Source: Sphaerodactylus townsendi (lineage: Eukaryota). Taken from it: a stretch of 64,000 nt of DNA. The position numbers and the translations under genes are program-made. Location of the stretch: NCBI RefSeq assembly GCF_021028975.2, contig NC_059426.1, positions 69,502,001-69,566,000 on the forward strand, read 5' to 3'. The stretch's first letter is position 1. Each line of letters opens with the position of its first letter. The notes beneath the pieces were generated by a model. That model saw only the letters and a list, made by a program, of their open reading frames with translations, was not told the DNA's origin and made no database searches. Positions 1-64,000 of the stretch are shown here, in pieces.

Positions 1-291
1 TGGGGTACATACAACAACACTGCAACAAGATACAATCCTGTTCCTTATAAAGCGACTTCTTCAGAGGTATTTATATATCCATACATTAAAAAGCCCTGAA
101 CATTTCTGTTTTGCATATTCTGCAAAATGATAGCAGGGTTGGGGCTTTTCTGATCTTCACAGGCAGGTCATTCCCCTCAAGTGGTAGCTACCATGGAGAA
201 TGGACATGTCCAGGCAGTTGTCGATCTCCTCCATTTGAAGGGTGGTGCCCTCAGAAGACTTTGGTCAGATGAGCGAAGCTATTGTGGTGGC

Positions 292-500
292 TAGGGTTGC
301 CAGGTTGTGAAATACCTGGAGATTTGTCGGGGGGGGGGGGCTGGGGAGGATGAGGAAGGGAAGTATCTCAGCAGGGCATAATGCCATAGAGCCCACTCTC
401 CAAAATAGCCATTTTCTCCAGGGGAACTGATCTCTGTTAGCTGGAAATCAATTGAAATACCAGGAGATCTTCAGATCCCACCTGGAGGTTGGCAACCATA
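292..500. mobile_element. Old hAT (Blackjack-like) MITE
   Basis: Ends TAGGGTTGCCA / TGGCAACCATA; a related degenerate copy lies at about 35661-35870. Confidence 0.65.
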
Positions 501-694
501 CTGGTGATATAGTTGATGAAGTGATCCTGTAGGTATGTGGCCATTAAAGGCTTTATAGGTGATAACTAGAAGCTTGAACTAAGCCTGGTAACTGACTGGT
601 AACCCATGGAGTATCTCTACAAAGGGGTGACACACATGTTCTGCCTGTACCCAATAGTAACCGTGCTGTTGTGTTCTGTAGCAATTAAAATTTC

Positions 695-860
695 CATAAG
701 AACATAAGAAAGAGCCTGCTGGATCAGACCAGAGTCCATCTAGTCCAGCTCTCTGCTACTTGCAGTGGCCCACCAGGTGCCTTTGGGAGCTCACATGCAG
801 GATGTGAAAGCAATGGCCTTCTGCTTCTGTTCCTGAGCACCTGGTCTGTTAAGGCATTTG
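695..860 (-). mobile_element. CR1-type LINE 3'UTR fragment (same family as 50217-50590)
   Basis: Near-identical to 50217-50385 (ATAAGAACATAAGAA..GCCTGCTGGATCAGACCAGAGTCCATCTAGTCCAGC). Confidence 0.88.
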
Positions 861-1630
861 CTGTTGTCTTTTGTTGTCTTTAGGGGTATGCCCATGTAAA
901 GTGCCTTGCAACTGTCTAGATTTGAGGTAACCAGAGCATGCATCTATTCATAAATATATATTACAATACATAAACATAATAAATAGTACAATAACTGACA
1001 GCCATTTCAAGAAAAGGAAATGTGGCTATGCACTTGTACCTCTATTTTCCAGTGTGCACAGACTGGAAAACAAAAATTGAATCAGCAATCTCAGCCACTC
1101 AGTAACTTACTGTAAGGAATAGTTAGTGAGTGAATGAAGGGCAGCAGATTTGCAGCAGCTGAGTAAAAAGTAAGCAATAAACGACCAAGTTATAAGGAAG
1201 CAAAACACTTGAGTAAACATGAGTAAACATCACATCTGTGAACAAAAAGATGTCAATATTTAACTTTGAATCACTGAAGTAATAAACTTTAATTGGGAAG
1301 CAAATATAGACCAAGACCTAAACATTAGGTGTAATGAGTAAGTAAACATTGATTACACCTTTTAAAAGATGGTGCATTTCTGGCCTTTAGCAAAAGGTCA
1401 ATGGAAACCGTGAATTGGATTTGACCTGCTGCTGTCCCAAGGTCACATCTTTCTGACATACCTGCTTCTATGGGCTCTGGATTCCTAATCTTGGGGACCA
1501 GGCTTTTTATAATATGGTGTAGGAATACTTTACCAGTGAGTCAGAGGAAAAAGGCACAGGAACAGGGAAGAGAAGTGGCAAGATTCGGTTGATCAGAAAG
1601 ACCTAAGTAATCAAAAAGATATGATTGGAT

Positions 1631-1871
1631 GCAGCATGGTGCAGTGGTTAAGAGCAGGAGACTCTAATCTGGAGAACCGGATTAAATTCTCTACTCCTCC
1701 ACAAGAAGCCTGCTGGCTGACCTTGGGCTAGTCGCAGTTCTCTTCGAATTCTCTCAGCCCCACCTTCCTCAGATGGTGTCTATTGCGGGGAGGGAAATGG
1801 AAGGCAACTGTAAGCTCTTTTGAGACCCCTTAATGGTAGAGAAAAGTGAGGTATTAAAACCAACTCTTCTT
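1631..1871 (+). mobile_element. tRNA-derived squamate SINE (Squam3-like)
   Basis: A-box-like TGGTGCAGTGG, degenerate B box, body GACCTTGGGCTAGTC and tail AAAACCAACTCTTCTT. Confidence 0.8.
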
Positions 1872-4558
1872 TATTACAGAATGTTTATAAAGAGCTAGTA
1901 TAGGATAGTGGGTGGGGTTTTTGGCAAAGACTTCGGAGACCTGAATTCAAATCCAAAAACGGCCATTTTAATATGAATCAAATGTGCATATGCACAGAAT
2001 AAAAATAAACGTGAGCAACACAAAGGAAGTGTGGTAACTAATGGTTACTCAGGCACTTAAGTTTCCAGCGACCCCCTCCCCCATGCTTCTCATATCCAAA
2101 CATTATTCAGGACAGTGTTCTAAAAGTTTACGTTGTTGAAAAACAAACCTGTGTTAGCTTCAGTATGAAGACTTTCCTGGGAAATGGTCTAGCAGTTTCA
2201 CAGATTAGTTCAAACTTGGCGGCCCTGGCAGGATGGCATAGTGGGCTGTGATGGGCTTTTTTCCTCTGGTCTAGAGCCCATGGACATTGCAGACTTTAAT
2301 TAATTCAACATTAATTTCTGCTTCCCACAGAGCCTGTGTTGCTGGGAGGAGGGGTTCCACAAGAGATCTCACTGTAACAAGGAATTCTCAGTATTTCACC
2401 AGCATATAATTTCCAGAACACTTCAGGGAAAGCATGACAATGAAAATGGTATAAACTTTATGTAAGTTTACAGTATAGATTTGGCTGAGTATGATGCCTT
2501 GTAGCAGAAGAATCAGAAACCTTGCCACTAACCACTGTAACTTCCCTTGTTGCTATGGTGCCCAAGTTGCTAAGGAGACTGGAGAGGATGTGGTGAGTAA
2601 GATTACTAAAACAGGAAATGCAAGTTAATAGGTAGAGAAAAGCGCTTTCCTATCAGCTCTTTTTCTTCGTCTTTTACCTTGCAGGAAATCGTAGACCAAT
2701 GCTCACCACAGGCCCGATTTTATACCTCTGTTAGGAATTGGATTACAAGCCAACAGTGGAAGCAACATGGTTATAAAGAGCATAAGTAATATTGTACAGA
2801 GCTCGGAGATACAAAAACAAGGACTGTGCAGAAGTAAAGAAGTTGTGAAGTCTTTTCACTGAGATGCAAAGTTTCTTTCTGAAAGCTTTATAAAGTGATG
2901 TAGCAATGATTCGAAGAAACATTGTTGGTTCCATTATGCAAGAAACCACCAGTCAACTATTTCAATATTCCTTTCCTTTTTCTGATCCTATATACACATT
3001 GCTGATCAGTTTCAACACTGGATAGAAAAGAAATGCTCTCTTTAATCTATTTATGGAGTCCCTGCACTTGACAAAGGGAGTCTTCAAACTCATTAATCCC
3101 TTTCTCAAATTTGACCATTTCACAAAGGCCTATCTTCTACTCCCACCCAAATATTTCAGCCATTTTCTCATTGTGGAAGAACTGTGGCAAAGGAAATATG
3201 GAACTTTGCTTCAGGATAAGGGTCCTCTGGGCCTATCAAGTGTTCAGCCTGAAGGGTTAACCATTTAAGAAAGCCATGTTAGTACAAAAACAAGATGGGA
3301 ATTTATAGAAATAACTAGATTCTTGAATGTAATCTAAGTACATCTTTAATTGGTACATCTCTAGCCTGTAACAATGTATTTAGTTTCACCACGAGATAAG
3401 TAAAACATATGGTTTGAAATGATGCAGTATTGTATCACAATTAAATAAGACTATTACCAGTGTCTGTATCAGATATAGCTGTTACTGGGCATTGGATTTA
3501 GTAAGAGAAATTACCAGATAAATGATGCACAATAAAGTAAACAGACATGATTATACAGTGGCTGATCTGTTACCTATTTATATTTGACTTCAGAAAAACA
3601 TGTTGAGGTCATCAGATTTTGCATCTGAGATCACCATTGTCCAGTTGCTCCCATGAAGGCATGTTAGTCACCTTCATAGCAAGCTATGTGAAAACAGGCC
3701 TTCGTGTATATAGATTATGTGGATGAGCATCTGTTGATGCTTACTCACTCCTCTGGATATCAGTGGATCCACTGGATCCACCTTTCGCTATGAATGTGGA
3801 TGCTTATCCCCATCTACAGCCACTACATTTTGTGGGCCTCAAGGAATGAACCATGGTCTTTGTCTTTCTATGTAATAAAACTGGAACCAAGTTACATTTG
3901 CTACTGTATGTTCTAAAACAGGTGGTATACAGAGGGAAACACCCATAGGTGGAAAGACTGGGAAAGTCTGGAACTGAGCAATGGAGATCTTGCCCCCTTG
4001 ATCTCTCTTTCCAATGTTTCCACATTCTGGTCAAGTTGGGAAGCGGTTGAGGCAAGGAAAGTGTGGTGTAAATGGCTGTGTGGGCGCTTTATTGCTGCTT
4101 CTAATGCCTCTTCCTTCACAGAAGCAACAAGAGCTACACAGAGAATCTTCGTAGCCCAACATGATCTAGAGTAGATAACAGTCTGGCATTCCAGTCATGA
4201 CAGTCACAGACTGAAAGAAGAAATCACTGGCTCGGGAGTCCCGCATTACATCTGTAAAGTGACCTACATTTGTTGCAAAATTAAATCACATTTTAAAAAT
4301 ATTGTTGTAGGGACTCTGTGAATGTAACAAAGCCAGGTAAGAACAAAGATATCATTCAAAGAAACCAGTGAAATTGTCTACTTCTGAAAAGTGGATCAGC
4401 AAGAAGTAGGTATAATGATATCAAGGAAAGAATGTCAGACCGGAGTTGCAGCACAGAGACAAACAAGGGCTGTCCACTGTCACCTTCCTCTCAGCAACAT
4501 TCCTATACAAAAAGTCTCTTCAGTACTTCCAATGGTCTTTGAATCTACCCGCTCTTAC

Positions 4559-4755
4559 CTGTTGTCAAGGTCACTGCCCCCAATAAAACCATAGCGATCA
4601 ATCTTGCGATAGGGAGTCATCCCATTCAACTCAGAGTCAGAGCCCAAGGAGCTGGCATCATCCTCCCTAGGCAATGAGGAGTCAGAGGCATGTGGCAGCT
4701 CAGTTAGGTCTTGGCTTATACTGGAGAACTCAGCTGAAAGAGAAAGGTCCGACAT
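4559..4755 (-). CDS. TBC1D10C: TBC1 domain family member 10C (carabin), first coding exon; the remaining exons are not seen and probably lie left of the window
   Basis: Translates [10 protein letters not shown]...[36 protein letters not shown], matching the TBC1D10 family N-terminal motif (human TBC1D10[31 protein letters not shown]). Ends at a strong donor AG|GTAAG (intron starts 4558, phase 2). Head-to-head with PPP1CA as in human. Start codon (ATG 4755) is the first in-frame ATG after the TGA at 4825-4827. Confidence 0.85.
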
Positions 4756-5727
4756 TTCTCCCTGCAAGATGTTGGGGCAGGGGTCAGCCCCACATGTAGC
4801 CTGAGTCCAGCACCCTTGTTTGTCTCAGACAGGATTCCCGGGTTCACACGCAAGGCACTGCGCATCTATGAACGTGGCCCTTGGCAGTACTGCTCTGACT
4901 AAAGTTCCCCACAGGCTCTGCAAACTGTTTCCTCCCACAGTCATTTCCTGATACAACTGACAACACCAGGGCCCTGAAAAATGAACACAGCTAAGGTGAA
5001 CTGCGATGTGTGTGTGCATGCGTTGTGTGTGTGTAGAGGGGAATAGGGGAAACAGAGAGCAAGAACAAGTGAACAACAAATATATGGGAAGAAAACCACA
5101 GGACAGCTCCCTGTGATGCCTCTTACAGCGAACTGCAAAGTGGTTGAGACACCCCTTGATAACCTTCCTACCTTGTTCTCTGCTGCTCTGCCTTTAGACA
5201 GGAATGCAGAAGCCCGTTACCCTGCCTTTCGTGCATCCTGCAATGCTCCCTGCTGGAGGGCATGTATCAGTACCTGGCAATACAAGTCTCTAGTGGGAGG
5301 CCTTGGAGGAGTTCAATGCCCTGCATTATTTACAGGTGACTCAAATACAGTTTGTGTTGCTCCTGGCTGGAGTGTAAATGACTCAGGTCATCCAGAGTCT
5401 CTTCTAGGGAATAAATGTGACTCCTTGAGAGAGGGCTGTGTTTATGCATAGTCTTCAGTGGTCTGCATAGTGTCATGAGTTGGGCAACCTCGGTCACTGC
5501 ATGAAGAAGTCTTAGAGCACAATGGCTGGAGATGTTCAAAGTAAAAAAGCTGTGAGCTCCCTACCCAAGTCTGGTTCTCCCCAACAAATTAAGAAAAGCA
5601 GAACATTGTGTAACTCAGCAGTTCTTCCATACAGCCAGTGTGTGGAATGTATCTCCCTGAGAAGATGCAGGCAACTATTAAGAGAGTAGTGCTTTTTCTC
5701 AGGTGGTTTCAAAATGGGGGGGGGGGG

Positions 5728-6112
5728 CAGAGGTGGGATCCAGCAGGTTCTCACAGGTTCCCAAGAGTAGGTTACTAATTATTTGTGTGTGCCAAGAGGG
5801 GGTTACTAATTGGTGATTTTGCCATGTGATTTTTGCCTTAGTTACGCCCCTCCTCTCAGCAGTAGCACGCAGAACTTGAAGCAGTCTAGCAGGAGGTGCA
5901 CCGGCATGCGTGGCAGCCTGCGCGCATTCGTTTCCCGCCCAAGGACCAGCACAGCAGCTGCGTCCTTGCCACAGCCCCCCCTGGAATGCCCTGCCCCTGG
6001 AATGCCCGGCCACGCCCCCATCATGCCCCACCCAGTCCCATTGGCGCTACGCTACATTTTGAATCCCACCACCATGGGAACCTGTTACTAAAAATTTTGG
6101 ATCCCACCACTG
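5728..6112 (+). mobile_element. Non-autonomous hAT MITE, family A copy 1
   Basis: TIRs CAGAGGTGGGATCC / GGATCCCACCACTG; near-identical to 27448-27833; no TSD visible (left flank is a G13 run). Confidence 0.85.
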
Positions 6113-7314
6113 GAGTGATATTCATATTCCAAGTGGGCTAGGAAATGGTTCCAGATTGTCTTAATCAAACTAAGAAAGCTTCACAAATTTCTGTGAATGC
6201 ACAGAAAATAAAAGAAAAAGAAAAAGCATTTCTATTCAGGCATAAGCATGCATCCACATACAGATGATAATGTTCATTTTGTATAACTCGTGGCATGTTA
6301 ATTATATGGCTTCATATAAACAAACCATGGGAAAAAACTGCCCAAGTGATTGTGATTTGTGATGATCTATCTACACATAGGCTGCATATTCATTCTTCAA
6401 CAAAAATTACTTCCATATAGAAGTTTTAGTACATGTGAAACAACAACCCTGACTGCGCTCAAGCCAATCTGGGAGCAGCTATAATTGACTCAGTTCTCTC
6501 TCCTTCCCCCAGGCAGGGTGCCATATGGTTTCTGTTACTGTCTGTTCCCTAGAGTAGAGAAAATGAACATGGAAGTGGAATGGAAATGCTAGCTGCAGTG
6601 ATAACCAATATGACCCAGTGAACAGACAGCTGGGAGAGGCCAAAAACAAAGCCTGTTTTGTAGTTTGGTGGGCTTATTTCCTACTCCAATGGTGAGGACC
6701 CCAACAGTGGGAGGTTTGGGAGAAGTCATTTTTGTTCAGGCTCACTCCCCTGACCTATAAAGTGGGAACAAAAGGGACTCACTCACAGTGTTTTAGAAAC
6801 TGTTGGCAGCCGTACCAGTCCAAAGTAAAATCCAAAACAAGAACATGATGCACATAATACCTTTTATTAGGAACAACCAAAATGACATGAATGTCCAAGT
6901 GCTGGAGTTCTAGAACTCTTCACTGTTGTTACAAAAGTAGCATTTATTTATTTTATTTGTCCCACTTATACTGTGCCCTACACTGAAGTCCCAGGGCCAC
7001 TTACAGAAAGAGGTTAAAAGCCCTGTTCAAACACTGCAATCCTAAAAATATAAAAAACATCCTTTAAAACAATAAAAAAACATCCATTAAAAATCCCCAG
7101 CCCTCCCACCCCCTGACCCCCCTTCAGCTGGCATCAATGCGGGAGACCCGGGGGGGGGGGGGGCAGGTCACACACTGAAGGCATGGAAGGAAGAGGAAGG
7201 TTTTAACCAGGCGCCAAAATCCATAAAGTGTCAGCCCAAAATGTTCTCAGAAACTGTTTTGTGTCATTTCAGTTGGTCCAAATACATGGTATTACATGGT
7301 ACATGGGTTATAGC

Positions 7315-7719
7315 CAGTGGTGGGATCCAAAAATTTTAGTAACAGGTTCCCATGGTGGTGGGATTCAAACTGTGGTGTAGAGCTATTGGGGCTGGGTGGG
7401 GCACGATGGGGGCGTGGATGGGCATTCCAGGGGCGGAACATTCCTGGGCGGGGCTGTGGCAAGGACGCAGCCTTGCATGCAGTCAACAGGCCCGAGGCTT
7501 GGGCCGAATGCGCGCAGGCACAAGGAGCTACCACGCATAGCATGAGTGCACCTCCTGCTAGACTGCTTCAAGTTCTGCACGCTACTGCTGAGAGGAGGGG
7601 CGTAACTAAGGCAAAAATCAGGTGCCAAAATCACCAATTAGTAACCCACTCTCGGCACACACAAATAATTAGTAACCTACTCTTGGGAGCCTGTGAGAAT
7701 CTGCTGGATCCCACCTCTG
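7315..7719 (-). mobile_element. Non-autonomous hAT MITE, family A copy 2 (inverted)
   Basis: Same TIRs; perfect 8-bp TSD GTTATAGC at 7307-7314 and 7720-7727. Confidence 0.92.
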
Positions 7720-8220
7720 GTTATAGCTGAACATTTTACTGTATTACTGACAAACAACCTGAAATGGAATACAGGCAAGACAGAGAAGATGCTAGAAGTC
7801 AGATGCTGATGTTCGAGATTGGCATTGCTGTTACTCTGTTGCACCAAATAGAACAGGGGAATTTAGACCCAAGTTTTTTTTTCTCCTGGCAGCAGCTCCC
7901 CCTCCCCATCTGGCATCATCTTCCTATAAACATGTGGAAATCTATATCATTCTTAAAGATTTATAATGAAAAGAAAACATTTATTTCATCTGAGATTCCA
8001 CTGACAAGATTTCTTTTAGCAGCTCTGTATTTTGAAAATTATTGATTTGGTATACCTCTGTTTGTTATTGATTGTCAATTGTCTGTGGAGTACCCATATA
8101 TACTCGGAAGGCAGATGACCTTGAACGTAAGACCACTATCCCCAAATGGTATACCCAAAATAGTTTTTTATATTTGACATAACCTTAACTTGTATGCGAA
8201 TTTAAGTCAATCCTCTCTCT

Positions 8221-8416
8221 ATTGTTGAAGGCTTTCACGGCTGGAATCACTGGAGTGTTGTGGGGTTTCCGGGCTGTATGGCCATGTTCCAGTAACATTT
8301 TCTCCTGACGTTTCGCCTGCATCTGTGGCTGGCATCTTCAGAGGAAGAAGGCGAAACGTCAGGAGAAAATGCTACTGGAACACGGCCATACAGCCTGGAA
8401 ACCCCACAACACTCCA
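8221..8416. mobile_element. Penelope-like element inverted pseudo-LTR remnant
   Basis: 68-bp inverted arms 8251-8318 and 8349-8416 (3 mismatches); GACGTTTCG and GGCATCTTCAGAGG hallmarks; tail TGATTCCAGCCGTGAAAGCCTTC on the - strand. Confidence 0.8.
8303..8345 (-). ncRNA. Minimal type-I hammerhead ribozyme motif (Penelope-type)
   Basis: Minus strand reads UCCU-CUGAAGA-U-GCC(agccacagaugca)GGC-GAAAC-GUC^AGGA. All core nucleotides are present, with helix I UCCU/AGGA, helix II GCC/GGC and a palindromic loop-less helix III (ACGU). Confidence 0.75.
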
Positions 8417-8996
8417 ATGTCCCCCACCCTCTCTGATGGCATACCTGAAGTGGTGGGGGAGAAATCCTAGTCTTGCATTTGAGTAAATATAGTATTTTAA
8501 GAATTTTAGCAGTTTGAGGTGTTTTGTTCTGTTTGTTTGTAAAAGTATAGACATATTTAAATAAATGAAAATACTTTGGGAGGCTGGAAGTTTTGGTCAT
8601 TTCTGATTTGTCTGTCGGGCTATCACCGAGAACCGCCCCTCCGGGCACCTGCTCGCTCAGACGAGATCACCGGCCTCTCTCTCTCTCTCTTGCGAAAGGC
8701 CAAGGATGGCGCAACCGCAGAGCAAGATCACGCTTCTGGGCCCTTGTTGATCCCTCCAGCCTGTAGGTGGTGGTGGCGGCGCGGCGGCGGCGGCCGATGG
8801 GACCCGGGAGCGCGCGCCTTCCCTTCCTGCTTCCTCGCTCCGGCGGCGCCTCCTTGGCAAGAAGCGGGGGAGGAGAGGCGGCCCTGCCCCTGCCGCTCGT
8901 GGGCTGCCTGGTGCCACCGAAGAGCGCGAGGGGGGCCGCTGCGCCAAGCAGGAGGGACTCCGGCGGCCGAGGCTTCCTCTCCCCACCGTCGCCGCC

Positions 8997-15388
<6,392 letters not shown>

Positions 15389-15659
15389 CTAGTCCTGCCT
15401 GTCCCCTCCCCTCAGCTGTAGGTGTGGGGCCCAGGCTGTCTTGAGTAGCGCTTACACTGTACAGCGGCTGCCTACCTCCCCAGGGCCCAGCCATGTAATT
15501 TTTTTAAAAAACTTCTGAATACAAATTCAATACCAAAAATTCTGCTCCCCTGGAATGGGGATGTCTTTATTTTTGGGGGTATTTTTGATTGACTTTTTTG
15601 CCAACTTTGTCCTGATGTATGCCCTCCCTTCCCCCATGGGGGTACTACATCTTTTTTTG

Positions 15660-15665
15660 AATAAA
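15660..15665 (+). terminator. Probable PPP1CA polyadenylation signal AATAAA
   Basis: First AATAAA after the stop codon, followed by U/GU-rich sequence (CTTCTGTGTTTACTGTTT). Confidence 0.6.
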
Positions 15666-16385
15666 TATGTAAGATTCTTATATGGCTGCCTTCTGTGTTT
15701 ACTGTTTAGGGGGAAAATGAGCAGGCTTAGGGGGTGAGACGGAAGAATACTTTTGACTTTTATAAGCTGAGATGAAGAGCTTTAAAAAAAAAGAAACTGC
15801 TGTGTTTCAGAAGGTGGGTGAAAGAATAGAATGCTTTTATAATCATTCACCGTCTGGATTTTCCTGTACTGACAGAAAACAGTAGAAGATGAACAGTGAC
15901 AACCCAATCCAACCCAAGGGACAGTGGTCCTCAGGAAGAAATTGGAGTAAAGTTGGTAGCTGACAGGTGGGTGCCTGTAGGTCCTGATCCTGTAGCAGGA
16001 TCAGGACCTAGCTGTGTGTAGGTCAGACAACAGTGCATCTTTCAGTTGCAAGCATCCCAGCATAGAGCCTTCTAGAAAGTGTGGACGTGGGTTTCATTAG
16101 TCTTCTGCAGGGGTCGGGAACCTGCGGCTCCCGAGCCGCATGTGGCTCTTTCATCCTCCTACTGCAGCTCCCAGCATGGCTGTCCCTTTCTGCGGCCAGC
16201 CAGCCAGGCCCCACCCCTTCCTCCTTCCCCTTGGGTCCTGTCTGAGGCAAGAGCCGCAGACCCGCCTCGGATTCTTCCTCCCGCCCCCACCGCCGCCCGT
16301 GCCCAGCAGAAGGACACCTAGCTCCTTCTGCAAAACTTATCTTCCACACTGTGCAAAAATAAAGGAAGCCTGCCTGGATCCTCCT

Positions 16386-16651
16386 CTGCCTGCTTGGATC
16401 CTCCTCTGCCCTAGCTTGCATTCAAAACGGGACTTTGGGAGGGGCGGTGCTGAAGTAAAGCCGGCCCCAGGGAAGGTGAGAAGCGATCCTTTCTTTCCTG
16501 CCAGCTCCCCTCTCCCCACCCCCCGCCCCTCCCTGCCTGCTTGGATCCTCCTCTGCCCTAGCTGCATTCAAAACGGGACTTTGGGAGGGGCGGTGCTGAA
16601 GTAAAGCCGGCCCCAGGGAAGGTGAGAAGCAATCCTTTCTTTCCTGCCAGC
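16386..16651 (+). repeat. Tandem duplication (about 147-bp period, about 120 bp near-identical) inside the hAT element
   Basis: CTGCCTGCTTGGATCCTCCTCTGCCCTAGC...CTTTCTTTCCTGCCAGC occurs at about 16386-16505 and 16533-16651. Confidence 0.9.
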
Positions 16652-17800
16652 CCCCCCCCCCCCCCCCCCCCAGCTTCCATCCTAGCTGCAGTCCCCAGCA
16701 GGACCTTGCAAAAAGAAGCAACAAGAAAGGAGATGCGGCGTGCGCAGAGGATGGATTTTTCAAACGGGTTAGGCACCAGTGGGACTCTGCAAAGAGAAGC
16801 GCCAAGAAATGGGATGTGGTGCATGTAGAGGACAAATTTTGGAAGGGGGGCAGGTCCAAGCAGCCGGACCTTCAAAAGTGAGGCACCAAGAAATGGGATG
16901 CGGGGCGCCATGAGGACGGATTTTGGTAAGTGAAGCACCTTGGGGCAGCAGTTGGGCACACTGGAGCCTCACCTCCAGGCTGGAGTTGAGTTGTGTGGCT
17001 TTGTGTGTTTACTCGGCTGGGCGCCCCTCCTCTCCCTCCTCCTCCCGGCAGCTGGGAAGGGGAAGGGTTCAGCCACACAGTTCCTGCCTTAGTTTCCCTC
17101 CTGACTGGAGGCAAAATGAGTGGCTGAACTGGGGAAGGAGAAACTTTGTGCAGCCTGGTCCCCGTTGGCAACCAAAGTCAACAGCCTCTCTGCCAGCTTG
17201 CAGACCTCCTACCCATGTAGTAGTGAAAGGACAAGGTTTGGAGGGAGAGGTGCAAACTCAGGAAACTGCTCCAAAGTCCTTTCTGAATTGCTGCATGAGG
17301 ATTAGAAAGCCCCCCCATTCTCAAAAAACTGTGTATTTAGGTTGTCACTTTTCCAGGTCCTAGATTTCATACAGGCTTACTTAGAAACCCTGCTGAACTC
17401 AGAATTTACTTCATTAAGTAAGCTTGCATGGGAGTTTCCATGACAACAAAGGGAGATGCGCAGTTGAGATGTAGTCAGGTGCCCTTTCAATTGGTAGAGT
17501 TGTTAAGAAGGTTGGCAAAAAGGCTGTAAAGTTCTACAAAGTATTCTGAATATTAAGAGACAGATGCAGTCAGTTCGAGGCGCAGAGTTTAAAAAAGTTT
17601 TGCGCTGATTGTCAGAATCCTTTGCTTCCAAATTTTAATAAATTCAGTGTGTTTGAAAATTTGATAACTATAACCTTGCCTTCAAAAACAGTGACACTAC
17701 CATGCTTTCTAGGTTTATTACATCCCAGAGTAAGAAGCTGGGATTAGAAGAGAGTTCTTCTGCAGTGTAGAAATAGATGTTTTATACAAAGCGTAAAGGG

Positions 17801-17834
17801 GTGTGTGTGTGTGTGTACGTACACACACACACAC
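17801..17834. repeat. Palindromic microsatellite (GT)8-ACGT-(AC)7
   Basis: Perfect 32-bp palindrome 17803-17834 of alternating purine/pyrimidine. Confidence 0.92.
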
Positions 17835-18048
17835 AGTGTTCATTTTAAATGTCAAAAAGTATTTGCGGCTCCAAGTGTTTTCTTTTCCGTGGAAAACGGG
17901 TCCAAATGGCTCTTTGGGTGTGAAAGGTTCCCTACCCCTGGTCTACTGTAACTAGTGGCCAGTGGTGCAGTCCAGCTGTGAACCCATTCCCCACATACAT
18001 TCTTCTTCCCATTAGGGACTTCCAAGGGGAGCTGCTATAAACACTGCA

Positions 18049-18054
18049 TTTATT
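18049..18054 (-). terminator. Candidate RAD9A polyadenylation signal (AATAAA on - strand)
   Basis: First TTTATT I found on + downstream of the RAD9A stop, implying a 3'UTR of about 1.3 kb. Confidence 0.45.
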
Positions 18055-19368
18055 TTAACCCTAGCAGATCTCTCTCATGTGCTGCAAGCTCTTTAAGGGG
18101 TCCTTTGCCCTTGCATTTGAAATATGAATCAGCCTTTTGTTTCTTCTCTTTAAGATCTTAGCCTCTTTAAAGCTCAACCCAAAACACTGTATTATGAGCT
18201 TTCCTGTTGGACCCAGACAATCTTGGCAGGCTTAATCAGAAAAAGGGGCAAAGCAGGACCACTGTGAGGAGATTTATGTTGTTTTCTGGGTGATACTATG
18301 TGTGGTAAGGTCAGTGGCATTGTATTGTAGAACTGCAGAGTTATGTTCCCATAAACAACTGCTTGCATATTTGGACTCCACCTAAGAGACTGAGCAGTCT
18401 GTATTTCTGCAGATTATAGGTTGCTTCTTGCAGTTGCGACTATGCTCAAGGGGATTTATGCTGTAAAAATAAATCCAAGAAGTTTCTCATAATACTTTTT
18501 TAACTTAGTGCAGGCCCTACAGCAAATGAGAAGTAGTTCTGCCCAGTGATTTTTGTTTGGTTTTAAAAGTGCCAGTATTCATATATATGGTTCCACCAAT
18601 TCCTGTCAACCCCCTCTCCCTCTGCAGATCCCCCAGTAGGCTGTTCCTGAGGGCCTACTTTCTCTGGCTGTTTGGCATGGACCAGGGCACAAGCAGTGGT
18701 ACAGAAAAAGCCCTAACAGTGGTCCAGTTCAGCCCTTTACCACCACCTCTGATGACTTTTGGGGCCAATAATGTAGCTCTAACATCTCCGCCCCTGGTAT
18801 TTCACTTCCTGCAGTGGTCCTCTTTCAGCTTCTACACACTTTATGACTAATGATATGTTAAGCTCCATAACAGATTAATTGTGGAGGAGGAGGGAGAGAA
18901 AGCTGCTTCTGGAGCTGCAGAAGGCATCAAAGTAAGGGTGGAACTAGTGATCTGCCTCTCGTGTCAATAGTTTACAGTTGTCCAAACACCTTGAAATATA
19001 TTTACTGGAAAATGGACCTACCATGCCTCTCTAGGTCAGTCAAAAGACGGTTGCAACATAGCATCTGATCTGCACATTCACATTTTTCAACAGCATTGCA
19101 AAAATATTGAGCTCATCATTGAATATATTAGGCCTGCAGGGTCCTGTCTGCAGCAGCAAGCAGCTTTTTTGCCCACAGAAACACTGCCATATAAGAAATG
19201 AGTGCTTGTGATAAGGAAAGGTCTCTATGGATTGCATTCCTGGGATTCCTCTTGATTCTTATCTGGAGAGGAGTGGACTGGTCGTTTCTCCCTAGTCCAC
19301 CAATTGCAGTTGTTCTTCTTGGCTGTCATGATGAAGCACCTGTTGCATCTCAATGGGCAGAAACCTTC

Positions 19369-19473
19369 TCAGGATTCTCCCTCACTGTCCTCTGCTAGCA
19401 CCTCTTGCCCAGAGCCTGGGTAGGGCAGGGTCTGCGACTGGTTTAGGACGGAGCCAAAGAACAAGGAACGGAA
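19369..19473 (-). CDS. RAD9A: RAD9A last coding exon ([34 protein letters not shown])
   Basis: Acceptor GCTTTTACAG; TGA at 19371-19369; terminal CK2/TopBP1-binding motif AEDSEG. Confidence 0.95.
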   Translation of the reverse strand, partial: FRSLFFGSVLNQSQTLPYPGSGQEVLAEDSEGES

Positions 19474-22400
19474 CTGTAAAAGCAAAAGAAAAAAGGTTTA
19501 GAGCAGAAGATCTAGAAAACTGGAGAGGCACAATTACCATGTAAGTAGCAGTTTCTATGCCAGAATAGAGAGCCAGGCATGTCAGCTTTTGTATGAAGGC
19601 AAAAAGTTTTGGTACAGAAATGCTTGCGAGCATGCAAGCGGTTTTATTCAGCAAAGAAGAAGGGAAGGCAAAAGATTCTGCAAGTCTCTCTGTTCTTCCC
19701 AATTGCTCAAAACAATAGCAACATCCCAAATGCATAGTTTCTGCCACAACCATATAAAACCACAAATGGGTGCATAATGGTAAGTGAAGTGCGCAATCTG
19801 GTGGTCATTGGAATTGTAGGGTTCAGATGATAGCTTGGTTCCAGTTAAAGTTAGTCATGGTTGAGCTCTACTGAACAAGTCAACTCTGACTGACAATATT
19901 GCTTTCAATTAAGGAACAGTACATTGCCCTCCATTTACAGCTGGTTTACAATTGTATTTTCTTTTTCTTATTACGTGTGTTTTTCTTTATTACATTTTGG
20001 CTTTGTTTCACTGGGAAACCTTTCCAGCCCCACACTCCCCATCCAACTGAGATTAAATTCTCAGGGTCTGTATCCTTCTCCCAAGGGAGCTTCTCTGCCA
20101 AAAAATTCAGATGGGCAAAAGCATCCCTCTTTCATGAGCAATCAAGTTTTCAGTTGCAGAGCAGGGCCAGGGAGATATTTGGCAATTCACAAAAGCAGAC
20201 AGTGGGCAAAGAATAAGAAGTTAGGGGATCCCTCTGTTTCTACACATCCACCTATTTGCATGCTAAAAAACTGGGGGTGAGTGGGTGGAGAGTCTATTAA
20301 ACAAAAACTGAATTTGAATGAAAAGAGATATCCTGCAGGGATATTAAAGCTGGGTTGGCCAGAAAATTGCTTCAGTTATTATGGTGAGGCGAGGTGCAGA
20401 AGGGGAACAGGCTTTTGGTCCCTTCATCTACATGCTCCGTTATTTAATAGCAGACCCCTACTTATTCCTTCACACATTAACAAATCCCAGTTTTGCCTGG
20501 CACTTAAGTTTACCTGGAACAAAGGGAAATAGCCATTTCATAGTGTGTTAACATACACCCACTACTGCTTTTAAGGACAACTAAAAACCTTAACAGATTT
20601 CAGAATGTTACTACTGATCACTTGTATCTTGTCTGGTTTGGCATTAAATCAGTCTGCCTTTCTTTCTTGTATTATTGTCCAATTGTAGTGTGTGCAAATC
20701 ATGAGAGCAAAGCTGATTCTTGCCAGGCATGTATGGGAACAACTGTTGTATTCTTTCCCACCTCACTGCTCCAACAGTGCTGCTTGTCTATATATCGATA
20801 TGTGCAAGCAAAACATTTGCCCTTGTACTTAGCAAGTGCAACATTAGAGAGAATAGAGCAGGCGCTACTGTGCTGAAACAGAATAGATATCCCCCCACCC
20901 GCCCCAAAACCAGCAGCATAGCTTGTGTAGATGCTACTTCAAAAATGCAGAGTGATTTGAAAAATCTCTTCTGATGGCAAGATCTGTGTGTATCTTTCCT
21001 GACTGGTAAGCATATTAGTCAGTTACATGTCTGCTTATTCACTCTACTCCTTACTCTGATCCCTAAGCCAGATAGTCAGATGCCTGTACATAATTCAAAG
21101 ACCCAAGATTTCCATATACTACTATTTTTCAGTTTTCAAATGTGTATCTTCCTTCTGACAATCACATACCCAACTGGGGTGATAAGAAACAACAGGAACA
21201 CAGACTTCCTGCTTATGGTGACTAAATCAACAGAATCAATTCTATTAACGGGGTGTCTAGTTCACATTTTAATGAGCTAATATCCAAATGCATTTCCATT
21301 CATTCAATGTACCTTAGAATGAAATGCAGAAGACAAAGGTCATTTCACATATTATAGTTCTAGCAAGTACACATTAAAATTCAATGCACATCCTTTTTGG
21401 AGTTATGCTGTTATATGTGAAACATACAAACATTGTTTCATCAAACATACCCTTAAAAGTTTCTGTAGAACACACATTGAAATAAGTGCATATTTCTGTT
21501 TCTCTTATTACGGGGTACTACAGGGTAAATGCTGAAAAAGTAAGCGCCTCCACTAAAGCAGTGAAATGGCCTTGAGATTCTCCTGAACATAATGACTCAC
21601 AGTTTCCACCATTGTGCATTTATGGACTGGGCATATAGTCTTACTCCAACAAGTCCTTCATTGCACATACATACCTTTTTTTGTGGCGGTGTGCCTGGCA
21701 CAGTCTCTTCATGATCATTATCCAAGTCTTTTGTGTCAGAACTGGTACATCGTGTAGGGAAGGTGGGACTGGGAGATGGACACGCCTGATCCATGCCAGC
21801 ACATGTGGTTTCCATGGCAATCATGTAGGCATCAATATCATCATTGGTGAAGTCATAAGCAGGTGCAACAGCCTTGGCTGTACTAGAATGAATGAAATGG
21901 AAATATTGTCAAGACCTACTGGAAGAGGGAGGTGACAGCACAGTGGAAGGTATCTGACAGAAGATAAGGAAGGACAAACAGTATTGTAGCTGGAGTATGC
22001 TGTACGGTTTGACAAGTATGAGGTTGCCCTCCTTGAGCTGCTTAACAGTATATCCAAACAACATGTAGTTATGGGTGCCTTCAACTTCCCTGATGTGTGC
22101 TGGGAGACAAACTCTGCTCAGCATCCAGAGTCATGACAACATCCTTTTTCAAATGGCAGAGAAAGCTACAAGGGGCTCAGCCATGCTGAATAGTTACTTT
22201 TCAAATATTTTTATAAATGGTCTGGATGAGGGACAACCATTACATTTGCAGACGACACAAGATAGAGATAGAATTCAATAAGACCTGAGCACACTGAGCC
22301 AATGTGAACAAGATGCAATTCAACAAGGATAAACGCAGAGTTCTACATTTGGATAACAAACATAAGAAGTAAGCAAACTGGATGGAAGAAAACTGTAGCA

Positions 22401-25400
22401 CTGTGTGTGAAAAAGATCTTGGGGTATATGTGGACTGTAAGCTAAATATGAGCTGCCACTGTGATGCCATGGGGAAAAAGTAATGCAGTCTTGGGCTGTA
22501 ATAACAGAAGCAAGACATTGTGAGATGTCACAGTCATTATGTACACTGAGTTCGTCAGGCCCCATCTGGAGTACTGATTCCAATTGTGGAAGCCTCACTT
22601 CAAAAAGGATGTGGACAGAATGGAGCAAAGAGTGACAAGGATGATCAGGGGTCTGGAGACCAAACCCTATCAGGAAAGGCTGAGGGCTTGGGAATGTGGC
22701 ATTATTAAATTTGGGCATTTGCCTTAGCTGAGAGGGGGATACACGAAGCATGTTGATTCACACTTCCATCATTTAAGTTAGAAAACTTAAAGTTAGCAAA
22801 ACAAAACAAAATCCCCAAAACAGGCTAACTATAGCATACATCTGTGACAACTCAGGGCACAGCCCACGACTGAGGCGATCGTTTGTCCCAAACGTCCAAG
22901 CCACCTTTATGTCACCAATGTTAACAAAAGCACAAACAGGGGCAGAAGGAGAAGGAGAAGGAGAGAAGAAGGAATTCCCCTTTCCCTGACACCTATTTCA
23001 AAGTGCCAAGCCCAAGGGAGATATTCCCTCCGGAAACTGTTTCCTCTCTAGCTGGAGGGACCTCCCCTAATAAAAACAAAAATGTTAAAGGTCGCTGCCA
23101 CCAAAATTATAATCTGTTCTGTAGCCCATAAACTGATAAATGGACAACACTCTTTCTAGGAACACACACAAACAAAATAGAAATTGGAACTGCTTGTAAC
23201 TTTAAAACAAAAAAACCTTGAAAAGCCATTACTGGCTTAAATGTAGGATTCTCAGGTAACCTGAGAGGATTTTAAAGCTTGTTGGTTTCCAAAGTTTATT
23301 GGTTCTTTAAGAGCTTAATGGTTTCAGAGGATGCTTGCTGGTAATCTCCAGTTTCAAACATTCACAGACACATGGCGGGTAAGCCACTTTCTTAAGAAAA
23401 GATTTTACTTCAGAAAAAGATTTGACTTTAGAGTATCACACTCCCTCTTCTGTCTGACACTAGTCTTTCTTCTGAGTATCAAACCATACTAAACTAACAC
23501 ACTTCCAGTTCATGCCCTGTGGGATTCTGGCACACAAGCCTCCCTCTCCCACCATGCAAACTGGCCACACTGCCACTGGACTGGGCCTCCTAAGACTGGG
23601 GCTGTACTGGTTAGGACAGACTCTAGTCTGGACAGAGGTTTTCCGTCAAACACCTGAGTGGCGGGTCACCCTTCACCAAACTCAGGGCTTCCTGATGTCT
23701 CTGATAAGCTTCCTCAGCTTACAGAGTACGCTGTCTGACTCCTGCCAGACCAACAGCAGTGACAGATCTCTGCTTGATCTGCTCATTCTGCCAAAACGCA
23801 CCAAAAGGCACAAAGAACCAAAAGAAAAAGCCCCTCAGCACTCTGGCTGACTCCTTTTATATTCTTGCCATTTCCCTCTAGCCAATCAGGGCTGGCCGGG
23901 GCTTAACCCCTTTAGAGCAGACTCTCACCCTGGAAACTGAATGCCTTATAAGGGCATTCGTCACAACATGCTTGCCTTAAAGCAGTTATGCCATTTATGA
24001 AAAGTTCCCACAGTAACCAAGGCAACAGCATGGGTCTTCTGATAAGATGGCAGGCCTAATTAGGAATTATTTTACCTGCTCAACAAGTGTTAAAATGCCT
24101 ATTAAAAATGACAAGTCATCCAGCAGCCCCAAGTTAAACCCTTCTGTGCCAAACAGACCAAAAAGTCAACCGTCACATAAATATGAGTTGCCTGTAAATT
24201 CTCCTCTGCTGCTTGGGTTAGCTCCTTGTGCTAGAATTTGTGGGGCAGAACTTGGCTCACCAGCTGGTCATCTGGGAACTGTGACTATCTGTCTCTGACA
24301 GTGTGGCTAAGACCAGTTGCACTTCCAGCAGGGGGTCCTCTAAAGTGAAGATGGCTGGCCTGTGAGAAGAAAACAGATGAAGACCCAACTCTCAGACATT
24401 GATTTTTCTGCCACAGGGAACTCAAAAAGAGCAAGTCGGGCATGAGAGAGCATCAGCGAATGTAGTCAAGACATCCCCGCTCCCCGCTGAAGTATTGGTA
24501 CTTAGGGCACTGGCTTCTTACAAAACAGGAATAAAGATTGCCCTCAAGAGATTCTTCCAGAAAAGGCCTACCTGCCAGGGCTGTCAAAGTGGACATTAAG
24601 GGGAAGACTTGAAGACTCTGCAAAACTTAGAAGACCCTAAAAGAGAGAGATGAAACGGTACAATCGGCAAATATAACCACCCCAAATCAAGATAAGGAAC
24701 TGGAAATTCACTCACCCGAAATTCCTTAAGGCAGAATGTAACTTGTGTCTCCTCCTTGACATGGAATACCTGGAACTCATCCTCACTCAAACACAGCTCT
24801 GTCAGCATCGTCTGTCCAGCCTCTGAATCAGTGATAAAGAAGTTTTTTCCTCAAGCAGCTATCCTGGCCACATCCCCCCTTCCGTAGCAAAGATGCACAG
24901 GAGACACTTTAGACACATTGTGTCGCAGCAAGCACATTGTCACATATAGTCAATGAGTGGGTCTTTAGAAACACAGACCAGCACAATTAAATAGAGCTGC
25001 TTAGAAATGTGCAAAAAAGGCTGAACAGAAAGGCATTAGAACATCTATGCTGTTAAGAAGTGACAAGGAAGCTTCAACTATTTTGTTGGGCTTTGAGGAC
25101 AAGGTGAAAACAGAGGAATGATGGGAAGCTCACCTGGCTCTTCTTCCAGATAACTTCGGAAGGTCACTTTCCCACCAGGGCTGGCACTCATTGTCACCTC
25201 AGCCAGTGTCAATGGGAAATGGACCACAGCATCCACTAATAACCTGAATCAGACATAGGAGGGAAATGGATAAAAATGAGGCAGTGAGCAGATTCCTTGG
25301 CTGAGCATACCCAACTCTCTCTCTCTGCCTGTTGTTCTAATTAAACTATTAAGGAACAATCTTTGTACACAACATGAGTGACCACGAAGTGCCCACCACT

Positions 25401-28400
25401 TTCTCCCTATCATAACTTCATGTGCATCTACATAAGGTTTACATTATTTTGATTCAGTATTTTTAAATTAAACCAATAGTTACAGAAACAGAGGGAAGTC
25501 TATTTTCCCAGGACACCTTCTGATCCATCCATACAAAGCTCATACATTAAAATACGTCAACTGCACAACAGCCTGGCCCACTATGCAAAGAAGCCTCCGT
25601 GCATCTGGATTGTGGCAGTTGTACAACAGATGGACATCCCTCCCCCTCTTCCAAGCTACTGCAGATTACTAGACAAATGTATACACTTTAACCACAAAAT
25701 CCTTTGTATACACCAATCTCGTTTGCCCTTTATTGCAAACATAATGGTTCCAACCTGGGAGGAGCACGCAGAGTATGGGTGCACTGTTCTGTGTCAAAAA
25801 CTGCCTGCAGTGATTCACACTCCTGGAACAATAAGTCATGGGTCTTGATAACACCTGCAGAGAAAGGCTTAGTTGAAGCAGCCATAAGGAAACCTTGTCT
25901 TCCAGAGGACCCCACACCACCACAGAATTTTTCCCAAGATATATGAAGATCTTCCCACCACAGCATGTACAGACCATTTTTTTCTTAATCCCCAGTCAAA
26001 AAAATTGGGGAATCAGAGAAACTGGGAAAAAATTCTTCTGCAATTACAATTTTTCTCTTCTAATGATGATCAAAATGCTTTTAGACAGAATTTTAAAACG
26101 ATATTGTTACGGCCAATTCATGCTGCTATAAATCTTAGATCCAAAATTCAAATGTAGTAATGCTAGCATGATAGGAGGAGGAGTTGCTTTTTTTTTTAGA
26201 AAGATGCAATTTTCTGGAACTTAGTACTTCCAAATGTTGCACAAAATGGAAACTTTTCAGGGATTGGGTGCTATCCAGGAACCTGCCAAGCATACTGCCC
26301 CTGCAACATGGTAGCAAGGACTGGGCAGAGTATGGGATTATTCTTGTCTCAGGTAACAAGGAGTAATTGTGAAAAAGCTGAAAGGTTTGCTTTAATTCGT
26401 TTTCCGAAACTTGTGAATGTTCAGAATCAGAAGCCATGCCAACTGACCTATTACCTACTTGGCCTGATGACCAGTGTCATGCAGAGACAGAATAGGGAGA
26501 CCCACTGTGATTGCAGCACTGGAGTAGTCTAGATTTTGTTGATTTTTATGCCACACATCCCACCATTTCTCCAAACAGCTCCAAATGCCAAAAGTGATCA
26601 TCAGTCTTTCAGCTGATCCTCACCATTACTCTGTGAATTAAGTTAGGCTGAGTGAGAGACACCAGCCCAAAGCCATCCAAGTGAGCTTCCTGGCTTGGTG
26701 CTGCAGCTGTACTCCAGCATTCTCACCATCACATCCCCACTAGCTGAAACAGTGGCCTTATATACGTGGATTATATTGCTTAGTAATGAGAAATTTCTAA
26801 GCACAGGCAACAACTATATATCTTCACTGAACAGACTTGGAAACCCGACTAGGCCCTGTTGGTAGGAAGGAGCTTGGCAAAATGGGTGGACATGTACCAT
26901 AGCAACTCCTACCAAGAGCTTTGCCTCAGGTTTCCTGTTCTTTTCTCCTCAGAGATAAGCAAAAAAAGGAATTCTCAATTCCTGATCTTCCATGCTAAAC
27001 ATGCTGTTTTCTCCCAATACATCTGGAACCACATGGATTCCATTCTTCTAGCTCAGCACCAGTTGCTGATAAACTTGCAGAATTTCTGCTGATTGTTTCT
27101 CCATCACAGTTGTGCTCTAAGCCATGCATCCCTCCATATGTCCCACTGTATCACATTTTGTGTTTAGACAGTTCCTCCTGCCCACCACTCACCATATTTG
27201 CAGTGCAGTTGCACACGGAGCCTGCTGGCGCAGAAACGCAGTGAGATGAGACATTTCTCCACAGTCTTCTCCAGCAAGGAAAGTGAGCGGAATACAGCAA
27301 GGAAAGACTGGAAGGAACAAGAGAGACCCACAATTATATGTACATTTTCTCCCAGAATTCTTCCCCAAAGCAGGCAACAAATGCACAATGCAACACTGCA
27401 TCCAATAACACCTACTCCCCTCCCAGAAGACCAAGATGGGGTGCTTCCAGAGGTGGGATCCAGCAGGTTCTCACAGGTTCCCGAGAGTAGGTTACTAATT
27501 ATTTGTGTGTGCCAAGAGGGGGTTACTAATTGGTGATTTTGCCACGTGATTTTTGCCTTAGTTACGCCCCTCCTCTCAGCAGTAGCGCGCAGAACTTGAA
27601 GCAGTGTAGCAGGAGGTGCACTGGCGTGCGTGGCAGCCTGCGCGCATTCGTTTCCCGCCCAAGGACCGGCGCAGCAGCTACGTCCTTGCCACAGCCCCGC
27701 CCAGGAATGCCCCGCCCCTGGAATGCCCAGCCACGCCCCTGTCATGCCCCGCCCAACCCCTTTGGCGCTATGCCACAGTTTGAATCCCACCACCATGGGA
27801 ACCTGTTACTTAAATGTTTGGATCCCACTACTGGATGCTTCACTTTCATTTCAGACGGTTCTTGTTTTCAGCTGACAAAATTATTTCCACTTACAGTCAA
27901 AACTGTTCAGTTTGAAAGCCTGAATAAATAAAAGTGTATTTTTGGCAATTTGATTAATGATGGAGTGATCTTTTTGCAGAACTTGGTGTGTGCTTGCTTC
28001 CTTGTGCCTTGAAAATATTTGGTAATCAACACAGGGTGCACAGACCATGAGAATCACAATAGTTTAAAAACGATATTTCTGACAGCTCAACACCCCTGTA
28101 TCCAACTGCAGCTTCTATTAATTCATAACACTAGCCAGCCTTGCTAGATCAGACTAAACATCTGCACACTGCAGCATCTGAACAGTAGAGAACAGATCTC
28201 TCTTCAGTTTTTATTCAGTGTTTGAGGCTCTGAGATGTTGGACCCTGGAACTATTTCATTTAACTGTCATGACTAAAACCACGACAAACATTTCACATTA
28301 ACTTTGCCCATGCATTTTTATCCCCCTGCAGTGCAGTGTAGGTTAGGCCGTGAGCATGCGACTGGCTCAAGGTCACCCAATAAGATCCTGGCAGAATAGA

Positions 28401-31316
28401 ATTTGAACTCGGGTCTTTCCAGTCATTATCTAATACACTAATCGTTACACCACATGGTCTCTCAGCTTCCTTTTACTGTCCTCTTCAGTTTAATAGAAAA
28501 GAAAATAGACATCCTGAAGTGTACATCTCATTTTTAAAATACAAAATTAGTAAAGTGGCAGAATGGAATAATTTTATCCCATTTGGGCCAACTCTATATG
28601 TGGGCAGGAAAACATGCAGTGGAAGCAGTAGCCAGTGGGGTGGCAGCAGAGATGAAGTTCCTGCACCACTCACTGCACTACACTCCCTCTCCCTTGGGCT
28701 AACGCTAACCAAAGCAATGATAATCACACGCCCCACCCAGGGAATGCTTCCCCTTCCTCCAGCACCACAGAGCTGTGGTTAAAGAGACACTGCACTCAGT
28801 TGTGAACAGAAATGAAGCTCTAAAGGTTGAAAAGGGGGAAAATACAGCAGCCCTAAGAGTTGTGTGCCCAATTTCTGCCCAAAAAGCGGGGACGTCCAAT
28901 TGGCCACACAGGGCAAAAACCATACATGGAAGTGGTCTTGCAGCTTGATCCTTTCATGTATGCATGAACAGGAAATCCTCCTGAATTTAATGGGGTTTAA
29001 TCCTATGCAAGTATGAAAATGCATGGTGTCAGTTTCCAAGTGTGGGAAGAGGCAAACACAACAGAATTTCTACTGTTTCTGAATGATACACCAACTCGGC
29101 TTCAAATTCAGAATTTCTGTCTGTCATTAACAAGGCACATTGCATGCCCTCAAGTATCATCCTTTCTATAATCATACTTCCAAGGAGGAGTCCATGTGGT
29201 AAAATACAGGATATGTTACAACTACCCGACAGAAAACAGCCTGGTTCAGAACCATAGCAGACAAGCCTAATTGGATTACAGTGCTCAGACTAGAAGTCTT
29301 GAATGAATGACTCTTATTATAATACAACTTTGTGCACACATAAAACTAAATGTCAAACAAAGAAGTTTAGCCTACCCTCATTTCTGACATGCTAGTTTTC
29401 TTTATGTAGAGCTTTTATTCCATGGGGGAATGCTCAAATAGGTCGCTACCACCTACAGTCTGAAATGGTACCGTGCATAACAATTCTATCATTGCTCATG
29501 TTTCTCTGAGCCAGGCTATTGTCACAGACAGCAGGTGCTGTACTGGTCCTTCCAAGAACAGCCTGCAACCTACACATAACCCAATATAACTAACCTTCAT
29601 AAGCACTTTACATCTGACAGGGCCTGCATCAGGGACAGGCCTTGATTCTCCAGGTGCATAGTGCTGGAAGAAGAGTGGGGCGAACAGGAAGCAGGCATAT
29701 GCCGAACGAGATGCATTTACTGCACGTAAAGAGAGCTGGAAAGAGAGAATCAAAGCATCAAGAATGTCAGATTTGCAGTCAATCAAAAGGCTCCCAGCTT
29801 CCTTGTAGTCCCCTAGTAGCTGAAGACTGCTTTGTACAGATACAGAATTCACTGGTCTGCACATATGCCCATCACCAGATAACATGTCAACAATGAGTAG
29901 AAAAATAGTAGCACACAAGACTTTGTATTATATACGCACATATCTTGAGAAATACATCTGCACTGTGCTGCTGGAACATCTTCACTTTGTCACATAGGTG
30001 ACATCTCACTAATGAATAACCATTTTCCGCTTTTAAAACTTTTTGTTTTTATCAAACTTTGGAGAGTTATACCTAATAAGTACAGAACCTTAGCTTCTTA
30101 TTCTACAGTGATAGAATGTTTTACTCAAAGCCCACGCTCCAATTTCCAAGTGAACAAAACTCCCTGATTCCTTTCTGCCCACAACCATTTAAACTCAGTC
30201 TAAACAAATCCCTATATTCCAGTAGCATCCAACTTGCAGGACACAAACTATGTTTGCTAGAATTTCAGTGGGATCCCTCTTCTCAGATGTTGGGAATCGT
30301 CTGACCCTCCTTGGCCCATTTTGCTGTGGGTTGACTCATTTTGCTGTGGGTTGTCCCCTTCTACACTCCTCGTGTTTCTTTTTTTAAACAAAAGCTGTCG
30401 TCTTCCGCTCTCAGACCCTTGCTTACCCCTTCCTTCAGCGGCTCAATGTAGACTTCATCTCCAATGCGGGAGAGAGAGTGCACCGCTTTTCCCAGAGCTG
30501 CATGGAGGGACAGAAGAACATTGAATCATCATGAATAAGTTGAAGTGACTATCAGTGCATTCACCACAGCCCCCACAGCGCAGGCTTGACATCATCTTGC
30601 ACAGACTCGCTTCCATTAAAACATCAGCTTGGACCATTGTTTATTGTTATTCTGCAGTGAGGTGAAACACTGCTGAAGTCCCCGCCCACCCAGATCAAAA
30701 CAACTCTTTTCCATTATCTCTCCAGTACAGTGCCACAAAGCTTCCCACCACCACCACTTCCTTTCTTTCCAGCCTTTCTCCCAGCCCAACAGGAAATTAC
30801 CTTTTTAGGATACAAAGCCCTCATCAGCATGCTTTCCCTCTACTACGTTCATGCAACATGGCTGTAAAAATTCCAGGTAGGCAATCTCCCTTGAGGCTGA
30901 AAACTAGATATGAGCTCCTATGGATTAATTTTTTTCCCTGCAGTAACCATTCATTCCGATACCAAGATCGCAAACCCTCTAAATAGAGTAGTTATTTCTG
31001 AAATGTGCAAATCAGTCACATGGTATGATCTGATGCAAGAGTGTTTAGCAATCTCATGCGCATCCTCATTCTACACCATCTGCCATTTAAACTGAGGATT
31101 TGGCTGATAAATAAATAAATAAAATCTTTTGTAATGCCCAAACTATTCAGTAGCTCTAGAAGGGGAAGCCTCTCATTCCTCTGCTCACTTAAGGCAAATA
31201 GCTCCCTCCTTGAGGAACACAAGCCCAATGTCAGCACTCTCCAGAGGAGAATGACCCATATCCAAACAGATTCTTGCCCTACCTTTCACATTACCACCAG
31301 TAATGATGCACTTCAT
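19369..31316 (-). CDS. RAD9A: Cell-cycle checkpoint clamp subunit RAD9A, full spliced CDS complement(join 31283-31316, 30427-30497, 29595-29735, 27193-27307, 25755-25854, 25134-25243, 24716-24822, 24572-24636, 24261-24359, 21675-21882, 19369-19473); 1155 nt, 384 aa
   Basis: Eleven GT-AG exons with consistent phases. Protein runs [31 protein letters not shown] ... [20 protein letters not shown] ... [10 protein letters not shown] and closely parallels human RAD9A. Tail-to-tail with PPP1CA as in human. Confidence 0.96.
21675..21882 (-). CDS. RAD9A: RAD9A coding exon 10 ([26 protein letters not shown]...[12 protein letters not shown])
   Basis: Acceptor CATTCTAG; donor AAG|GTATG; 208 nt; [14 protein letters not shown] and VPGTPP motifs. 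Confidence 0.93.
22030..22700 (+). mobile_element. Degenerate, internally deleted CR1 LINE (antisense in RAD9A intron)
   Basis: Remnants of [12 protein letters not shown] (endonuclease), FIN.LDEG and FADDT (RT), and [16 protein letters not shown]. Confidence 0.82.
22843..23965 (-). mobile_element. Solo LTR (Gypsy/ERV-type) in RAD9A intron between coding exons 9 and 10
   Basis: TGTGAC...GTCACA termini; 5-bp TSD ACATC/ACATG. On the - strand: inverted CCAAT (23886-23882), TATAAAA (23861-23855), AATAAA (23300-23295) in U3-R-U5 order. Confidence 0.75.
24261..24359 (-). CDS. RAD9A: RAD9A coding exon 9 ([33 protein letters not shown])
   Basis: Acceptor CTTCTCACAG; donor CTG|GTGAG; VLATL motif ending the PCNA-like fold; SQ site. 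Confidence 0.92.
24572..24636 (-). CDS. RAD9A: RAD9A coding exon 8 ([21 protein letters not shown])
   Basis: Acceptor CTCTTTTAG; donor GCAG|GTAGG; 65 nt. Confidence 0.95.
24716..24822 (-). CDS. RAD9A: RAD9A coding exon 7 ([36 protein letters not shown])
   Basis: TFCLKEFR motif; donor CGG|GTGAG; acceptor GATTCAG fits phase 1. Confidence 0.92.
25134..25243 (-). CDS. RAD9A: RAD9A coding exon 6 ([37 protein letters not shown])
   Basis: Acceptor GATTCAG; donor CCAG|GTGAG; 110 nt; translated by hand. Confidence 0.93.
25755..25854 (-). CDS. RAD9A: RAD9A coding exon 5 ([33 protein letters not shown])
   Basis: Acceptor CTCTGCAG; donor CCAG|GTTGG; 100 nt. Confidence 0.95.
27193..27307 (-). CDS. RAD9A: RAD9A coding exon 4 ([38 protein letters not shown])
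   Basis: Acceptor CCTTCCAG; donor TATG|GTGAG; 115 nt. Confidence 0.96.
27448..27833 (+). mobile_element. Non-autonomous hAT MITE, family A copy 3 (RAD9A intron)
   Basis: Same TIRs; 8-bp TSD GGTGCTTC / GATGCTTC (1 mismatch). Confidence 0.92.
29595..29735 (-). CDS. RAD9A: RAD9A coding exon 3 ([26 protein letters not shown]...RCKVLMK)
   Basis: Acceptor CTTTCCAG; donor AAG|GTTAG; 141 nt. Confidence 0.96.
30427..30497 (-). CDS. RAD9A: RAD9A coding exon 2 ([24 protein letters not shown])
   Basis: Acceptor CCATGCAG; donor GGG|GTAAG; 71 nt; BH3-like segment. Confidence 0.95.
31283..31316 (-). CDS. RAD9A: RAD9A coding exon 1 ([11 protein letters not shown])
   Basis: ATG at 31316; donor AAAG|GTAGG; 34 nt. 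An acceptor (TTTCACAG) ending at 31372 suggests the exon starts at 31371. Confidence 0.93.
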
Positions 31317-32105
31317 GCTCAAGGAGAGAAGCTGCCAAGGTCATCCACATTAGGTGCAGGGAATGAAACACCTGTGAAATTGTTATTCACTATTGTTTCC
31401 TAATGTCACCTTTCCTCTGGGTTAGGAAAAATCCCCATAGGCTTCAAAGTGGACACTAGGAGATTAAAAATAAGAATAAATTCATTATTAGTACTGCTAA
31501 CATTTTTGGAGTACATATTTAAGCTAAGGATAAACACCTATTGTGTTGCAATCACTAGATACTGATTCCAAATTAGACCCACTAGGGACTCATCTAGATA
31601 AGTAAGCATAGAGGCTTAAATCATATTCCAATTTGGAAGCAGTTGAACAGCTATCTAGAATTTTACAAACTGCCCATTTACAAGTGCATACTTAATGGCT
31701 GTAGGTAGATCAAAAAGCGAATTCTTTACCCACTGTAAAAACCCAAAGTTTTGAGAAAACTCAAGTTTATAAGTTCAGAATTAGAGTAAAAATTGTTTAT
31801 ACACTTTACTTGTTCTGACCTGCAGCCCAATCTCATACTTCTTTACTCACAAGTAAGTCTCACTAAATTTAATAGTGCTGACATCCAATTAAATGGGCAC
31901 AGGACTCCATCTTCAGTATCTGCACAGCCATTTCCAATTTGGAACATGATTTAGGCCTCTGTTATTTCAATCCTATGCTTAGTTATCTAGATAAGCCCCA
32001 TTGAATAGTAGTACTTCTGAGTAGGCATGCATGGCACTTCCAGTTTTATTGCAAATTATGTGTTCACTAATTCAGCATTGTACAGGAGTTTGCTTTAGTT
32101 CCTAC

Positions 32106-32930
32106 AGGAGGAGGAGGAGTTTGGATTTATATCCCCCCTTTCTCTCCTGCAGGAGACTCAAAGGGGCTTACAATCTCCTTGCCCTTCCCCCCTCACAACA
32201 AACACTCTGGCCGTTTCCGCACGGCCTCCTGCCGCCCCCACGCCGCCAAGAGTGCGGGCGGCGTGGGGGCGGAAGCCCGTTCGCATGCAAGCATGCGAAC
32301 GGGCGAAGCGGAGGCCGGCAGACGGCAGGCGGCTCCGCACGGAGCCGCCTCTGCGCCCTCCCCCGCCCCACTCACGGTGTCCTCCTTGTCACCTGCAGGG
32401 CGTCACAGCCCCGCCCACACTGCCCTCCGACCCCTGGAGGTCGGAGGACAGTGTGGGCGGGGCTGCGACGCCCCGCAGGCGACGAGGAGGACACCGTGAG
32501 TGGGGCGGAGACGGGAGACAGCGTCTTCCCGGCGGCGCGGTTCGCACCGCGCCGCAGGGAAGACGCTCCCTCCCCAACAACAACCCTTTAAAGGGTTGTT
32601 GTTTAGGGCGGCTTGACGCCGCCCTGGGGGGAGGGAAGAAGAGTCAGGTCGCCGCTGCTGCGTTGCAGCAGCGGCGCCTGTGCGAACGGCGGCCTGGGGG
32701 TGCCTTATTTGGGGCCCCCAGGCCGTCATAAATGGGCCGTGCGGAAACGGCCTCTGTGAGGTAGGTGGGGCTGAGAGAGCTCAGAGAAGCTGTGACTAGC
32801 CCAAGGTCACCCAGCTGGCGTGTGTGGGAGTGTACAGGCTAATCTGAATTCCACAGCTCAGGCGGCGAGCTGGGAATCAAACCTGGTTCCTCCAGATTAG
32901 ATACACGAGTTCTTAACCTCTTATGCCACA
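32106..32930 (-). mobile_element. tRNA-derived squamate SINE (Squam3-like), interrupted by the Harbinger-like MITE
   Basis: Reverse complement of the SINE at 1631-1871 (TAATCTGGAG...GTGACCTTGGGCTAGTCAC...CTCAGCCCCACCTACCTCAC) with a (CTC)n tail. Confidence 0.85.
32209..32752. mobile_element. GC/CpG-rich PIF/Harbinger-like MITE nested in a SINE
   Basis: TIRs GGCCGTTTCCGCACGGCC / GGCCGTGCGGAAACGGCC; 3-bp TSD TCT; splits a SINE that rejoins as AAACAC-TCT-GTGAGGTAGG. Confidence 0.85.
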
Positions 32931-33436
32931 GGTTGTACCCCTGCATACATATCAACCGTACAAAGCCAATCCAGCTGCGACTACACTTGCCTTAAAAACA
33001 ATGAAAGTCCTTTTTATTCTGCAGGGCATTTGGAGTTCAGAAAGTGAACACCTTCTGAAAAGTTGTCAAACTTACTAACAGATATCAGTAGTTCATTTCA
33101 AAGGTGTTTCAACATTTAATGAATGTTATGCCTGTTAGGCACTTTGCCAAAGAGTGATTACTGCTGCATTTTATGGGCTTGTTTTTTAGTGATGGTTACG
33201 GCATTGCTGAGCAACACAAATAGCTCAGTTTAGTTAGACAGGGCTGGCCATGGTTAGTATTTGGATGGGAGGCAACGCAAACCACCTCCACTTGTCTCTT
33301 GCCTGGAATGCCTTCTGGATGGGTTCGCCACGAGATGGCTGTGACGCAACAGCACATAGTGGGGATTATTGCCCCAGAACCTATTAGTTTATGGGAGGAG
33401 TACAATGTCTTTAATAGAATGACAAAATAAGCCAAG

Positions 33437-33605
33437 GAAAACTAAGCAGAGTCAACCCTGGTTAGTACTTGGATGGGAGACCACTAAGGAATACCAGGGT
33501 CACTATGCAGACAAAGGCAATGATGAACCACCTCTGTCAGACTCTTGTCTTGAAGAACCTACTGGGTTGCACTAAATTGGCTGCGACTTGACAGAGTTTT
33601 ACATA
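33437..33605 (+). mobile_element. 5S rRNA-derived SINE (SINE3-type) fragment
   Basis: CTAAGCAG..TC..CCTGGTTAGTACTTGGATGGGAGACC...GGAATACC matches the 5S internal control region, followed by a non-5S tail. A more degenerate copy lies at about 33225-33350. Confidence 0.7.
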
Positions 33606-34249
33606 TATATGAATTCAGTGGGACTGACTTGCCCAATAACTGAGCACAGGATTGGACTGATGTGCTCTGATGAAGCTGATGGCATGATTAATATAGGTCT
33701 GTGCTCCCCTCTTTCCCCAGTGGCAAAAAGCACCAGGGCCAGTGCTTCCTGGGTTGGTCCAGTTTGGAGAAGACCACTTTACCACCTTGGGACATTTCTG
33801 TAACATTGCTTTGTTTACAAACACAGAAGTAGGGCACAGACGGAAATAAACAGGCACTCATAGAAGGCTGCAGACCCATCAGAGTATATCAGACCCCCCT
33901 CCCCCCTCTTCAACAGTCGTTTCACGTGGCTTCAACACATTTTGCTTCTGAGTTGGTAACTGGAGGATGCCACTCAACTAGCACGCTTTGGGCACCAGGA
34001 CTGGCTCGGAGGAGAAGGCTAATTGTTGATCCCTAACCAAACCTTTAAAAACGTACCCGTTGCGTTGCTTTATGAATTTTAGGGGCGACAGAGGAGGTGG
34101 AGCAAACCCTTAAAAGCACATCAGTTTCCCGCAATTCCAGACCAAAGCAGTCTTAAATTAGATGAGCTTTTGGAATAACATTCAGCTACTCTAGGCCGCC
34201 ACTCAAGGCTGGTATCTCTCAAAGGGAAAATCCTCCCGGGGGGGGGGGG

Positions 34250-34660
34250 GGGGCGTTTGATCTCACCGATCTTTACCCAAGCGACTCCCCCTATTCCAGC
34301 CCACTGTAGGAAACAGACCCTGCCTCCTGACCATCTTGGGTTGGGTTAGCATCGTAAGCCCGGGTTCCCCGATTCTCCTACCTCCCGCCAAAGTCAAGCA
34401 GATATACCAAACTTCTCTCCCTTGACGGGCCCGCCTCTTTCTCCCAAGATGCCTTCCTATTGGACAATGTGCTAACTGCGTTACGGGAAAGCTGTAGAAG
34501 CGGGACGGGGAAGAACGGGTTAAGATTTGATGAAGGAGGACTTCCGCCCACGTGATAATATGGGGCTCTGCTAGCGAGCGCGTGGGTGAATAACTGGAGA
34601 CGGCTACTCTTGGGAGCGGAGGAAAAAGTTTGCAGTTTTTTTACACTCGCTGCGTTCTTG
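34250..34660 (-). promoter_or_regulatory. Probable RAD9A promoter and non-coding first exon
   Basis: Local CpG enrichment; E2F site TTTGGCGGGA (34392-34383), CCAAT (34463-34459), ETS/GC motif ACTTCCGCCC (34540-34549), E-box CACGTG (34549-34554). Minus-strand donor candidates CG|GTGAGA (exon end 34267) and GG|GTAAAG (34277). Confidence 0.6.
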
Positions 34661-36206
34661 GTCTTAGCAATAAGAAAAGCTGAGAGGGGGGTTGGGGGTT
34701 GAGGTAAAGGGGATTATATCGTTCTCCTTTCACCATTATTTTATCCTCATAACATCTCTGACTAGTGAGGTGGGTTAGGGCTAAGGTTATCCAGCAAACC
34801 TTCCATGATTCGAAACGGGATCACCTAGGTCCTTAATCCTTATAACTCGCTGACTTTGATATGAGGAGGCTGATTAAAGGAAGGTTCTTGTTTTCTAATT
34901 TTCCAGATGTGCATTGTACTGCTTGGTTGCGCAGGATTCAGATGACTTCTTTTGCTTTTGTAATTTGCAGTGTAAACGTTTTCACATAAAGATTGGGAAA
35001 GCTGAGAAAATCTAAACTGTTAAGCTGATCCGACATTCAGCAGGGGGTTGGACTATGTGGCCTTTAAGCCTCCTTCCAACTCTTATGATTCCTGACAAGT
35101 GTTCAGGAAACAAATCAGACAGACTTCTTTTCTGAAACCTCTGAAAAAGGAAGCTCTTCAGTAGCACATTCCATAAGGATGGTGAGACAACAGATAGTCT
35201 GGTTTCTGGAAAAGCAAGAGCATCCAACCCTAATATATAACTAGTGCATGACTTCTCCTGGGAAGCGATGGCCCATAGATCCCAGGTAGTAACTTGCCTT
35301 TTGCTCTGAAAAACATTTTCAAACCTACACTGCACGTGGCTGTACTTGGTGCCGTTACAAATAAACATTTTCTCAAATTTCAAATAAAAGGATGTTAGCA
35401 CTAATGAACAGCAGATCGTGAAATGGTGTTGTGGAAATGTTTCAGAATGAGGCAAGTAAGTCTGATTCTGAACAGCCTTACTGGAAAGTCAGTTCTGCTG
35501 AAATACATACAGGATTGTGGTGAGCAGCTAGGATTTTCTTAAAAAAAACTACCTTGCTCACACCTTTGAGAGAAAATTATCTGCAGTCATCAGTGTAAGA
35601 TTTCACAGCTTGAAGAAAAACATTCCTAACTAATTCTGCATATCAGTCTTCTCTTATAATTAGGGCTACCAACCTCAAGGTGAGGCTGGGAGCTCTCCAA
35701 GGATTACAGCTGGTGTCAGAACAACAAAATTGGTTTTCCTGGAGAAAATGCCAGTTTTAGAGGGGGTACTCTATGGAATTACAACACTGCTGAGTTTCCT
35801 CCCCTCATCAAACCTCACCTTCCCCCAGCACTACCTCCTAATCTCCAAGAAGCTGAAGAAGGAAATCCTAACAGATAGACAATTGCAGAGGCTGGTTCTG
35901 AAATCGGCAATTCTATCCCCCGCTCAGAAAATATCATGGACAAGGCTCACTGAAAAATCTGCAAGAAATCATAGTTACAGTTGCTTCATTTAAGAGGACA
36001 GTTTACTGTTAAATGCAGTATTCTCTACAAAGGGAATTCTCAGAATGTGGCTGCCCTACAGAAAGTTTTGAGGGTGTTGTATGAGGTGATCCAATGCCGG
36101 ATGCAAGGATCTCTGTGTGTATCAAGTGCTGTCAAGTCACTTCATAGCAATGCTGTGAAGGGAGGGGGAGTAATTTTCAGCTCAGTGTATTAGGACTAAC
36201 AGCATA

Positions 36207-37116
36207 CCGTATATACTCATGTATAAGTCGAATTTTTCAGCACATTTTTAATGCTGAAAAAGCTCCCCTCGACTTATATGCGGGCCATTAAAATTTTTTG
36301 TGTGTTTTTACTTTGCTGGCCAGCAGGGGGCACAGTTTTTATGCTAGTGACACCAAAATTTCAGGGTACCCTCAGAAGACACTCCTGATGATACCAGCCA
36401 AGTTTGGTAAAGTTTGGTTCAGGGGGTCCAAAGTTATGGACCCCCAAAGGAGGTGCCCCCATTCCCTATTGTTTTCAATGGGAGCTATTAGTAGATGAGG
36501 CTACCCTTTTGAGGGTCCATAACTTTGGACTCTCTGAACCAAGCTTCACCAAACCTGGCTGGTCTCATCAGGAGAGTCTCTTTATGATACCAGCCAGGTT
36601 TGGTGAAGTTTGGGTCAGGGGATCCAAAGTTATTGATCCCCAAAAGGGTGCCCCATCCCCCATTGTTTACAATGGAAGCTAATAGTAGATTTTCCATTTC
36701 TGATAATATCCCTCTTAAAATCTAAGTTGGGTTACATTTGGACATACAGATGATGATGAGGAATCCAGTTTTGAAGGATTTTAACTCCTGTGTTTAGCTT
36801 GGTTGCTGATTGAGCTAAGGTTTTTGTACTTTTAAAGTTGCTGTTGAGACCATATTGTTCTTGTTGACCCTCTTTTCCACTTACAGAGCCAGTTTACTGT
36901 TTTTCTTTGAAATAAATATTCAAAAACATTTAACCTACTGATGCCTCAATTGATGTAATTTTATTGGTATCTATTTTTATTTTTGAAATTTACCAGCAGC
37001 TGCTGCATTTCCCACCCTTCGACTTATACGCGAGTCAATAAGTTTTCCCAGTTTTTTGTGGTAAAATTAAGTGCCTCGACTTATATGCGGGTCGATTTAT
37101 ACATGAGTATATACGG
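36207..37116. mobile_element. Non-autonomous Tc1/mariner-superfamily (Tc2/pogo-like) element
   Basis: TIRs CCGTATATACTCATGTATAA / TTATACATGAGTATATACGG, TA on both flanks, repeated CTCGACTTATA subterminal motifs; internal direct and inverted repeats of about 100 bp at 36340-36690. Confidence 0.88.
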
Positions 37117-38787
37117 TAATTTAACATGGTTTTGCACCAGGGTTGATGTCCCTCTCCCCCTATACATGACACAGCTGTTGGAGAATGCTGTAATTTTACT
37201 TCCCTGTATTCAGAATTGTTTTGCAAGTTCTAATGCCTCTGGTGCTGGGCCCGCGTGCTAAAGATGCAAATTTTATTTTCTTGAGAGGTTGCTTGTTTTT
37301 GTTAGCTTTACTGTAATTAACATGAGCTATGAAACAGAGGAGGAAAAAAACCAATAATACCTCACAAAACAGACATATTTGAAACCTTAACTTTAAACAA
37401 ACTCAAGAACAGGACCTTAGGCCACTGTGAAAAATGGCTCCTTTTCTCTCCTTCCTCCCCTTCCCTTCCCCAAATTGTAGAATGGCTCCCCTGTGACCAG
37501 TACCTAACAATCCATGAAAATCAAATAAGTTTCCTCTCTGGAAAGAAAACCTCGTGCCAGCATAAACAGACCTGTTTTTTTTAAAAAACTAGCATAAGAG
37601 GGTAATAATATTTGCCTGCTTTAAGAGAGCACCTGGGGTTAAACTTGGCACTTGGATTGCTACAAAACAGAATTGAAAGGTAAACGTATGATCTCATCAT
37701 ATCCATGTACAATCTAATCAACTGCAGGATATACATTAGCACAAATAAAGTCTTCATATAAAACTTGCTGCTAAATCCTCAATTATCATTCAGTTTTACC
37801 TATAGAACATCTCTGAAACAGTTGTAGAACAGGGCTCATTCATTTCTCAGTAACTTGGAACTTAATTTTCCTCTACTGTTAATTGTAGGTAGTCTTTTCC
37901 CCTGCCCAGGCCAGTCATTACTTGGAATTAACCCAAGTGAGTCCCAGTTACACAATGAGATTAAACTGGTTTAAGAAATCCAAGTGTTTTGTCTTAAATG
38001 TATTATGGATCAGCTTGCTAATCAGGTTGGCTGCAGTCCAAAGAGCCATGGGAATAGTTCCATTCTCCAATGAGGGTTTTGCCTACAGTTTCTCAAGCAG
38101 CAGGCCCTGATGATGCATAGCAAATAGCTTTTAAAAGTCAAGGAAGTTTTAAAATATTTGTGGTGTTGCATGAGGATTTGTTGTTCCTAGGAATACACCA
38201 GCAGTCTTTTGGATATGTGCAAGCTCTTGGACAATGCCCAAAGTGAATTTCAAAAATATGTTTTTTTGCTTTCAATGGGCTTACTCAGAAACAAGCTCTA
38301 CTGAATAAAATGGTACTTATGTCCTGGTAAATGCACATAGGAATGCAACCCTAGAATGTTTTGCCTTTTGCCAGTGAGGTTAGCAGCTTTGCTTCTGAAA
38401 TTAGTATAGTAACAAATAGCTTGTATTGATGAGAACACACATGTAAGCAAAAGTGAGTGTTTCATCTTGTTCACTGCCAGCATTCACATACAAGGCCCGT
38501 ATGGAACACACACCTGCACACACCACTGCCACTGCCTTGAAATGACTGAGCTATAGTACTAAAAAGATGCTTGGTATTCAGCCACTAAATCACAGCCCTC
38601 TTAAATTCAGGCCTTCAAGCTATCTTTGTGAACATAACTCCTGTCACAACCTCTAGCAGGGATGACATTAAGCTCCTCCCCTACCATGTTTTGCAAGTTA
38701 TATAAAACTATGGGGCTAGTTTCCTTTTCAGTGATTGGAGCTGAAGAAAGTGGATTTGAATTTCTAATCTAGTAATTCACATGAATA

Positions 38788-38968
38788 TGTGAAGATGCCT
38801 TATACTGAATCAGACCATTGGTCCGACAAGGTGAGTGTTGTCTACCCTGGAGTGGCAGTGGCTGTCCAGGATCTCAGACAGAGGTCTTTCACATCACCTG
38901 CCACCTGGCCCTTTTAGCAGGAGATGCTGGGAATATTGAACCCGGGGCCTTCTTCATGCCAAGCAGAC
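38788..38968 (-). mobile_element. Squamate tRNA-derived SINE fragment with LINE-like tail
   Basis: B-box-like GGGTTCAAT on - strand and tail GATTCAGTATAAGGCATCTTC; related piece at about 42610-42695. Confidence 0.6.
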
Positions 38969-41900
38969 CTGTCATTGACCCAACTAATATCTAATTTGTT
39001 GTTTGCAGGCTCTAGCAAGCCTCCAAAAATAATGCCTAGTAGTTACGAATAAAATTCCTCAGATAAGTAAACCTTCCACAGAAACCCTATGCCTGTGACC
39101 TGCAAATTACTTTTCTCCAGTGGAGCAGACAAAGCTTTTGTGAATTCTGTGGACTCTGAACACAAATAAGGCATCACCTTTTGTCTATTTTTGGTGCCTT
39201 ATGAATCAAAGCCACACACATTTCTTGCAAAACAAAGTTTGGCCAAGGGGGAGGGGAGGGGGGCTTGTTGAGTGCTAGCATAACATATTGTGATTGTGAA
39301 TCACCAGGTCTAAATGCCAGTGTGACAAAACAGAACCAACAACTGAATATTGCAATAGCTAGAATAACCAGACAGGGAACAGGGATCAATGCTGGCAACC
39401 ATTTGGACTCATAGAGGTCTTGCATTTGTAGACTAGTAATAGTAAAATGTGCAATGTTAAAAGATATTTGCGATGTTAACAGTACTGGTTAGTGGCTACT
39501 CTGTTGCAGTCATTTCTTACTGATTTGCACACAGAGCTTCCTTGCCTGCAACGATTTTTCCCCCTGTTTATTTTCATCAGCATATTTATTCTTTTGTGTA
39601 CACTGATCTGCTGCCTGTAGGGAGCAGAGGAGGAAGACTGCAGAGACCTATAGCGTCACTTTGGGAATCTGATACAGGATAAACAGTGTTGCTGGCTGCT
39701 TTTATTTGCTTCCATTTATGATTTTTATGTGTATGTACAGTTAAAATATTACAAATATTACAAAGACAGCCATAGGTCTCCCATGTTTCACCCAACGATC
39801 ACAAAAGAGATGACAATTTAGGAAATGACTCAAAAGAAGGAGAGACAGTCAGAGCAACTCTTTAATCATTGCTTTTGCATACTGAGATGCAGAAATAGGG
39901 GACAAAGTACAAAACAGAACAATGATGCAAGAAAGAAGAGTCTTTGGGGCTAATGTAGCAGTAGAGCATAAAGAACATTCTTACGCATAGACTACAAGTG
40001 CAGTACTTGTGGCAATGTGATTATTGTTGAACCAAAGGGGAGCTGGCTGGGGAGGAGGGGCGGTGCTGCTCTTAGCTGATACTTTTCTGAATGTGCGCCA
40101 CTGCTGGGCCAGGTGCCTGAGGAAACACAGTATAAACAGGCTGCTGACCAAAGCCAGATCTTCTTCTACCCTGACACAACGGCAGAGGAGAGACAGCATG
40201 CTAAGATGCTCTGCAGAAACAGAATAAGCCAAGAAAATATGGCTGTGGTACTGTTTCCATTTTAGCAAAATACTTGCTATGGTTCAAGATTGCTGTGCTT
40301 TTTTGAAGGCACTACCATGATACATACAAACATTACATACATATGTAAAGTGACAATAATTTCTCCCATTAAAGATAACACATCTAGAAATATGAGAAAC
40401 AGTTCTAAAATGCAAACCTGTGGTTATTCTCCAAGTCAGTTTTAGAGAAAGACTGACATATATAATTTTCAGACAGTGGTTATGTTGGTCCATAGTAAAA
40501 CAGCTAGATCTGAGTCCCGTGGCACTTTAAAGTCCAACAAGAATTTTAGAGCATGAACTTTTGAGAGTCAAAGCTCTTTTCAGCCTGATACCCTCATCTG
40601 ACAAAGCGAGCTTGGACTCTCAAACTCAGTTTATACCCCCCAAATTTTGTTGGTACCTAAGGGGGTACAGGATTTTAATCTAGTTGTCAAATCTAACTCA
40701 CAGTGACTCTGTTAAAAGAATGCAAAATCGTGGCTTATTTTAATTGATGGGTTTTTGAAGCCAGAGTGTCTTCTAGAGATGATAGCTGAAATCCTAGTTT
40801 GTCTCAACAAATGGTTTAATTTGCTCTGGCTAGGCATCTCTTGAGCAGGAGAGTGAGTGCACAGAGAGGCTCTGGGGAACAAGTAGGATTAAGCCAGGAT
40901 GTCACATGGAAGCATAGCTAACAACAACTTGTCAATTAACTTCGTGTGTGGTTTCAGATCTTGTTTCAATGGTCCATAGTCACTGCATTTGGATGATCAC
41001 ACATAGGCCAGAGGCAGCAACAGTGTGAACAGCAATTTTCCAAGTGTTTTTTCCCTGTGGGTGTAAATGCAGAGGCAATTGCAATAGCAGTGGATTACCT
41101 ATGGCATTTTTCCTGTGCAGAGTGAGAGAATGCTTGAATGTCTTATCTGTGATTGTGAGCAAAGATGTATGAGTGAGAATGTTTAAAAAGCATTGTTCTT
41201 GCTCATAGGGACAGAAGCCCTCTGTTGACATTTGCTTCATGGGGAGCTAGAACCCACCAGCCATGCATTTTTGGAATGCAGTTTGTATAATTGTCATATC
41301 ATGTACAGTGTAAATTGGGCAATACATTATTTTTTTCTGTGTGGGTTAAGCTTCCATTCATTTCATGTGAATGGAAGCTGTACCCCTCTGGAAAATCCAT
41401 GCATTGCCCATTTCACAACATGACAGATCATGACCAAAACACACTATTGGTTGGCTTCTGCTCCGTGTGAATAGAATGCAACACAACAACAGCCAGCGAT
41501 CACACTGAAGGCCAGTATGCTCTTTCCCACTATGCACATATACACGACCAACTCAGCTGATAAAAGACAGCTTCATAATAAAGAAGAGATATCTAAAGCT
41601 TGATTTAAATCCCTGGATGATTAATTAGAGTTTTATAATCCAAACAGCTTCCCTTTAAATATATTCCCTTTTTAGAAGATACTAACTACACTGTCCCCAA
41701 AGTAAAATCTGTAAGCTTGCATTTTTTTTGGAAATGTTACATTAATGGTATGCTTCGCTTGCAATTTGAATATTATTTTTATGTGCCTATCTTTGGTTTT
41801 TTCACCACTTTGTTGTAAACAGAGTTTACACAGATCACACTTCGGTGCCGTATGTAGTGCCACTCCTAAATTCTTCATCTCTCCCACCTACAGTGTTCTT

Positions 41901-42696
41901 AAAAGTTTGTTTTCTAACAGTACACACAGAATTCAGAGGGGAATTAACTTTTAGTGGCTTTGGTCCTGGAAAAAGTCTTGGTCTTTCATTGTGCTTGTTC
42001 AAAGAAGCATTACTGTGGACCAAAAAGTCTTTTATGTCTTTTGGACATCTAAAGGGGCCCAATTAGTTTATATCAACATGTTGGTATATCACCTAGGAGA
42101 TGCAGATATTTTCCACATGTCAGCTTTTAAAATATTATACAATCATTGGGGCTACAATTTAAAGAGGAAGATCAGTGCAGGGAAAGACTGGATATTTTTG
42201 AATTTCAATGACACACTTTTCTAAGAATCCATGTTAGCATATCTGTTTGGTGAAAATGTGTTGATAATGATTGTACTCTCTGACATGGGGATTCAGAAAG
42301 ATTACTTCTTTTTCCTAATGTTGGCTAACAGTACCAAAGAATTCCAGCCAACAAACAATCCCAGTATAAAATAATTTCAGGCAAGTTGACATGAGAATCA
42401 ATTGTTGCCTGAACAAAAAAAAAAGTCTTGTGGCATTTCAGTGTCTATCACGGCATAAACTTTAGGAGCTGATGCTTACTTCAACAGCTGCAAGAATTTA
42501 AAAAATGAATTATTCAGTTGCAAAGGGTTATCCACATCTGTATACAAAAAGCCCACAAAGTTACTGTTTGCTCAGATATGCTCTAATGGGACCAGGGCTC
42601 AATAGTCAAGCACCTGCTTTGCATGAGGAAAGCCCCTGGTCCAAGCTCTGGCTTCTCCAGTTAAAAGGATTAGGCAGTACATTATGTGAAAGACTA

Positions 42697-42912
42697 TAGT
42701 GTAGTGGTTATTGTTGAACTAGGATAGCCGGGTTCAAATACCCATTCACCCATGGAAGTTTAGGGTCCTTGGGACAGTCACTCTCTCTCTCAGCATGACC
42801 TACTTCATGGGGTTGTTGTGAGGATAAAATAGAGGAGGGAAGAATGATATCGTAAATTACTTTAGGTCCCTATTGGAGGGGAAAGCAGGGTATGGATATA
42901 TAACGAAATAAA
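42697..42912 (+). mobile_element. Degenerate tRNA-derived SINE
   Basis: TAGTGTAGTGG (A box), GGTTCAAATACC (B box), CTCTCAGC..ACCTAC body. Similar relics at about 44415-44610 (+) and 28320-28465 (-). Confidence 0.6.
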
Positions 42913-42922
42913 TTGTAGCTGG

Positions 42923-43063
42923 GGCTCATTCCACACATGCAGAATAGTGCACTTTCAAACTGCTTTCAGTGCTCTTTGAAGCTGTGTGGAATGGCAAAAT
43001 CCACTTGCAAACAGATGTGAAAGTGGTTTGAAAACGCATTATTTTGCATGTGCGGAAGGGACT
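42923..43063. mobile_element. Harbinger-like MITE, degenerate copy of 63427-63577
   Basis: CATTCCACACATGCAGAATAGTGCAC ... TTTTGCATGTGCGGAAGGG. Confidence 0.75.
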
Positions 43064-45735
43064 CTGAAGAACTGCTTCCAGTCAAAGAAGAAGACCAGTG
43101 GTCCAACTCAGTATAAAACAGCTTCATGTAAGCTTCCGCCAAGGTACCTAAGGAACAATATATCCTAGGAGCAATTGCTCAGGCTGAAAAGAAATTGTTT
43201 AGATTTTTGAACAGAGAACATCAGGCAGACAGCTTAATTCAAGATCAGAGTACCTGTAATGTTTCCACAATAATCTAAAATCAGCTGGGGGAGAGGGATT
43301 TCTGCTGAAAAACAGGAGGAATGGGCTAATTCTTCATATAAGGTTAGTCACTTGTGTGGTAGGGAGTCTTCCATGGTAACACAGTTCTTTTAGTAATTAA
43401 ACTACATCAAATAGTTTTGCCTAAGCCCTCTGGAGCTGAATGCCCCTGCTCCAAATGGCTCTTGCAGATCTATTTTAAATGATCTATCCTCCCACTGTCC
43501 ACCTCCACTGTGTGTCTTGGTCTGAAAGTATGTTGTTCCTTAACTTGTAGGTATGATCCACCTTTTATTAGGACTAACCAAAATGACACAAAATAGGTTC
43601 AACATGGCATATTGTATTATTGTGCTTCTTTGTTGGCCAGCAGGGGGCATAAAAAACCTAGTGGTTTGAAGTTGGATGCTTTAAGCACAGCATCTTGTAG
43701 GAAAGGAGAGGAGCTCAAGCCAAGACAGATGTGGGAAATAGAATCTTTTGGGGATGTTTCACAAAGCAATTCAGTCCCGTGACAGAGGGAGAACTGGGTG
43801 CAAGTACTTTAGGCAGAAATACCAGTGTTTCTTCCCTTCCTTTGGAACACTGACTGAAAAAGCAGTAGCTGTATCAGCAGGCAGCCAATGACAAGGCCAC
43901 ACTTAGTGACTTTTCTCTGTATATTCGTTGTTGCAGATGGCCAGTGGTGGGTCAGGCAAATGCGCTGGCACAGACCCATGCCAGTTTCAGGAACTACTTT
44001 CTCTCTACCACCAACCACCCCCAGATTGGGTTGCCCATCAACTGGCAGATTGAAACTGAATTTCATTAGTCTTAAAGAACAGTTTGCACGATCAAGTCAG
44101 AAAACATGCCCCGCCCCCATTTCCCCTGTAAACTGATTTTCTTAGTGATCAGGTTAGGCTTTGTACTTTCTAATTCTTACCTGTAAGAAATCCCTGTGGA
44201 CAGGGATTTTTTTCTATAAGTCTTCATACATGAAATTTCAGAGCAAAAGATATGGGGTAGAAGATGCATGCAAGAGAAGAAAAAATGAAAATATGGGTGA
44301 TTTGGAGGTGTGGGGGATGGTTGCTTGTGATTTCACACAATGTATAGTTGACTTGGGCAACTTACTGCAGAAAGGGGTAATGACATTCACTATCTTAAAC
44401 CATCCTTAAAAGGGTCAGTGTTGTATAGTGATTAGAGTGCTAGTCTGGAACATGGACAGCTTGAGTTCAAATCCACATACCCATGAAGCTCATTGGGCCA
44501 ATCACTCTCTCAGCTTAACAGGACCTCACAAGGCTGTTGTGAGGATGCACTGAAGAACAGGAGAATCATGGGTATTGTCCTGAGCTCTTTGGGGAATGGT
44601 GAGATGTAGATATGTTGGATTAAAAGGATTACGTTTTTGATAATAGGTTTGTCAACAGCTATTAATCACGACAGGATAATGGAACCTTTATGTTCAGAGG
44701 TATCTGTAGATAGACAGAGGTATCTGTAGATACCTTCTTATTTCCCTTTTTTTAAAAACAGAAAAAAACAAAGAAAACAAAATTAAGAATATCCATAAAG
44801 CCTTGCTTGAGGGCTTCTCAGCAGCATCTATGGGGCCACTGATACAAACAGGCTGTTATACCAAATGGATCCCCTGTACTATGCAGCAACATTAGGCGTC
44901 TTTTATATGGTAACTCTGAAAACAAGAGACAATCTCCATGCTCTGTGTGTGTAGTAATTTTTTTTCTTAATTAATAAACAGGAGAGGCCATTGGGCAATA
45001 TTATGAGGCATCACCTTAATGAAAATTAAAGAAACCGTCTGAAGTTCCAGCTGGGCTTTTGTTCAAGCGAATGACGTTTATTGACGTGGCTTAACTTTCC
45101 ATTCTACCTCCTCCTTCTGCTGGCTTATATCTTTGCCCATTAGAACTGTTAGTACAAAGGCATAGCATAGCAATCACGGCGGCTTCTCTCAGTCTCTCTC
45201 TTTAATTGGTTATAATGGTAACATGTTTGGGAGAACGAAGGGCCGGGGAATGAAATTCATGTTTTGTGTTAAGGCACACAGCAACCAAAAGCCTAGCCCA
45301 GTTTTTTCCGCCGCTTTCATTGAGAAATTCCAGCACCTCCGTGCTTTGGATCAGGGACTTGAAATTTGGCAGCAGATAGGTTTCGCTTTGGTGTTAGGCG
45401 GGAGCCTTGCTTTTGTCGGCCTGGGGAAAATCTGCCCACATTTGGCCGTATTGGAAGCCTCCAAAACGTTGCAGCTTATGCATGCTTAGCAGAGACTTTC
45501 AAGAACTTGGCAGGCGAGGTTGCCAAGCTGTCTGCGCCGAGAGCGCGCCAGCAATCGGATGGGAAGTCTGGGGGGAATCCGCGGGACTGTGTTTCTCGAC
45601 CGCCAGGTGGTGGCCGAAAAGCCGAGGCATGCTGCTGTTCGTCGTGCGCCCTCTGCTGGCTGTAAAAGATAAACGCAGAATATAGTCTTGGTTGACATCA
45701 CTGACTCTCCGGAGGGAGAGTGGCACAGTCTAAAT

Positions 45736-45854
45736 CAGGGGTAGGGAACCTGCGGCTCTCCAGATGTTCAGGAACTACAATTCCCATCAGCCCCTTTCAG
45801 CATGGCCGATTGTAGTTCCTGAACATCTGGAGAGCCGCAGGTTCCCTACCCCTG
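45736..45854. mobile_element. Palindromic hAT MITE, family B
   Basis: Long TIRs CAGGGGTAGGGAACCTGCGGCTCTCCAGATGTTCAGGAACTACAAT; perfect 8-bp TSD GTCTAAAT. Confidence 0.93.
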
Positions 45855-48071
45855 GTCTAAATACTGGGATGGGTGATGGGATTCAAATAATTTAACAACC
45901 GGTTACGGTTGCGGGATACAAACCTGTATCTCTCAGAACCTAGTCTGACATTCTAACCACTACAGCACACTGGCATACTTGGTTTTACTGTGAATGGGAT
46001 TGTTGTGAGCCATCTCACAGGCCATGAAAATAATGAGACAGAAATATTTGCAGTTGTTAAATCTTGCAGCTTCAAAGGGAAAGGGGGCCTCCATGTTCAG
46101 GGGTGGTAGACATCTAACTACCAGGAAGACATCACTGGGGAAGGCCTCAGCTTTTATGCCCTATTGTTGACTGTCCAGGCCACTGTCTGGTCACTGTGTG
46201 AAACAGGATGCTGAGTCAGATGGAGCACTAGTCTGATCCAGCAGGACACTTCACATGTTCTGGTGTAAATGTCCCAAATATGGAGTCATTAGATGTCTAC
46301 AGGCATTCATTATCTGCTCCCCCCCTCCATCTGAAACATGGGGATGATGCACAGCTTACCTTTTCAGGTTCGTTGCAAGGATCATTGAGACAGAAAGCAC
46401 TTTGAACATTTGAAATGAATTATAAATACTATTATGTGGCAAGAGAACATTCTTAGTAAATGCTATCACAAATAGTGTTAGATCTCACCTGTGATTCATG
46501 TGAAAAGCACATGGACAAAAAGGCTACAAAATTATATCACAAGGCACTTTTGTCTGTTTTCCATGGCTGTGTTCCATAATTGACCATTCTAGTTGAGATA
46601 TTTGATTGCAGTGATCTACAGCTGTAACATTATACCTGTTTTGCTACTCATTCACATTACAGATCCAACTGCATCTACTCCTCAGGGTCAATGATTGTTC
46701 ACCAGGTATTTTGTGGTGATAAATGAAGATAATTGTGAATGGCCCTCAGTGATTCTAAATACTCACTAGATATCATTGAACTGTCTTCAAGAAAGGTTTC
46801 ATCACATGAATGTGATCACATCACAGATTTTATCACATCTCAAATATGGATGTGCTGATTTCATAGACGCAAAGGCAGAGGAAAGTTAGTGGTCAAGGAG
46901 TTACAGAATAAGCCAGTGGAGAACTTGAGTCCTTCAAAGCTTGCACAGAAACATTCATTTCTCAGATCCTTGTGTGAATCTTTGAGACACCCCTCCCCCA
47001 GGTGACTAGATGTGTAGGTGTTTCGGAATAATTTGCATGACTGTTTGAGCAATTGCATGAGCTGAGTAACTTCATGCAAACCCAGCCTGCTTCCACACAG
47101 TGAAAATTCACTCTGTAGTTCTCATTATGTGGTAAATGCAAATGTGGCTTAGCGATCATGAAATGGCGTCCCTTCTCAGTTTTCAAAACACTTTCTATGC
47201 CACTGCCCAATCCATTCTCAGCAGCACAACCGTGCAGGTTGAACTGCAAGTTGTATGCATTTGGAAGCAATTGCATGGTCATTCCACAACAGCCCACTTT
47301 CTCAGAATACCAGTGTTGTGTGAATTAGTGCTCACTCTGGTGTTTGCTTACACAACTTAAAATATGAAATTACTTCATATCATTGGCCATTTATGCATGT
47401 ACTACTTACCCTGCCGCTGTTTGCTTTGCAGTAAGTTTTCCTTTTGTCTTTTCTTTTTTTGTTTATCCAGGGATTTTACCCCTGTGAATTGCCCTTAGCA
47501 GAGCCAGTCACAATTATATCCTCCCATTGCTTTGTTCTTTCTGTGCAACTCAATTTAGGGAGACTGCTTGCCACTTTTTTTTTTTGGTGCTGTCTTTGGC
47601 CTAGTGTTACGTTGCTGGACCATGTACATTTTATGTCAGATTTAGAGTGCTATAGACCTTCAGCATTAATTTTTTTAAGCCCTTCTGGTAATTTTGAAAT
47701 GGTAGCCCAAAGAGTGGGAGAAACTGCTTTCGTGTGATTGGGGAAGGCGGGGGGAGAGAGAAACCCTGAAGAAAGCTTAACACACAGCGATCTCTTTCAC
47801 TTTCCTTGCAAAGGGAGAGAAAAAGTCGGACTTTAACTGGTTTTGGAAACTGTGGGGTTCTCTGATCTGAGAGCGCAGTGAGTTCCAAAGAAGGGGAAAC
47901 ATATGTATAACTGAGAACCAATCTGAAGGGAGAGTACACTTGATGCAAAGGATACTACAAGTGGGTAAATGATCATTGTTTTATCTAGCTCATCAGACCA
48001 GCAGTGCCTCTCCAAAATTCTCCTCAGGTGTGCTGCCTTAGGTTCTTTAAAATAGAGAGGCCTGGGTTAAA

Positions 48072-48184
48072 CAGTGGTAGGATTCAAATAATTTAACAAC
48101 CGGTTACGGTGGTGGGATTCAAATAATTTAACAACTGGTTATTTACAAGCCGAAGTGGTGCAAACCTGCTGAATCCCTCCACTG
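48072..48184. mobile_element. Short hAT MITE related to family A
   Basis: Ends CAGTGGTAGGATTC / GAATCCCTCCACTG; flanking duplication GGTTAAA; internal tandem copy of the end. A further fragment lies at about 45872-45920. Confidence 0.75.
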
Positions 48185-50216
48185 GGTTAAACCATCTACA
48201 TGTTCTCCATCACTGAAATAGGAGCCTTCCTCCATAAAAATGACAGTTACTTTATGCCTTGTTTTAAAGGCATTGAACTATCAAAGCACTCTTTCTGGAT
48301 CATCTGATGATACTTGTGCAAGTCATTGTGATTCCAAATAATAGGGCATTTCAAGACTACCAGTATAATATTAATTCTGACTCCTTTGGAATATGTGTGG
48401 CTTGTGTGTGAGGATACTAGGTGTGTAGAGACATACTTAAAACAGACATGGAGTCCCAGTGCACTTATGCAGTATAATATTTTGTCCCGTGTAATATTCT
48501 GTCCAGGACTGAGTGCAATGTAAATTGGTTCTGCTAATTTCTAGTGCTGACTGGATGGCTAATGTTCATAGTGTCATCAATACCCCACCCCTGTATTTCA
48601 GCTTTTCAAAACTGGTTTGAATAGCAAGACAGCAAAGGAGAACGCATGTCGATTGAAGCATGGGGAGACTGGGCAAACCTGAGGACTAAACCAGCATTAA
48701 AATATGAAGGCATTTTTCATAGGAACCCCGACACACTGAGCACATTCCAAATGACACTGCGGGCAGAACTGATCTGGTTTGCAGTCCACTATCTATTAGA
48801 GTTTTTTGTTTGTTTTGTTGGCAAAAGTAGAAAGCTTGTAGCAAATCAAATACAGGAAAAGCAAGAAAGTCGCTGCAGTTTATAAAACTAAACCCTCTCC
48901 TCCAACTGTGTGTTTGTTTTTGCTGCTGCTGTCTTTGCCACTTAGCAGGCATTTGAAATTAACCAAGTTATCTTCCCAGATTTGTAACCAACCCTGTTGC
49001 AAAGCCCGGTGACCACTAAATGCGTGTTCTTTACTTACATTCAGTGGATGGGTTAAGGGAATTGTTTGTTTGTCTAATCAAAAGTGCACAACGGCATTTC
49101 TCAAAAGTAGGCTCTCTTTCTGAACTAAGGCGTTTTCCGCATGGTCCAAATATCCTGGGATGGGGCAGTGACTTACCCTGGTTTGTGCAAGATTTTTGCA
49201 CGGTTCCCAGTCCTAAATCGGGGGCGCCCCATGGGATTTCCCTTATCCTGGGGTTTTCAAAAACTGGCAAATTGGCGGTTCTTTTCACATATCTCGTGCT
49301 AATCCTGCTGTCATGCAAACACCATGGAAGCTGGACCAGTTTATTTCTTCTGCCTGGCTGCCTGATCTCCCCACCCCCTGGCTTCCCCTTCTGACTTTAC
49401 GTCCTTCTCTCCCACCAACTGTTGCAGCCCGCTCTTCCCAACATGTCCCCCCAAACATGTTTATTTTTCCCGCCTCACCACCTGAAGTCCCCACACCAGC
49501 AGGCCGCCTCCTTGTCCTTCTCTTCTGACGTCACATTCTTCTCTCCTGCCAACCATTGCAGCCCTTCCCGACACATCACCCCAAGCACGTTTCCTGCTCA
49601 TGGCAGTGGCCCATCGACATTCCTCTTCAGCTAATGGGGAGTGCGGGTCCAAAATTTCCCCATTCTCCTCTTTGTTCATTCTGTGAGCTCGTGATGCTGT
49701 GCTTGGGAACCACACTCATGCAAAAGAAATGTATTTCATCCAAGTCTTCACTCAATTCCTACATGGAAATGTGCAGACGTGCGAAGGGAGGAGCAAGGAT
49801 AACATTGGCCTGGAATTTACAATCCTGGTTGTATCTGGTGTAATTACGTCATGCGGAAAATGCCTAACTTACCTTCAGGCAAGCGCCAATTCAGTGGGTT
49901 AGAAATACTTCTGTGCCGCTATTTTATGTGAAACTGCATTATGAAGCTATGTAGAATTAGATGAAGGAATATTCAACCAAGATCTGTTCCAACTTTCTCA
50001 GCTGAAATATTCCCCTTCTTACTCCCCTTCTCTTGCCCGGCTCCAATCCCACTCTCGCACCCACTAAGTCCATTTTAGAATGCTGTAAGGTTTGGCTCTC
50101 TGAGGCTGGCCTTGATGCCAGGACAAGTGTTAGTATCACCTCTACTTTCCAGAATGTTTGGCGCTCATGCCCTCATCCCCCCATGGACAGGGTCGTATCT
50201 GCTCCACAGTTTAACA

Positions 50217-50590
50217 ATAAGAACATAAGAACTAGCCTGCTGGATCAGACCAGAGTCCATCTAGTCCAGCACTCTGCTACTCGCAGTGGCCCACCAGGTG
50301 CCTTTGGGAGCTCACATGCAGGAGGTGAAAGCAATGGCCTTCTGCTGCTGCTGCTCCTGAGCACCTGGTCTGCTAAGGCATTTGCAATCTGAGATCAAGG
50401 AGGATCAAGATTGCAGCCATAGATCTAATTTCTCCTCCATAAATCTGTCCAAGCCCTTTTTAAAGCTATCCAGGTTAGTGGCCATCACCACCTCCTGTGG
50501 CAGCATATTCCAAACACCAATCACACGTTGTGTGAAGAAGTGTTTCCTTTTATTAGTCCTAATTCTTCCCCCCAGCATTTTCAATGAATG
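50217..50590 (-). mobile_element. CR1-type LINE 3' end
   Basis: ORF 50405-50629 carries RKHFFTQRVIGVWNMLPQEVVMATNLDSFKKGLDRFM (CR1 ORF2 C-terminus); TTCTTATG-type tail. Confidence 0.9.
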
Positions 50591-51690
50591 TAGAAAATAA
50601 GGCAAGTTCCTAAATACACAATGTTGCATAAGAATTAAAAATTAGGACATGAATATTAAGGATCCTACCCCAAATGAAACAGGTACTTTCATCCTTGAAA
50701 GGAATATGTAACCAAGAGATAAAGTTATTAGCGAGTAAAGAATCTACAAGGAGTGCTGTGGCACACCTTGGGGGGAAATGAGTAATTCTCTAGTCACTGC
50801 AGCGTTTAATGGTTGCAGTGAACAAAGCCCGAGGCTACAAAATGAATGATGAGGTTGACACGAAAGAGGGAAGTTACGCCAACTGAACTGAATGGTTTCA
50901 AATGAAATCTCTTTCTCCTCAAATAGCCTTTGGTTAAAAAAACACACACACAAATCTAAAATATAAACACTTTCCTAAATCCATTTGCTTCTGGTAAAAT
51001 AAATAAATAAATAGAGCTGGGAACTAAGGCACTTTTGTGCAATGAAATATGAGTTCAGAATGATTCACTGGCCTGTTAGCATGGTCTTCCCCACCTTCAC
51101 TAATTGCTGGCCTTTTCTGTGTTAACTTTTTAGTTTCTTTAAACAACTAAAATCTATTCTGCCTTTTTAAAAAAAAAGTTCTGTGCTCCTTCCTGGATTT
51201 TTTATAATGTTATTTTCAGGGGGGGAAATGACTCTTTTATTTTTAAAGTGTAATCTTTACCACCACCACCACCACCCCCCCCCCAGTTGTTCTATTTCCA
51301 TCAGATCAATAAGTACTGCATTAAATGGAAGTGGAGATTCTGTGTTCGTGTGTTGGGGGGGGGGGATACTGGGGTGGCTCAGTATGTGCAGTGCTGCAAA
51401 TCTAGGGCTTTTCTAAAGTTTGTAGAAAGATACATCCTGTCTGTTCAAAACTCCAATCTCTGGATTTACCGTAAGTATCCACAGATTTGGCCATGCACTT
51501 GCACTTGCTGCAGGTGTAGCTACCCACATCATCCGGCAAAAAACAAATATATAACTGCAGTTGCAGGTGACAGAAGCCACTCCCTGACCACCCATATTTA
51601 GTAGTCTTAAATAGTTCAGAAACAGATCTATGGGCCTCCCTTTCAAAAAGTCCCCTACTAAATTCCCCCACCAAAAAAATGAGTGTTAGC

Positions 51691-51892
51691 CTTGGGTGCT
51701 GTGTGGTTTCCGGGCTGTATGGCCGTGTTCTAGCAGCATTCTCTCCTGACGTTTCGCCTGCGTCTGTGGCTGGCATCTTCAGAGGATCCTGAAGGCGAAA
51801 CGTCAGGAGAGAATGCTGCTAGAACACGGTCATACAGCCCGGAAACCACACAGCACCCAAGTGATTCCGGCCGTGAAAGCCTTAGACAATAC
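51691..51892. mobile_element. Penelope-like element inverted pseudo-LTR remnant with 13-bp flanking direct repeat
   Basis: 69-bp inverted arms 51691-51759 and 51793-51861 (1 mismatch), then the tail. AGTGTTAGCCTTG occurs at both 51682-51694 and 51893-51905. Confidence 0.8.
51744..51786 (-). ncRNA. Minimal type-I hammerhead ribozyme motif (Penelope-type), second copy
   Basis: Minus strand UCCU-CUGAAGA-U-GCC(agccacagacgca)GGC-GAAAC-GUC^AGGA; identical to the 8303-8345 motif except one loop II base. Confidence 0.75.
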
Positions 51893-53891
51893 AGTGTTAG
51901 CCTTGCCTGTTTAATCAAGCCCCTGTTCTGTGAGCTCCAGGGAATGAGACCTAGTGGCTGAAGCCTCCGCCCGCAGTCAAGTCTCTTAACTCACCTTCTG
52001 CTCTTTTCCAAAAGATTGGTTCTCACTGATAAAAACTGCGTGCACCGTTTTTATCCGAAACATGTTCTATAAAAAACATGTTCTAAGAGGCGCAAAATCA
52101 GTTAGGGGTCCATTTGAAGCACACATGTCCAAACTGGTCTATTCATGCCCCTAAAATTTATAACTTTCTAAAGATGGAGGATTTGGTCAAGGAATCACCC
52201 CCCCCCCCCCCCCAAATAACGTACTCTCTCTTAATTCCTTGCGGGCCCCAAATTTATGCTACATAATTTAAATTATTCCGATAAACATTCTAGAGTTCCC
52301 TAGAAATACTGTGTCTACTTTATTTGGGAACACCAACTGTGAGTTAATTTGATCCCTGAAGGAACAGCTTGGTTGTTCCAGAGGGCAGCTTACTTTAGAA
52401 ATTGTATTTTGGCAACCTTCGTTTTCAGAAACGTAGATTATAGTTATAGAAGCATCCCTTTATGGTGTGTTTAAAAATTGTGATTGACCTGACAGCAGTA
52501 AGGAACAAGTAAAGAACAGTCTGATGGAGTTTCTATTTTATACCACCAGCTATCATGTGCTATTGCTGATCGTAGCATGATCTCTAGAGAAAGTCCCAAG
52601 CAAATTAGTACTTCCTGTTTTCTGAAACAGCATGCTGATTATTCTCTTCACAGTGCCGGGGAGCACTGATTATGCTATTAGTCATCCTGGAACTGACATA
52701 TGCCAAAGAATCTACTACAGAATTTACCTGAGAAGAAACAACAGATGCACTTGAGTGAAAAAGCATATGTGAATGAATTCTATGGTTTCTTTTTAGCATT
52801 CAGACAGTGACTTGAAGTATGATTTTTACCTAGTGTGGCTGCACAATGATGTTTCTAGCACACTTCTCATGGGTGACCTGTATTATCTGCCCTGGATCTG
52901 CACAAAACTTGAAATGACATGATTACATGAAGTGCCCAGCCCCGTTAATCATATTGGAATGTCCAGTGATGTCATTCTCCTGTCATAGTTTGCCAATCCC
53001 TTTAATGGATGAATGGGAAGTTGGTGAAAAGGAAACCCATGGCAAGAACTTGAGAGAGCACATGGGGAACAGCAGCAGAAAGCAGCACAGACATATGATA
53101 ACAAGGGGCAAGATCCAAAGGGGCAGAAAGCACTGTCTTTCCATGAAAGTTGTACAAAATTACACCACCAAGAACAGTCATCATCTGTGTATTTGTATGA
53201 GAGGAAGCAGCTAATGGCTATATTTCAGCTTGATTTTTGTGATCTTACCAGTGATGTCTCTACAGGAAAAACCAGAAATATGTTTTATTCCTATCCCAAC
53301 GCCCTTTTAAGCATGTCCCCAAGCCATTCCCCTCCAAACACTACAGGCTAGCAGGGGAGGGGAGAAGAGGTCAAGACAGCTCAAGCAAAGGTTGGCAAGT
53401 GATAAGCTTGACTAGAACTGGGGCCACTGGAGGGTGCGGGAGCATCTCTGGTGAGCTCAGCCACCCACAGTGCTTCCTGTGATGGGGCGCCTGGAGAGGG
53501 GGAGAGAGAGAGGCAGCAGGGGCTGGGGACAGCAGACCTAGACAGCCTGCCAAAACTATGCATGCCAGGTGGTGCCCTGTGCAGCTATGTATGGAATGGC
53601 TTAGCCTTGTGTCAGGGATGCTGCTGGGATGAGAGTCAAACATGGAAGCTACTCACAAAGGCCTCTCTTCCCATGAGAAGGCTAGATAATTAGTTGATTT
53701 AGTCACTCTTTTAGCCTCCCTGAAACCCACAGGATTCCATACAAGAACTCTACTAACTGCCTAGCGGGAGCTCTCAGAGGCAGAGGAACTTGCAACCATT
53801 CTGCTTCTGAAGAATGGCACTAAGGCTGGTGCACCTTCCTGACATTTGGAAGCTATCATTCTGTTCTACTCCTATAATTCTAGGTCTACCC

Positions 53892-54039
53892 CAGGGGTCT
53901 GCAACCTGTGGCTCTCCAGATGTTCATGGACTACAATTCCCATCAGTTCCTGCCACTATGACCAATTGACCATGGTGGCAGCGGCTGATGGGAATTGTAG
54001 TCCATGAACATCTGGAGCGCTGCAGGTTGCAGACCCCTG
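53892..54039. mobile_element. Palindromic hAT MITE, family B
   Basis: Whole element is a hairpin (CAGGGGTCTGCAACCT...AGGTTGCAGACCCCTG); perfect 8-bp TSD GTCTACCC. Confidence 0.93.
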
Positions 54040-56832
54040 GTCTACCCCTACATAAAAGGAGAATATGGGAAAATAACACTGAACTGTTGTGAAAATAAAA
54101 TTATTTCAAAATGTATTCCATAAGCACAAAGTACCAAGGTTGTGCAAGAAAATGGCTGAAAGGTGAGGTAAGGACAGTGGGAAAAAGCCAAAAGGAAGTT
54201 GAAGGTATTATAGACCTTTATTTGGAATTGGAGTAAGGAACATCTGCAGGAATTATTTAGGCTGCCATCCTTTGTTTTGGTACAGGGGCTACATGACATG
54301 TGGCTCCCACTCCAGACACTGGTGTTCAGTGAATACATAAGGAAGTAACTCAGAATTCTTCCTTGCTTTCTTTCCTAGTGTACAAGTAAGCATACTTTTT
54401 AGGGTTGTCAGAGAAAGAAGAAAATGAGCCCTACATATGCAGCAATTGCACAAATGAATTAGAATTATGGTAATGAAATGGATCTATACTAATTTTTAAC
54501 TCCTTGTATGAACAATATAAATGTCAGGAATGTTAAGGACTTAGAGTGTGCATGTTGAACTGAAGTAACCTCAAATGAATACAGCTTCAGAAAAATGGAG
54601 GAGAAGGAATGCTGCCTGGGGGAAAAGAATACTGGAAACACAATTTATGTCCAGTTGTCAGGCCCAAAATGGAGTAATCAAATAGATTTAGGGAGCTATT
54701 TTTCCAAGATCACTTAATTTCAGACCACTTACCCCTTGAAACATTTGTATCCAATGCAAGACTACTTTCTCCACCTTGTGACTATGGTATGTACTCTAAA
54801 GTAGAGAGCACATCCCAGACAAAGATCCTGAAAGAGTAGGCCATTTGTTAAGACAATTAGCATAACTATTAGCTGCCATCACTAGGGTGGCATTCAGAGA
54901 CCATGAGAAACTTCGATTGATAAGACGTTTGGTAGTGTCAGACATGAACATAGTCTGGAAGTTATACTTGAATGTTTCACTTGGTAATTCCATCATGCAC
55001 GCAACTTGGCTAAAAACCTCCGCTTGATCAAGTACAAATGTACTGTGGCACCTGAATGTAGACACCTGGGCTAAGCAGCATGCATTTTTTTTCCAGAAAC
55101 AGGGATTCTAACTGGGATTACACCAAGATTGCAGGGATTAAATAAGCTCCAGTTTGCCTAGGAGTCTGATCAAACTAGAGTTTGATCAAAATAATTAGTT
55201 ACCAATGAAGCTCCATGCACAAGTTGTGAGGCGCAAAGGAGTAAAATAAAGAAGCTGTGTTTATGCCTAAAGCTGACAAAACTCCACTTAACTTCAGTAT
55301 GTTATCATGAATTAACGTAATTTGAGGGGATGTTTTAATTATGATCCATAGAACAAGTACTTAAGACTTTTCTTTCATTTGTTTCTCTGTATAATAAAAA
55401 TAATAATGCAAACACACACAAATTCTATTTCAGATGACAGGGAGATGTACAGGGAGAGGAAAAGGAAAGCTCTTATACTTTTCCATCCATCTTCCACAGT
55501 ACCTGAAGCCACTCTAGGACTACATTAGTGTAGAATCTATGTTCTTCAGAACCCTAAAAACTTCATCTATTTCTAGAGCTATGGGTGCAAAGAGAGCTTT
55601 TAAAAAATAAAGGCAATCTACGCTGCATGCTGTAAAGCTAGGAGGAACCTGAATGTGGGTTGAAGTTGTCAGAAAGTGAGACTTCATTCTGCTTACCTCC
55701 TTGGGCTCCAACTCATGCTTCCAATTATTGCCCCATATTTTCAGTCTCTCTCTTTCCCCTTCACTAGCCAATTGCTCTGAACAACGCAACAACAACAACA
55801 ACAAAACAGAAAAAGGGGTACAGGATAATTAAAAGAATTTTTTCCAAATCTCACTGTGAACGGTTTTGATGTGCTGCTTCTAGAACATTTGAATATAAAC
55901 TTTTCTGACACTGGCCTGTCATTCAATTCATAAACATAACACAAGTTTCTGTAAAGCATGGTGGATAAGGTCCTAAGATAACACAGAAAAAGTGGATGGC
56001 ACATTCCTAATTAATCGTGTTCTGCTCTTCTATGACAGTATCAGACACTGGAATTATCACGCAGATCAGACGGATCTTTCCTATGCAACGTTACCTTAAT
56101 ACACTCAACTCAGAAACTTGGCTTTTCTCATAGCAGAGGTTTTTTTGTCCTTTAAGTAATGAACAAGCTATACCTTTTGCCCCTCACATTTAACAAATAC
56201 ACCTGGAATGGTGCAATACTTTCTATATCACAAAATATTTATGAGAAGTTACTTTGAAAGCAAAACAGAGCAAGTCAAGAGAATCAAGATAGACAAAGCT
56301 GGAGGAGGCAATAGTCCGAAGAAATTATTTCATCCCCTTTAGAAGCATTCCTTACATGACGGAAGTTCTTTTTAGAGTATGATTCAATATGCAAAACTGT
56401 TATTGGTGGATCGGAGCTTCTTAGACAGGTGCTGTGGCCTGTCTATTGCAAAACTCATGTTTTGGAAACAACAGACTGCCTCAGCAGGTGTAACGGCTCT
56501 TTGTGAGGTGCCAAAATACTAAGATATATTAGACAGAATCACAAAACTCAAAAGAGGCAAACTGTTTGGATGATGCACACTTGTTGACTTGCATAGCTGC
56601 CGCTCTGTCAACCTCTTATTACTGATGTGCATCAAGATCATGCCTCTACTTCACACTTCAGCACCCAGTTCATTTAGAATTGCTTTCAGGGTAATGGACA
56701 GATGATGGAATGTTTGCATCCAGTACTCTTAACGCTTTTATGAACTACCAGCAAGCCATAGTGTAAAGAACAGTGAATATATATGTTGGAAAACAAGCAT
56801 TTTCAGAATCTTTCTGTGATCACATTTATCAC

Positions 56833-56935
56833 AATGCTACTAGAACACGGCCATACAGCCCAGAAACCACACAACCCCCCAGTGATTCCAGCCATGAAAG
56901 CATTATGCATTTTATGAACACTTCGACAATACATT
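56833..56935 (+). mobile_element. Truncated Penelope pLTR fragment (no ribozyme core)
   Basis: Same arm and tail sequence as the other two copies (ATGCTACTAGAACACGGCCATACAGCCC...TGATTCCAGCCATGAAAGC...TTCGACAATAC). Confidence 0.75.
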
Positions 56936-58949
56936 AATCACATTCAGGATTTTTTGAAATCCTGATATTTACTAGTTTGCCACTGTGTTTTGGCACACAT
57001 GAAGCAAGGTAAGCTCTGTCTACAGTTATCGGCCATCTTTCATGTTTGAGAATGCCCATTATGTCAAGAGTTGTCTCCAGTCCTAGAAGGCCTGAAGTCC
57101 CACAGGTCTAACCAGATGTCCCATATATTTCAAACTTCCATAGAATATAATGGGTGTAGTTTATATTCAGAACTTCCCAAGGACCCCTTTTAAAATATTT
57201 ATACAGAACAGTGTAGGTTTTAGCATCTCTGTGCTGGGAAAGCAAACTTGAGAGCTTTTCAATTAAGATCAAGGCCCAAATGTCACAACTCGGGCTTTTT
57301 CTGGGTTTGTGAACACCACCACCCCAACATTCTTCACTTCACTTCATTTTGCAGTCTCTTGCAGCAGACTTAAAAACACAGCATGGAACAAGGGCTCAGA
57401 AGCAATAGGCCCCCAAAGCATTATGCATTTTATGAACACGTAAACTTGTGTCTAGACCAAAAGAAATGCAACGCATTGTGTGTAAGACTATCTCTTTGAA
57501 GCTATAAGGAGCTTCTGTGTCTTACCTTCTATGTATTTATTTTACACAAATTAAATCTAAACTCACCAGTCAAATCTGAGAAACATAAATCGTCACCCAC
57601 ACTTAAAATTATATGAGAATGAAAACAAGTAGTAAAGGAGTTCCTTTAAATAAAGATCAAACATTCCAACTCATATCGCATTGTAGCAAATAGTTTTATT
57701 TATAAAATCTAATATGCAGAGGGGTTTAAGCTCTGACTACATTTGAGATGAATTCTGAATTTTATCTTTTGGAGGCACAAAGTGCTTTTTTGGAGAGGAA
57801 AAAAAGCGAAAATTAGTTGTGTCTGCGAGCGTCTTTGTTTTTACACAAAGCATTACATGAAATCCCACAAGGAAAAAAAAAGGAATAAGGGTTTTCCCCC
57901 ACCCTTCCTCCCTAAAGTTCAAAGCCTCATAATAGTTTTTCCATGTAAATAACGAGTCAGGTTTTAACAATGAAAAAAATTATTCACAAACGCAATTAAT
58001 TTTGTATAAAGTGATTGGATTTCCTTATACAGTACAAAACCACTCTCTTCCTTGCTTTTCTCATTTGCAAAATATGTAAATATTTAGTAATTTGAATCAA
58101 CAGGGTTGGTTTTTTTTTTCATTTTTGTCATATACCCGACATGCCAGCTTTAATAACATTTGATAGTTTATTTTAAATGTGAAGTTTATTTCCAAACTCC
58201 TCCTCTAGTTAGAAGGACTCCCATCAGCAAAGTCGGTCCTAATCAAAGGAAAGTAATTGAAAACAAACAATTTCTTAGCTATTGAAATACAGAAAGTATT
58301 TTTGTCAAGCAACTTTTTAAACAACACAGTAAACAAAAAAAGGCACCGACACACATTTAGAAACAACTTCAAACAAAAAATAAATTCTGCACAGATTTCA
58401 GAACTCTGATCTTCAAAACTGGTTTTATTGGGGCAGTAGTAGGAAAGAAATCAAACAGACATCAAAACTAAAACCCAATTTCTTACAAAGGAGGTTTTTG
58501 GGTCAGAGTCACCTTTGCTGTAGATTTTTTAACGTGAATACTATATATAAAATTAAAGGTCTATATTAAAATTGATTACAATCTTGCACACAGTTTTGTA
58601 TCTGCAAAACCCTTGAACTCAGTGAAGTTTATAGTACATAACCATGCACCCTAAAGGAATAAGTACATCCCAACAAATTCTGAGGACTTAAGGAAGGGGA
58701 GGGGGTCAAGGAAGCAAAAAAATCAGGTTTTTGATCTATGTGGAATGTATAAGTAGTTTACATCTGCATAACCTCAATATTGATATTTTTCTTTTGAGTT
58801 CTGCAAGGCATGATTATTGTCTTGCAAGGAATCTGCCCTCTGTGAGAATCTTGATCCCTCCCTTCGTGAAACCACCTGAGCTCTTCTGCAGTCTCTCAGG
58901 CCTCCTTATCACAGCACTTTCCAATGAGTCCATCCAGATCAGGAAGGTG

Positions 58950-60993
58950 GTGGTGGGCAGGAGAGGTTGCCCCTGATGTTGGAAAGTAGAGTGCTGAGTC
59001 ACAAGCCTTGTGCTGAAATATGGCTGGGAAATCTTTTGCTGATTAATGAATTACAATCAGAACTCAAATATGCGCACACACACACACACACACACACAAA
59101 GGAAGGAAGGAAGGAAGGAAGAATGCTGGCATGAATGACAGACAAATGTGTAAAATTATATTTGTTTTTTTGCCAGGGGAGGAAGAACAGACAAAGAACC
59201 CCTCCTGCACACACCCCAATGCCCTTGACTCTTGTTGAGTGAACTATTGGCACTCACTCCCACATCAGCCTTTCATGACATCTGTCGCCTGGAGGGTTAG
59301 TCACCTGCCGATGACTAAATGCCATTCTGATTGTGAGAATGGGACAAACATCCAACAACCCACCAGCAAGCCATTGTGTTTTGTTTGCTGTGAAAGGGCA
59401 GCGGGGAGGCAGCAGGACTCCAAGCTCCTGCCGCTTGACGGATGTGTAATGTTCAAGCCCTATGCAATTGAGGCCAAATGGCTGGGCCGAGGACTTCTTA
59501 TGCAGGAATGTATTACAGACAGTCAGGCTGGCTGAGAAGCAGGAGAAAAAGCAAAGGGAAGGCGAAAGAAATGGAGAAAGAGAAGGGGTCAGTTCCTTCC
59601 CTCTATCCCCACCCCTTCTCCCCCCACCTAAGCTTCTTTTTTTCGCTCTCCACCTCCCTTTCCAAATCTGGCATTTCAGGCTGAGACAGGGTGGTTTCAT
59701 ACACTCACCTCGCCTTGTCTCTTAGTAGGAGAGAGGAGCCAATCTGCGGTACCTCTCCTCCTCCCACATGCCCCCCACACTCTCCCACCCTCTGGGACTG
59801 GGCTTTGCTTTGTGGTTAAAGCTTTACACGTCAGAAAGGGGGGGAGGTTAGAAGAGAAGAAGGTTTCACAAATATCCTCACCAAATTTTAAAAAAACCCA
59901 AACCCACAACCAAACCAAACCCTAGTGAGTGGGATTGGCAAATGGGATTATTAATCCTGGCCCAGAATAAAGGAGGCAGCAGACTCCATGCAGACCCCTC
60001 GGCGAAAGGAAGCATTTAGTCACACACCTACCTTCAAGGGCTGCAGCGGACGGGGGCTTTAACCAGATGGAGTTCAGAGCAGGTAGGAGCCCTTGGTACC
60101 TTTCTCCAGCCTTCCCTCCTCTGGAGAGCAGCCAGCCCACCTCTCCTCCTCCTCTTCCTCCTCCTCCTCAGCACCCCAACTGAGCCCTCACAAACACATT
60201 TGATTTCTCCAACATTTGCTGGAAACCCTTTAAAAATGCCACTAGCAAATCTTGGCAGCATCCAGATATCTAGGGAGCGGGGTGGGGAGGGGGTGGGGTA
60301 TGGTGGGCTGGCATTTCCTCTGGATAGTTCTTTTGCAAAAGGACTTTTTCTTTCCTCTTCCTTCTTTTACTTTGAGCAAAGCCCACTGCTAAAGCCTTTA
60401 CCTTTCTCTCACCCCCCCTCCCTCCTCCCCAGGTCTGAAGAGCTGAAGGGGAGGGTATCGTTGGGGTGGGTGGTGAACAGAAGGGGGAAGAGAGAGAAAT
60501 GAATGAGCCTGCGCTTGTATACAGTTGCATCAAATACATTCTTGAAAGCAACCTGGTTCTGCTTAACACTTGAATTTTTTTAAAAAAGGCAGCAGCTTCG
60601 AGAGAGGGTGTATGCACTTTTTCTTTCTTTCCTTTCTTTTTTTTTATATTCGTACATTCCTGGACACCAATCAAAAGAGCAAATCACGGGAGGTGGAAGA
60701 GTGGAGAGGGAGAGAGAGAGAGAGAAAGAGAGAGAGAGCGGTGAAAACTTTGCGCACAAACAAAAAAAAAAAAGTACAGACAGCTTTTCCCACCTAACAC
60801 CCAGCAAACACAAACCAAAACAAATAGGGAAGAGGAGAGGAAAAAAAAAGGAAAGGAAAGGAACCCGGGGCAGAGCCAGCCGGGAGAAAGGCAATTTTTC
60901 ACTCCGCACCGGGGAGCTGAAGCGATCATTCGGAACAAAACCGCTTGTCTGCTAACCCGCAGCGTCGCCCCCAGCCCACACTCTGAGTCTACT
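58950..60993 (+). promoter_or_regulatory. Promoter/5'UTR region of the putative CLCF1
   Basis: TE-poor stretch with AP-1 TGAGTCA (58995-59001), TEAD-like GGAATG/CATTCC motifs (near 59505 and 60655), CCAAT (near 59739), polypurine tracts and a rise in CpG at 60860-60970. Confidence 0.4.
59075..59121. repeat. Compound (CA)n + (GGAA)n microsatellite
   Basis: About (CA)12 followed by (GGAA)5. Confidence 0.9.
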
Positions 60994-61021
60994 ATGCTAT
61001 GTGTTGCTGGGGGGGGTTCAG
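60994..61021 (+). CDS. CLCF1: Probable first coding exon of cardiotrophin-like cytokine factor 1 (MLCVAGGGS-G); rest of gene beyond the window
   Basis: ATG followed by a perfect donor CAG|GTAAG in phase 1, at the end of a promoter-like, CpG-containing leader. Human CLCF1 lies divergent from RAD9A and has a very short phase-1 first coding exon (MDLRA-G). The call rests mainly on synteny and exon architecture. Confidence 0.5.
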
Positions 61022-61606
61022 GTAAGGGCTCGCATCTCATTCAGTTTTGGAAGGGGGGGATGGGGTGGGGGTCTTGCTGTGTGCCTTGTCATTCCCCCCA
61101 TCCCAAACCGCTGCTGATTCTAATTTGATTTGATTAAAACGTCTGTCTGGCTTTGGGACTGATTTAAGACTTTCCCTCTGCCCCCCCCCCTCCCCTCCTT
61201 TTCATGCATGTTTGTGATTACTGGTGGGGTCGGGGGGGAGAGACGCTGCTTAGCAAGGGAATAACATCCAAAACTGACAGAGGAAAATCAAAGTCATCAG
61301 ACTTTCAGACAGGGGCTGAAAAGTCTCCCCCACCTCCCCCCCCCCCCCCCGGCACCAAAGGCTTGAGTTAAATGCTGTCCCAGTCCAGAAAGCGAATGTG
61401 TTTGGTTGCTAAAATAAAGGGAAGAGGAGTTTTTGTTTGGGCTTTTTTAAAAACAAAGAACAGGAGGGGGGGGGGGCATCCTGAAACAAGGGTGGTTTTT
61501 TTTTCTTTTTCTTTTTGCCAAAATGAGGAAATGTCCTTTTCTGGGGCGGATGGAAGTAGGGAGAGAACAAGACCCTAGGAAGTGTCCAAGCCTTCCTAAA
61601 TAATTG

Positions 61607-61608
<2 letters not shown>

Positions 61609-61652
<44 letters not shown>
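61609..61652. repeat. (GT)22 microsatellite
   Basis: Perfect dinucleotide run. Confidence 0.97.
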
Positions 61653-61654
<2 letters not shown>

Positions 61655-63426
61655 ATCCTTAGAGTTTTAACATTTGCAGCCTGGTTAGCAAAACTTTTCT
61701 TGCTGCTACTTTGAGGAGGCTGGAGGTGGCGGTGGGGGGAATTACTTGGAGTGAAAGTACTTTTTCCTGCAGGGTGTAATTTTTATAAGCAATGGGGGTT
61801 TTGTGTTTTGCAGACAACACCCCAGGCTTTCTGGGCAAGGACTTGTGTTTAAAATAAAATAAAAATGTAAAAACAAGCCTTAAAAGGTCAAAAGCAGTTT
61901 GTTTCCTGGACTGGCTCTTTTGACAATCATGCCGTTTGGGAAGAGGGGAGTCTCTTGCTCCCACAGAGTCAGCTATTAAAAAAGAAAGAGCAAACAAAAC
62001 AAAACAAATCCTTTGGATTTTTCACTCTGGATGCTAGAAGTGCTGGGAAATGCAAAGCAAGGAAAGTAGAGGGGAATATCCTGGAAAACATGGGACCGCT
62101 GAGACCAAACCTATTCATCCCTCTCTGAGTAGAGAGGAATTCTCAGAACTTGCTCTTTCACATCCCTAAAGAACAAGAGCCAAAATTCTCATGGCTAAGT
62201 CTGATATGGAAAGATGCTGTCTGTGTGTTTGGGTCTATGCTTACAGCCAGCAAGTTTTGCTCCTTGGCTGAAATAAGTAAGTTGGGCGGGGGGGGGGGGG
62301 GGCATCTGAACAGAAAGCAATATATTGCAGAGAAACAAATGCACATGCACCCCCCTATCTGGCAACGGGAGGTAGCAGCGTGGAGAATCTTGCAGTTTTA
62401 GGAGCTGTTTTCTTGGGCAGTCAAATCAGGGAGAGAATCACTCTGTTGACAGTGACAAGAAGCGATGATTGGGCACCGGTGTGCCTCATGGGGGATACTT
62501 TAGCTTTACGCCAGAAAGTTTCTCAGAGGTTCTGCGTACAGTTTGAATAGGCACAAGGAATGGATGCTGTGGAGAAACACCTGTATTGAGAGTATCATGG
62601 GAGAATGTGAGTAGAGGGAGTCTATGCAGCGGGAAATGACTATGCATTGCATTTTTCATAAATGTTACCCCTATTAAAATGTGAGTACATTCAAAGAAGT
62701 TACTGGCATGTGTGAGTGGGCACACATACATCCATGAAGAATGCCCTGTGTAGTAGCTGATGCCATTGGTCTTTGTTTGCCCCATGATTTGACCAGCACA
62801 GGCTGTCATTCAATAGGTCACATGGGCCTCTGTGTACAAAGGGGATGTGGAAGCCCTTCCTCTAGCCAACATTCCTGCTAACAGTGGTGGAATGCGGTGA
62901 GGCTGAAGATCCACTATTTCCACATGAAAGCGAACTCTTGTAGACATGATAAGATGCTTGAGATAGGAGGTCCCTGGTGCCACAGAGTAGGGAACATCAG
63001 AAGAGAGGCTGGGATCACCCCTATCCCACAGACATTGTTGAACCACAGGCAACTTTTATACATGGCGCCTTGTGCTCAGAACAGCTGTGCACGCACACAC
63101 ACACACACACACATGTGCCTTTCCCCCCTACAGATGCTCCTCATTAAGTTTGCTGCTCAGAGGTGATGGAGTGGGAAGCCTTTATTGTTGGCTCATTTTC
63201 CAAGTCCATCTGTCCATCCCACCACTAAATTTGGCACAGATCTAGTCCAGTGTCAATTTGCATGCATTCCTGAGCTTATTGCAGAGAATGTTATTGTGAA
63301 GTAGAAAGACCCAGTGTTCTTGTCCTTCTCTAGAATTCAGGTTGGCATGGTGAAATGCTTAGCAAGTCCATGCTTGAAAAGGTACATACGAAGAGGTATA
63401 TATACATACCATCTCTTTCTGTCAAT

Positions 63427-63577
63427 AGCCCCTTCCGCACATGCAGAATAATGCACTTTCAATCCACTTTCAACGCACTTTGAAACTAGATTTTACTGTG
63501 CAGAATAGCAAAATCCACTTGCAAATAATTGTGAAAGTGGATTGAAAGTGCTTTATTCTGCATGTGCGGAAGGGGCT
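63427..63577. mobile_element. Harbinger-like MITE
   Basis: TIRs AGCCCCTTCCGCACATGCAGAATAA and its reverse complement; AAT on both flanks. Confidence 0.8.
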
Positions 63578-64000
63578 AATGACAGTGTCTGGCTGAAGTC
63601 TGATCCTGCTCAAAACAGAAAAGAGTGTGTGTGTGTGTGTGGGGGGGGTACTAACCTGAAGTGGGTGGAAATCAGTCTCTCTCAGCACAAGTGGCATCTT
63701 TCTTATAGCAGCTCCATCGGACTCATCGTGTGGCTATTTATAGGTAGGAAAAAAGAGTGTAAACAATCAGGTTGAGGATGGGCAGGTATGTAACATGATG
63801 GGCACTAATCCACAGCATCTGTCTTGATGTTACACGGACATGTATCTACAATTATGTCAGGAAATATACACACACATGGAGAGGTGCCTGGAATTTGCCA
63901 CCTTAGCTGAGGAAAAAAACATTCCAGCATAATATCTGAAGCATTATTTTCTTGATCATTATTTAACACTGGAAAGCACATTTCCCAGCTTTGTGCATAG

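What the first reader, a model, noticed from the sequence alone, without database searches (positions are those of the whole stretch)
8303..8345. Intact hammerhead ribozyme beside the PPP1CA CpG island, facing TBC1D10C, with a built-in antisense lock
Seen: the - strand reads UCCU CUGAAGA U GCC-loop-GGC GAAAC GUC^AGGA, i.e. the complete hammerhead core with predicted cleavage between 8307 and 8306, about 280 bp from the CpG island edge. Helix III is a loop-less palindrome (ACGU). The 68-nt arm 8416-8349, transcribed first on that strand, is complementary to the ribozyme's 3' half. Known: Penelope-like elements carry minimal type-I hammerheads of this form that cleave as dimers. Inference: divergent RNA from the PPP1CA promoter (or a TBC1D10C pre-mRNA starting there) would contain a self-cleaving motif controlled by competition between hairpin and dimer. 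It could act as a conditional terminator or decay switch between the two genes.
Basis: partly seen in the sequence, partly recalled or inferred. Interest (0 to 1): 0.8.

Follow-up and report, generated by a model that had tools for sequence, protein, structure and literature searches.

The report
Penelope retrotransposon stub carrying hammerhead motif
The hammerhead ribozyme motif is real, but it is the standard motif at the start of a Poseidon-type Penelope-like retrotransposon, here in one of roughly 100,000 short head-to-head stubs in this genome, and nothing shows that it regulates PPP1CA or TBC1D10C.

Summary
Observation confirmed. The - strand 8345..8303 carries a complete minimal type-I hammerhead (HHR) core, with predicted cleavage between 8307 and 8306. 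A 76-nt inverted repeat covers its 3' half. A descriptor scan finds two such motifs in 64 kb, against none in 300 shuffles, and both lie in copies of one repeat.

The repeat is the start of a Poseidon-type Penelope-like element (PLE). Bases 8335..8222 (-) align without gaps, about 82% identical, to bases 1-114 of the published Anolis Poseidon_Ac consensus. The HHR wraps the element's start codon. The cut site is 26 nt after that codon, and the copy ends 114 nt into the ORF. Both distances match what was measured for Poseidon_Ac.

The "antisense lock" is the inverted, 5'-truncated, tail-less partner copy, a documented PLE insertion layout.

The regulatory reading has no support:
- The hairpin beats the HHR fold by 33 kcal/mol.
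- There is no nearby partner for a dimer.
- The Anolis HHR cleaves only with PLE protein, and its authors found no RNA-seq read ends at its cut site.
- No RNA run exists for this locus.

This scan already holds 143 notes on the same family elsewhere in this genome. Verdict: ordinary transposon relic, low interest.

The parts
8303..8345 (-). Minimal type-I hammerhead motif. Helix I 5' strand, CUGAAGA, bulged U, helix II, GAAA, ACGU, C17, helix I 3' strand. Predicted cleavage between 8307 and 8306.
   Evidence: All core positions are present. The features match the PLE min-HHR description in PMC4209133.
8222..8349 (-). Sense, tail-bearing copy of a Poseidon-type PLE: about the last 10 nt of the unit (pLTR end), a few junction letters, and ORF bases 1-114.
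   Evidence: Ungapped hand alignment with the Poseidon_Ac consensus: 94 of 114 bases identical. Over the 38 codons, 23 of 38 residues are identical.
8333..8335 (-). Start codon of the PLE ORF, formed by A9, the bulged U and G10.1 of the hammerhead.
   Evidence: [quoted passage not shown] The spacing here is the same.
8222..8248 (-). The 'tail' of about 27 nt, present only on the sense copy. The element ends about 114 nt into the ORF.
   Evidence: Alignment A1. The RT initiation site at 111-118 nt and the tail between two RT start sites are described in PMC11167929. A tail at only one end is described in PMC8557442.
8350..8419 (+). Inverted, 5'-truncated, tail-less second copy (ORF bases about 17-89).
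8428..8434 (-). Possible target-site duplication AGAGAGG (left copy). 8420-8427 are letters of unknown origin between it and the inverted arm.
   Evidence: Read. It is short and microsatellite-like, so uncertain.
8212..8218 (-). Possible target-site duplication AGAGAGG (right copy).
   Evidence: Read. Uncertain.
51695..51892 (+). Second stub of the same family, flanked by a perfect 13-bp target-site duplication (51682-51694 and 51893-51905). Here the complete hammerhead (51786-51744, - strand) lies in the tail-less inverted copy, and the tail-bearing copy starts only near the GAAAC box.
56833..56935 (+). Third copy, 5'-truncated. It has only the distal part and the tail, with a 16-nt insertion, and no hammerhead.

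Best explanation
The locus is a dead-on-arrival, head-to-head stub of a Poseidon-type Penelope-like retrotransposon, inserted about 190-270 bp upstream of the PPP1CA CpG island. Shown: the tail-bearing copy (- strand 8349..8222) holds the end of the PLE unit and the first 114 nt of its ORF. It therefore holds the element's own minimal hammerhead, which wraps the start codon. A second, tail-less copy lies inverted against it (8350-8419). Inferred mechanism: the PLE enzyme nicks both DNA strands and primes reverse transcription on both, starting at two internal RNA sites about 27 nt apart. Both cDNAs stopped early and were joined, which gave a palindrome with a copy-specific junction. In the element's life cycle the hammerhead belongs to tandem PLE transcripts, where it acts as a dimer or with help from the PLE protein. 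In this solitary stub it is most likely inert. If the - strand is transcribed, the 5' arm zips onto the 3' half of the motif as it emerges, and there is no second hammerhead in cis to build helix III. Its position next to PPP1CA and TBC1D10C is incidental.
For: 1. Homology to Poseidon_Ac: 94 of 114 bases and 23 of 38 residues are identical, counted by hand. 2. Three landmarks match that element: the start codon sits inside the HHR, the cut site is 26 nt after the start codon, and the copy ends 114 nt into the ORF, within the measured RT start window of 111-118 nt. 3. [quoted passage not shown] 4. The layout is documented for PLEs: an inverted 5'-truncated copy and a tail on one side only. PAc cleaves and extends both DNA strands. 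5. The window holds a second stub with a perfect 13-bp target duplication, in which the HHR lies in the opposite arm, and a third 5'-truncated copy. 6. Summed contig depth over the element is 6-16 million, against about 56-130 on the unique flanks. Depth falls about 500-fold at the junction 8346-8348, so the family is huge and each copy has its own junction. 7. The full element folds at -153.1 kcal/mol, but only at -120.0 with HHR helices I and II forced. The helix I pair probability is 0. 8. S. mansoni min-HHRs cleave weakly and only as dimers. The PAc HHR does not cleave without PAc protein, and the authors found no RNA-seq read ends at its cut site.
Against: 1. This copy keeps every core nucleotide and all four CpGs of the two GAAACG boxes, although 17-25% of family members have lost each of them. 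That could mean constraint. It could equally mean youth, or low methylation beside a CpG island. 2. The junction letters happen to lengthen helix I to 5 pairs. 3. The - strand has no AATAAA or ATTAAA hexamer between 8900 and 7985, so a divergent transcript from the island could run through the whole element. 4. Transcription and cleavage were not tested, because no RNA data exist for this locus. 5. The two-sided priming model is inferred from in vitro work on the Anolis element, not shown for this genome.
Confidence: 0.88

Rival explanations
1. Exapted self-cleaving switch. Divergent transcripts from the PPP1CA CpG island, or TBC1D10C pre-mRNAs that start there, are cut at 8307/8306 when the hairpin is opened or when a partner RNA or PLE protein is present. 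This terminates or destabilises them.
For: The core is intact. The element lies in the path of - strand transcription from the island, and the first poly(A) hexamer lies only at 7985. The PAc HHR does cleave when PAc protein is added. With about 1e5 family copies, partner RNAs and PLE protein could exist in some cells.
Against: There is a 33 kcal/mol penalty against the HHR fold, and the blocking arm is transcribed first. There is no cis partner within 43 kb. Helix III in trans would be only 4 bp. The layout is generic for the family and not special to this locus. The Anolis study found no RNA-seq read ends at the HHR cut site. No RNA data support transcription here.
Confidence: 0.04
2. Hairpin small-RNA source. 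If transcribed, the near-perfect 76-bp stem is processed by Drosha/Dicer-type enzymes or edited by ADAR. It would then act as a TE-derived miRNA/siRNA locus, or as a dsRNA-dependent end point for upstream antisense RNA, independent of the hammerhead.
For: The hairpin is very stable: -147.8 kcal/mol, z = -19.4. It gives sub-threshold hits to TE-like miRNA precursor models: MIR7504 at 66.4 bits and mir-2041 at 60 bits.
Against: All Rfam scores are below the gathering thresholds (83 and 70 bits), and the hits occur on both strands. That pattern reflects any long palindrome. There are no small-RNA or RNA data. With about 1e5 similar hairpins genome-wide, this locus has no specific role.
Confidence: 0.05
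3. A non-autonomous palindromic mini-element (a SINE-like or MITE-like family) that spreads as a hairpin unit, rather than an independently truncated PLE insertion.
For: The two stubs in the window are of similar size, about 200 bp, and have similar arm ends. An earlier scan note (s1-745877) calls them a family of mini-elements.
Against: The junction between the arms differs between the two copies, and the complete HHR lies in opposite arms. Depth collapses about 500-fold at the junction, and hundreds of different joints are seen. The tail sits on one side only and a 5'-truncated copy exists, which indicates target-primed reverse transcription and not a DNA transposon. The arm ends coincide with RT start sites, which explains the uniform size.
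Confidence: 0.03

Closest known systems
Hammerhead of Poseidon_Ac (PAc), the Penelope-like element of Anolis carolinensis (Frangieh et al. 2024, PMC11167929; Repbase consensus by Arkhipova 2006)
   Same: Same position in the element: the unit end ...CCUCUGARG joins AUGCC..., the start codon is A9-U-G10.1, the cut lies 26 nt after the start codon, and GGCGAAACGUCAGGAG is identical. About 82% DNA identity over ORF bases 1-114. The copy ends at the RT start site, 111-118 nt into the ORF.
   Different: N7 is A here and G in PAc. There are a few changes in the helix II loop. Helix I is 5 pairs here because of junction letters, and about 3 in the PAc consensus. The window copy has no RT or endonuclease coding part. 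It comes from another squamate genome; the species is coded and was not identified here.
Minimal hammerheads of metazoan PLEs (Cervera and de la Pena 2014, PMC4209133)
   Same: The catalytic boxes, the unpaired nucleotide between 9 and 10.1, the G10.1-C11.1 pair, palindromic 15.2-16.2 with no loop 3, a short helix I and a longer helix II. Most occur as single motifs in truncated PLEs, and some as pairs on opposite strands 100-700 bp apart.
   Different: None in kind. Helix II here has an A.A mismatch (3+2 pairs) instead of a continuous 6-8 bp.
Complex tandem/inverted PLE insertions with a one-sided tail (Evgen'ev and Arkhipova 2005; Craig et al. 2021, PMC8557442)
   Same: A 5'-truncated copy with an inverted 5'-truncated copy directly against it, and a tail of about 30 nt at one end only.
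   Different: Both copies are extremely short (about 128 and 70 nt), so the result looks like a miniature palindrome.
Rfam Hammerhead_1 (RF00163) and other Rfam hammerhead families
   Same: The same catalytic core and type-I topology.
   Different: No Rfam hammerhead model reports this motif at E<=10. Those models expect a helix III stem-loop.

Membership tests
PLE minimal type-I hammerhead (Cervera and de la Pena 2014) | Catalytic boxes CUGANGA, GAAA and UH in type-I order | tested here: met
   CUGAAGA at 8341-8335, GAAA at 8314-8311, U16.1 at 8308, C17 at 8307.
PLE minimal type-I hammerhead (Cervera and de la Pena 2014) | [quoted passage not shown] | tested here: met
   U8334. The feature is listed in PMC4209133.
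PLE minimal type-I hammerhead (Cervera and de la Pena 2014) | G10.1-C11.1 pair closing helix II | tested here: met
   G8333 pairs with C8315.
PLE minimal type-I hammerhead (Cervera and de la Pena 2014) | Palindromic 15.2-16.2 with no or minimal loop 3, allowing a dimer | tested here: met
   A-C-G-U at 8311-8308. The descriptor with the palindrome rule matched.
PLE minimal type-I hammerhead (Cervera and de la Pena 2014) | Lies in the pLTR or start of a Penelope-like element | tested here: met
   Homology to the Poseidon_Ac unit end and ORF start.
PLE minimal type-I hammerhead (Cervera and de la Pena 2014) | Self-cleavage at C17, as a dimer or with protein | not testable with these tools
   No wet assay is possible and no RNA run holds the locus. 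Folding predicts that the HHR fold is excluded in the native context.
Poseidon-type Penelope-like element insertion | ORF with RT and GIY-YIG endonuclease | tested here: not met
   Only the first 38 codons are present, followed by a stop in the flank. This is a stub derived from such an element, not an autonomous member.
Poseidon-type Penelope-like element insertion | 5' truncation with an adjacent inverted 5'-truncated copy | tested here: met
   Described in PMC8557442.
Poseidon-type Penelope-like element insertion | 3' end at the internal RT start site, with a tail of about 30 nt at one end only | tested here: met
   The end lies 114 nt into the ORF. The tail-less arms stop about 27 nt earlier in both stubs. 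Compare PMC11167929.
Poseidon-type Penelope-like element insertion | Target-site duplication | tested here: inconclusive
   Copy 2 has a perfect 13-bp duplication. The copy under study has only a 7-nt AGAGAGG match in a GA-rich flank.
Rfam hammerhead families (RF00163, RF00008, RF02275-7) | Covariance-model score at or near the gathering threshold | tested here: not met
   No hit at E<=10 on 3 kb or on 91 bases.
miRNA precursor families MIR7504 / mir-2041 | Score above the Rfam gathering threshold | tested here: not met
   66.4 bits against 83, and 60 against 70, with hits on both strands.

The most novel reading that the evidence does not exclude
This particular stub has been co-opted. Its long hairpin, or its intact hammerhead helped by PLE protein or a trans partner, ends or destabilises upstream-antisense or TBC1D10C-directed transcripts from the bidirectional PPP1CA CpG-island promoter. 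The retention of all core bases and CpGs would then reflect constraint.
Probability: 0.04. Interest if true: 0.55.

Novelty: already known. Interest (0 to 1): 0.1.

Why it matters
As found, it matters little: it is one more copy of a known ribozyme-bearing transposon. It has practical value for the scan. In this genome, palindromes of about 200 bp with a CUGANGA...GAAACGUC motif are Poseidon-type PLE stubs. Their 'antisense arm', one-sided tail and variable junction all follow from the element's insertion mechanism, so such hits can be filed without further work. The stubs do give natural evidence that fits the two RT start sites and two-strand priming measured in vitro for the Anolis element. 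If the regulatory reading were true, it would be a rare case of a vertebrate promoter-proximal transposon ribozyme taken over by the host.

Tried and rejected
1. Rfam search for hammerhead families on 3 kb and on 91 bases at E<=10 gave no hammerhead hit. I do not count this against the motif, because the models require a helix III loop.
2. miRNA reading: the Rfam hits to MIR7504, mir-2041 and others fall below threshold, occur on both strands, and are explained by the palindrome.
3. 'Flip/flop' loop inversion of a symmetric master element. I considered this because the loop has opposite orientation relative to the tail in the two stubs. I rejected it because alignment A1 shows that the complete copy is simply the tail-bearing one in stub 1 and the tail-less one in stub 2.
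4. DNA transposon (MITE): rejected because of the one-sided tail, the 5'-truncated third copy and the homology to a PLE ORF.
5. RNA evidence: the look-up of sequencing runs returned four holders, none on record as RNA, so strand-specific transcription and cleavage ends could not be examined.
6. Presence or absence in relatives: only one close relative was available (organism B, 0.73 of sampled words). It has the insertion, which says little about its age.
7. Pfam scan of ten ORFs for a PLE reverse transcriptase or endonuclease in the window found none. It found only a Rad9 exon.
8. I did not run a machine alignment against Poseidon_Ac, because that would have meant typing a long sequence. The identities were counted by hand.
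9. The TBC1D10C name rests on the DRYGFIGG-containing exon and on the gene order TBC1D10C-PPP1CA-RAD9A known from human, which is my own knowledge. No TBC domain was found within the window.

Full report
**Observation**

The - strand from 8345 to 8303 reads helix I 5' strand UCCU, CUGAAGA, one extra U, helix II (GCC ... GGC, with an inner GC/GC pair and a 7-nt loop), GAAA, then C-G-U-C and AGGA. Every invariant hammerhead position is present. The loop-less ACGU stands in for helix III.

The inverted repeat is also real. Its arms are 8248-8323 and 8344-8419, 76 nt long and 92% complementary. As RNA the region folds into one hairpin of -147.8 kcal/mol, z = -19.4.

I wrote a descriptor modelled on the published min-HHR one. 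It requires CUGANGA, an optional bulge, a helix II of at least 3 pairs, GAAA, a palindromic 15.2/16.2, UH, and a helix I of at least 4 pairs. It finds exactly two hits in the 64-kb window: this one and 51786-51744 on the - strand. In 300 dinucleotide-preserving shuffles the mean was 0, or 0.003 with the palindrome rule dropped. The motif is therefore not chance.

Rfam's hammerhead models do not report it, even at E<=10 on a 91-base query. Those models expect a helix III stem-loop. The only Rfam hits are sub-threshold matches, on both strands, to TE-like miRNA hairpin families.

**Context**

- PPP1CA is on the + strand. Exon 1 (LNLDSII) is at 9015-9035, with further exons from 12437 to 14187. 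The alpha-type C-terminus ...[16 protein letters not shown] is at 15350-15385.
- The CpG island begins near 8616 and runs to about 10100, about 270 bp from the motif.
- A TBC1D10-like N-terminal exon (DRYGFIGG) lies on the - strand at 4555-4767.
- A Rad9 exon lies at 27164-27796 on the - strand.
- This matches the gene order TBC1D10C-PPP1CA-RAD9A known from human, which I give from my own knowledge.

RNA running leftwards from the island would read the 5' arm first and then the hammerhead. The first AATAAA on that strand is at 7985.

**What it is**

BLAST of the region against the window finds a second complete copy at 51695-51892 and a 5'-truncated one at 56833-56935. The second copy is flanked by a perfect 13-bp target-site duplication (51682-51694 and 51893-51905).

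All three copies end in the same tail (...GTGATTCC.GCC.TGAAAGC...ACAATA), and the tail is on one side only (alignment A1).

The published consensus of Poseidon_Ac, the Penelope-like element (PLE) of Anolis carolinensis, is File S1 of PMC11167929. It begins with ATGCC...GGCGAAACGTCAGGAGAGAATG and ends with ...CCTCTGAGG. In tandem copies, the unit end and the unit start together make the same hammerhead.

By hand, window bases 8335..8222 (-) align without gaps to Poseidon_Ac bases 1-114, with 94 of 114 identical. The 38 codons give 23 of 38 identical residues (MPA.D.GETSGEN..GTWP.SP...).

Three landmarks measured for the Anolis element recur here:
- The ORF starts at the beginning of stem II. 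Here that is A9, the bulged U and G10.1 at 8335-8333.
- The cut site is 26 nt after the start codon.
- Reverse transcription starts 111-118 nt into the ORF. This copy ends at base 114.

The motif also shows each feature that Cervera and de la Pena list as typical of PLE min-HHRs:
- The G10.1-C11.1 pair.
- Palindromic 15.2-16.2.
- A short helix I.

**The 'antisense lock'**

PLE insertions are typically strongly 5'-truncated. They often carry an inverted 5'-truncated copy directly against the 5' end, and a tail of about 30-40 bp at one end only (PMC8557442). The Anolis enzyme nicks and extends both DNA strands. It starts reverse transcription at two internal sites, and the tail is the stretch between them.

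Alignment A1 fits this exactly. In both stubs the inverted arm stops about 27 nt before the tail end.
- In stub 1 the tail-bearing copy is the longer one and contains the complete hammerhead.
- In stub 2 the tail-less inverted copy is the longer one and contains it.

I had first considered a flip/flop inversion of the loop, and this observation removes the need for it.

Laying public contigs on 6400-8990 gave these results:
- Summed depth is 6-16 million over 8227-8400, against about 56-130 on the unique flanks. This points to a family of the order of 1e5 copies. The figure is rough, because the tool warns that summed depth is not a copy number. Three copies in 64 kb point the same way.
- Depth falls about 500-fold at the junction 8346-8348, and hundreds of alternative joints appear. 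Each insertion therefore has its own junction.
- Family variants at 8307, 8309, 8314, 8315, 8352, 8353 and 8358 are all C>T or G>A, at 17-25%. Most are at CpG sites. This copy keeps them all.
- Contigs from both sampled organisms run from the unique flanks into the element on both sides, so the insertion is shared by them. They are close relatives (0.73 of sampled words).

**How it most likely works**

The hammerhead belongs to the PLE life cycle, in tandem unit-length transcripts.
- In vitro, min-HHRs of this kind cleave weakly and only as dimers.
- The Anolis one does not cleave without the PLE protein.
- Its cleavage is not needed for insertion in vitro.
- The authors found no RNA-seq reads beginning or ending at its cut site.

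In this stub, the full element folds at -153.1 kcal/mol. Forcing helices I and II of the hammerhead gives -120.0, a penalty of 33 kcal/mol, and the helix I pair probability is 0. Even the isolated 54-nt motif prefers another fold (-12.0 against -9.2). The blocking arm is transcribed first. The nearest second hammerhead is 43 kb away, and helix III in trans would be only 4 bp.

The best-supported reading is therefore an inert transposon relic whose place near the PPP1CA promoter is incidental (confidence 0.88). The two-strand priming origin is inferred from the in vitro work and the layout of the copies, not shown directly.

**Rivals**

- A hairpin-derived small-RNA or dsRNA effect (0.05).
- A self-propagating palindromic mini-element (0.03).

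None could be tested with RNA data. The look-up of sequencing runs returned four holders from one study, none on record as RNA.

**Comparison and novelty**

The motif is a member of the PLE min-HHR kind, and the locus is a stub of a Poseidon-type PLE. Both are described in the literature for reptiles: turtle and snakes in PMC4209133, and Anolis in PMC11167929.

The scan's own index already holds 143 notes with 'hammerhead' and 'Penelope' in this genome. These include follow-ups that reached the same reading on other DNA. I treated them as leads and tested the claim independently here against the published consensus.

Noticed in passing
window 5700-6140 (-) and 7290-7790 (+): Two copies of another very abundant repeat lie in inverted orientation about 1.2 kb apart, between the TBC1D10-like exon and the Penelope stub. 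Their ORF translations share ...[26 protein letters not shown]. Summed contig depth over 7270-7790 is 1-16 million, as high as for the Penelope stub. Pfam gives no hit for 7317-7730. The family was not identified.
   Followed up: partly
window 51695-51892: The second Penelope stub has a perfect 13-bp target-site duplication (AGTGTTAGCCTTG). Its complete hammerhead (51786-51744, - strand) lies in the tail-less inverted arm. The junction is a GGATCC palindrome, and the tail-bearing arm lacks helix II.
   Followed up: yes
window 56833-56935: The third copy is 5'-truncated and tail-bearing, and has a 16-nt insertion inside the tail region. A lone match to the tail motif on the - strand at 56691 may be chance.
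   Followed up: partly
window 8352-8358 and 8309-8315: This stub keeps all four CpGs of its two GAAACG boxes, while 17-25% of family contigs show C>T or G>A at each. This could reflect youth, or low methylation next to the CpG island. It was not resolved.
   Followed up: no
window 27164-27796 (-): An ORF with a Rad9 domain match (E = 4.6e-05, 23.4 bits, just under Pfam's cut-off of 25) lies downstream of PPP1CA on the opposite strand. This fits conserved TBC1D10C-PPP1CA-RAD9A gene order. Further CpG-rich stretches lie at 32001-33000 and 45501-46000.
   Followed up: partly
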